A stretch of 62,833 nt of DNA from Basidioascus undulatus (Eukaryota). Of the stretch, positions 1-62,833 are shown one piece after another. A program made the translations under genes and the position numbers. The notes below the pieces were generated by a model. It made no database searches. It was not told the origin of the DNA and worked only from the letters and a program-made list of their open reading frames with translations. How positions within the stretch are numbered: position 1 is the first letter of the stretch; every line of letters begins with the position of its first letter. The DNA lies in the NCBI GenBank assembly GCA_000826855.1, contig JTLS01000004.1:1-62833 (forward strand), written 5' to 3'.

Positions 1-73
1 CGGGAATGGAGCGCGCGCTGGGATGGAGGGATATCATTGCGTCGGAGTCTGGGGGGGGGGGAGGCCTTGGACG

Positions 74-2417
74 TCAGCTCCCCGTTCCGCGCGTGAAGGC
101 AAGACAGGAGAGGAGGGGGAGGTAAGGGCAGCAGCAGCACGCACAGACGGGACACTCGACGGTCAGCTCGACCTCCGACACGCGCACAAAGAACGTCGGG
201 AGCGGGAGCGCAAACCACCGTTCCTTCCTCCGTCCCCCCCTATCTTTCCCTTTCCTTCCCTCTCCGCGCGCGCCGGCGTCCGCTTCCGCAGGCCACTGAA
301 CAGAGTAAAGCAGTTCCACCTCGGCCGCGTCGCCCCCCCACGGGGAGGGCGGGACCGTGACAGCGCACATGAGGTCGTGCTCCTCGCCCTCTCCACTCTT
401 GTCCTGCGTCCAAATGCTGCCCGTCCCCCCGTCCCCCGCAGGCGCAGGCGCGTCGAGATCGAACCATTCCGCCTCGATACGCCTGCCCGCGCGCGTCGCT
501 TCGCGGAGGACGACGCTGGGCCGTGGGTGGTCGGAGGAGGGCGCGGCGAGCCCAATGAGGTGGGGCTTGGGCGCGTCGGACGGCGCGGAGGGCAGGGCCA
601 TGCGCAAGCGGACGTAGGCCGTTTGCGGTGGGGCTGGGGAGCGCTTGCAAGGAGGCGAGGGAGGGGGAAGGGGCATGACGTGGATTGAGACACGCGGGAT
701 GGAGTAATCTTTGTCCTTGGAAGAGGAGGTGGAGGGGAGGGCGGCGTTGGCGGGGGGTGCCCGGGTCGGGGCGTTTGCGCTGGCGTGGGTTGTCGGGGAG
801 GGTGCACTCGCGAAGGGCGCGAGGTTCGACGACGGGTGTGAGACGAGGGCAGGTGGGCGTGCTGCACTGGCGCTGGCGCCAGGGGGGTGCGGGACCAGCA
901 CCGCCCCGTCCCGGAATGCCATCTTCCCCTCTCTTTCGACGCTGCGCTCCGCATCCCCCTCGACGCGCATCGTCCACCCTCCGTTCCCGGCCGCGCCTTC
1001 AGTGGCCCCGCTCGGGAGGCGGACCTCGCGCATCGGGGCTCCGGGGGCGAGCGAGACGTGTGCGGTGTGCTGTGTGGCTGTGGGGAGGCGGAGGACGGGG
1101 AGGACGAGGGGCTCGGTGGGGGAGGAGGGGGCGAGGTGCAGGGTTGCGGTGAGGGAGATGGTGAGGGAGGTGGAGTCGGAATTTGGGGTAGGCAGGGAGG
1201 AGAAGTTCGGCGGCGGCATGAGTTTCCCCATATCGAGTCTGAGCTCGAGCGCACCGCCTCCCTTGGGGGCCCACTCCTCCCACACAGGGGCGCTGTCCCT
1301 CCGCGCGTGGCGGGACGCCCCGGCGGGTGCAGGCGACGCCCTGCGCGAGGGCGTGGGCGAGCGCACTTCGAAGGACATCTCGCCCGGGTCGGCGAGGCCG
1401 TGCAGCGGGGCGGTGGAGAGGAGAGAAGGGCCCGCGGAGCCGGAGGCGGGGAGGGAGAAGCGGCGGCGGGCTAGTGCGGCGGCCGCAGGGGCAGGAGAGG
1501 GGGAGGGGGTGAGAGAGAAGGTGGAGGGGGCAGGGGAGTGCGGGGTAGAGGAGAGTTGGAGACGGGTCTTCACGACCCAGATCGGGTTCGTGGCGGTTGC
1601 GGTGACGATACCGGCGCAGGCGGCGGAGAGGAGGTGGATGAGGGGCGTTTCGACGGAGGAGGTCAGGTGCGAGGCGAGGAGCGGCTTGAGGTTCCCGTAG
1701 GTGAAGAAGTTGATTGATCTGCTCAATCAAGGGAAAGTTTTAGGAGAGGGTCCGGGAAAGAGAGAAGGTAGCAGGGGAAGGGGCGGAAGGGGGAAGGGGG
1801 AAGGGGAGATGGGAAGACGCACCGCGCGGGGATGGCGCCCACCAGCGTCGGGCCGAGGCCCTTAAACAGCGCGCGCGGGGACTCGTTCACGTAGATATTT
1901 CTGTGGAAGGATGTAAGAAAAGGAAGGGGGATGGGGGAGGAGGCAGGAGGGCGCACCGCAGCATCTGCCCCGTCTCGACAAAGTGCCAGAGCACGCCGTG
2001 CACGCCCTTGCGCGCGGTATGGGACGGGCGGTAGAGGTCGGATTGCAGGCGCGTCTTGACGACGTCGAAGGGGGACGTGATGATCGCGCCGGCCATGCCT
2101 CCTAGTCTGTGGGTGGGGTGCAGTGGGTGGGGTCGGCGTCGGGTCGGAGTAGGGAAAGGGGAAGGGGGATGGTGTTAGGAGGGGGAGAAGGGACGGGGGA
2201 TAGGGAGGGGGGAGGGTGAGAAGCCGACGACGGACCCACCGGCCACGAGGTGCTTCCATGGTTGCGGGGCGGTGCGCAGGGGGGTGGGGGAGGATATGGG
2301 CGAGGCGGTGGCGGAGGAAGACATGGCGGATGTTGAGGGTGCGGAGGAAGAGGAAGACGCTATGGAGCTGGTGGACGCCACTGCTCCTGCTGTTGCTGCT
2401 GATGGTGCTGCTGCCAT
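74..2417 (-). CDS. RIM2: Mitochondrial pyrimidine-nucleotide carrier RIM2-like N-terminal half, continuing in frame into an unrelated Pro/Ser-rich protein; 3' end probably outside the window
   Basis: Hand-spliced exons 2417-2236, 2106-1957, 1900-1823 and 1718 to about 150, all GT-AG. Translation gives [34 protein letters not shown]...[45 protein letters not shown]...GIVTATATNPIWVVKTRLQLS, containing two SLC25 Px[DE/W]xx[KR]x[RK] signatures typical of RIM2. Carrier similarity stops near 1555. Confidence 0.8.
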
Positions 2418-2695
2418 TTTATACGTCGCAAAGAATGCGAGCTGATAGGAGACTGAGAGCGAAAAGGCGGCGAGCTGAGCGAGAGGGTGAAGGAAGGCAA
2501 GGCTGAAAGGATCGCAGGCGGATTGATCCGCCGAGTGTCTTCTCCCGCCCCAAAACTTGAGACAGACACCGTATCGCCGATAGCACGCTCTTCTACTAAG
2601 TATCTTTTACTGTTCAAAGAACACTATAGCGCCGATAGCGTCTTCCCCCTCCGAACGGTGTGATGGTCCCTTGCCCTGCTCACTTACTCACAATC
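2418..2695. promoter_or_regulatory. Compact bidirectional promoter region between two mitochondrial-protein genes, with a duplicated CGCCGATAGC motif
   Basis: 278 bp separate the divergent ATGs at 2417 (-) and 2696 (+). The exact 10-mer CGCCGATAGC occurs at 2575-2584 and 2630-2639. The first copy overlaps the palindrome TATCG-C-CGATA at 2572-2582. Confidence 0.5.
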
Positions 2696-3014
2696 ATGGC
2701 CAAGGCCAAGGCAAAGTGCGTGAATCTCCTCAGATTGAAGCAGAGAGGGCGAGGTGGAGACAGAAGGGTATGCTGACCCCCCGCCCCCCAGAACGGTCAT
2801 CGTCCGCCTCGTCTCGACGGCCAAAACGGGCTTCTTCTACACAAAGACCCGCCCCCGCCTCGCGGACAAGCTGTCCTTCATGAAGTATGACCCCGTTGGT
2901 GCGTAAATCCCCCACCTCCTCTGCTCCTTCTTCTCCCGCTCTCCCTTACTGAAAGTGTGATGGGCGCGGCGGACAGTTAAGCGCCATGTGCTTTTTGTGG
3001 AGGGAAAGAAGTAG
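2696..3014 (+). CDS. MRPL39: Mitochondrial ribosomal protein bL33m (L33 family)
   Basis: Exons 2696-2715, 2792-2898 and 2977-3014 splice to [54 protein letters not shown], a classic L33 pattern (vrLvStA.TGffY...KYDP.vk.HVlF.E.K). Not in the ORF track. Confidence 0.95.
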
Positions 3015-4562
3015 CGGGGCGGAATGAAACGGCTTTTCGACGAGGATGCGGGCGTGGGCGTGTGGATGGGATGGGAAGAAGGAGGAGGACTGGGGACTGG
3101 GAACTGACCTGACCGGTTTCGAACGAGTCGAGCGGCGGGCGCCCCTCTCGCACGCCCTTCGCCCGCTCGCATCATCCTCCATCGCTCTCGGTCTCACAAT
3201 AACCATCGAACTCCACGGCCATTCGTCCGCACACTCACTCACTCACACACGACTGATGCTCACACCAGACTAGCTGAGCACTGGGCACCGCACTGAGCCA
3301 TCACCTCTCACTCCCACACGCTCTCGCCCCCTTCACCTCACCGACATCCACCCACCGCACTTGCTCCGCCCCTCCCCGCGTCGCTCCTATCACCCACCCT
3401 GCGCATCTACACCGACGAACCCAATCCAACCCACGCCTGCATCGCCCCCCACCCTCACCCCCTCCCGAGCGAGGCGCGCCGCGTCCTCCCACATCATGTT
3501 CAACCCAATCTAACACGACACCCGACCGATTCGGCTCATATATCTCGCCTTCACGCCCCGTTCTCTGAAGGACGACCACAGCCAATCGCATCAAACGATG
3601 CTTCGGCCGACCCTCGAAACTCGGACCTTTTATCTCATCTCGCTCGTTCTACGCGCTCTACCCCACGTTCGCGCTCTTGCAGCCGACGGGACGACTGGCT
3701 GATGGTGTCCACTGAAACCCGACTCACTCACAATCATTTCCTTTCCATTTTATCCGAACTCACATCACGCTCGGTCCCTCCTTACGTGCACAAGGTGCGC
3801 TTCTCTCGTGGCGCCTGTACGAGAAGAGAGCGACGGACATTCTCCTTCCCTGCTTTGCCACGCCTTCTGGATCCCGACGCACTTCATCTCTTCATCGTTC
3901 TCCTTCCGCGTCCGTCTCCCAAACATCCCGGGGAACTCCCCCTCCTTTCGGCGGACTGACATCTGCGCGGACGAGTGGATAGGTCAAACCGCCTCCTACC
4001 CTCGCCTCCTCGCCTTGCTCCTCAGTGCACGCCCGAATTCACACCGACCCCGCTTTCCTCTCTTTCTCCTGCCGCTTCAATCCACTCCACGCACCCGCCT
4101 ATCTACTCCTCCCTCGCTCTCCCACGTCCCAGCGAGCGAGCGAGCGAGAAACGCCCGACATTGTGCTCGATCAGACCTGACCGTGGTGCCATTTCTCATC
4201 ACCTCGTGACCTCGTGCTCGTCTTCCCCCTTGTTATCTTCAAAGAGGAGCGATCCCCCTCAGCTCACCAGCCCATTGAATCATCATGCTCGATCAAACCC
4301 CAACTTCGGACACTTTCTGTTTACCTCGCTCGTCTTCCTCCCGGCACGCAACGACGCCCAGCTAACCCCACGCAATCAAGACACACTTTCGTCGTGATTC
4401 ATTTCTTCTTGCGCTTTCCCACACGCTAGTGCGGCTGTGGCAGTCGTGGGAGGGAAGGGAGATGTGGCAATCGACCATCGGGAGAGAGAACTCTTCACCT
4501 TGGCATCGCTCTCGCTCTCGGTTTCGAATTAGTCTCTCCGCACTTCCATCTCCTTTCGGCCG

Positions 4563-5117
4563 TCACCTGAACCAGTTGCGCACTCTCGAAAATCCTGGGA
4601 GGCGCCAGCTCCTCTCCGTGGCCGACTGGCATCTCCCACGAGATGGATGGGACCACGACTTGGGGTCCGGCGGGCAGGGGTCGTCGGAGAAGAGTGGCAC
4701 GTGATTTCTACGCAGGGCCTGTCGCCTGCACCGGGAGCTGTCGACGTGGAGGTTGAGCCCATAGACCACACTGACGACGACGAGGCTGAGGTGGTGTTCG
4801 CCTCCCACGCCTTCACCGCATAGCCGAGGGTATCTTTCGGGAGCGCAAATGTTGAAGACGTAGTGATCGCAGTTGCCCTTGTGAATAGCCCAGTCTTGCC
4901 TCTGGCACGCCTCGGAGCAGTATGCCACTGCCTCCAATGCGCATCAGCATTCAGACCTGGAGGAAGGACACAAAGCGCCCCTCCGCACACACCTACCTGC
5001 CTTGCAGTGCCCACAAATGTGGTGCCTCGGCCCGCCAGGTTGCTGCGGCGCGTGGCAGATGTGGCATTATACGCCAGCAGTGCGCGCAAACGAGGGCAGT
5101 TTGTGAGAGTGCGACAT
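4563..5117 (-). pseudogene. MYND-type zinc-finger protein, disrupted
   Basis: MSHSHKLPSFARTAGV*CHICHAPQQPGGPRHHICGHCKA / intron / VAYCSEACQRQDWAIHKGNC gives the full MYND pattern (CxxC..CxxC..YCSxxCQxxDWxxHKxxC). There is an in-frame TAA at 5067-5069 and a probable frameshift downstream. 3' end approximate. Confidence 0.7.
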
Positions 5118-6264
5118 TGCATCGGGTATGCAGAAGGCGTATCGACGGCAGAGTAGTTCTGACTGCGGAGAGCACAGGCAATGATGGACGTCGGGTTCAA
5201 GGGTTGCGGCCAGCCCGGGTGCCACGGCGGTCAACTGCAGTTCGTGCAGCTTGTCGCGGCAGACGGAATACGGAACGGAGCGTTGCGGAGGAGACGTCAG
5301 CCAATGTGGGCCTGGTGGCTCTTTACTGGTCTCACAATACATGAAAGAATAAGCGGCAACATGCAATTGTACTCAAGTAACGTCAGTCCGGCTGTCGTGG
5401 GCCGCACAGCGGATTGGAAGTATTGATGAAGGGCCTCGGACGAAAGCCAAGGCTGACATCTTCTTCCCACCCTCGGACGAGGACTGAGGTTATATCACTC
5501 GAAAGGGGCATCTTAAGGGAGACATGCTGGAGGGAGCATGCTTCGCTCAGCTTGGATACGAAAGCTGAAAGGGCCGCAGAGAAGAGCTTGTCTGGCAGGC
5601 ACCACGTGTATGGGATTATTGAAATCCACGGCCAACGATGTACTTTAATGAAATATTCGGGCTAGAAAATTTGATCGACAAGGCTTGGACCTCCTTTCCG
5701 GTGCGACCTGGTCAAAGCTGCCCGCTGCTAGGTCGACGCGGGTAATCTCTTACCTGCTCGAACTGTGAACAGAAACGTCGGGTCTTTACCGTATTGATAC
5801 CAGCCAGTGTCATAAGATAACTGACTAATTAGTGGATGAGAACACTCGCGCATCTTCGTGCGAAAGGTCCGCCGTTTGCCAACTACGAAGCTTTCACTAT
5901 CCAGCCTGCCATCGTCATTGCAGGCCGCAGCTTCCACCTATAACACCACAAAAAGCCTATCGTTTTCAAATATCTCCGCAAATATGGTTGATTTGAACAT
6001 TCAAATGAGAGGGGTCGCCAATGTTTATTGTCAGGACACAGTCAAAAAAATGAGCCTCGGTGCCAACAACTAGGTTCTGAAGCTCGGCAGATTTTCCCGG
6101 ACTCTTTGCGTATTCCAGCTTCTGTCGTCTGGTCCGCTGACATGGTTTAGTCTTTCAGCGCCCCCGATACCGCGTGGCCTTCATCCGTTTCCGTCGACCT
6201 CTCGCTCCGCCTCTCCCTATCTCCCACTCCATACTTCCCAGCCATTCACTCTACTCCTACGAAA

Positions 6265-7179
6265 ATGTTCGGCTCTGCCCTCCCCTTGCTCTTGATCTCG
6301 GTCCTCCTCGCGGCTGTCAACGCCCAGAAGACAATCCCCATCACCGTCCCCTCTGCGCCTGCGCCGGCTGCGCCGTCCTTGCTCGGGCGCCACTAGTGGT
6401 CGACCGGGCCTGGCGCCAGGTCCTGTACCTCCGCGGATTTGAGGTGGCATTCAACGTCCAGTAAGGATGGATACTCCTACCGAGGGACAGCGGGACTACT
6501 CGCTTTCCGCTGATATCTGCATCTCTTTGTTCACAGGTCCCAGCCCTTCCAGAAGGCTAGCACGTACCGCCTCTCTTTCTCGTACGAGATTGGGGGCATC
6601 GAGCTCGCTCATCAGCAGTGCCCGCCCAAGGAGATCACCATCGTGCCAGGCTCGGGTACGGGGGATGTGAGCCTCTCCGCCAAGTGCGTCTAGCAATCTT
6701 CGTTGCAGCGCGAGGGTCCCGCTGACAGATTTGAGCAACCAATGGCAGGTCCGCATCCGTTGAAGGATATTACAGCAAGCCTTGGCATAGGCACGCTCGT
6801 CTGCTCGGATGAAAAGTGCATTCGCCTCGGGGTCCCATTCCTTGCTGTTCTCCTCAACAGCAAGCATTGGTCTCCTCGTTTCCAGCGTCTCTGTCGATAC
6901 CGCTTCTGCGCTTAAGTCTTGGGGCTGGAATTTCCACCTATAACGAGCGGCCTCGATCAGACTCTGCCTCCCTCCTCGGCTCCTCCTCCCTCCGACTGTC
7001 ATCCCGCCACCCCCGAGCTACACGCCACTCGCTCGGGCAGGAACGACGCTTACCTCGCTCTGGCATCGGTAGCGGGGTGGTACGAAGGCTTCGCTGTGGC
7101 TTGTTCGTTCTTCGTGGCATTGGGGGCGTTGGTGAAGTTAGGGGTGCTGGGACTTCTGAGGCGCGCGCTGCGAGCGTAA
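6265..7179 (+). pseudogene. Degenerate secreted or membrane-anchored protein gene
   Basis: A signal-peptide-like start (MFGSALPLLLISVLLAAVNA-QK) reaches an early TAG. Cys-containing fragments continue in other frames, and there is a hydrophobic C-terminal segment (FAVACSFFVALGALVKLGVLGLLRR) ending at 7179. Confidence 0.3.
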
Positions 7180-7576
7180 AGCTTAAGGGACAGGAGGGAT
7201 ACCTCCCCGGGGAAAAGAGAGCTGCAAACGGGGGTACAGAATCCGGGACTGGAAACGAAGAAGGTCTAGCCAGCAACGAACACTCGCATCAATACAGTCG
7301 CATGTGGTTCTTCCTTTGTCGTTGCTTGAAGTACAAGACCTCATCCGACTGTCATACTGGCTACCAAGCATCCAAGTTTTCGGGAAATATGTATCGAAAG
7401 GCTTGTTGTGACAGCTTGCATCGGTGTACTTCCGCCTACACGCGGCCAGACGTGCGCCTGCATTGCCTTTCGCAGGCAGACGAAACCCACTACTTTTCAC
7501 ACTGTGTTTCTTGACGCTCGACTACCCCGCTGATTTTCGAGTAGTTGGCCGGGGTCCAGGGATACAGTCCACGCTG

Positions 7577-8001
7577 TTACAATACAGTTCGCTCGAACAA
7601 GCTCAACAGCCTCCCCTCAGTCTCGTCGCGGAAAGCCTCGTCCAACACCTCCAGCCGGATCACAACTCCCCATTCATCTTCAAGCTCGTGGGACTGTACG
7701 ACCGCACTGACACCTACTCGGTCTTTGTTCCCGACCGATTCAAGTAACTCGAGGTAGGCGGGCTGGGAGGCGGTGAGGAAGTTGAGGAGGATTGCGCGTG
7801 CGGAAGGGGCGAGGTTCGGATGTACTCTGTTTGACATACGAGAAGATCGAAGGGGTGATCAATTGGAGAGGTTAAGTCTTCTAGGAGCTGATAAGGAGCT
7901 TACGCTCGCACTTGATAACCCGCTGCGAGAAGCATGCTGGCCACGCGCTGTGACAGGCCAGTATGCACGTTCGGGACGAGAATGAGAGGTCTGGTAGACA
8001 T
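7577..8001 (-). CDS. 115-aa protein resembling only the N-terminal part of an extended-SDR/NmrA Rossmann fold, with a degenerate Gly motif
   Basis: Exons 8001-7904 and 7826-7577 (GTAAG...CAG intron, frame preserved) give MSTRPLILVPNVHTGLSQRVASMLLAAGYQVRA-VHPNLAPSARAILLNFL...ERTVL*. Compare ILVTGatG.ig..v...LL..GY.VRa. Confidence 0.5.
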
Positions 8002-8628
8002 GACTAGGGGGTGATTGGCCTGAGGAACGAGTTGTTGTTAATTTGAAAGGTGGCGGAATGAATATGGGCAAGAAGAAAGAAGCGAGCGTCAGGCAGAAAA
8101 CCGGGCTAGAGTCGCGTTTGGTCACGGCGTTTTGACAGCGGTGAGAACGTGGAACGGGACTTTTAACTGACGCCTGAAACGACGATACGGGAGCGAGAAT
8201 TGCTGAGCTTCACTGGCCCGCTGCTGCTTTACAAGTCTACGTACGATAGAAACATTGCATTGATCTCCCGGAGAGCTGTAAGAATCCGAAGACGGGAGCA
8301 ACAGCTCATGCCTCAAAGACATTACCTAGCTGGCGTCAGGACGAAGCAGTAGTGCGTGATTGCGACGCCGCAACTTCAAGTCGGAAGAACGCTCACGAAT
8401 CAGTCAAGGGAGAGCACACGCAGTACAGCATATTGGCTTTTCACGATACAACCACGTCCATGCGTGTTGAGAAGGAGTACAATTCAAAACAGGATAGACC
8501 ATAAGCATTCCAGGAACCAGCCCAGCCGCTGTAACGTCCAGCGTTACCAAACATAACGAAGACGAATGATGCGCTCGGAAGGATAAGAAAAAGAGTGCGA
8601 AGAAAGGCCGCTTGAACGACGCTCAGAC

Positions 8629-10327
8629 CTAGTGGTGGGACGATAGGCGGTGCAGGCGCCGGCGCTGGTGGCTGCGACGGTGGTTGGCAACGCTGCGCCG
8701 GCGCTTGCGGCCGTCGCGGGCGCGGCACGCCGTGGGCTTCGTGCTGGCAGCGCTGGAGGCCGAGGAGGCGGCGGCGGTGGTGCCAGCAGGCGTCTCAGCG
8801 GCCTCGGAGGGCGCCGCGCCGGTGGAGGAGGGAGCGGAAGACGTGGTGGGCGTCGGGGCAGAGGATGACGAGGTGGGCTCGGCAGCCGCGGAAGAAGAGG
8901 ACGGCGCGGTCTCGGCGGAGCTCGACGAGCTGGCGGAGCCGTTCTCGGAGGAGCCCGAAGAAGGGCTCCAGACAGCGGGGCCGGGGACCTGGAAAGAGCT
9001 GGATCCGGAGGAGTAGACCTGTAGAAGGACAGAGAAGGATGTAAGCGCAACGGGTCGAAAGCGATGACAGTCGAATGTCAGAAGACGGACGTTGAAGTTC
9101 GCGAAGTCGCCGCTGGGGTCGTACAGCCTTTTCACGAGGGACAGAATTCAGTCGGCAAGAAAGTAAAGAATGCAGAATGTTCCGGGAGAAAGGTAGAGGC
9201 TACGCACTCGTACGCCTTAGTGCCAGCGGGCAAGCTCACACCACCACCACCGGTGACCTCAATCTGAATGCAGCCGACGTCTGAAATGTGCCCCGACGTC
9301 AGAATCGTCTGAGATAAAAGACGGAGAATTTGGTCCTACAGAGCTGGGGGCCGGTATCGGGAGCGTGGACGGCGGTAATCTGAAGCAACAGGGCAGGTGC
9401 TCAGCGCGAAGAAGTACGATTGAGCCTCAGCGCAGTGCTGCTCACCTCGTTGCGCAACAGGTACTGCCCGTCGGCCAGCTCCTTAGGAACGTTGATGTAC
9501 CACTTCGAGCCATCCTGGATGAGCTTTGCCATACCCCAGAGGCCGGAGCCGCTTGCGGGCTGGTAAGGCTCCGGCTTGCTAGCCATGCGCCCGCGCAGCT
9601 CATCAGAGATGGTCTGGCTGGGGTCGAAGCCGAACCTGTTGAATGAGGATAATGGACAGCATTAGATGCCTTTCATCCCTGAGGCACAATGATTTCTGAA
9701 ATGAAAGACGTACTCCTGGAGCTTCGTCCAGCCCGCCTCGGCGGCGTCGAAGTCGCTGCAGTCCCCGTTGCAGGAAGTGATGTAGTCGATAATGGGGCCC
9801 ATGCTTCACGTCACCCTCTCCCCAGTTAGTTTTCTGTGATGCAAAAGAGGATTCCTTAGATGAGAAGACGTACGCATGAACCCAGGGGTGGTACGCCGAA
9901 AGACCCCCAATACCGTCCAGCTCGGGCGTGGCGCCCTCCCACGCAACCTCGACCGTGCTGCCCGCAGCGACGGTGAGGACGGCGGGGGCGCCGGTGCTGC
10001 CTGAGCCTTCGCAAGACATCTTGGAGGGGTCCCTGAAGTCGCTCGAGCGGACGTAGGCCGGCGACTGGGCGGAGTACATAGTACGGACGGCAGTCTTGGA
10101 GTTCTTCGCATCTTCAGCGTAGTAGATCTAAACAACGGAAAAGGACATTAAAAGGGTTCCTATTAGCTTCGTTCTTCATGAGAGCAGATGAATCGCACGT
10201 TGGGACCCTCGATCGTTTGTCCGTCCGCGGAGACTGAGTGGATCTGACCGTGCGCGTTGACGACGCCAGCGAGGAGGGCAGAGGAAGCCACCAGAGTGGA
10301 CAGGCCAAGGGAGAGAGGAGAGCGCAT
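8629..10327 (-). CDS. AA9 (GH61) lytic polysaccharide monooxygenase with a Ser/Ala/Pro/Thr linker and a basic His/Arg-rich tail
   Basis: The signal peptide is followed by mature His1 (VVNA|HGQI). Motifs: WVHAMGPIIDYITSC, WTKL, DGQYLLRNE-ITAVH, GPQLYVGCIQIEVTG, LYDP and VPGPAVW. Multiple GT-AG introns were checked for frame. Confidence 0.93.
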
Positions 10328-12106
10328 GTTGTGATGTTTGGCGAAGCCGGCCGAGAAGGTGTGTCGTATGCCGAAGAAAAAAAAAAGCGAAAACGTGAGT
10401 GCGCGAGTTGAACGAGTGTGTGCGACCGCGGCGGTCAAGGTAGTGGATAGTCGGGGAAGAGAGGAAACGTCGAGAGAAGGGTGAAAGGCGGATAGAGAGG
10501 AATGAAGAAGGATGAGGAGGAAGAGAGAATAAAAGGCAAGCGTCACTTCAGCGGCGGACGAGGTTGAAAGAGAGCCCCGCAGTGCCTTGTCGCAGTCCGT
10601 CGCCGGCGGTCTGGCCCTGTCTGTCACCCGCGTCCGCCACAGAACTCCAGAATAAGAAATGTGCCTGGGGTCCTGTCCAGCTGAAACCTCTGCCGTGGAA
10701 CGGAATTGATTCTTGAATAAGTTTTTATAGGAAGAACGTCATGAGCCGTTTTGCCGCGTCCATTCTGGGGTGGGAAGTCAACCTTGCCAAGGTGGCATCA
10801 GCGGAATCCACTACTGTTGCCGGATGGCGCCAGATTTCCTTGACGCCGCGGCGCCCTGTCAAGGCCGCTCTCCTACTAGTCATATGCTACTGTCAGCCAA
10901 CATGCTCCATCTTCAGTGTCGCTCTTTCTCTTCGCATTTTCCCCTCCTGATTGCTACCATCACTGTCGGTTGGTTCGTAAAATTTTTTGGAAGAGCATTG
11001 CCATGTTCAAATGTGTAGGGGTGCCGACGCAGATGAAAGTAGATGCTGCCGCCGGTTTCCGCTTGAAGACGTGAATCGTCATTTAATCGCACACTCGCAA
11101 CTGCCTGATACCAACGCTATAGTCTTAGGTTTCTAAGACTTCTGTAAATATGCAGTTGCCCAGAATCAACAACTCCTCACCTTAAAAGACGCACATTTGC
11201 TGAGATGAGGTTCCAACGAGGCGATTCGAGTTCCCCACTAGTGGGTATGGTAGTTGTAGTGCTCTCAGCGAACTGACGATCTTCTCTCCTCCTTGGGCAT
11301 TTCCCAAAGCCCCTGAGCATGCAATATACTGGAAATGTTATGAACTTAAGCTAAAATATTCAGACTAAGTAAAGATTGTGGGCAGCGTTAGGCTTCCCAG
11401 GACTGTCAAAGAGGCTGTCAAGCGCTGTGGTGCGCGGGAAAAGACCTGGCGCCAACCGGCAACAGTACCCCTCTGCCGGCCTCTTCAACTTTGCTTTCCA
11501 GCTTCGCTCTGACTTTGAGCAACGACATGATATATTGAATCACCGAAATACCTCTTCGTTTTTGAGGATCCACTAGATATCTTCGTGAACACTGGCTTGG
11601 ATCAAGCGTTACCCGCCAGCCGATGGACGAGCTGGAGCAGTTGAGCAGCTCCCCTATACGACTTCGTGAAGCTCGGCAGTACAAGATGCCCGTGACTTGA
11701 GCACCTGAGCGTTGTATTCCACATCCAGCGAAGTCAAGAAAGAAAGGGCAAGCGCATGCAAGCGCATGCACATATGAGGTCGCATCAGAGCGAGCACAGT
11801 TCGTCGAGTTTGCACTACAAAATCAGCTCCCCTCCAGACTGGCGAAGCTTCGAACAGCCGCCGTGGGTCAAGCGCATTATCCGTGTGTTCGCACTGATCA
11901 TGAACCAAACTTACTCAGAGTTACGTTGAACCTCGACAAACATCAGCGGCAGTTGACAGACGAAGGGAACGCGTGTGCAGGAGAGCGTGTGCAGGAGAGT
12001 GTGTGTGCATCAGAGCTAAGGGAATTATGCTATGAAAGGAAAGAAGAACAGCGCTAGATCCACGTATCAGCCCCTCAACCCACAGGTCCGAAGCCCAAGC
12101 TCAAGC

Positions 12107-14407
12107 TCAGCACATCTCCATCCCGAACCACCAGCACCCCCTCCGCCTCCGGGTCGGCGCGTCCGCATCCGCATCCACAGAGCCGGACTCCGGGTCCGCC
12201 TCCGGGGCGGCCTCGGGCTCATTGTCGGAGTCGGCGTCAGGAGAGGGAGAGACGTTGGCGTCGGAGTCAGTGCCGTCGGCGGGAGGCAGCTGCTCCGAGA
12301 GCTCGTCCGAGTCGGAGGCCTCCTCGGCGTGAGCGACGTCGACGGGCTTGAAAGAGTCGTCCTCGGGCGCGGGAGCGAGCGGGTCGGCGACCTCGATGGG
12401 CGAAGAGGGGTCGGTGGGGGTCTCGGGCTCGGTTTCGGGGAGGGACGAGTCGTCGGAGGGAGGAGCGGGTGTGTCGGCGTCCGCGTCGGCGGCGGGGAGG
12501 GGAGTGTCCGTGGCGAGGGCCGCGACGGGTGCGTCATTGGACTCGGGGAGCGCGTCGTCGAGGCCATCGTCGAGGTCCACAGGAAGGTCGGCATCGTCGT
12601 CCAGCTCGGGCTCGTCAGCGGGTGCGGAGGTGTCGGCGTCGCCGGGGACGATGGCAGCTGCTCCGGCGGGCTTTGAAGGTTCAGAGTCCATCTCAAAGTC
12701 AGCGCGCTATTTCCAACATACGCGATCGCCTCAATTGGAGAAATGACTAACCTTGAACACGAGCTTGACAGTCTCGGCCTTGCCCTCCGTCCCGTCCTCG
12801 CCAGGCGCAGCCTTCACGAAGTACCCGCCCGTCGTGCCCTCATCGTACAGCGGCGTGATTGTCCCGTCGACCGTATTGTACCCGAAACGCTGGTTCGCGG
12901 CGCCGGGCGAGCAGGGCTCGACGCCGACGGGCGAGGGCGGCGTGGGGTCGTACGACGCGCAGAAGGCGATCGTGCGCGCGAGCGACTGAGAGTAGACCGG
13001 GAGCTGGAGCGTGACGGGGATGAGGGCCGGCTCGGTAGGCTCGGCATCCGACGGGAACGGGGAGGCGTCGTCGGAGGTTGTGGCCGAGTTGTCCGAGGAG
13101 GAGGTGAACGCGGGGGAGGCGTCGGTCGAGTTGTCCGGGTCGACAGGCGCGAGGTCGTCCTTCGGGGCGTCGGAACCAATCTCCGCCGGGTCGACGGGCG
13201 CGGGGAGCTCGCCATCGTTGACAGGCTCAGCCTGGAGCGGCTCATCGCCGGACGTCTCGGTCTCGTTCTCGTCCTCGGGCACGTCGGCAGGCGAAGAGGC
13301 GTTGACGGACGGAGCGACGTCGCCCTCGGGGACGAGGAAGAGGGGCGTACGGTCGCCGTCGGAGGCGTTAAGGACGAAGGACTTGTTGGTGGACGAGTCG
13401 ACGGCGAGAGCGAGGCCCGCGACGACTTCAGAGAGCGTCTCGTTGATGAGCTTCTGTGGTATCGAAGAGAAGAAAGAGGGTCAGCGGGGCCTTGGATCGT
13501 GTGGATAGAGAGAAGATAAACGTACGGTGACGTCGATGTAGCCGGGCGTGCCGCCGACGGTGGGTGTCGACACGTCCGTGTCCGCGTCGGTTTCGTTTGA
13601 CTGTAGTGTGACCCAGACTGCGTGAGACGCGCATACGACAAAGAAAGTATATGGGTCCCGCGAACGCACCTCTGCACGAGCGCCAAGGTGGAACATAATC
13701 CCTGGGGCAGCCGTGTATTGGTCGCCGTTGAGCGAGAGGTGGAGGATGTCCGGGGCGCGTCTGTCGTTCGAGCGCGTCTGGGAGGAGAGAGAAAGCGACG
13801 AGGAGTCAACCCAATGAACGTATGAGGAGACTAGGCAGACGGGGAAGACTTACCATGTCCTTGCGGCGCAGGGGGCGGGGAGAGCGAACGGTGAAGTTCG
13901 GTTGAGAGGAAGGCTGTGAAGGTGCAGTACGTCAAGACACCGTCCGAGATCAGTACCCCGAGTAATGAGGAGCGACCCACAGATGCATCCCGAATCGCAA
14001 GCTCGCGCTCATCCTCGTCCTCGAAGACCATCCGACGCTTGCTGGCGGCGCGTTGACGACCGGAGAGGAAGATGCTGGTAGGGAAGATGCTGGTAGGGTC
14101 GCGGCGGAGAAGCGGGGCTTGGTTTGGTTGAGCGCCCTCGACGACAGGCGGGTGAGGGTGAGGGTTCTATGCGGTGCGCAGGTATTCATAAGGGTCCGGT
14201 CGTCGCGAGGAAGAAGGAGGGCAAGGAGGGGGTTAAGGAGGGACGTACCCCGACAGAGACGCTGCGCGCGGCGAGGACGACCGGCGGCGTTGCCTGTGCG
14301 CGGCGGACGTGCGCGGGAGGCGTGGCGGATCGGCGGTAGGGAATCGACGCGGCGTGCGCGGTCGAGCCGAAGAGGAGCGCGACGAGGAGGGGGTTGAGGG
14401 CGACCAT
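12107..14407 (-). CDS. Secreted Asp/Glu/Pro-rich protein with a small Cys-containing globular domain and multiple dibasic (Kex2-like) sites
   Basis: Signal peptide MVALNPLLVALLFGSTAHA. About 7 exons with strong GC3 bias. The prodomain has several RR/KR sites, the core reads FCASYDPTPPSPVGVEPCSPGAANQRFGYN, and acidic low-complexity tracts precede the end RRRRGCWWFGMEMC*. Confidence 0.7.
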
Positions 14408-15661
14408 CGCAGATGGTTGTGAAATAGTGAGGGAAGAGTGTGAGGTACAAGACGAAGATAGACTAGAGTAGAACGTCGCAGACGTCGACGGCGCAGCCGA
14501 TGAGAATGAGTAAAGTGAAGGTGGGGTTGATCTCCAGGATCAAGAGCGAGTGAAGGCGGACGGGAGGTGGGGAGACAAGAATTCGCTGGCTTGAGGGGGG
14601 TTTCTATACCTCTCGCCGCCTAGGGGGTCGTTCTAGACAGACTGAGGCGGAAGCGGTGGTCAGTCGAGCATGTACAGGAGAGCATGGAAGCAATTCGAAG
14701 TCGACGTCAGCGGGTGAGTTGGTCAAGCAAAAGAGGCGCGCTGAGCTGATTCAGTTTGAGGATGTGGTCAGTCTCGATAGCGGTGGGCCTCGCACTGGAT
14801 CGATCGATGATGACGCAGGGCCCGATGGAGATGATTGAATCAGTTTTTGAGATGCGCAACTGCCGAAATGGACAGTGTCCCCAGCTGAATTTGGCAGTGG
14901 ATGGGGGCAAAGTGCAAGAGCGAGGATCGAAGGCTGGCCATGTTTCGATGCCTCGGTCGTGGAGGCGGCGAGTCGTTCTCAGATGCACAGAGCGCCAAAA
15001 AGGATGGTCACCGAGACCGCCATTCTATGTCCATCGGGTAATTTTTACGGACAAATACCCAAGTGTAGGCTTTTGAGGCATTGCTGAGCCAGGTGCCAAG
15101 TCAGTCTGCATCTCGGTACTCCAGAAACCGGCACAGGACCTCAACAGAAGTTGAGCACAAAGCTCACCTACTGAATAACCGCACAATATCCCCCGTCTTT
15201 TGACGGTATTTCCAGCTCTGCAGACCTCCCCAGTATTATACAGCAGTCCTCGCTTGCTCTGACTGGTCTGCAAGGGGCACTTCACTGTCACCCGAACCAA
15301 GCAATGTGCCTAGAGGGCGCGCCGGGCTCGCGCACGCCCGTGCGCGGCTATCTTCTTTCAGGGTTCGATTCCAAGCGTCACAGCTCGGCTTCTAAGTTCC
15401 GCTCTCCGCCCCGGGTATAGGGAAGTGTGCCTGCGTACAACCAAGACGATCGGCTGTCGGAGACTTTCCGTGAGGCTCGCCCTCATCCGCTCCGGGCGCT
15501 CACTTCAAAACGGCGATGGGGGGCTTGCTGTCTAGTCAATACATCCATTCCGCTTCTGTCAGCCACGACGGCGGCACACCCACTTGCTATTAACCATACC
15601 AAGCTAGACTCTTACAACCTCCTAATACTCCGACTCCTAATTACAAACTCAACCAATAGTG

Positions 15662-15974
15662 ATGCAGGCTACGCTCCAAGCACCTGTGTCAGTTTGCCTG
15701 CTCCCTCTCTTTGAGATCCCTACATGTCCACAGCCGTCATGCTGACTTTTTACTTCCCACAGAAATACCTGTTACGAGGACGTCTGCGTGAAGTGCCACA
15801 AGCGGACATGGGGCGGGTGCGGAAAGCACGCACACATCGTGGGTGTCCTGTGCCCGCCCTACAGAAAAAGGCATTGTACTGATGTACTTGTGATGACAGA
15901 TTATGGACAACATCCCCCCGAAGGAACGGTGTAAATGCGTACGAGAGTGCGAGGACCCGTGCTGCATAATGTGA
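15662..15974 (+). CDS. 58-aa Cys/His-rich small protein (CxxCxKxTWxGCGxH family) with a C-terminal CaaX motif
   Basis: Exons 15662-15687, 15763-15838 and 15900-15974 give MQATLQAPVNTCYEDVCVKCHKRTWGGCGKHAHIIMDNIPPKERCKCVRECEDPCCIM*. Both introns are GT-AG with branch sites. Not in the ORF track. Confidence 0.75.
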
Positions 15975-16714
15975 CGTGCGATTTGCTATAATACGGCTGT
16001 GAACGGGGTTGTGATCTGCCAGTGTTCTGTGCTCCATGCCACATCATGGATTCACTCTCCACAAATGGGTCAAGGTCAGCCTGAGTGAGACGGCTACACC
16101 ACCGGTCCTGCTTGACTGCCTGTTTGAACGGCATGTCCAGAACGGCGTTGTCCACCTCACAGCCACTGTTTCTACTACCTTTCGGACATCGCGCTGCTCA
16201 ATACACCTGTTCCATTCCAGGTGTGTGACTGAGGTATAAGGAACACGGCATTGCGGCAGTTGTTCGATTCAAAAGACCTGCAGCGTCTGCACACCTGCTG
16301 GCCGCTGTCCGTGGCTGCTAACCGCTCTCGACCGCCGAAGTGTCGAAGTTTTAAGCGGCACGCCTCAGATATCCAACAAAAAGGCCTGTAAATATCTTTC
16401 AATTTTTTATGCAAACTTGCATGGGTTTAAAGGCAGAGACTCCTCATTTTGGCATTGCCCAAGCTGAAATGCACCACGTGCGGCTTCCGCTGCACCTTCT
16501 TATCTTGTCGCAAACAACTTCATCCGCCTTCCGAACTTCATCTCGGTCGACGAGCTCTGGGATTGTTGGAGCATATCGAGGGAGGTAGCATTTTTCTGTC
16601 CAACTTCTAACGGGGCAGGCTCAGGAGAGGGGTTGGCGTGAGTTCGGGTCAGCGATAGCTGCCGACGGGCCGCCTGCACAACACTGACATTCTCCGTATC
16701 GCAGAAGCCCAGCA

Positions 16715-18430
16715 TGCCAACTCTCCAACAACTCGCCGGCGCTACACATTTCAGCTGTAGCGGCTGCTCCTACGCCGAAGAAGACGCTGGCGAAGCTGAA
16801 CGTGATGAACACTGCAGGCTCCTCAGACAGCGAGCTCACTGAGCGACCAGGAAGCGGACGAGGATGAGGATGAAGACAATGCGATGGGTGCGTTCGATTC
16901 CTGCAACCCTCGCGTTTGCTGCGCACTCAATGCTGGGCCTGGGTAGATGAAGACTCCCACTCCGACTTCGTCACCTGCTCCGTGCCCAAGAAGCGTGGAA
17001 GGTCGTCCACCAAAGCCGCCTCTGCCGCGAAGAAGACTCGGAAGACGACTGCGAAGCCCAAGAGCAAGCGGGGTCGTCTCCCCGCGGATAAGTCCCCTAT
17101 CTCCCGCGTGCCCGTCGACGTCCTCCAACGTACGTCTTCTCGCTCCTGCCTTATCCTTTTCCTTCTTGCATCTTTGCTGAAACCCCGGGCACAGATATTT
17201 TCACGCGTCCCACCCGCCTCACTCCTCGCTCCTCATACCCCCCAATTTCAGGAGGGACTCTTCCAGGGCTTCCACGCACCGGCCAACTTGCTGCGCTGAC
17301 TGAGCTCATTGACACGCTTGTGGATGGCGACGGCCTCATCTCGTGACTCGTGGAAGACTGCGGCAGCCTCGTTGAGCTCAAGTTGAGAATGTGCAGGTTC
17401 ACCAACGGCACTGCGCTGCACGCTCTCAGATCGACACGGCTCGCCCATGCTCTTACCCGCCTGTCCGTCACGCTTCTGCTGCACGAGACGACGGAGTGGT
17501 CGAGCGTGTCCGCCTTCCTGCGCTCCTGCACTGTGCCGCGCGTGCTTGTCCTCGCCACCAGAGATTCGATGCAGAGCCCCCTTGCGAGCCTGCTCTAGCC
17601 CAGGGACCTGACCGTCGAGCAGTTGGATGTTAACCTCGACTTGGTCGCGGAAAATCCGCACCTGCATGACTCACTGCGCGAGCTCGTTCTTCACATTCGG
17701 CCGCTCGGCATGCAGCCGCTTGCAAAGCTCGGCGCTGTCTGTCAGAAGGTCTCGAAGCTCTCAGTCCTTCCTTACACCAAGAACGCGTCCTTCGTAAGCT
17801 CTCTTGTACATTTTCCCGACCACGCAAGTAGGCTCAAAGCTTACTCTTCATCGACAAGCCTGCTTTCGGAGCCGCGCTGTTGACCTTCTCCGGAACAGCT
17901 GACCTGCGTGTCCGCCTCAGAGCTCCCGACAGGATCCCCGAACCCAACAAGATCCAGCAGTGAGTGCTCGATGCGCACGTACCCTTCCCTATATAGTTCA
18001 TTTGGCCTCACAAGGTTTTCATTATTATTCCATGGCAGGCTTTCGCGTGCTCTCGCACATCTGGGACCCCTTCCTCCTTGCTCCGTTGTGACGCACATCA
18101 CCCGCTCGCCTCCCCTGGTTCGTAGGGTAGTTTTCGGCGAGGCGGACTCAACTGGGCCATCACGGTTCATCCACCCCCTCTAATGAGCATTGCTGTATCA
18201 CGCAAATCTGACACACGTCCAAACTCGCAGATCTCCACCGTCGAGGACGGCACAATGCTTTACGAGCCGGAGGCTGCCAAACGTTCCCACTTCAAGCTCT
18301 TCCGATTTTTCCATTACTACTGCGGCTTAGTTATTGTTCCGCAACTTCTTCACCAAATTCACGTACGCATATCTGCAAGCCATGCAAAGGACACGTCGCA
18401 TTCTGCCCCAGTTTTGTCCTGCCGAGACCT
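16715..18430 (+). pseudogene. F-box-like / LRR-like protein, frameshifted
   Basis: An acidic tract and a basic tract precede ISRVPVDVLQ/QIFSRVPPASLL (F-box-like) and Leu-rich segments (LVELKLRMC, LRELVLHIRP, VSKLSVLP). These fall in several frames with stops. Ends approximate. Confidence 0.45.
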
Positions 18431-18763
18431 GGCAAGTGAGGCTGGCGTTTCACCCGGTCACTATGAAAGATCTTACTTCCACAAGAGTAATCTGTGGATT
18501 GCTCACATGTTCTGAATGCCATTTTTGAAGAACAGTTTGAAACGGCTTGGAACTTCTATCGGACAAAGAAAGCCACCTGGCTGCGGTAAACCCGAAATGA
18601 CCATCGTCCCTTCCCCAACCTTGCCTTGTCCAACTTGTCCACTTGTGTCCGTCTTCTCCCTTCATGGTTACGGGGCTTGGTCTTTTAACCCCTCCGGGCT
18701 GCTACCAGGCCCCATAATTGTACTCTGGCTCTCAATCAAGCTCGTTTCAAATTCCTCGATTCT

Positions 18764-19410
18764 TTGATCCCTCTATTCGACGCCTATTCAATGAAGACCC
18801 ACCAGATCAGGTGGTCGGGTCTCCGATTGTATGAGGATGTCCAGGTATACTTTTACGAGAGCACTGGCGCTCTCATTGTCCGTGTCAACGATGCATGCAG
18901 GGACGACGTACAGGCAGATGCAGTAGGCGGAATAGGGGCGTATTTTGGTGGGAGGACCTTCGCAGACGGCAGTAAGTTGCCGTATCGGTGTTGTACCGTC
19001 GAGTCATTCATTCTGATAGCATCGCTCCGTCTTTTGCAGGCGAGACCTAATCCAACCTGAACATCTGTTGTTGTCTTAAGCGCCTCGAGCCGCAGACCGC
19101 ACCGCGCGCAGAGCTCCAAGCCGCCATTACCGCAGTCGACAAAGTTCTCTCGGTTATGCCGCAAATACAGACACACCGCACCAGCCATAAGAAGCTCCTT
19201 ATCGCATGCAACTTGAGCTTCCTCGCCGACGGTTTCATGCTTCATCGCTCCACGTGGCGTGAGCGAGGCTGGCGCAACGCGCGCAGTGAGCTGGTCGCAC
19301 ACGCGATTCTTTGGCAGGACCTGGAAGCGCTGGAAAAGATTTGGAAAAAGCGCACAGGAGGCGTCATTGGCATCTTGAGGTATCGAAGAACGCCCGAGCA
19401 GATCACCTGA
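18764..19410 (+). pseudogene. RNase H1-like domain gene with substituted catalytic residues and an in-frame stop
   Basis: IVRVNDACRDDVQADAVGGIGAYFG / intron / ET*SNLNI...EPQTAPRAELQAAITAV...LLIACNLSFLADGF...WRERGWRNARSELVAHAILWQDL follows the RNase HI motif order (YTDGAC..GIGVYFG; QTNQRAEL; TDS; W...GW...V.N.DLW). TAA at 19048-19050. 5' end uncertain. Confidence 0.7.
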
Positions 19411-20531
19411 CGAAGGAGGCAACCACGTGTCCGCCGTTGTCGCGGCTGCGTTCTGCGCCCCATAGGATGTTGACAGTGGACCCAAAAGAGCGAAGAATAT
19501 TGTCCTCGTCATCTCCGAGACGGCGACTGATTCAAACCATGGTCAATTCCTCTTCAACTGTCACTGTGCGCAGTGCGCTGCACATGGTAGCTGGGTGGCA
19601 CAACTCCCAAAAGCATGCCGATCCTTTTTTACCTTCACCTGAGCGGCACGACAGCAGATATGGGTCAAGACCTATAAAGTACAGAACGGATCAAGGTGTG
19701 GGGCCCCATTGGCCACATCTTGTTGTCGCCTCTTTCGATATCCTGCTCGAGAACGAAATGCAATCAGGCTTTTTCTTCCATTGCAGATATTCCCATACAA
19801 CTGTCTTAAACGTTTGTTCTGTTTCTGTATAGGTATGATCCAATAGGTAAACAGTTTACGTTCAGCAAACAATTTGAACTGTATCAAACACGGTTACCTT
19901 GCTCTGGGCCTAATCTCATTGTTTGTGGCCCTTACCGCTTCGGACTCTTGGCGTTCATTCATTAGCTACACGTGGCAGGAATTTCTAACTACCGCTTCGG
20001 AGGTAGCGGCTATCCGTCTTGTTGGGGCCTGTGCAAGCATCGTCACCCTGCTTTCTAAAAGCAATGGTGGCCAGTCAGGATCTGGAAACAATGGCCCAGG
20101 ATCACAGTCTAACACTGGGCCCGATTCGGCATCCTTTTTCCTTCCTTTCGGTCTAGAGCCATCTTCTCAACATACGGCGGGAATCCGCAGACGGAGGAGC
20201 TCTAGGCAACGTGGCTGTGGTAGATGAATGTATGGGTTTGGTGTTAGCGTTAACGCTCTTGTGTGTGAGCAATCTATAGAACCGCGCCTTTCTACCGTAG
20301 CCTACATAATAATTTCCAGGGACGTATAACCTTTGGCCATGCTGCATTCATGTCCATGTAATGAAGCGCCAAGAACGCCAAACTGCAATGACGTTCGCGG
20401 CGGTGCTGCTGTCGAACTCGGCAGTCTCTCAACCACCACTTCACTGACTTCTCGCCAGCAGCCTCATCGCTCTCACTTCACTATATCCCACTTTCCGTTC
20501 TGACACGTTCGCTCTATAACCGTATCACTCG

Positions 20532-22156
20532 ATGGCCCCGATACCGCCTCATCACGCGAACTGGCAGCGCGACAACCGCGTCAAGATTGAGCACAAGAGG
20601 CTGACTGAGCTGGCACTTGCACTTCGCTTTCGCACCATCATGTGCTCGTGTTCAATCGTTGAGTCGCCCATTTTTAGCAGCCGGGATCTCATGACACCGC
20701 TATGAATGGAGGGAACATTGGTCTCGCATTGGGATGTGGTTGGTGAGAGAATGGGAAGACGAGCACTGACGTGCGCCAGTTTGTAGGACTCGATGCGGAG
20801 AAGCCGGTACTCGACATCTTCAACTCGGTATCGAATATACCTCTGGTATATATAAATCTTAGGTTTTACATGTAACAGACAAGCTGACTCCTCCTTAGGT
20901 TGGTAAGATTGCCGCGGCATAACGACGTCGATCATCTCGTGCTGGGTGCGTGACAGTGCGCGTGGACGTACATCCATCCTTGAGCTGACACTTTGCGACA
21001 GGCTCAAACGCAAGAGCTTAGCCTAGTATGTACGTATCCTCATATAATACTCTCGAGGTGAAGCCCCTCTAATACTCTTTCTAGCTCAACTCGACGCGGG
21101 CATCCGCTACCTCGACCTCCGCATTGCGTTCTCCGCCGACAATGCCGGTGGGGGATCTTTCTGCTTCGTGTACACCCTGGAGTTGGCGAGGGATGTCCTG
21201 GAGGATGTGAAGTCTGTGAAGGAATGGCTCGACGCCCACCCTGGCGAGGTGGACATCCTCGAGTGGGTTCAAGCCCAACGATAATTCCTTTCAAAACTGC
21301 TGCTGATGACTAGTACGCTATTGCAGCATACAGAACTTCTGCGGTATGCTCGGCACTTGTGATTTCTCATCAGCCTTTGGCATCTACTGACAGGACTTCT
21401 CTATCAGGAATGACCGTCCCGTCGCACCGCGTGCTCGTCGAGCGGCTGCAGCAGCTCTTCGGCCCGCTTCTGGCGAAGCGAGACCGCATCCACCAGCCGC
21501 TCAAGAGCTATCTCGATGCGGGCGATAGAGGCGCGCTCGTGTACGGGGACGACTGCCGTGTCCCCTCGGACCCGCAGCGCGCGAGCGAAGGCGCGCGGGA
21601 GATCATTGCGCAGAACGACAGGATCTGGGAAGGGATCAGGTTCTGAAATCGGTCTGAATGAGGAATCAGTCCTTACAAATGCGCTCTTTAGTCGAGAGAA
21701 GCTGGCTCATCTACGGACTGGATCGGCTTAAAGGTCAACAAGCGCACGCCGGGAGACCTCGTCGACGCGCTCAAGGCGGTGGTAGCCCGCAGGGCGAACC
21801 AGAACGATGACAAGCGAACCTGGGTTATCCAAGGACTGGGCCAGGCTTTTCTTATCGAAAATCTTCAGCAACCCCTGACCGCTGCCTCCCAAGGTTCTGA
21901 CCGTCGACGGCGAAGATATCAAGTCCAAGCCGTATTCCTCGCTGCGCGAGTTCGCGGCAGAAGAGGTGAACGCGCGTCTGCGGAAGGAGTTCGAGCAATT
22001 CCACGAGGGCAGCGCAGCATTTGTGTACATGCTGGACTACTTGGAGGTGCGTTAGCTGGCACGGTTGGAAGGACGATGGACACGCATCCTGACGATGGAG
22101 TACAAGTGCTGAACCTGGACTGGGTCGAGGACATTGTCAGTGGAACACGCGTTTGA
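20532..22156 (+). CDS. PI-PLC X-domain (PLC-like phosphodiesterase) protein, possibly inactive or decaying
   Basis: MAPIPPHHANWQRDN...KRLTELAL, PGSHDTA, QLDAGIRYLDLRIAF, FCFVYTLE and VKEWLDAHPGEVDIL lie in successive exons. The last exons were not fully resolved. Confidence 0.75.
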
Positions 22157-24792
22157 TTTTGAGGTAGTCTTTCGTTTAATGGACATTTATGGACTGCTGT
22201 TTGGATTGTTTTCCGTGTCTTGTGATAAGTTCGGTTGAATGCCCCTAGAACACAGCGCGGCTATTTCCCTCGTGCAGAGTTCGTGCATCTTCCGATCCTT
22301 GTACACCATTTTTTAAAAAAAAAATCTCAATAACTCATTGCTTTACTCGATACGTGCCTTTTCAGAAGTAAACATGGAAGGTCAGTACCCTTCAGGAGAC
22401 TCCCTCAGGGCCAGTGCAGTGCGGCTCCCGGCTGGACAGGACGGCATGAGCCCCAGTCATGAGCAAGTCTTGATGGGTGCAGAGGAACAATAAGATGGTT
22501 TAACTAGATTGAAACTACCGACAGGAACTCAAGGACTAGTTCCAGTTCCGCGAGTGAGCTCGTCGCACCCTGCACTGCAGCTGGCGGAGAAGGCACCGAA
22601 CCAAGGCATTTCCACGTCGAAACATTTGCAGGTGGAACGGTGCCGATCTAGTCCAGCTAGGTGTCAAAAATTTTACTTGAGGAATAGTATACCTATGGCT
22701 AGTGCAGATCGAACAACTCGTCCCCGAGTGTATGAGGGACTCAATCCATCTGTCCGCGAGGCTGTCCGGCTGCCCAGCTGCCCATCCGCTTCCGGCTTTC
22801 ATATTACAGGAACAATGGCAGTATACTTATTACAAAGTGAATAAGATGATTCCGTTTGCCTCTGCAAGCTAATTCTCTGATTCGCAGAAAGGTTCTGCAT
22901 GCATGCGGTCGCCCTTCAGTCTTCGCAGCCTCCTCATTACTAACACTGTCGCTTGGCTCGCCATACTGCACTGTTTCATTTGCCGCCCAGCACCTTCAAG
23001 TTCATCTGAATAAGGGCTACGGGAGTCTTCGGTACCACGTATCGTCGAACTTGAGCGTAGCTTTGTGAATGTCCAACCGCTTGCAAGGTCACATGGCAGC
23101 GGCGGGTTCTGAATTGCTTGACACGTTGACGGACATTCAACCAACAAGTAGCACAGGGCTTACACTGAATAAATTAGGACACTTTTAGGGGCGGGGCGTC
23201 AAAATAGGGAGCAGATAGAACACCTTCCACAGCGTTGTCAGAACTCAATAGTCCTGTGTCTCGATGATCGGTCGTTCAATAGGCAACTGTCCAATTGAAT
23301 TGCCTTTCTGGGATGCGGGGACAGGTAAGGTCATGTGTTTATTCAGACATGTGGGAGCAGAAGCACCTGGAGGAAAGGCACTTCAACGATGCGGGTGCAA
23401 TATTGTGGACTGCGTTGCCTTGTTGCGTCGACTGCGTACCGGCTGCGTTAGCTAGCACGGTGATAATCCACGACACCTTGTAGTGTTGACCGGATTTGGT
23501 GGTAGCAAACAATTACTGACCATAAAGGGATCTGATTGTCAGCCCTGTAGAACACAGAGCAGCTGCGTACTTTTACATCCCTCGGGGACCTTACAACCTC
23601 CAACCACTTTATTTCCCCCCATATTCTTCTAGCTGTATACAGCGTGTCCAAACCGCTTTGAGCAATATCTGTTCTCGAATAAACTTTATCTTCAAACAGG
23701 AGCTCGTCCGGATCCTGTGCCGGTGTCGTAAGCGGCACACTCGGGGCACACGGTCGGGCTCGGTCGGCGGACGGACAAGCCGTCGACTCGCCAGCGCCCG
23801 CCCGCCGTGGCGGTGAAAGCGCTATAGGCTTGGATTGGCTGGATTGCGCTGCGGCCGCGTCGGTTGGCGATACTGACACAGCATGGTTTGAAGAAGAAAT
23901 ACGAATGGTCGGTCGCGTTTGATCGGCACTGAGAGCATGAGCTTCTGGCTGCAGGAGATGCAGAAGTGTTTCGAAGAATTTGTGCAGTTTGGATCGTATT
24001 CAGCGCAAATGATCGACGATCCTAAGAAATAAGAAACATGTGCGGCTTGAGCGGAGCCGATGAGTCAGCAATCGGCGCACGGAGAAATCACAGAATGGGA
24101 GCTTTCGGCGGCCTCGCGAGCCGCGAGGCGTCGAGCTCGTTGCCTTGCTTGCCCTGCCCTCCAAGAGCTCCTGGCCCGCCGTTGCGCTCCTTCTCCTCCC
24201 CATCCTCCCCGTCACCGCCGCCGCCACCGCCATCTAGCCAACGAGCGGGAAGCGCCCTTCATTATCTACCGTCGTCAGGCAGGAGCGGTCCGTCGCTACA
24301 GAGCTGTCGAGCCGGATCTCGGCCGCGTGCTGACATACCCTCCGGGAGACAGCTTCACGCGTACTTCGCGCTTGGACGGCTCTTTCTTTCGCTCTACGCG
24401 GTCCTCGCGCGGTTAAGAGCGCTTCGTAGCTAGGCGCTCGGATCTGGGATTATACGCAGGACGCCCCATGTGAGTATGGAGAGCCATGGCGGACTGTGTT
24501 GTGCTGTCCTCGGAGAAAGGGGGGTTGTGGAGCTGCACTGGGCCCTGGCAGCATCTTGGAGCCGCTCGCCGGATTTCTACGGATTGGGAGGATAATGCAG
24601 TGGCGCTCTCCCTGTGCATTTTTAGAGAGGATTTCTGCTCTTTGATCGGCACTGCTGATGGCCATGCTCGGTTGCTCACGGTCCTTTAGCCGCGACTGAC
24701 AGCGTCCCCTTCCCTTCGTGCTAGCCCCCGCCGAAGCCACCTTCTGAGCGTCTACATCTCGTTCACTTCCTCTCCTCACCCCCTTTGCGCGC

Positions 24793-27700
24793 ATGTCGAG
24801 ACCTCTCGGACCACGCCCGCCGGGGCCCGGCAAGTCGGAGCGCCGATCAGACGCGTTCGAGAACATCTTCGGCCGCCCCTCTGCCTCGCACCACACGTCC
24901 GGCTACGTCTACCCGCACCACTACCAGCAGCAGGCATACTATCCCCAGCAGCAGCAGCATGGGTACTACCCGCAGCAGCAGCAGGGTTACTACCCGCAGG
25001 CGGCGTACGCCGCCACGCCCCAGGAGGACGGGTACGCCGAGCGCACGAGCAGCATGGGCCGGAGACCGAGCATCGCGCCCAGCATCCGGAGCACCTACTC
25101 CACAGCGTCGTACTCGAGTCCGAACCTCAGCGGCGGGGGCGCGCCGAGCGTGTACAGGGCGAGCTACTACCCGTCTTCGCAGACGGTGTACGAGCATCCC
25201 CCGCCCATGCCTGCCCTGCAGTCGGGCCCCACGCCTGCGCAGCTGTACCAGCAGCAGTACTCCTCCGGCCTACCCCCTCCTTCCTCACAACCACCTCTTC
25301 CGCCGCCCCCTTCCACCACGCCTCTCCCCCCCGGCGCAGGGATCCCCGCGCACTCGCACTCCGACTACTTCCCTCCCACCGCCGCTCCTCCCCCTCCGCA
25401 GCAGGTCCACCCGCAGGGCCCCCGACAACCGCCAGCGTCGAACGGCTCTTACATCTCTTTACCTGCTATCGAGTCTTCGGGCCTAGGAGTCGACTTCGAT
25501 GGGTTCGGCGGTAGTCCGCCGCGTCAGCGCAGGCCGAGCGCTGCCAGTGCAGTAGACGCCGCTTCTGCAATCGAGGAGCCGGGGTTGCCGGATCGGGCAG
25601 CGTCGACGGCGACGGCGCCGCTGGCTTATGGTCAGTGGCTCTTTCACTCTGGCAGGTGGGGCCGACGGAGGAGGCGGGCGGCGCCGATGAGGGTCTCAGC
25701 GTGTTCGGGAAGATCGATCAGAGACTGACGCCGGGTATGTGTTGCAGGATATGATCCTCGGCAAGCACCGTGTCCAACATCGGGCTCTCAGTCTCTATAC
25801 GACCGCCGACGATCGCAGGAGTCCTTGCCCCCGATGGGTGGCGCCGGCGCACCGCCTCTCCCGCCCATATCCATCTCAGCGACTCCCGTCCGATCCAGTT
25901 CCGCGTCTTTGCACACCATCACGCCGACCACCTCCCCAACAACCGCGACGGGTGCGCCGTTCCCCCGGCGATCGTCGGACTCGCTGCGCTCGCAGTCCTT
26001 CTCCTCTACCACAACGTCCCGCCCGAACATGCGCGGGTACCACCCGTCGCCCTTCACTCCAGCGCGGCCGCCCTCCTCCGCCCTCGTAACCGCCTCGCGC
26101 CGGACGCCGCTCGTCTACCCCGCGCTCCTGAGCCGCGTCGCCGAGGCGTTCAAGGCGCGCATCACGCTCGGCGAGCGGGTTAAGGACGGGCTGACGTACA
26201 CGGACGCGTTCGACGGGCGCGAAGCCGTCGACAAGATCGCGTACATCATCAAGACGACGGACCGGAACCTGGCGCTCCTCCTCGGGCGCGCGCTCGATGC
26301 GCAGAAGTTCTTCCACGACGTGCAGTGGGAGCACCGCCTGCGCGACTCGGAGCGCGAGATCTACCGCTTCCGCGAGCGCATGCCGAGCCCATTCGTCAGC
26401 GCCGACGAGGAGGCCCTCACCGGCGCGTCTACAAACACGAACCCCACGCCTTCTGCCTCCGCCATCCTCGCCGCGTCTGCATCCTCCACAACCACGACCC
26501 CCTCCCGTTCCTCGTCTCGCGGCGCCGGATGGGACCTCCCGCCATACGAGTCCGTCGCCTCGCCGTCGCCCGCGGAGGACGACCCGCTCCCGACGGGCGT
26601 GTTCACGCTCCTCACCGACTGCTACTCGCCCACGTGCACGCGCGAACGGCTCTGCTACTCCATCGCCTGCCCGCGCAGGCTCGAGCAGCAATCCCGGCTC
26701 AACATCAAACCGCAGCCAGGGCTGGCGAGCGGGCTGGGGCTCGGGATCGGGACGAGCGCGGGGGACTCGGCGGAGGAGGAGAGCGCGGACATGTCGGACT
26801 TGCGGGTGAGTTTCGAGGAGATTGCGGCTTTGGGATTGGGTGGGTGTGCTGAAAAGGGGCTTGGATGGGCCGGGAAATAGGAACCGGGCACGCTCTGGGT
26901 ACAGTCAGTCCCGCAGGAGATCGTTGACTCGGTCAGCGAGACGGAGCTCAAGCGCCAGGAGGCAATCAACGAGGTCTGCTACACCGAGCGGGACTTTGTC
27001 CGAGATCTGGAGTATCTCCGAGATGTACGCTTGTCTACCTTGCTCCTTTCCCTTCCCTCCGTCCCTCTTCTCTTTCTCGCTCTTCTTGCCCACCGCGTGT
27101 TGGTTCTTCACAGTCGTGGATCAAGCCCCTCCGCACGGGCTCCTACATCCCCGAGGAGCGGCGCGAGGACTTCGTGCAGCAGGTGTTCTGGAACGTGCTC
27201 GAGATCCACGCGGTCAACGTGCGCCTGTGCGACGCGCTCAGCAAGCGCCAGAAGGCGTTCGCCGTCGTCGAGCGCATCGGCGACATCCTCCTTGACCACG
27301 TCGGCAACTTCGGGCCGTTCGTCAAGTACGGCGCGCACCAGCTGTTTGGCAAGTACGAGTTCGAGAAGGAGAAGGGGAGCAATCCGGAGTTTGCGAAGTT
27401 CGTGGAGGTGTGTTGGGCCAGTTCCTTTTATCCAGTTGCAGGAGAAGTCTCGGAGGAGGTTGATGAAGGAAGAGGCTGATGTCGTTGTGGGATGGTGCCG
27501 ATGATCAGGAAACGGAGCGGAAACCCGAGTCGCGCAAGCTCGAGCTCAACGGGTACCTGACGAAGCCGACGACGCGTCTCGCGCGGTACCCGCTCCTGCT
27601 TGAGGTCGTGCTCAAGCACACGCCCGAAGACCACCCGGACAAGCACACGCTGCCCAAGGCGATCGAGAAAGTCCGCGAGTTCCTCCGCCACGTCAACGAG

Positions 27701-29947
27701 GAGACGGGCAAGACCGAAAACCGGTTCAACCTGCTGCAGCTCGAGCAGCAGCTGCAGTTCAAGCCGGGCGAGGAGTGGATCGTACGTCCAGGGAATAGTG
27801 TTTTGTTTGGAGCGTGGACGCTGAAGGATGGGTTGGGGTGGGTGGACGAGCAGAACCTTCGACTGCAGGACGAGCAGCGCGAGCTCGTGTTCAAGGGCTC
27901 GCTCAAGAAGAGGGGCGGACCGCAGAGCGAGAGCGCCGAGCTTCAGGTGTTCTTGTTCGATCATGCGCTGCTCATGGTCAAGGCTAAGATGGTCAACAAG
28001 CACGAGCAATACAAGGTCTACCGCAAGGTACGCTTTCTGACTGTCCCTGTGCAGCGGATGCTAACGCTGGATTTGGCAGCCCATCCCGCTCGAGCTCCTC
28101 ACTGTCAGCTCTTCCGACGATGCCTTCTCCAAACGACCGAAGTCGCTCATGTCGCGCACTTCGACGGGCGGCAAGACGTCCGCGTCGTCGACCGCGAACG
28201 GCTCGGGCGGTGGGTCGTCGACGTCGGACGCGCGCGACGCGCCGCCCAAGCCTGAGAGCAAGCTTGGCTACTCGCTCACGTTCCACCACCTCGGCCGGCG
28301 CGGGTACTCGATCACACTTTGGGCGAGCACGTTCGTCAGCCGCCGCAAGTGGCTTGAGAACATCGAGAAGCGCCAGCAGATACTAAGGGACAAGTGCACC
28401 GTGTTCGACACCGAGGTCCTCAGCGACGCGTTCTTTGTCGGGCTGGATCGCGCCAACTGCGCGGTGCCGTTCGGTGCGTCGTTCTTGATCTGGCGTAGTA
28501 TCTGGCATTGTGGCTGACGGGAGCGATTGGCAGATCATGGCCGCCGCATCGTCTACGGCACGGACAATGGCGTCTACCTCTCGGACATGCGCGAGATCGG
28601 CCGACCACCGCAGAAGGTCATCGCCATGCCGGGCGTCACGCAGATCGAGGTCCTGGAGGAGTACTTAATCCTTATTGTGCTTGCAGGTGCGTCTTCCTTC
28701 GCCTCACGTCTTGACTGCCATCGCCTGAAACTGTTCTGACATGTTACTGCGGCCGACAGAGCGCTCGGTCTGGACGTTCTCGCTCGACACGCTGGACCCG
28801 TCGGACCCGGCGGGCGCGATCCGCAACGGGCGCAAGATCTCTTCGCATACGTCGTTCTTCAAGGCGGGCACATGCCTGGGCCGCACACTCGTCTGCGTCG
28901 TCAAGGCCAGCTCACTGTCGAGCACGATCAAGACGCTCGAGCCCATCGACCAGAACGCGCGCGGGAAGAAGCAGCCGGCGTTCCGGAAGCTGCTCCAGGG
29001 CGGAAAGGAATCGTTGCGGGTCTTCAAGGTGCGTATGCTACGTCTTTGAATTCAGCTGTATCGGCCACTGACCCATTTTGCACGCACTTCGCTATGTGCC
29101 TCCAGGAGTTCTACATCCCCACCGAGTCGAGCTCGATCCACTTCCTCAAGTCCAAGCTCTGCGTCGGCTGCACCAAGGGCTTCGAGATCGTCGACCTCGA
29201 GACGCTCGACACCCAGGGCTTGCTCGACCCTGCAGATCCCAACCTCGAGTTCGTCTCGAAGCGCGAGAACGTCAAGCCGATGGCGATCTACCGCGTCGAA
29301 GGCGATTTCCTGCTCTGCTACGACGGTGCGCAGCCGTTCACTTAGCAAGCGACCGAGTCTGGGAGAGATGCTCAAGTGCCATGGCTGTCTTTCACAGACT
29401 TCGCGTTCTACGTCAACAAGAACGGCTGGCGAGCACGCACGAACTGGATTGTTTACTGGGAAGGTCAACCCACAGGTTTCGGTGAGTAGTTGACTTCTTC
29501 CCTCTGTGCAACATTAGACCAACAGCCGACGGTACTGACTCTGCGGCAGCTCTGCACTACCCCTACGTGCTCGCTTTCGAGTCCAACTTCGTCGAGGTGC
29601 GGCACGTCGACGACGGCGAGCTCGTGCAGGTCATCCCGGGGAACGGCATCTCGCTCCTCTTCGCCGACACGCCTCCCTCCGCCTCCAACGCGCCAGCTCA
29701 CCCCGCCCACGCACACCACTATTACGGCGCTCCACTCCATCCTGTAGGCGCACCGGGCTACCCGCCGTACCACTACCCAGGTTACGGTCCGCCGGCGCCG
29801 CGCGGATACCAGCACCACGCGCTCCCACCGCCGCCGCCGCCGATGCAGCAGCGGCACTACCCCCCTCCGCGAAATCAGACAATCCTCGCGGACGAGGGGC
29901 GGGTGCTCGCGCTCAAGCCCCGACCACCGTCCGCAGCGCTGCGATAG
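24793..29947 (+). CDS. ROM2: Rho1 guanine nucleotide exchange factor (ROM1/ROM2/Rgf1 type: DEP-DH-PH-CNH)
   Basis: VYPALLSRVAEAF, KDGLTY..AFDGREAVD..TTDRNLALLLGRALDAQKFFHDV (DEP); GVFTLLTDCYSPTC..LCYSIACPRRLEQ; ELKRQEAINEV and ESRKLELNGYLTKPTTRLARYPLLLE (DH); FLFDHALL (PH); EFYIPTESSSIHFLKSKLCVGC (CNH). Stop TAG at 29945-29947. Confidence 0.97.
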
Positions 29948-30878
29948 GACGCCCCGGCGCTCTTGGTTCTTTATCCTTTTCTCCGAAACGATTTTCAATT
30001 TTTTTTGTTCAGATTTCTATTCGTTTTCGTGCCGCTACACAACGGGCAGTATTCTGTGCATTTCCTGTTTTCTTCACCGCATTCTGTTTGTGTGTTTGCT
30101 TGCCCCCTTTCGTTTTCCTCGCTCAGCTTTTCTTTGCGATGTCGGTTTAAAGTACTTGAGAAACTACTGGTGCTGCTTTGGCCTTCTCGCATGTTGTTCG
30201 CAGGTCTCGCTCGAATGGAATATTAAACTTGCAACACCGTTGCAGTTGCTCTCTGCAGCAACGCGACCTGAGGCGGTACGGGATGGTGCGAGTAACTACT
30301 GAGCGACCTTTATGCTCACAACTTTGCGCAAGCCCCACAGGCCGTTTGATTGCAGTCTGGTCGGCGTGCATTTGAACTTGGTACTGTGCGACACACGGGC
30401 GAGTTGATCGCCTGGGTATGCTGGGATGAGACTTTTTTAGGTACTTTGAGGATTTAACGGCTGCGATCAACATCACCAGCTTCTTATTTTCGAGTTTCAG
30501 GACTTGTAACTGGGGGATGATGCACATAGGCCATGGATCCGGCGGTCTCGCTGTTCGCACCAACGCTAGTGGCACATGCTCTCGCGCTCGGTCCTCAAAC
30601 TCCGTCCTGCCGCGTTGGTATACAACGGTAGGTGATCTCATATACCCCTTTCACGCGGGCCGCAGAGCGATACCTAATCGAGTGCCAGCAGCGAAACGCG
30701 GTTGTCCGTGCACAGCACCATAAGAGCGTCTTCGCCGCCGCTATCCCTGGTCCAACACGCTCGCCTTCTTCCCTTGCTGCTTCTTCCCTACTTTCGCTCG
30801 TTATCTCACGCTCGCTTCTTTCTCTTTATTGCTACCTTTCCCTCGACCCCATCTCCTCCTCTTATCAGCTATCACATC

Positions 30879-31822
30879 ATGCGCTTCTTCACCACCACGG
30901 CCATCGCTGCCTGCACGCTCGTTTCCTCCGCACTCGCTGCGCCCATCGACCTCGAACGCATCAGCAACAAGATCGTCAACCCTGTGACGTTCCACAAAAC
31001 TGTATGAATTGTATACAGATGGGTATTGCTATGGGAGGCTCATTCGATTTCACCTCCACACAGGACATCAATAACGTCGCGCTGCAAATCGTGGGCGATA
31101 AGACGGTGGAGCTTGGCTTGACCAGCACGAGCGCTGGCGGCAAGCTGGAGGTGAATGGGGTCTTTGGGGAGCTGTTCTGGAAGGATGATTGGAGGTGGAA
31201 CTTCCTCGAGGTGGACTCTCCCTTCATGTGAGTCGTGGAGAGGCACAAGGGAAGGCTTTCCCAGGACGACGCTGACCAATGCGTATGATACAGGGGCTAT
31301 TCTCAGTCGAACGAGACCAAGTACGGTGAGTGAAATGTTGTCTGCCTTGATGATAGGTTTGAATGCTGACTTCAAGTTTACCCATTCCAGGTCACCTCGA
31401 ACTGGCTTCGGACGAGCAGATGCACCTCGCAATTGCCGCTGCTCCTGGATCCGCCATCGGCCAAGGTCTCGTCCTGGAAGAGGCCGCCGTTCGCGACGAC
31501 TCTACTCAGCTTTGTCTGTGTCGAATGCGTTATGACCTGCTCTTACGACTGACCGCCTCATCTTGCAGTCCAAACCTTCAAGCTTGATGTCGCTTCCGGC
31601 CGCGTCGAGTTCCTCGGCGTGCCCGCCCAGGCGTTCCCCAACTACCAGGGTCCCTACGGTACGCAACCAGCAGTATGTGTCTATGGTCTCAGGCACTGAA
31701 GGTCTTTCATAGGCCCCGATTCCCAGCGAAATCTCCTCGACAAGCTCGTCGGCCAGGAGGTCAAGCTGTCCAGCGCGAAGGACGACGGCGTTGGATACTT
31801 CAAGCTCGCTGAGTCCAACTGA
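30879..31822 (+). CDS. Secreted beta-rich protein of unknown function, paralog A
   Basis: Six exons splice to an open frame: signal peptide MRFFTTTAIAACTLVSSALAAP, ...WNFLEVDSPFM-GYSQSNETKY-GHLEL...IGQGLVLEEAAVRDDSTQLF-QTFKLDVASGRVEFLG...GPY-GP...LAESN*. Confidence 0.8.
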
Positions 31823-32502
31823 GGACAGACCGATCTTCTTCAATACATCCCTGACTTCTTCTCTCTTTGCATCTTTATCACATCACTCCTATTGACCATG
31901 GACGCTCAGCTAGCGCACGTCACCCCTTGCCCTGTACCACCCCTTTCCGGGGACCTTCATATCCTGCACAATCCCATCGCACTACCCTCGCTCCTCATGA
32001 TGGAAACCTCGACTGCGCCCCGTGTTGTGCGGTGCCCATTCAATCTTGATTATACACACGTGCATTCTTAGCAGAGTGCAACGCTGACGTTAGTGCCATG
32101 GCCGGAGATGACGTCGGGTGCATTATAATAGATGGTGTGGTGTTGGTGTGGTGCCCTGCAGAAAGCGTGGCCCCGGCGTCCGCTCTGCGCCGTTCTCCTG
32201 AGCGCGCTACCGTACTTAGCCGTCCGTCCCGCAGCAACAATCGCGTGACCGTTCGGCAGGGCAAAGCAGGGCAAGCAGGCAGCGTATAAATGTTTTCAGA
32301 ACAAGGGGTACACCCCGGCGTGCTCGCTCAACATCGCACGTATTCTCGTCAGTACCGGTACGGCTAGCATAAAGAGGTGCTCACAACCTGCAAAGAAACT
32401 GCCAACACCCACTCATTTTGCTCTGCTACGTCTGCATCTACGCCGCTCCCTCCTTAACGAAGCCTACGGCCACTTTGTAATCCCCGTTCAACACTTACTA
32501 TA

Positions 32503-33533
32503 ATGCTGCCTTCCCTCTTCTCCGCGGCTCTCGCACTCGCAGCGCCGCTTTTTACCTTCGCCGCGCCCGTGAACGTCACCAACGGCCGGGCACCGAGCAT
32601 CCTGATCGTCAACATGGTTTCGTTCGAAGACACGGTCCGTCGATCCTCGTAGTGCATCCTTGCCAGGATAGGGGAACTGAGGGATGTTGGACACGCTTGC
32701 GCAGGTCGCGTCGAACGTCCCGCTCCAGATTGACGGCAAGTCGCTCAGCCTGAGCAGCCAGGAGGAGGGCGGTGTCCTGGAGTTCTCCGACAGCTCGGAC
32801 GTCACGTTTAGCTTCCTCGAGGCCAACTCGAGCTTCATTGGCTACGACTCGACTGACTCGTGCGTATCTGCTGCTTATTGGTGGCTACCGTGGGACTAAT
32901 TGAGAGGGAACGTTGCATTTCCAGTGTCAAATATGGTATGTTTGCTGCAGAGGGACTCAGGAAGGAGGGAAGGAAGGGTAGGAGGGGTAACGAAGTGCTC
33001 CCGGGGCTGACGCAGGCACACTATGCAGGCCACATCTCCCTCCCCTCGTCCAACAGCACCCTCCACCTTTCCGGTAAGCCCCAATCCCAGACGTCTTCGG
33101 AGTCAGGACTCTCATGCCTAAACATGTACAGTGACCACCGCTCCGACTAACCCCGTCGGCCAGACCCTCGTGCTCGCCAACGCAGCCATCTCGGATGACT
33201 CGTCCCAATACTGTACATTCAATCTCTGCTGGCGTGAGCTTGGAATATATCGTTTACCGAACGGACCTCTCTTCTTAGTCCAAACCTTCAAGCTCGACAC
33301 CGCTGCCGGGACAGTCGAGTTCGTCGGCAACAGCAAGGTGTTCCCTACCGAGAACTGGAGCGGTCCCTTCGGTGTGTCTCTTCGCTCATCAAATCCTGAG
33401 ATGACAAAGCACACCTGCAGTTCACGATACTAACCTCTGAGTTTCCGCAGGGCCTGGCGAGAACTCGTCCGGCGACGTGACTCTGGCCGCGCAGAGCGAG
33501 AAGAAGTTCACCTTCGCGCTGTCGTCGCAGTGA
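32503..33533 (+). CDS. Secreted beta-rich protein of unknown function, paralog B
   Basis: Seven exons, including an 11-nt microexon near 32925, give: signal peptide MLPSLFSAALALAAPLFTFAAP, ...FSFLEANSSFIGYDSTDS-VKY-GHISL...VGQTLVLANAAISDDSSQYF-QTFKLDTAAGTVEFVG...GPF-GP...ALSSQ*. Confidence 0.8.
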
Positions 33534-34147
33534 GCCCACCGTGGCCGCCCCTTGCGACTGGTAAACGCATAGCCCGTGGTTTTGGAACACCTACCTCTGA
33601 CCTTTAGGACAGTTGAGATCGAGCATGACTACTAGAACCATAACAGTGCATGGACACTCAAGACTTTGTTTCAACGCATCTTTAGCATACATTCTGCACC
33701 CCTAGAGACATTATCACTTTCTACCACCTTTAGTATCTCAAGCTGGGTGCACTAATCAATGTGCTTTGCAGCCTTCTATGTTCTCAAGAGCCGATTGAGC
33801 AGCGACGAGGTGCAGCAGGGGTGTTGTGGTGTTGGATATTCCGAGCGAGTCACATCCTCCATCCTGGGCATCATTTAGCAACGTCAGAGCGCCACCATGC
33901 TGTTTTACTTTGTCCTCGGCAGTGCAGCATCTATACTTCCAACCTGAAGGCCTGAAGGCGAAGGCCACCGTACCGCGACTGCCCGCGCCGGGCCGGCAAC
34001 TGAGCTCAGCCGGCGTGTGCCTCGGCTGGCATCATCCGCTCTGAGCCAACCCTTTATCTAGACCGAATGCATCTCTTTCCCCCAGCCATCACATCTCAAC
34101 TACCTCCAGCGTATACATTCGTACAGACACTCAAAGCTCTACCAATC

Positions 34148-36193
34148 ATGGCCGCCAACCGTCTCGCTCAGGTCTCCGGACACATCACTAACAATGCCTC
34201 GAAGGGCCTTCTTGCGGGGGAGGTCGCGATTATTACCGGTAGTGGACAGGTAAGAGTGGGAACGAGGCGTACAGTAGGGATTGAGGTTGATTAGCTTGGT
34301 ACGCATTGCTTTGTAGGGCATTGGTCGCTCGGCGGCACTGCTGTACGCGAAGGAGGGCGCCAAGGTGGTCGTTTCCGAGTGAGCCTCATCTCCGTTCTCC
34401 GTCCACCGCGCGGTCCACCTTTGCTCAACTCTCGTCGGTCGGATAGCCTGGACGGCAGTACGTTCACAATCATAGGGTTCGCTGGCTATGGCGGCTCACT
34501 GACGCTCCCGAGCAGACAAGGCCCAGGTGGTCGTGGATGAGATCAAGGGCGCCGGCGGGGAGGCCGTCGCCATCGCGGGCGACGTGACCGCCGTGGACTT
34601 CCCGAAGAAGGTGGTTGAGGGTACCATCAAGTGCGTCCTTGTCCATTCATCTGTGCTGACGGGGAGACAAAACGATGCTGACATGGCTGGCTTCCCCGAC
34701 GGCAGGGCGTTCGGCAAGATCAACCACCTCGTGCTGAATGCTGGGTTCACCGCCGACAGTGCGCACAAACATCCTTGACCTATCCATACGAACTTGTTTT
34801 CTGACTTCCTTCTGCCGAAGAGATGCTGCACGGCATGAGTGACGACAGTGCGTCGCCATACCTCTCGGCTTCTGTCCACAACCCTGACCTTTCTCCTCCC
34901 TACAAGACTTCAACGTCATCCTCAACGTGAGTGCTCCACCATGCAGTCTTGATGAAGAAGGAACAACGCTGACCGCCCTCTGTCTTGGGTCCACCTTTTG
35001 TAGTGCCACGTCACCGCGCCCTTCCGTCTCGTGCGCGAGGCGGCGCCCTACTTCCGCCTCAAGGGCAAGGACGCGCACGCTTCGAACAGGAGCATCATCT
35101 TCATCTCGTCCATTGCCGGTGTACGTCCCAATTCCCACGCCTCTTCCTCCCCCGTCTCCCATCTTCCTCCCCCTTGCCGGTTTCTCCCTTCCCGCCATCT
35201 TTCCATGGAATGTGAACTGAATCTTCTTCATTTGTAATTGCACAGCTGCACGGCAACGTCGGCCAAGGTAAGCTTATGCCCAGCGAGCTTAACTACCGAA
35301 ATTGAGAAGCTGATTGCCTTTCCCTATACGCATCCAAAAGCCAACTACGCTGCGGGTACGCCCTTTGAAGCAGTTTAACGAGTGGGCGACAGGCTGATCA
35401 TCTCTACAGCCAAGAGCGCCGTTACCGGCTTGACCAAGACCATCGCGAAGGAGTGGGTAAGTGGCGCACTCGGTGCTTTGATGAAAGCCAGCGGGGTTGC
35501 TGAATGAGAGCATTGCAGGGTCCGTTCGGCGTTCGCGTGAACTGCGCGGCGTTTGGTGAGTCGGATTTCGTTACCTTGTGCATCATTACAGGTACCTAAC
35601 ATTGCTGTTCGTCAGGTTACATCAAGGTAGACTCCTCCGTGCCCTTCGTGGCTCCAATGGCGAGGCTGACTCTTGCTCTTTCTAGACGCGCTTGACGGGC
35701 GCCAAGGAGGCTGGCGAGGTTCGCTCTTTCCCATGTGTGATCAATAGGAAAATCACTGACATGGGTACTCGACGTCGAACAGCACATCGTCGTTGGCGGC
35801 CAGAAGATCGCGCTCGGCATCCCCGGCGCCGGGAAGGCGCCCGAGGGGCCGGTGGTGCGTGTTTGTCCCACAATTTGCTCTGTACAGGACCGGAACTCAC
35901 TGTGGATATGTGATTGACAGCCCGGTATCCCCCTCGGTCGCCCCGGCGAGCCCGACGAGGCTGCTTCCGGGTTGCTCTTGTGCGTTTTGCTTCCCAACTC
36001 CGAGCCGTGGATGGGATAGCTGACGAGACGCTAACTCTCTACCAGCCTGTCCTCCCCGATGGCATCGTTCATCTCTGGGCACACGTGAGTCCCCTGTTCC
36101 GTTCTCCCCTGCCAAGTTCGAAGCTTGTACAGCGGGCTGACTCCCGCGCTCTGCCGTTGCAGGCTAGAGATCACTGGCGGCCAGGGGATCTGA
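34148..36193 (+). CDS. Short-chain dehydrogenase/reductase (3-oxoacyl-ACP reductase-like) with a PTS2-like peroxisomal signal
   Basis: 18 exons splice in frame: MAANRLAQVSGHI (RLx5HI), AIITGSGQGIG (TGxxxGIG), LNAG, FISSIAG, GQANYAAAK (YxxxK), GPFGVRVN, IPLGRPG and ISGHTLEITGGQGI*. Confidence 0.93.
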
Positions 36194-36728
36194 GGTGGCA
36201 CTTTGTGTTGGGTGAAGAGATTGGAGGCTTTTCTACACGAAACGAAATGATAATCGTATTGGGCTTCTTTCGTTGAAACTGCGTGAGATGGGTCGCTGCG
36301 TGAAGGCGACATTGGCACTCGTCTCAGAAGGCGGCTGTATTGTGGTTGTGACTGAGAATGGGATGATTTGGTGAGCATTGAAGGCATTGATACAAGGGGC
36401 CATCCGAAGACCACTGAAGGCGAAGGTAGTTGCTTGTGAGTTTATGTTTTCCGGTTCTGATTGTTGGCTCAGTGAAGGGAAAGGGATGTCGCGGCGCAAA
36501 TTGTCACAAATAGTTGAACGACCTATTGGAATTTCTTTCTGTTGTTCGCATGACAACAAAGAGGTCACAACACCGTCGCTACGCAAGTGGACGCAGAGCC
36601 GTGATTGACGTGCTGAGCAGCGGAATGCCGCTCGACTCCCTTCGATCATCATCTGCACAACCCTTGCGCCTATTGGACGGCCATCTTTCTGCATTACCAC
36701 TTAATCAACACACAGGCTTTTACCAAGC

Positions 36729-37301
36729 ATGTCTTTTCCCACTGAGCCGATCGTCAATCCTGTCATAGCAGGTCACTGTCAGAACTGTGCCGCTCGCGCG
36801 ACGATGGACGGTCCGCAGCTCAGAGTGTGCGGTCGCTGCATGGACGGTGGGTCTGGCGTTCCGCAAGCCTTACCTTACGATGTGTAATACGGCTAATGGA
36901 GGATAAGGATTCAGTTGCGTACTGCGCCGTCGAATGCACGCCAGCACTGGCCCCTGCACAAGGGCATATGCGCTGACAACGCGCTGTGTCTGCTCCTTGA
37001 TTCTGCCAGTATTTGCGGATCGTCAGTAGCTATTGTCGGGATGCCCGAACACAATGACCTAACGCTGTCCTTAAACCATTCGTTTAAAGCCGCACCCCCG
37101 TGGTCTGAGCCAAGTAAGTGCAAAAATGGCAGAGTTCCACAAAAGACAGTCCGGCAGCGGCGCTTGGCCACCTTGACCACCCTTGTCTGTCGGCCTAGCC
37201 TGGAAGCAATCGCAAGCGCACCAAGCTGTACCGCAAAGAGTGTACAGACCTACCAAGTTCACGCAAGCGATGCATTCGAAAGAGCCACACGCTCAGCGTA
37301 G
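36729..37301 (+). pseudogene. MYND-type zinc-finger protein, frameshifted
   Basis: MSFPTEPIVNPVIAGHCQNCAARATMDGPQLRVCGRCMD / intron / VAYCAVEC, then a frameshift near 36938, then RQHWPLHKGIC. 3' end approximate. Confidence 0.7.
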
Positions 37302-38759
37302 TCAGGAAGAGAGATTACGTCAGCAGCAGGCGCTCGCGGTCCAGAGGTGGCCTTTTTTGCCCGCGTTGCAGTGTTTGTGTAACAGTGTTTGTGTATGAAG
37401 TGATGGTGAAAGAAGTGGCAGTTTGAGATGTTGAGTAATCCTCGAAGTGGGGTCTTGAGGTGTATGCGACGCTTGCACTTTCAGGTGTAATGCCTTAGTG
37501 GAAGATGGCCGCTGCACTCCAGTGGTTTACCCCTTGGGTGCGCATGCGGCGGTCCCCCACTGAATGGTTGGTTTCCATCATTGTCAGGGCGCAGGCCTCG
37601 ACAATTGTTGGACGAGTGTGCTGGTATAATAATGCGGACAGTATGGCTTCACATATCATCCAATACCAACAACCAACCATTCGTAGGTGGATAGGGACCG
37701 GTTAAAGCGTTGCTGCGCCGGGGGTCCATGGCGACCATCGACTTTTTGGTTCTTTCTTCAACACATTGCGGACAGACTTAGTCGCTTGCTTTTCTCGGAT
37801 GTTATGCATACAGATCTGGGCTGGATAAAGCACGCAGCACACTTCCACTCACATACATACCCAATTGAAATCCACGTCTGTCAGCGCGGACGGCATTTCA
37901 GCTTGGCACACCGGACCGACATGAAAGCGGGCCACATCGCACATCACACAGATAAAAATCCATGTCGGTTCAGCCTTGATTGATTGACGCGGGGCCGATT
38001 ACGGTCTTTGGGGATAGATGACCTATGTGGGCCGGAATTGGTGCGGCGTTGAGGAGGGCGAGGGGAACAGTTGAAGGCTTTGTGTACTGCAAAGCTTATT
38101 TTGTGTGGCCTGGGGTGCCAAGGAACATGCAGCAGTGTTGTGTGGATGGGAATGTACTAGATGAAGACTTGCTGCAAAGGCGATTCGAACATGCGACCTC
38201 GAATTCAAGCGTGGAGACGGGCGCAACCTTGCAGTTGCACCCGGCCTCAACTCCGGACTTCGCCGTGTTTGGACGCGTCGTCGTCGTTCAACCTTGGTCT
38301 TCCCCCGTGCCGTCTTTTGCTCTCACTCTCAATCGGCCTATGCTCGCAGTACACCTTGAGAAGGCCTTTGGCAACGCATCCAAAGGCGTTCAGCATGCTG
38401 ACCTCGACATCGACGCGTGCAGCGCTCATCTGCAGTGTCGCACACCCGAGCACATCTCAACTCGCTCGCACGGTGCTTAGCCCACCACAGCTGGCTTTCC
38501 CAGGCCTCCTCCGCTTCCCCTTCGCGCTCAAACATTCCCTCCAACCGTGGACCAAGGAAGGCCGCAAACTGACATGATTACCCTCCTTCCCCAGGCAGGC
38601 ACAGCTTCTTCGCGGCGATGGTGCTGCTGAAGGTTGAGAGGATGAAGGAAGTGACGTACGAGACTGAAATAGTTTTCCACCTCGATGAGTGTGTGGTTGG
38701 GTGAAGGTCCTCAACATCTCTGCACTTCGCCTCTTACTCGCAATCCCGACCCACACACG

Positions 38760-40712
38760 ATGTCTCGTCAGAAGAAGTCATCATCCGCCCCTGCGGCACC
38801 CAGCATGCCCCAACGCAAAACATACTATCTCACCTATCCGCCCAGGCCCTACTTCGCCCAGATCGACCGCGCGGTCTTCCGGCATTCGTTCGTCAATAGG
38901 ACCCGCAGACGACGCTGCATGGCGCGGCGCCGGAGATGGCGCACCGGGAGGACGTCGAGCACGTACACTACATTCTTCGCTGTGCGGGCAATACAAAATG
39001 ACTGCAGTCGTCACTCTCGCTTATAACCAGTATTCTTTGGGAAACGTACTGATCGTTTCTCATAGGCTCTCTCCTCCACCTGACGACGCCGAGTCCGAGT
39101 CCGAGTCCGACCTCCCCCTCCCCCATTGGCTACGAAAAGTACACCCTCCGCACACCCAACCCTGCGTACCCGCCCTCCACACTCGCATCCCTCTCGTCGC
39201 TGCAGACGTCCGCTGCGGATGCCGACCCCCAACCGAAGGAAGAAGTCCTCGCGGATTTACTGGGCGCTGACGGGGAAGGGCGGAACTGCTGCAACGATGT
39301 GGGAGGGATGCGCGGGCTCAGCGACGAGGAGCAGAGCCGCTTCCCGGAGCTCAAAGCTCGCCTTCTCGGGGGCCGAATCCCGCCCCCGTCCTGTCCAGGA
39401 GTCCCTGAACTCGATCGAAGCTTTGAAGCTTTCCTCCCCCTCCTTTTGAACAAACGGAAGGCGGCCTTCACTGCTGCTCAGCGCGAGGCCTACGAAGCCG
39501 CAGCTCGGCATCAAGCTAGCCTACCGCAACCGCCTCACTCTTACGGGCCGGTCCAGCACCCTTTCTTCTTCAGGGAAGGTCCTCATACCGGCCGTCGCAT
39601 GCTTCCTCATACTCGTATACCACTCACTCTCTGCGTCCTGACTTTTGCTGTCTCGAATCTACACATCATTGCCGCACGCCCCGCGCTCAATCCCACGCTC
39701 GTCACGCCCACTGCCCCGCGTCTGCAGCCCTATCCGACGAAAGTCTGTCATACTGACGAGTAGTTTGAGGCTGTCGCCTCGACCTTCCTTCCGGACGATC
39801 TTGGCTGGATCGACAGCGACGACATGCACGGCCGGCACGCTGTAATTCCGACCTACAGCCGGGACCTTCTTCTGCACTCTGAGCACGAGCAGTCCAGATC
39901 AACCGGTCTAAGCAGACGAAATCCCTCTAGTACCAGCCTGCATCCTACCGTGCAAAGGAGATTGCGCAGTCTCGAGCGTTTCCTCCGGAGGAATACTCGC
40001 CCCAAGTGCTTGAGCTGATGAAACGCTGTCTCGGCTACGACGTCCTGTCCCAGCCGCCCAATCTAATCCTACTCGAGCGCCGCAACCTCACCTTTGCGAT
40101 ATGCTCTCAAGCTTGGGCAAATTCCGCCCGGAATATCTGTGTAGCCTGGAGCTGAACGGCGAGCGGTGGAGGGCAACGGAAGACCGGCCAGCCCGCCCGC
40201 TGCTTCCGCAGGCCCTGGGATCTGGGTTGTGGGTGCGTAGATTCCCTAAAGCTGGAATCAGCCCGTTCGATATAAATACGGTGTGCCTTCAGTGCCTCTC
40301 CTTACATTCAATGTCCGTCACACGCTGACACGCCCTGCTGTGGTCTTCGCAGCCATTCACAGCGTATTGTCAAACACTTGACCGCCCGGGATTATACACT
40401 GATGTACTCTTGCCTGATCTCCGCCACTACCCGATGAACTCTTTCACACAAAACGGCCCAGATGCGGTGCACCTCTGGTCGCTGCACTTCGAGCGTATGG
40501 GAGACGGACTTTGGTGCCCCCTTCGTTCGACTGTGGAGGCAGCGAAGGCTGCAGGATTCATTCGTGTACCCATCGCACACAGTCGTGGTAACCAGCATAT
40601 CCGAGTTGCATTTTCAGGATCTTGCGCGGAGTGTGCTGGAATTGGGTGCTGCGTCATGTCGTGGGAGGAGGCGGTCGAGGAGGGGTTGGTGATCCGCGGG
40701 TGGTGGGCTTGA
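38760..40712 (+). pseudogene. Degenerate multi-exon hypothetical gene
   Basis: Coding-like fragments (MSRQKKSS...YYLTYPPRPYFAQIDR; GLSDEEQSRFPELKARL; HLWSLHFER..GLWCP; CVMSWEEAVEEGLVIRGWWA) are linked by splice-like signals but do not join without frameshifts. No family recognised. Confidence 0.3.
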
Positions 40713-41909
40713 TCTGCGACGCCAAGCGGATGCATGTGCACTGAATGCCTCTTGCTTGACTTCATCTGGCTGCTTTCGTTGTTTAGATTGATACCAATGC
40801 CGAGAAACAAGTTGCTGTTCAAACACACACATCCACAAACAGATTGCGATTTCAAATAAAAGCGCCCTCTGCGCACGCGCGAAGTCGTAGCAAGCTCGAG
40901 GCCCAGCGCGAGGGCTCGGGCCCCGAGTTCCAACCATTCACAGGCGGATAGGAGCTGGCAACGGTGTAGCGCGCGAGTGGTCAATGGCGACCATCAACTT
41001 TTTGCTCCAAGTACTGATGCATTTCTTTCCTTTATTTTACACAGCTGTGGACCAGAAAGGCAACAAAAAATACCTAGTGCTTGAAAAAGGGGTGCCAAAT
41101 GAGAGGTCGTTCATGCATGAGACCTTGCAGCTTCACTCAGCAGCCTCGTGAGTATTCTACAAAGCCGCTGCTTTTAGGACGGTCAGCGTGAACAAAAACC
41201 CGCACTTTACAAAGTTCCAGGATGGGTGCTCATTGTCAACTCCCGCTCGACCGTTGCGCTGAAGCCACGAGTTGATATGCCGCAGCATGGAGGCACGGGT
41301 ACGCCGTGTGCGCCGCTTCCCGACTCACTCGTGTCAGAGGTTGGTAAGAGCATCCCAACACTTCCGGAATCCCTTCAGTTATATCCCGGATAAGGCGTGA
41401 AGCACGACACAAGTCATTTGGCAGCACGGCCGCTGCCTGACTGAGCGTGCATGGCCTCACTTGCCCAGCTCTAACTAAAGGTGAATCTATGATATGTTGT
41501 ATCTTCGTTGACCTTCGAGCACTTTGTGGAAAGACTAACTGCCATCTCCGAGTGATTCTGCTTTTCCTTGCCTCTGCGGTCCTTTCTGGCACCCTCGGTC
41601 GGCACGCACCCTCCGCGGTTCCTCTCAAACACGACGAACTGTGAATAGAACCTCCCGGACTTTCTTCAATGGAACCATTTCTACCAAGACTTTGCGCGCC
41701 TCCAAGCCGGGTGCGCGCCCCTGGGTCATTTTCGACAAGTGATAAGCCTCGTCAGCTTGATGACGTTCGAGCCGGCTCGATCTCGACGTCCAAATCCAGG
41801 TCGCCTTCCTGCTCTTCTCCCCTTTCTCTCGACCCCCATCTTCCTCAACTCCTCGGGACTTCTCAGTGGCACTCTAGACTCATTTGCTCCTATCGCTCGC
41901 TTCGAATTT

Positions 41910-43448
41910 ATGCCGGCCACTCGCTCCGCGTCCGCCTCGCTCAAGCGGCCCCTCTCCTCGAGTTCGCTCTCCAGCGTCCCCTCAACGCCTCCCCAGAAAC
42001 CCAAGCGAGTCCGCACCCCCAAAACCGCCTCTATAACTCCCACTCCCGACGGCGTATCGCCGTTTAAGCCGACTCCACAGCAGCTGAAGAAGGCGACCCT
42101 GCTCAGCTCGCACGGCACCTCGCGCTTCGCGTCCTTCGCCAGCCCGACGCACGAAGAGTGCGAGGCTATCGCGGACGCGCTGGCGGCGTGTAACGGAGGG
42201 ATGCCGGTGAGGCCTGAAAAGCTGGAGAACAACCCGGAGAGGGCGGGGTGCGGTGCGGTCACTAGCGGTGAGTCGCTTGCGCTTCTTCTGCTGGGTGCGT
42301 CGGGGAAGCTGACAGTGTGATTGCTGGATGGCAGTGTTGGATGCTGTTGTGCGGACTGTGCTTTCTTGCAACACCTCAGGTGCGTCCACTAAGTTGCACT
42401 CCTAGAATCTTTCCCCAGAACTTGCGTTACACTCGACACCGACGCTCTTATCCTCATTGCACTTCATCAGACCGCAACTCCTCGGCCGCCAAGAGATCTC
42501 TCGACCTTGCCTTTTCGCGCCAGCCTACCGAGCACGGCCCTCTCTCCGACTCCGCCTTCTACGCGCGCGTCGCAGCCGCCCCCGCGTCCGACATCGCCGA
42601 GGCGATCAAGTGCGGTGGGCTGGCGAAGAACAAGTCCGTGACGATCAAGAGCGTGCTCGAGCTGTGCGTGTCGTCGCCCGAGGGCCGCGGGAAGCACAGC
42701 TTGGAATGGTTGCGGGAGAAGAGCGACAAGGCGGTGATGGAGGTGCTGCTGGGCGTTAAGGGTGTGGGCCCGAAGGTCGTGTGCGTGATGTTTGCCTGTT
42801 CTTCCTTCGATCGTCGGCTGGCTGACAGACCGTTGACCTTCTTTAATCGAATAGCGCATGTGTACTCCTCTTCGCCATGGGCCGAGACTCTTTCGCTCTC
42901 GATACGGTTCGTTACCTTATCCACATTATCCTTTCGCACCCCTTGCCTGCGTCCTTGCCGCTGACCTGCTTTCTCTTATTCTACTGCCCTTTCTCATCTT
43001 GTAGCACATTTACCGCCTCGGTGCGCAGCTCGCATGGTTCCCTCTCAGCGCGTCACGCGAGGACGCCCAAGCGCATCTGGACGTTCGGATCCCCGACCAC
43101 CTCAAGTGCGTTTCACCTTCCCCTTCCTCCTTTTCCTTCCATCTTCGCGCTCTCCCGCCATCGATAGACGTATACTCACGAGGTCATCCGTCTTTGATCA
43201 GATACCCGCTCCACATTCTCCTCATCCGTCACGGCAAGACCTGCGCGGCGTGTCAAGCCAAGGGGTCGAAGGACAAGAGCGCCCGGGAGGGGTGTCCGCT
43301 GCTCCCGTTCAAAGGAGGGCGGTGGAAGGGCGCAGGGGTGAAAGCGGAGGGGAGTACGGAGCAGACGAAGAGCGCTGAGGTGAAAAAGGTGGAGGAGGTG
43401 CTGGAGGAGATGAAGACGGAGGTGAAGGCTGAGGGCCTGGACGCTTGA
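41910..43448 (+). CDS. HhH-GPD superfamily DNA glycosylase (endonuclease III-like fungal family)
   Basis: SPTHEEC..., VLDAVVRTVLSCNTS-DRNS, IAEAIKCGGLAKNKS, SLEWL, LLGVKGVGPKV.ACVLLF (HhH), FALDTHIYRL (catalytic Asp) and YPLHILLIRHGKTCAAC. Confidence 0.92.
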
Positions 43449-43828
43449 TACATCTGACTCGTTTCCTACTCTCCTTCTGTCTGATTATTCTTGATTCAAT
43501 ACCTGCAGGCTTAACATCGTAGATTGAAAGCTCGAGTTAAAAAGGTTTTGCAACGTGGTTTAAACGCTCAGACCGCACGGTTCAATGGCGCAAGCATTGC
43601 CGTCGGTCCCACCGAACCTATAGCGCTACGTGATGCACTTATGAACTGGGTAAAAAATTGTGCAATGTTCTATATAACTGGAAGGCTGAGTTTCCATCTG
43701 TGGGGCAGAGCGGAGCCAGTTGGGAAGGCGCTGTAGCGACTGGGCCGTCTGGCCAGCTTCCAGTAACGGAAAAGGATTATACACGAGCGCACAATTTCGC
43801 GGATTAAATACTTAATAATATTAATGTA

Positions 43829-44583
43829 TCAATGCAAGTAATATTGCCGCTCGGGGACCGTGACACTTGTGCTGCTCCCTGAAGCCTGATGAACAGGTTC
43901 CAAAGGCCTGATCACCTCACTCCCCACAAATCCAGAATTGCCCCCTGGCACTGCTGCTACGTCCACTCCAGGGCCCGGCCCTGGACCCTCGTCCAGCTTG
44001 TGCCATTCACCAGCGCCTCCCTCTGCACGACTACGTTCGGTAGTCCTGCGTTGACGCCGCCTCCAGCAGACGCCACATAGGACACACAGAAAAACAAGAC
44101 CGGACGCTCCGAAGATGGAGCCCATTATGACTCCGAACTCTTCGAGAGGCGAACAAGGTGGCCGTATTGGAGAGTTTCAGAGTCGCATGCGGAGCGCAGG
44201 GGTGAAGTAGCAAAACGCACTGGCGTCATCGGAAAGCCCGCCCGACTTGGGCTCCTCGGCGTGCTCGCAGAGAAAAAGTTGCCGAAGTATCGTTGCCTTC
44301 CCAGGAAGGCCTATATTTGCTCTGGGTGGGTGGGTCGGCCGTGGTCAGCCGTGAGTAATGAAAGGTGACAGGGGACACGGCAACAGAGGTGAAAGGGTTA
44401 CACTCACAAGGACCCACATATCATATCGTTGAGCCTGTCTGCGGCCCTGAGGCAGGCAAAGCATCTGTATGAGTATCCTGATTGCCCATATGTGGTCGTT
44501 TCTGCAACGATTGGACCAGCTTACGCTACGGCAGTGGCCATGGCACATAGCAGGCCAACGACAGCTGGTCTGAAAAGGAACAT
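43829..44583 (-). CDS. Small type-I membrane protein-like gene, possibly decayed
   Basis: Signal-like MFLFRPAVVGLLCAMATAVA followed by a GTAAG donor, then Cys-containing exons and TM GVIMGSIFGASGLVFLCVLCGVCW with an RRRQRR stop-transfer. The middle exons do not join cleanly. Confidence 0.35.
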
Positions 44584-45005
44584 AGCGGACTGGGTGCTGG
44601 TGTAAAGGTTCCAGATATAAATGGGTAACTGGAGACCGGGAATGCAATGAGCAGAATCGAGGTGAAGTCGAGAGCATGTACGGCTGGTCAGAAGAGCCCG
44701 AGAAGAGCCGTTCGGACCGCACGGGAAGATGGTGTGTCTCGGTGGCTAGCTCTTAGATCGGCAACGCTTGGCGATGTCTTCCAAAAGTTACTATGACACC
44801 TGGAGAGGTGTAAAGCGCGGTATCCGGTCCAGGGCGGTTTCGAGATGCAAGTTCACCCCCTCACTTGTCATCAAGAGAGCAGGACAGAGGTGGCTTTTTG
44901 GTACTTTGCTCGTTTTTCCAGCTGCCAAGGCAGTCGCAGTCTATAAATACCATAGGGCTCGCTAGTGTTTACAAACAGCCCAAGCTCTACGCGGGGGCCT
45001 CCCGC

Positions 45006-46030
45006 CTACAGCTTGATCGGCTCCCTCGTCGACCCGACTAGAGTAGCGTTGCTGCCGCTCCGGTCAAGTGCGACACCTTGCACAACAGGCGCAAGGGTTT
45101 TTCCACCTTCCAGTTTCCGCCCGCTTCCGTTTCCAGTCTTGCGCCGTGCCGCGTTCCGCTTCTCCAATGCGCTAAGAAGCAGAGCAATGCAAGCGACGAG
45201 CCCGAGGCAGCCTGCGATACTGCCAATGACAATGCCCGCAACTTTTCCCCGCGAGCTCAATTATGGCCGGAAGGGAAAAGCGGGCTATCTGAAAGGCACT
45301 TACTTGCGCCGCCTGAGAAGCGTCCGGGTTTGGGGGGATGGGCTTGGTAGCAGATGAAGAGCTGGTTGAGAACCGCCGCCTGGCCTTGGAGACCGGACCT
45401 GTGTGCATGGGAGGCTCGTGAGTGAGAAAAAGGAGATAGTGTTCCTCCTAAGAGTCAAAGGAGCTCTTACAAAGATTGGCAGATCATGTTGTCCTGGCGT
45501 GTACCTCTCGCCGCAGAGTTGGACGCTGCTCTGCGGAACGTGTAGACCGTCAGGGATCGGTTGTTCCATAAAACGTGCAGCCTGGTTGTCGGATTTACGT
45601 GGCGGCCAATGGAAGTAGCATCATGGAGTTTGACATGGTTGATTTGAAGGTGCTCAAGCGACAGTGGAGGAAGGCAAGGAAGAGGGTGTCGAACCACTTC
45701 ACTGCAGATATAAGACACACCTTCCAAGACACACAAGGCGGGGAGCCTCCCGCAACTGTCTAGACTAGTACTTTGAGCTGTGCTGGACACAGCAAAATTC
45801 TGGGAACCGGCTGGTCCGAGCCCGCGATTGAAGTCGGGTGTCCATTGGAGCTGCGCGTGGTCAGAATAGGCAAAGTCGCACGACTGCTTTGAACGGAACA
45901 CTGAGATGTAACATCAATTAGCCGAGGGCTTTCTATCAACTGCCACCAGAGTAGAGCGCACTTTTCTAGCGCTTCAGGAGGAAGCGGTACGGCGAGCAAG
46001 TCAGAGTGTTGTATTGTCTGAACTCGTCGC
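45006..46030 (-). CDS. Second small type-I membrane protein-like gene, possibly decayed
   Basis: Cys-containing exon fragments and a Ser/Pro linker (STSSSSATKPIPPNP) precede LSSRGKVAGIVIGSIAGCLGLVACIALLL and a basic tail. 5' end unresolved. Confidence 0.35.
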
Positions 46031-46384
46031 CACATGACCTTACACCGCTTGCTGAAACATATATTTCGCTTTGAAATTGACATTTTAATTCCAGAAGTGT
46101 AATTATAGCAGGATTCGATGCATGTATCAACATGCCGCCTGGACTGCGTGCAGGCTGCCTACTGGAGCCATACATAAATTGTGGCATGCAATGTCGTGTC
46201 AAAAGCTGCCTCCAAACCACGTTCATGGGCAGCTTCAATTATATTTGCAAAGCGTTTAGAGATTCGAACAGAAAGTTGTGTCCATTGCATTTGGCCGGCA
46301 TCGCCTAATTAGACCGAAAGTGAGAAGTCTGTCTGGCTCTCAAACATCATAGAGAATTGTTGCCGGACCGCTGCGAATACAGGC

Positions 46385-47785
46385 CTAGCACATAAACCGC
46401 AAGATCTGCCTCGTACGACTGTTCGAGAATGCGCCGCATCTCCCGCCCTCTTTCCACACCATGAACGCTTCGAGCTCAGTCGTCCCGAACCTGTGACGTG
46501 CGTATGAGGGTAGGTCAGGCATACAGAATAAGGAGTCCAATTGCTCCACCGCTTACTTGATGAGGACCTCGAAGCCAGCAGAGACGTAGTATCAACGCTT
46601 CTCTGCGTTCCACGGTTGCTCCGCCTTCTTGGCAACCTAGTCGAGATTGCCCTGCACTGTACAGGCTGGGATAAATCCCTTGGATTTTGCCTCAAAGGTG
46701 TGGGCATAGTAAGTGTGTACGGCGCTGCACAAGATTCAGAATTGGATCAGAAAGGAACTGACCCAGGGATCTTCAGAGTACCGCTCTCGATACCGAGCTC
46801 GGCGTTGGAGGTGAAGCGGGGCGCCAGATGTCGTCCCCTTCCGAAGCGAACTGCCGCTTCTTCATCTCGAAATCGCGGTGGAGTGAGTCCATCTTGCCTG
46901 GCTTGGAGTACTCGCTTCCCGCAAGCTTGCCTACCCATTCATTCCCGCTAGATGAGTGGTCCGACGATGTTCTGCCAATGCACGAAGGAGTGACTTGCCC
47001 ATGAGATACTTTTCGGCTTTCTGGTTGACGACGACCGGCTCCCATCAGGCGGCCTTCTCAACACTCTTTCAGTTGACAGGGAATCTCGATTCTAGGCATG
47101 GAATGCTCACAGTCCGGTTGCGAAGCCTCGCGTACACGCGAAGGGTTGACTTTGTCGCAACATAAGCTAGAGAAAGGAACTGTCAACTCGTGGCCTGCAG
47201 TAGAAGCATAAGTTGTGCGAACCAGATGTGTCAAACGTTCCGCCCCGAGCGTCGCAGACGATGAGGATATCTCCGCTGTGTTGGGGCAGTAAATCTGTGA
47301 GCTTTGTATGTCGCCGGAACAAGCTGAGGATTGGTCTCTCACCTTGATTGAGCAACTACAGATAACTGTGTTCCTTCAATACATCTTTGGGGCGGCGGGG
47401 TAGTACATCTCAACCAAGGAGAGCTGCGGATCCGACGGCTGAACGAGCATGAAGACCACGGCTACGCTCGTTCTCACCCACCCCAATGGCTGGGAAGGAC
47501 GCGAACAAGCTCGTTCTGTCAAAGCAGGCATCGTCTCAGAGAATATTGCGAGCGAGCAGGTTTGTTTTGTTACGGAGGGCGAGGCTGCCTTGAATTGCTG
47601 TTTGGACGCCAAGGTTCTCGCTTCGATGTGTCAGAGTGAGATACACACAAGTAAACATGAAGATGGCGGACAGCTAGCGCCAGTTGAGAGTTGAGTGACC
47701 AAGGGAGGCGCAACTCACTACACCTGACGCTCTTTTTGGAACGGTTTCGACGCAAAGGAAACATCGTTGTGATGGCGTCCTTCAG
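46385..47785 (-). pseudogene. Atypical Hsp70 (HSPA12-like actin-fold ATPase) copy 1; deleted, with stops and an internally inverted exon
   Basis: The minus strand carries GDILIVCDARGGTFD, GKLAGSEY...DFEMKKRQF, LGIESGTLKIPG and FGTTELEAFMVWKEG. The plus strand at about 47354-47626 carries LVLTHPNGWEGREQ...FVTEGEAA, with stops TAG 47401 and TGA 47440. Nucleotide similarity to the 57140-59790 copy is visible by eye. Confidence 0.8.
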
Positions 47786-47992
47786 ATCGTTGAGCTGGAA
47801 TGAGTTGAGTGACCCTTGCAGCGGAATATTTCACGAGGCGGATGCTTTGCGGCGAGCCTTAGCTGATTCACCTTAGCTGATTCGTTTCATCGTATACTAG
47901 GTAATTGGAAAGATCCGTACCACTTTTTCAGGACAAATTGAAAGACACTCGCGGACGGCGCTTAAGCTTCCGCCTTCCTCATTCCCACCAAG

Positions 47993-49508
47993 ATGCCCGT
48001 CACTGGGTGGCAGCTCGAAGAAGAGGAGGGGTGAGAACGTTTCCAAATAACATTCTAGTATCCCGGTATTCTCATAATTTGTATTTCAGACGACCGGATG
48101 CCGTCAAGTCCATGGAGAGCTGCAGCCTACCTGAGAACCGTGATGAATCTTCAGTATCCAGGTCTACCCTGCGCACAGGGCTTTCGCATTTATTTAGCCC
48201 GTTTGCTTCCTCAACGGAACATGGATCCCCCTCAAACAGAAACCACCCACTGGACGAGGAGCTAGGAAACAACAGGCAAGTCTTTTGGAGCAAACGGGTG
48301 TCCCGCTGGCCTCACACTCTTGAGCGTGCACAACCCAGATCAACTGCTCCTCACTTCTACAGGATTTCCAAAAATCCATGCGAAGCGAAGGTCTACCCAC
48401 AGTCCCAGATCGAGGGCCTGCAGCTCCGCCTTAGAACGCAGGCGCAGGTCCATGAGAGGGAGGCCCAGACTGCAAGCAGCACCATCGCGAACATGCGCGC
48501 CCGGATCGACCAACTTCTACGAGAAAACGAATATCTCAAGCATCAATGCTCGGCCAAGGAGAGGGACAATCTAGGACTCAGGCACGAGCTGAGCACCGTG
48601 TCGTGGCTCGTGCCACCGCCGGACAGCGTCGCACTCGCCGATGTGACGGCGCAGCTGGAAAGCATCAACGTCGGGATCGATCAACTCACAAGCAACATCG
48701 CGGAGGCCATGCGCATACATGCGCCTCAGTACAAGGGAGCAACGCAGGTCTTTGATCCGTCCGGTCTTATGGACGAGGTCGTCGCGTCGGCCCCGCAGCT
48801 CTTCCAGCATCTCTGCAGCGAGCATCGGGATACCCAGTCTCGTGGCTTCGAAGTGCAGCTCGTTCTTCATCATGCTCTCACACAGATACTGTACCACCGA
48901 ATTTTCCAACCCTTCGCCTTCTGGCTTCACTGGCGCGGGGATCCCCTATTCGGTCCCATGCATGCCAGCATCGCAGGCCGTCGTATGTACAATCACTCTA
49001 CAGACTGAATATGGAACTCACGGCTGCTCAATCAGTGTGCAACCAAATCCAAGTCTCTACATGGCGGTGCACGACCTATGAGGCAGCGAAGGCTCTGTTT
49101 CCTCGGTCTCCTGCCCTCGATCAAGTCCTCAGCATCGCACTGCGGCACCTCTGCGTCCTTGCAGCAGCCGTATACCAGATGGACCTGAACACGTTCCGCT
49201 CCGAATTTGAGGCTGCCATTTCTCCCAAGACCAAGATCCTCATTTCCTCCGCGTCGGCACTGCTGCACACGACTCGCCGCGACGTCCGCGCTTCGGACCT
49301 CGTCATTACCGCGCCAAAAGGCGGTGTCCCATTCAACAAGGCGACCATGAGAAGCGATGAGGATACCGGAGGAGAAGGCGAGGAAGTCGTTAGTACATGG
49401 AGTCTAGGACTGCAGAGCCAGAGTGCCGAGGGGCGGGACGCCGTCGTAATCAAGCGGGCGACGATTTGCACGGAGGCGATATGGGCGGTGCTGAGGGCGA
49501 AGAACTGA
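47993..49508 (+). CDS. Coiled-coil protein with a putative GrpE/Mieap-like C-terminal domain
   Basis: Exons 47993-48030, 48090 to about 48984, and about 49035-49508 splice in frame without stops. Heptad region (IEGLQLRLR...MRARIDQLLRENEYLK), DSVALADVTAQLESINVGIDQL, QIQVSTWR, and C-terminus GVPFNKATM...VVSTWSLGL...VVIKRATI. The fold assignment is inference. Confidence 0.75.
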
Positions 49509-49836
49509 GGCGTTATGACTACTGCCATCTGTTCCGGACATTGTATCTACACATTTTATTGCTGTATAAAGATCGGTGTGCCTTCATGCGAAACTGCCTC
49601 TTCAATCGGGGATGTGCCAGCGCCATCGTTTAGGGTGTCGAGACTGCCGCTCTAGACATGTCCTGGACAATTGCTCAATATTTTATGTTCCGGTAACGAA
49701 AACCAGAAGAGATTCGACATAGGCTGCATCTACTGGTCCACGTCGCCCTTCCTAGCCGTCCCGGCCGCAAAACATTCCCCGATTGCACACGGGCATGCGC
49801 AATGAAACCACTTTTCGTCACGCACTCTCTCTCTCC

Positions 49837-52800
49837 TCAGAACAAATCCGACGCCCTCGCCCTCCCCGCCTTCCCTCTCCCCATCGCCGCCTGCGCGGCC
49901 TGCGTCACCGCCGGGGCGGGCATGTCCACCGGCTCCTTCTCGACCCACTCCATCTCCTCCTCGTCCTGCACCACCGTCTCCTTCTTTTCCTTCCGTTTCT
50001 TCGTCCTCGGCACATCCACCATCTCCTCCCCCTCCCCCCCCTCCATGTCGAACGTCAGCATTCCCGCCGCGCGCTTGCGCTCCTTCTTCTTCGCCTTCTT
50101 CTCTTTGTCCTTGTCCTTGGCGGTCGTGCGCTTAGCGGAAGGGACGAAGACGGGGCGGAAGTTCTCACCGTCGGCGGGGGAGGGGGCGGAGGCGGTCATG
50201 GGTGTGGGCGTGGGACCGGAGGTGGGTGCGGGTGCGGACGCAGCGACAAGAGCCGGCGGAGCGTCCTGGTCCATCTCGTCATCGTCGTCCTCGTCCTCAT
50301 CCTCGTCATCCGAATTGGCAAAGATCGCCTTGAAGATGTCCATCGCGGGGCGCTCGTAGCTGAGTGTCTCGCGGCCCTGCGCGTCGTCCTCGCCGAGCCC
50401 GACTTCCGCCGGCTGGGGCGGCTGAGGCTCAGCCGGCACAGGCGGGAGCGGGGGCGGCGGTGCCGGGAGCGCGGGCAGGCCGGCATCCGCCCACCGATCC
50501 TGCTTCGGCGCAGCCCGCGCGCCCTCTCCTCCGGTCCGCCCGCCGAATTGGAACCCTGGCCCCTCATCCGCGGGCGGCCCCTCCGGATGCGGGTCGGGGA
50601 CGTTGAAGCGCTTGCAGAGCAGCCGGCTCGGGAACCAATCCTTCGTCTCGCGTGTGAGCGGGCCGAAGCGCCCGTCGCGCACCGCCCGCTGGCGGGGCGT
50701 CTCGTTCGCGAGGCGCTCGGCCTCCCGCTCCGCGCGCTCCTCCTCCCGCGTCTTCTTGGGCGGCGGCGGGAGCGCGACGACACCCGCGCGGAGACCGGGC
50801 TGCATTGTGGGGAGCTCGGGGCCGGAGGACGACGCCGAAGTGAAGCGGTTCGCGATCGCTCCGGACATGGGGCGGAACATCGCGGCGGACTTGGAGAACG
50901 CGTTCAGCTCGTCTTGGTGCGCTTGGGCGGTCAGCCCGGGGGCGGGCGTCGTCGGCGCGGGGTAGGTGTCGGGCGAGGCTTGCGAATGGAGGTATGTGAG
51001 GTACCGGTTCTGCTTGAGCGGGTCGTCTGAGAAGGGGAGGAAGCCGTGCAGGGCGGCGTTCGCCGTGACGCGGTCCAGCGGGGGGACGGTGATGGTGACG
51101 GGCTGTGAGGCGGCGGCGGGGGGTGGGCCGCCTGCACCGGCGGACTTGAACGCTTGGAGGCGCTCTTTGTCCTTAGAAGATATGTAGTCGAAGACGGAAC
51201 GCGGGGGGGTCTTAATCTGCTCGGCGCCCAGGATCGCGCCGCGCTGCACAGGGACGATGTCGTTTCAGCTTTGATGGTATCACATCTTCAAGGAATATTG
51301 GAATATAGCAAAACACACCTCCTCAAACGATAGCTGCTTGGGTCGGCCGTCCTGCCCCGCCGGCGCAGGTGTGGGTGCAGGCCGGTTCTCCTTCGCTGCC
51401 GCCGCCGCCGCGGCCTTCTTCCACACGCGCGTGGGGTCCGGCTCCCAGCCTTTGGGTACGGAGGGCGGATCGAACCTGTCGCGAAGTTAGAGTGCAAGAT
51501 GAGCGACCTGATCCAAGGGTCGAAGTCCAGATGGACACGACGAGATACACTCACCATTGGTCCTTCGGCGGTGCGACGGATTCGAGCTGGAATCCGGTCA
51601 AGACAGGCCGGCCGTCGTGGAAGAGCTCCACTTCCCCAGGGAGCTGATCAAGGGGTTCTCATCAGCCGTGTGCACCCAAAGCAGAGTGAGAACCTCCGAC
51701 ACACCTTCGTCTTTCCCCGCTCCGCGCCTCTCCCCAAAGCTGGCTGACGCCCGCCGCCCATCAAGATGACCTCCCCATCCGCATCCTTGTCGGCCTCATG
51801 GTCGTACGCCCAGCCGTCGCGCCCCGTCGCGCGCGAGGAGGGGATCGACGACGAGTAGATGTCCATGTCGTCCTCGTCCGCCTCCTCCAGCGCGCCTATG
51901 CCGAAGCCTGTCCTCCGCCATACTCAAAATCAGCACACATTACTTAGCATCAGAGACCATAAACGCACCTCCCGCCATGCCGGCACCGGCGCCCTCGCCC
52001 TTCCTCCCTCCTCGACCGACCGCCTCGCCCAGCGTAGCGCTAGGCACGAACCCAAGCCCGCGCGTGCCGACCTGCTTCCCGAACTCGACGAGCCGTACAT
52101 CGCGCGGCGCGAACGTGTGCTTCTTGTCGGCCGGCGCGCCAGACTGCAGTTCCTCGATCGGCTGGCCCGTCTGCTCGGCGAGGCGCGCGGCAGAGATGCG
52201 CGGGCCGATACCTTGCCCCTCGCGCCAGCCCATGCGCTTCAGGAGCTTGACGCCGACAGAGGTTCGCGCGGGGGCGACGAGGTCAGCGAGGGTGGAGGAA
52301 AGCGATCTGGACGCCATACGTTAGCCCCGCTTTCTTGAACACCATCCTGCGGATCCCAAGCACTCACCCGTCCCCTGCTCCCGGTCCTCCTCGCCGCTTT
52401 ACCTCTGCCGCCGTCCCGCCGAGCAGGTCGAACTCCTCCCTCGTCTCCAAGCGCCGGCTATCCCTCAGCGCCTCGAGGTCCTCCTCGTCCATGAAGTCCT
52501 CCGGCCGCGCCTGCTGCGCCTTCTTGCCCTTCTCCGCACGCGACGAGGTCCACGTCGACGGCGTCCACCCCTCGGCGGACCCGACAGAGTTGAAGTAGCC
52601 TGCGCTGAACCCGCCTGTGAAGGCGCCGTGGAAGCGGCGGCGGCCTTGCTCGTCTCGAACCTGTGCGAGGGGTCAGCCGGAGGTCAGCCGGATGCGGGTA
52701 GATACCGCCACGCTGGAGGAAGGACGGACTTCTTGCTCCCACATCGGCTTGAACTGTGCATATTCCTCATTCAATTGGAGACCATGAGTATGTGGAAGGT

Positions 52801-53020
52801 GGCTAGGACATACCTCATTCGTATCTCGCTTCTTCGAGTCTAGCGCCGGGAGGGGTGTGCCGATCTGTAGCTCCACCACGCTTCAGTCCTGCGCCTTCCG
52901 ACTTTCCATACGAGTAGAAAAGAGCATGCACACCATACAGAAGTTCTCCGTCAGGCTTTTGTCGCTTATTCCGCCCAGCATGTCATCGCGCTCAAGGCGC
53001 TTCTTGAGGCGGGAAGTCAT
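49837..53020 (-). CDS. GPATCH1: G-patch domain-containing protein 1 (DUF1604 + G-patch; spliceosome-associated, Gpl1-like)
   Basis: MTSRLKKRL...ENFCM-IGTPLP...[43 protein letters not shown]...[11 protein letters not shown]-patch [74 protein letters not shown]. Confidence 0.95.
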
Positions 53021-53268
53021 CTTGGGCCAAGAAGGGGTCGCTCGAGCGCCAGGGAAGACGGTTCCGCGAGAAGGGCGCTATTGTGGTTCGCCAGATTTGT
53101 ACTGCTGGCTGATGAAATATTTGAGGAATACGTGAAGAGGGCCAGATGAGGAGGGATGAGGGTAGAAGGCAAGCTGTGATCTCGGAGGCACCGTGTTGTC
53201 TCGTTGACGTAAACGCAACTTGCCTTCCTACCATCAACGCCCATTCCGTTCGACAACTCCATCCCACA

Positions 53269-54650
53269 ATGACTCCCATTTTTCCTGACGAGGTCTGGTC
53301 ACGCATTTTGAGCTTTCTATAGGCAGCTCATGGAACAGTGGCACCGGTGGTGAAAAGAGAGCTCTGACGGCGATCGCGCTCGTCTGCCGCCAGTGGAATG
53401 TGAGTTGCCATCGCCAGAGCGTCTGAAGTGCTCCAACTGCGATTTTCTATTGTGTTGGTGCCCTGGTCCTTTCTGAACCTCATCGTTATTGCTGCGTCAT
53501 GCTCATGGGGTCGGACTCGATCGCTGCCTTTGCCCGCCTCCTCATTCGTCTTGACGTGGACTCGGTCGACGCTCGTTCCAGAACCCTCGCGAACTCGAGG
53601 CCTCTGCCTATACTGATGACTACGACCTTTTCGCATACCCATTCGATCAGAGCCCCATCCCCCACATCCTCTCGTTTGCGAAGCAACTCACGTATGCCTA
53701 TGGGCACGGCCGGGCCTTCGCTGCTTCACGCGCTGTCTACCAATCGCCACACCCTTACCAGGCTGGTAATTTTCATAGGCATCCGTGCGAGAGAATCTAT
53801 CAATGTATTGCGCTCCTTCATGGGGCTCCGATCGCCTTGCTGCGGCGTTTACGGAGCACGAAAGCGACTTTTCCGTCACTGGCAACCGTCGAGGCGTTCA
53901 ATCTACACACTTGCGCCCAATCGAGCTTGCATCTCGCTCTCCCTGCAGCACGGTGGCTCTCAGTTACTGCTCTTCTTTGCGCGCTGCGACTTTTCAGCGC
54001 TGAAGCGTCTTGACAGAGTCCCAACCGGGACATGCCCGTTCAATGCTCTGCAATCATTTTTCGCGCGTCACGGTCCTCGGCTGCGCCGCATCGAAGAGTT
54101 CCAACTCGATCATGATCGCTTCTTACCGCCTATCATGTCGCACTGTACAGCTCTTATGTCAGTCACGCTTCACATTCACAACACGGTTTGATGTAGCTCT
54201 TGTTCAAGCCCTTCCGCCATCACTCAGAGGATATGACGCTCATCATGGAACAACAAGATGCAATCAACGCAAGCTCGGGACTCTCACCCCGTATCAAGAC
54301 ATGCTTTTCCTCGCTTGGAGTTCATCTCTGTAAGGATCTGGAGCCCAGAAGAGCCTAAATCCTGGGCCGAGCTCAAGGCCATCGCCGCGCGACTGTCTCT
54401 CCAAGGCATACGTTTCAAGTACCGCTGAATTGACAAGGGCGGCCCCGCATATGTGAAATAGGCTTGCATGGACACTGTCGTCAATACCTGCTATGTGAGC
54501 TTTCGAGCATCTTGTGTCGCGGTGGCTCGTCTGTGTACAGAGGGGCAGAGTCTGATGTGCTTCGCAAGATTGTGGGACCCATTGCACCGAAGTGCTTGTG
54601 CGGACTATGCGTCGGCGGATTTCAGAGTCCTGGGCACAGCGCAGGACTGA
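53269..54650 (+). pseudogene. F-box-like / RNI-like protein, disrupted
   Basis: MTPIFPDEVWSRILSFL* (TAG 53320-53322), then a frameshifted ALTAIALVCRQWN, then LRR-like segments (LTRLVIF, FFARHGPRLRRI, IMSHCTALMSVTL). Divergent from GPATCH1. Confidence 0.6.
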
Positions 54651-57139
54651 CTAGGACGGGTAGCGGGTCCGCACGGCAGCATCGTTTGTCGACCTTTCAA
54701 TCCTCCACATAAGCTGCGGTCGGTACTGACTCAAAGATACACACGTCTCTTGGGACCTTTGTTATAATCCCTACTGGCAGGCCCAGTTGCTAGCCCATGT
54801 TTGATCCTGTTCGTTCATGGGGGAAGCGCGGGTGAAACAAGACGCCAGGGCAGGATATCGCGACCAACGGGGCCATGCCCTCTAAGGCAGGCCTAGTTTC
54901 CTAGTGAGAAATCTGGATCTGAACATTTTCGTTGCTGGATGTCGCGATGCTCGCTGTTGGAAGCCAAAAACCACTGCACTGACGTCCTCGTCCAGATGTC
55001 GCATCGGACAAACGAAGTGGTGTTACATCTGAGCAGCACGATGTGCTAATTTCCCCAGCGATTCCTTGATACCAAACAGGATACCTTTTCTCAATCCTAA
55101 AGCCATAACAAGACCTTCGGGAGGCGGCACAGAGGACGGGCGTATGTGTCCTCAGTCTGAATACACAGAAACAAAGGCCGCGACAGATACAGTAAACCGA
55201 ACGTACTTGTCTTCATAGCAAATCCGGGTAGTTCCCTTCCCGCTCTGGAGCCAGACCGTCAAGAGGAAGGTGGACGCCGTAGATTGCTCATAGACGCTAC
55301 GTTATGATTCACAGCACGACCAGTTTGCTCCTGTTTATGAATTCTAACGCACTAGACGTTGAAGCCGAACTCTTCAATGGTCACTCTTGAAGTGACCGTG
55401 ATCTCCTTGGGAGGACACTGGTCAAAGGCGAGCTCAGTACCATTAAATCTCGTACAACATCGAGAAGCGGTACTTGAAGGGCGTCTCAAGTGGCTCGGAC
55501 TTGTGGGGAGAGAGGTGGGGATCATCAGCTGGAGATCGCGCGCACTGGACCGCTGAAGGATGGCGCTGACCGAATGTGAACAAGGACTTCCGCCCCGCTA
55601 AGCTCCATACTGTAGCTAAGGGACAGCTCTATAGGGTCCCATGCGAGCGTAGGAGACACTCGCGCTGGCGGTCTCGAGCCCGTTGGAGACGGCGAGGAGC
55701 GATAAGCAAACCGCGAGGAAAGTAAGTATGCGGGTAAGGGCCAGCATATTCTTTGGGATCGCAGGAGTGGGGGGAAGGGTGTGATAGTATGGGCTCTAGG
55801 CAGCTTCCTAATATAGAGATATAGTGGGAGAGAGAAGAGTGAGTGGTCGTGATCCGGCAGAAGGGCGAAGAGCTGAGCGGAAACAGAAACCCACCCGGCA
55901 CGCGAAGGCGGCGTTTCTCAAGAATGCCAGTGCTTCACTGCCATTTCACTGGCAGGAGCGACATTTTTTCGATCAAACTCAGGAAGGTAGAATTACAGGT
56001 TGTACACTACCCCACGGAGGAGTTGGGCAGAATGCATGCCGCAACTTCTGCAGAATATCGTCACTGGCGGAGAGAGTGGGTGGGCTGTCCAGTCTAGCGG
56101 TCTAACCCTTACATCCTAGAAAACTTTCATAACTCATTGATCCAACAAGCTCCAGAACAGGATACCCTGGATGTCTTGCCACCGAGTATAGACAGAGCGG
56201 CGGGCGAGGGAAAGCAGTTGTGCGACCCTGAACCCGGAAGGAGCCGCCCATCCTCTCCCTCGATTGAGTTGAAATGCGCAAAAGAAGAAGCTGCGGACGA
56301 CGCAATATCTCCGTCTCCGAGCTGCTACACGACTCCGCTCAGTACCGCGACTCCACCCTTGGCCACGATCCACAACGACGACCTCGCCTTTTCTTCCTTT
56401 GAAGAGCGCGAGCACCATCTCCTTCACGTACACCCACGAACTCAATCGTGTTGCCCACACTGTCTTACAAGATTTGGGTATGTATCGCTGCTCACGAGAA
56501 ACTGCAAACGGGACTAAGAAATTGACTTTGTTTGTCGGCATCACGTTTTGATGTTCTCTGCCATTACCCTTCTCACAGTTCCACATTGCCTCCTCCCTGG
56601 CGGACAAGATCTTACGTACATGATGCGTGACGCCATTCAAGCGCACCTCTTCACCAAGTTTGATCTCTACCGCGTACGTCGGCGCAGCTGGGCCCATTCT
56701 CATAAGGCCAGTGGTCTAACATGCCCTTGTTTTTCTCCAGCTGCACGAGCTCCACTCGGCCCTCAGCCCGCCCTCGCCCCGCACAAACCGTCTGTTGTCC
56801 TACATCCACAGCGTCCACTTCTGGGTTCTTCCGCTCATCAGCCCGGAGGCGGAAGACCCGCTGGAAGCGGACGCCCTTATGTCTCTTCCCAAACATAAGC
56901 TCAAGAGCAGAGAGCTCTGATGCATGCGTGGTTTTCCACCACCGTAAAGGCCGAGTGGGATAGGAAAGCGGGTAAAGCAATAGTGTCGTGTTTCCACCCT
57001 GGAACTACCAAGAACCTCAAAGGAGTAAGGGACGATGCGGCAAAGTAGTCATCGACTGAGCTGGAAAGGGTCCCGCAAAAGATCCTCCTGACAAGGTCGT
57101 TGCGTTTCGGACTCGTTTCACTCTTTCCAGCTCATCATC

Positions 57140-59790
57140 ATGAAAGACACACCGACAAACACGTTCTCGCTTTTCAAGCCGATCCAGAAAGAGCTTTCAG
57201 CCTAGTGAGTCTACTGTCTGAATGGATAGCTGCATCGGCGAAGTTGGCTAACATGCCGCTCAGTCAAGGAGAGGAGCGTTGCCTGGTTGTAGTTCCCGCC
57301 TTTCTTTCTTTGAGTCTATAGTCCTCGACTGATGCATCTCCCGAGAAGATCTGCATTGACGTCGGCACGACCTTCTCCGGCGTGTCCTAGACGATCCTCA
57401 TACTTGGGCAAGTGCCGAGAATTCGTCGTCTTGCAGTTCCCCGGGGCAACAGCACACCGCGGGGGACTGCAAGATCCCTTGCAAAGTCTACTATAGCAAG
57501 CGAGGCCGGGCAGAGGCCTTAGGGGCGGAGGCGGAGGATCCTGCAAAGATGGAGTCGGCTTTGAAGAACGGGTGGGGGCTCGCTGAGTGGTAAGTCGACT
57601 GTCTTACCATCTTTTAACGAGCTAGCGTAACATCGCCGTGTGAATTGGGGTATAGTTTCAAGCTGCACTTCAAGCCCTCCCACATTGAAAAACCAGAGCT
57701 TTCCAAGCTTCCACACGGGAAGACGGTCGACGAGATTGTACGTGTCTTTCCCGTTTTACTTTACACTTCGTCCACGTGGCTGAAAGATAAAGCATTCAGG
57801 TTGCCGACTACCTGCAATACGTTTACCGTGCGGCCGGGGAGTACATTTCCGCCAAGGAGAGCTGCGGAATAGACGGCTGGACAGCCGCGACGCTGGTGCT
57901 CACACACCCGAACGGTTAGGAAGGACGGGAACAAGCACGTCTGTGTCGTGCAGTCTTCAAAGCAGGTATCATGTCGGTGGCAGCGGGCGAGAGGGTCCGC
58001 TTTGTGACCGAGGGCGAAGCTGCTATGAACTTCTGTCTCGACACTAAGGTTCTGGATTCTAACTCAATCGAGGTGAGTTCGACTTCCTCATAGCAAACGG
58101 TGGTGACTCGAGAAAGCTGAAAATGAACTTACAGGAAGGAGACACTCTCATCGTCTGTAATGGCGGGGGCGGGACGATCGACACGTTAGGTCAGTTTTGA
58201 GCGACTTCCGGAGACGCTTCGCTTGCTGAAGGAGGGTGTTTTCCAGCGTACGTCGTTGAGAAACTCAGCCCTTTTCGTGTACTCGAGGCTACACAACCGG
58301 ATCGTGAGTGGCCATCCCGCGTGTTTAGAATGCTCAAACGTCCTGGAGAAGGTCGCCTCATGGGCGCAATTGTAGTCAATCAGAAGGCAGAAAAGTACCT
58401 CATGGGCAAGTCCGCTCGTTGCAGTCAGTGGTGGCTTAAATAGCTTAACTGACTTGGAAGTTCTTCGCGGGCCAGCTCGCTGAAAGCGAGTATGCCAGTC
58501 GCAGCAAGATGAATTGTACCCTGCGCGACTTCGAGATGAAGAAGCGCCCGTTCTCCTCGGAAGCGGACGACATCTACCTCAAGGTTTCGCCGCGCTTCAT
58601 CTCCGACGACAAGGTGGGCATCGAGGGCGGCACTTTGAAGATCCCTGGGTATTCTCTTGCTCACAACATGGCCAAATTTTCGCTCTGCATACAGCTGAAA
58701 TAATCTATTTGAATCCCCTGCAGTGCTCATGTTGCGATGTTCTTCACAACCTCGCTCATTGCCATCACGCAGTCCATGCTCGACATGATGAAAGAAACTG
58801 CCAATAAAGCAAAAGTGAGTGGATGTTTCACGCTCGAATTACTTCCGTAAGGTCTCCAAACTTACGGTAGGCGGCTTTGCAAACAACCCATATCTGCTAT
58901 CCGAACTGCAGAAGTGCCTGCAGCGGCGCGGCATCACCATCGTCCGACCTGGCTCGAACGCGTGAGCTGCTTGATTTCCAACCTCGAAAACCCTAGTGAA
59001 CTTACCACCCCAACCATGGCCTAATGGTGCAGGGCAAATGTCGCGGCCCAAGAGGGCGTGGGGTGGCGACTTGACAAATTGTGACAGTCCGAGTTGCCCG
59101 CCATCATTGCGGGCTTAAAGTATTTGAGGTTCATGATCCGGCATCTTCCAGCCGCGGCGATTTGCCGGTCACTACCCATCACATCATCGGGAAGAAGATT
59201 GTCCATGATCTGTACACCCCCGTCGTGATTGAGCTGCACGATGCCCAGAACTTGATGCTCCCATGACCTTCCCTGAGTACTGAAAACTGCGCATTATAGG
59301 GACAACGTGTACAAGACAGGGAGGAGTATAGCGCACCATTCCACGTCCTGTTAGGGAGCCTTCAGACTTGACGGACTTTACCATTACACTCTACACACAT
59401 CCAGGCGGTCCCCCTTCCTACAAGGGCCGAGTCCGTACGTTCTTGGGTTTGTTTATATGGAAAAGGGGTTCAAACTCTGCTCACTAGTCTCCTGTAGCTG
59501 CTACGGCGGGCTTCAGCAAGGGCTTCGCCGTGCGGGGCAATTAGAACAAGTCGGCAGGGTTGCGCCGCGGCAAAGGAATGCCGAGGAGCAGTGGGATTAT
59601 CGAGGCCAATTTTGATATCCTAATCAAGTGAGTACAAGGTTTCGGTTTGAGTCCAGAGGTGCAGCAGCAACGAACATTGAGCTGCATGTGTCTTAGGTTT
59701 GGCACGACCGAGCTTGAGGCGTTTGTTGTGTGGAGAACGGGCCTGACCTATCCTCGTATTTGCGCTGCCCGCCTGGCGGGAGTGTGAGCT
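57140..59790 (+). pseudogene. Atypical Hsp70 (HSPA12-like actin-fold ATPase) copy 2, nearly full length with premature stops
   Basis: ICIDVGTTFSGVS* (phosphate-1 motif; TAG 57388), FKLHFKP, LVLTHPNG*EGREQ (TAG 57917 replacing Trp), FVTEGEAA, IVCNGGGGTIDT (phosphate-2), DFEMKKRPF, VGGFANNPYL and FGTTELEAFVVW. Confidence 0.85.
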
Positions 59791-60084
59791 AAATCGAATG
59801 GCGGAAATGCTGCGCCGACGGCGTAATTATAAAAAAATGGTAGAGTTCAGCACATAATAAAGGATGTAAAGGCTGACATTGATGATGTCCAGGAGAGTCA
59901 TCACAGGGTAGTCGAGGTAGCGGGCCCCGGCGTCTGGCAATGCAGTCCTTATCTGGGCCTCGTGCTGATGCGGGTAAGCTCTGATTCTGAAAGGAGGAGA
60001 AAACGGATATAAATGTGAATACTTCGGAGTCCTCGTGCACCAACCAAAGCAGACATTGTCCTTCCCGCCAATCTACCCCCCACC

Positions 60085-61999
60085 ATGCCTTGCCATGCCA
60101 GGGGCAAGCCGCACCCGCGGGCCACAACACCGCTTGCAGGTGGGCGGAGCGTCTTCCTTGACCTCCCGCCTCTTGTACTGATTCCCATAGTTCGCCTTCC
60201 ACCAGTCGCCATTCCCGGATTGCTCGGCCAACCCTTGCCACTGAGCTGCTCGTCAAGATCGTCGGCTACCTCGCCACCGACATCGAGAAAGAGCACTATG
60301 TGCACCGCTCCGACACTTCCCGATTCGAGCACAGCGCTCGCTCCGCGCTCCAAGCTCTACGCCTCACCTCGAAGGTGTTCAACGCCATCTCTCGGCGGCC
60401 TCTTTTGTACTATCTGAGCCTTCCAGCCGTGCACGAGGACGGTCTCCCACGGATCGAGGCGCTCGCCCATCCGAAGAGGTGGGCGATCCTGCGTCGCATC
60501 CGGTAGGCATTCCCACAGTCAGCACGGCGGGTTTGTTGATGCTGATGTTGCATGACAAGGCATATTCGGGTCATGTGTGGAAACCCGCTCGGAGCGGAGC
60601 TCAGGGCCGCTCTGAAGCACTTGATCAAAACGAATCTACAAGCGGCGGGGTTTATCTCCGCCTATTGTGCACGCACTCGCTCTGCACCACTTTAAGAACT
60701 TCCACAAACACTTCAGCTTGGCTCGCGCGCTGGGCATTTGCACCCACGATCTGTCGCGCTTTCGTGGTCGGCTCTATGACCTTGCTCTGGAGCTTTACCG
60801 CTGCCCGCTGCCCGAACCTCACGTCTTTATATCTATCTGCAGTACACGGTTACACTGCCAAAACTGGTCTAGACCCGATGAAGGATGTACGTCATTCTGC
60901 CCCCAATAAATGTCTTTCCTCTTCGCACTGACTTGGTGCTGTGCACAAGCTGCTCGACGTCCTAGTCAAGTATGCCCGCCGCGTCACAACCCTCGCGCTC
61001 GACTTTACCCCACTGCCATATGTGACCGACCTCTCTTCTGGACCAGTAAAGGTCGGGCTGGACCGTCTCTCTCGCCATCGAGTCCGACACCGCGGCGCAC
61101 GCCGAAAGCGCGGAGGCGCGCCGCCGGATCGCAGCGGCTCAGCGAGAGCTGGACGCGGCGGAGTCTGCACTGGAAGTGCTTGCGAAGCGGGTGGTGGAGT
61201 GGAAGAGGCGGAGGAGGGAATGAGCGCGCTGACGCTTTGGGTTGTGGAGACGCTCGTCCAGCTCGAACACCGTCTTGCGGCGGTGGGAGAAGAGGGGGAG
61301 GGGGTATCGACCGCGCCGCTGGTGCGAGTACCGGCTTGGGCGTCTGGATGGCACGGTCTCCGCTCGGAAGGTGGGGGATTGGGAGACGGAGGCACCGTCT
61401 GAGGACCCTGATTGCCCGCCGTGCCTTTGGTGGTAGCAAGTGGTAGTTAGTAGTGTGGCGCAACAGGGATGTAAGGCAGGCGTGTCTGTCTTCAGCACCG
61501 CCGGCACACTCTTTGCCTTCTTTTTTGTCCCTGGCCCTTTGAGTATGGCCCAGCTGTGGACGGGCTGTTCCTCAGAAGGGCTACCCGACTCACGCACGGC
61601 AGCAGCCAGTTGCAATGCTGCCCAATGCCGCGGGCTTTTTGCAATGGCGAGTGGACATTTTGGCACATGGTAGATAATCTATTATACTTCTTTCCCACCG
61701 CCGAAAAAGCATTTATTGAGCAAGAACAGACGTACGAAGAACATTCCGCGGGGGGGAGGGGGTCGTTAGAACACACGTACCCGACTCGACAGGATCGATC
61801 GCAAGGACGAAGAAATCCGTTCAGTCTGGGGGTATATCTTCCCCTTTCTGAACAACTACAGCATTTGAATACACAAAGGCTGGCGCGTGCATGTGGGAAG
61901 GAGGTACAGCGCGAGCTTTCAATTCGGCGGGAGACCGGGGAATGGCACCTCGTGATGCATGTTCACCAAGAGGTTATAGGTGCTGACTACCTTGCGTGA
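60085..61999 (+). pseudogene. F-box-like protein, probably frameshifted
   Basis: TLATELLVKIVGYLA...ALQALRLTSKVFNAISRRPLLYYL (F-box-like), then LLDVLVKYARRVTTLALDF. The first exon and downstream segments do not join in a single frame. Confidence 0.5.
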
Positions 62000-62770
62000 A
62001 ACACTGTCTTGGGCATATGCATGCAAACATACCTCAGCGGAAAGCTTGACGAAAGGGACTCGCGAGCCGGCCTTGCTCGGCGTTCAGAGCCCTGTCGCTA
62101 CAGCGTTGACCTTGTACGATTTCTCCCCGACCCTGCAGAAGCTCATGATCCCACTGGTTCAATTCCCTACTTGAATTTGAGCCCCGGCCGTGAAGGTGCA
62201 AGCGCGTTGTAGCAGAGCAAAAGCTTTCACGCAAGCCTCAGCAGCAGCTGCTGCTGTCGCCTGTCGCCGGATGCAAAGCCCGAACGTGCGTCATTTCTCG
62301 CCCGCCGTTGCTTGTGCTTGTGCTTGTCCTCGCTCTCCATCGTCGTCCATCCTCATCCTCATCGCCATTGCCATCCTCATCCCAGACATCCCCACGCATC
62401 CCAAACAAACTATCCCTCATCCCCCGCGCCGAGCCGCGCCGCCCGTCCGAGCTTGAGTTCGCCGCCTGGCGCCCCGCACGCAGGTGGGCGACTTCACGTG
62501 CAAGTGGGTGCGCCGCCGTACAACTTGCCTCTTGTTCAATTCCGTTGCCGGTCATCGCGTTTGAACTTTTTATTTTCACAAGCAAGGACCGAAGACGATC
62601 TTCTCTTTTGCGATCTTCCTCCTCCCCTCCCCGACAGTGAGTCCCGTGCCCAACCCCAAGTGTGCCGCGGCCCCGAGCCGAAGCGCGTGCCTTGCGTCCC
62701 TTCTCCCATCCCTTCTTCTCCCCCTCCTCCTCCCCCTCTCCCCTCCTACGAGCTGGACCCCCCACACAGC

Positions 62771-62833
62771 ATGCCCGCCCACGTCCTCACCACCCTCTCC
62801 GACACGACCTCCTCGCACACGACCGAGCTCTGC
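62771..62833 (+). CDS. Probable 5' start of a gene running out of the window
   Basis: ATG CCC GCC CAC GTC CTC ACC ACC CTC TCC... has strong GC3 bias and follows a CT-rich leader and a GTGAGT(62638)...CAG(62769) intron-like element. Confidence 0.35.
   Translation, partial: MPAHVLTTLSDTTSSHTTELC

Follow-up and report, generated by a model that had tools for sequence, protein, structure and literature searches.

A head-to-head pair of a divergent Hsp70 gene and a coiled-coil gene with a predicted GrpE-like tail, broken on the Hsp70 side in Basidioascus undulatus

In bacteria, grpE is often located adjacent to a gene encoding a protein with an Hsp70 fold, and GrpE itself is a protein of about 200 amino acids. 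To our knowledge, eukaryotic GrpE-type factors serve organellar Hsp70s only and, therefore, a cytosolic, multi-copy and fast-evolving GrpE-type factor would be unexpected. The closest known system to the gene pair described here is GrpE/GrpEL1/Mge1 (PF01025; PDB 1DKG, 4ANI, 9BLS) together with DnaK or mitochondrial Hsp70. The role of GrpE as nucleotide exchange factor of DnaK is established according to a 2026 review, which furthermore describes HspA12 as of unknown function, devoid of the lid and expanded in bivalves (PMC13580251). In the oyster, 89 of the 113 HSP70 genes are given as HSPa12 (PMC11268181). Moreover, bivalves contain 68.1 genes per species in an HSP70 orthogroup vs. 4.4, and a Mieap orthogroup is expanded alongside it with 53.1 genes per species vs. 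0.6 (PMC8382680); the bivalve orthogroup OG10 would probably correspond to HSPA12. For the Ascomycota, seven Hsp70 subfamilies are distinguished and HSPA12 is not mentioned in the available part of the source (PMC3879978). Similarly, GrpE is not mentioned in the first 300,000 characters of PMC10282164, and in the part of PMC10023807 that was available the relevant terms occur in the references only. Among the titles and openings of abstracts listed, no paper on the gene pair described here was found.

The window analyzed, i.e., the whole stretch of 62,833 nucleotides, is intron-rich fungal DNA and represents contig C2325 of a Basidioascus undulatus assembly of 32 Mb in 2992 contigs. The earlier note on this DNA had described a minus-strand gene for an HSPA12-like Hsp70 and an intact coiled-coil gene on the plus strand (CC in the following), and had suggested that both may be a co-regulated pair of an Hsp70 and its exchange factor. 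The intact CC gene stands, but the Hsp70 does not read as a single gene on the minus strand: it is a rearranged pseudogene, a broken copy of an Hsp70 of the HPNGWEG type, and a working pair at this locus is not supported. The central exon of the Hsp70, encoding the motifs HPNGWEG and FVTEGEA, is inverted and lies on the plus strand (47353–47640, left border near 47352), with in-frame stops at 47401 and 47440. The other remaining exons (46385–47352, minus strand) contain two stops, a frameshift near 46825 and, in the 3′ part of the gene near 46750, a deletion of about 780–860 bp relative to three paralogs. At the 5′ end, a remnant of the first mini-exon is found (47719–47764, minus strand; ATG at 47764, donor at 47718), and the alignment of this 5′ remnant to the paralogs stops near 47665. 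The N-terminal exons with the first phosphate loop are missing, no match above shuffled sequences being obtained on either strand of 47200–48100.

It is the copy beside CC that carries the inversion, because a second copy of the same type in the window (57330–59750, plus strand, in-frame stops, no CC neighbor detected) and the copy on contig C2295 are collinear. Contigs of the sequencing runs X1 and X2 cover 46453–50446 with zero differences, the inverted exon included; as X1 and X2 are possibly the source of the window and one strain, this rules out a one-off misassembly but not strain specificity. A programmed or reversible inversion was considered and rejected: an inverted repeat is absent from the borders (best local match of 14 nt with 2 mismatches), the inverted exon contains stops and its adjoining exons were lost, and a single orientation is found in both DNA assemblies (X1 and X2). 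Antisense to the pseudogene runs a spliced transcript (46579–47000, plus strand) with GT..AG introns at 46709–46776 and 46883–46951. It is represented by one contig of 285 nt from run X3 (depth 4.85), which matches the window without differences and in which a single frame is open across all 95 codons covered. This run originates from the same sample as X1, its DNA label is a guess and it contains spliced contigs. The contigs of run X3 do not extend over the CC gene and carry no information on its expression.

The fungal Hsp70s of the HPNGWEG type are those which we take to be HSPA12-like. Judged by their sequences, intact relatives possess the Hsp70/actin-like ATPase fold with its phosphate loops and connecting motifs: a canonical Hsp70 of this genome is matched at the second phosphate loop (probability 85%, E 6e-6), the strand-helix preceding it aligns weakly (E 0.016 and E 0.32), and MreB_Mbl is matched with E 0.056. 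The Pfam family HSP70 (PF00012) gave no match with exon-sized pieces, which were the only queries. The nearest Atlas clusters are unnamed, one of them having PF00012 in 13% of its members, and sequence, PDB and Atlas searches returned no sequence named HSPA12. Like HSPA12A/B, the Hsp70s of the HPNGWEG type combine a divergent Hsp70 fold, in which phosphate-loop and connecting motifs are recognizable, with tandem expansion; unlike HSPA12A/B, the copy at the window locus is a pseudogene.

The CC gene (47993–49508, plus strand) comprises three exons at 47993–48030, 48090–48982 and 49036–49508; the two introns between them are of the GT-AG type and 59 and 53 nt long. In this gene model, which is derived from the sequence alone and in which another donor 3 nt upstream would fit equally well, the spliced frame consists of 467 codons without a stop. 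The predicted protein of 467 amino acids starts with a low-complexity N-terminus, followed by a coiled coil, a helical core and a predicted GrpE-like beta head. All these elements are encoded on the plus strand. The coiled-coil-like stretch (48412–48714) is indicated by weak generic coiled-coil Pfam matches, each below the cut-off, and the helical core conserved in the family is located in exon 2 by HMM alignment (48622–48969, ORF residues 240–355). The predicted beta head (49296–49496) corresponds to residues 87–153 of the structural model and was matched to residues 159–219 of human GrpEL1. The C-terminal words from which the GrpE resemblance had originally been proposed (GVPFNKATM...EVVSTWSLGL...VVIKRATI) are present in CC.

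Profile searches place CC in an unnamed fungal family. Family HMMs seeded with a metagenome locus of another fungus (L022), with the window protein left out of the seed, matched the last exon with E 1.1e-9 and exon 2 with E 1e-4 among 3107 segments, and the best E-values for reversed segments as control were 2 and 0.8. Moreover, the position of the intron ahead of the last exon is identical in the window gene and its relatives, and by language-model features of the last exon unnamed fungal Atlas clusters are nearest by far (0.96). Word-indexed protein searches with CC exon 2, CC exon 3 and one Hsp70 exon gave no matches, and a HMMER search with a two-sequence profile against 1.84 billion representatives yielded two unrelated repeat proteins and nothing else.

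The distance from the remnant Hsp70 ATG at 47764 (minus strand) to the ATG of CC is 229 bp, confirming that both starts are about 200 bp apart. The region in between (47765–47992) is a putative shared promoter, the minus strand of which aligns to upstream regions of the Hsp70 paralogs. For the minus strand from 47990 to 47665, three paralogs gave upstream alignments with scores of 109, 119.5 and 94.5, above all 100 shuffles with maxima of 68, 61.5 and 62.5. For the fourth paralog, on contig C673, the pairwise upstream test was not above shuffles, and the donor of the first exon is shared in the multiple alignment. The ancestral layout of Hsp70 and CC at the window locus was head-to-head. A CCG-N8-CCG word at 47839–47852 is found exactly in two of four paralog upstream regions and with one change in one; as a family-wide site it was discarded, since such a word is found in 1 of 12 metagenome intergenic regions and is therefore local to this lineage. 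The tandem 13-mer with a period of 14 (47857–47869 and 47871–47883, together 47857–47883), pointed out earlier, is present and private to the window copy. No such repeat arises in five shuffles, but the window contains three local duplications of this kind, the 13-mer included. Five paralog stretches lack the 13-mer when up to 2 mismatches are allowed, and 466 kb of related loci lack it with up to 1 mismatch. A regulatory role is thus not supported, and the 13-mer is considered an ordinary local duplication.

The pair is not restricted to the window. On contig C673 of the same genome, a remnant of a CC last exon, 46% identical to the last exon of the window gene over the aligned part, lies head-to-head with a broken Hsp70; this second decayed pair was detected with the window exon as query (E 3e-11) and missed by the family HMMs. 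Next to the five Hsp70 remnants other than those at the window locus and on C673, no CC relative was detected. In 97 kb around the canonical Hsp70 loci of this genome, used as a weak control, there was no CC match either. A metagenome CC exon as query gave zero matches in this genome and missed the window CC gene itself, suggesting that further distant CC copies may escape detection.

In metagenomes, a motif scan resulted in at least 129 stretches, of which 79 loci with flanks were used and 49 of at most 626 bases were left out; the 91 motif sites represent 74 distinct sites among the matches listed. Upstream sequence of 5 kb or more is available for 23 distinct Hsp70 sites among the matches listed; a CC relative lies within 5 kb upstream on the opposite strand at 12 of these 23, and on the same strand at none of them. 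The remaining 11 sites among these matches comprise three later array members with CC beyond 5 kb and eight without any CC relative in the upstream sequence covered. With shorter upstream limits, the fractions among the matches listed are 11/27 at 3.5 kb and 10/36 at 2.5 kb. The orientation is uniform among the matches listed: all 53 distinct CC domain hits, which are not independent as they originate from 23 loci of which about 18 are separate, are upstream of and opposite to the Hsp70, and all 31 CC exon-2 rows, from 23 loci, point away from the nearest Hsp70 start. The closest starts among them are about 48 bp apart (L043). As a control, a CC relative was found downstream at 2 of 11 Hsp70 sites among the matches listed, and the difference between upstream and downstream is not significant (Fisher p 0.076); both downstream relatives pair with the Hsp70 of the following unit on L046, a contig in which the pair unit is repeated three times. 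A single exon searched against prokaryote genomes, a narrow query, gave 106 pattern matches of which none was confirmed.

The linkage supposed in the earlier note, thus, recurs head-to-head on C673 and in metagenome loci (the 12 of 23 sites among the matches listed), and the suggestion of a lineage-specific pair is not supported. These comparisons show an old and conserved head-to-head pair of Hsp70 and CC, widespread in basidiomycete-type loci. Across 13 pairs, the distance sets of the Hsp70 exon and the CC last exon correlate (Mantel rho 0.41, p 0.004), i.e., the partners are inherited together, as linkage by itself would produce. The term mushroom-type for the metagenome loci is a reading of their sequences, and Basidiomycota are named for near Atlas clusters.

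For CC, the resemblance to GrpE was followed by structure prediction. A fold built from two sequences was unusable (pLDDT 39). The model of the CC tail, based on 19 aligned last exons (pLDDT 66.9, pTM 0.43), shows three helices followed by five short strands, and together with the coiled coil of exon 2 the predicted protein would have the GrpE-like order, in which a long helix and further helices precede a beta head at the C-terminus. In a Foldseek search of the tail model against 350,542 chains, E. coli GrpE ranked first (E 0.076) and GrpE occupied 7 of the best 10 rows, nothing being better than E 0.001. In a wide structural search, the best 50 of 48,161 representatives are mostly helix matches (best Z 5.4), and human GrpEL1 is the only one among these best 50 of 48,161 that matches residues 87–153 (Z 5.1, rmsd 3.1, 55 residues aligned). 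A second structural comparison placed GrpE chains at ranks 1–5 with Z 4.3–5.4, the top one with Z 5.4, rmsd 3.1 and 52 residues aligned. A profile comparison with the GrpE of this genome aligned the head in the register proposed earlier, at a probability of 0.4% and E 0.17, which is not significant. GrpE is the best structural match of the predicted CC head, with the proposed pattern in the right register, but it stays below threshold (E 0.076, Z 5.1–5.4), the usual structural marks not being reached with Z below 8 and this Foldseek E-value.

Searches for known families with the window exons and the 19 CC last exons gave no match to Pfam GrpE (PF01025), and none at E ≤ 1 to MIEAP (PF16026) or to the GIL1/IRKI C-terminal domain (PF24994). 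A genome search for MIEAP gave no match, its control included. The Pfam scan contained no family covering the CC last exon, and PDB sequence searches had no significant match. Among named Atlas clusters, GIL1/IRKI (0.85) and MIEAP (0.81) are nearest to the CC last exon, scores below 0.9 representing leads only. The CC head, as modeled, looks like that of GrpE, and CC is not a member of PF01025. CC shares with GrpE a predicted architecture of a long helix, further helices and a small beta head at the C-terminus (50–55 residues aligned with rmsd 2.4–3.1 in the models) and, as in bacterial grpE, the gene adjoins one for an Hsp70 fold. Unlike GrpE, CC is a protein of about 470 amino acids with a long variable N-terminus and without a Pfam match, it often occurs in two or three copies per Hsp70, and its partner is a divergent Hsp70 in a eukaryotic head-to-head pair. 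A separate true GrpE is encoded on contig C438, the sole match of the GrpE family search in this genome. In CC, as in MIEAP/SPATA18 and the plant proteins GIL1/IRKI, a coiled coil precedes a compact domain at the C-terminus; CC differs from both in that no HMM match was obtained and unnamed fungal clusters are nearer.

The reading we prefer, and to which we give an even chance, is that the window locus is a decaying copy of a conserved two-gene module, in which a divergent Hsp70 is paired with a GrpE-headed coiled-coil partner controlling its nucleotide state. A shared promoter would co-express the HPNGWEG-type Hsp70 and CC. By analogy to GrpE and DnaK, CC may bind the ATPase domain of its Hsp70, with the head wedging between the ATPase lobes and the long helix lying along them, and binding would set the nucleotide state of the Hsp70 by controlling nucleotide release. 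The variable N-terminal coiled coil might confer location or client choice. Complex predictions that combined a CC last exon with three pieces of the Hsp70, taken from the metagenome loci L041 and L043, scored 0.00 twice, with alignments unused and an uncertain fold of the partner, and speak neither for nor against binding. At the window locus, such a module would be unable to work in cis, and the surviving CC may serve an Hsp70 copy absent from the assembly, have a job of its own or be the last part to decay. The fact fitting worst to an exchange factor is that CC is intact beside only broken Hsp70 copies, which is not expected of an obligatory partner.

Rather unlikely, in our judgment, is a switch for surveillance or conflict, in which the ATPase of the Hsp70 fold would be the switch and the fast-evolving CC its sensor, its adaptor or an effector held back. 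The GrpE-like head would then be a docking device with an output other than protein folding, comparable to non-self recognition pairs. This would fit the divergence of CC, as CC last exons are in the median 26% identical across 13 pairs vs. 51% for the Hsp70 exon. Furthermore, L022, L058, L099 and L078 carry two or three CC genes for each Hsp70, tandem Hsp70 arrays exist at L033 and L046, and the B. undulatus genome contains seven broken Hsp70 remnants of this type beside seven canonical Hsp70 loci. However, relaxed selection produces equal divergence and loss, a scan of 147 window ORFs (long stop-free stretches) revealed neither NLR nor HET nor any other effector domain, and ordinary genes such as G-patch/DUF1604 and RhoGEF are among the neighbors.

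Improbable, in our judgment, are co-regulated neighbors without physical partnership: a bidirectional promoter would join both genes, and CC would survive the loss of the Hsp70 because it has a job of its own. All seven HPNGWEG-type remnants (two in the window, one each on C2295, C673 and C151, and two on C2401) carry stops, frameshifts or large gaps. An intact Hsp70 of this type was not found in the assembly, in which the motif occurs at three sites (up to 1 mismatch), all within broken copies, and protein and DNA searches of the genome revealed no additional locus. CC appears, thus, to have outlived its Hsp70 partner. In the remnant Hsp70 exons, with about 265 codons, small lesions number about 5, from which about 9 would be expected in the CC gene; the Poisson chance of zero lesions in its 467 open codons next to a dead Hsp70 is about 2 in 10,000 by hand calculation. 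This suggests that CC remained under selection after the Hsp70 broke, or that an intact Hsp70 lies outside the fragmented assembly. The conservation of the upstream region among paralogs is also in line with independent neighbors. On the other hand, the 2992 contigs may be missing an intact Hsp70, Hsp70 and CC decayed together on C673, and it would stay unexplained why GrpE is the best match of a gene neighboring an Hsp70 fold. Very improbable is an ongoing loss of the entire family from this lineage, with CC as the last piece unhit and the locus inactive today. This would agree with the breakage of all seven Hsp70 remnants and of the only other CC copy found (C673) as well as with the transcribed antisense strand. 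However, a frame of 467 codons without lesions and with its splice sites preserved is unlikely after a decay as long as that of its neighbor.

As a summary, under the preferred reading of a two-gene module the head-to-head gene with the GrpE-like tail would be a candidate cofactor for fungal Hsp70s with the look of HSPA12. The window locus is ill-suited to studies of the mechanism and represents a natural knock-out, in which all HPNGWEG-type Hsp70s found are broken and one partner gene is open. In a wider sense, HSPA12-type Hsp70s across eukaryotes might have their own cytosolic partners of the GrpE fold, with fungal CC, MIEAP/SPATA18 and GIL1/IRKI forming one superfamily, the genes being head-to-head in fungi and the Hsp70 acting as a fast-turnover switch for stress or non-self sensing. 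We regard this generalization as unlikely; if it were true, SPATA18 would be a testable candidate cofactor of human HSPA12A/B.

Among the metagenome loci with divergent Hsp70 genes of the HPNGWEG type, L022, L058 and L099 have in common two coiled-coil genes upstream of Hsp70, both oriented away from it: a long proximal one, in which the frame of exon 2 covers 574-603 aa, and a shorter distal one. Three or two coiled-coil genes per locus are present in L078/L073. Along a single contig, a unit of one coiled-coil gene and one Hsp70 gene is repeated three times in L046:1-16026, and L033:816-16026, also a single contig, has one coiled-coil gene amid five Hsp70 genes. The Hsp70 genes at L041:7443-7900 and L043:7384-7950 form a near-identical pair; what sets them apart is a gap of one base and an intron that has been lost precisely.

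In the window, Hsp70 copy 2 is bordered by two genes at 53270-54400 and 60250-61400 (+), which by eye show F-box-like words at their beginning and lack a Pfam match at E 0.001. On contig C151 of the same genome (L018:3500-4200, minus strand), a cutinase-like serine hydrolase motif, recognised by eye, lies immediately 5' of a truncated Hsp70 remnant. Neighbours within the window are a MYND finger (4566-4943, minus), a weak AA9 match (9606-10127, minus), a DEP-RhoGEF-PH-CNH gene (25729-29944, plus), a helix-hairpin-helix glycosylase-like gene (41649-43448, plus; by eye, Pfam match absent) and a G-patch/DUF1604 gene (49837-52766, minus). Two additional pairs of related stretches, 6601-6638/55398-55435 (inverted, 82%) and 31567-31618/33277-33328 (direct, 81%), are probably duplicated genes.

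A CCG-N8-CCG word is retained 5' of broken Hsp70 copies, at 47839-47852 and 57073-57086 in the window and in the upstream regions of the copies on contigs C2401 and C2295, and is infrequent in the metagenome loci. Its spacing is reminiscent of zinc-cluster factor sites.

Antisense to the pseudogene of Hsp70, a spliced transcript runs over 46579-47000 on the plus strand; its two introns, canonical on that strand, both lie within the former Hsp70 coding sequence, and one frame is open over all of the 285 nt observed. The segment 46579-46690 is matched by a second contig of sequencing run X3 (317 nt, 9 differences), which may originate from a transcribed Hsp70 paralog, perhaps the C2401 copy.
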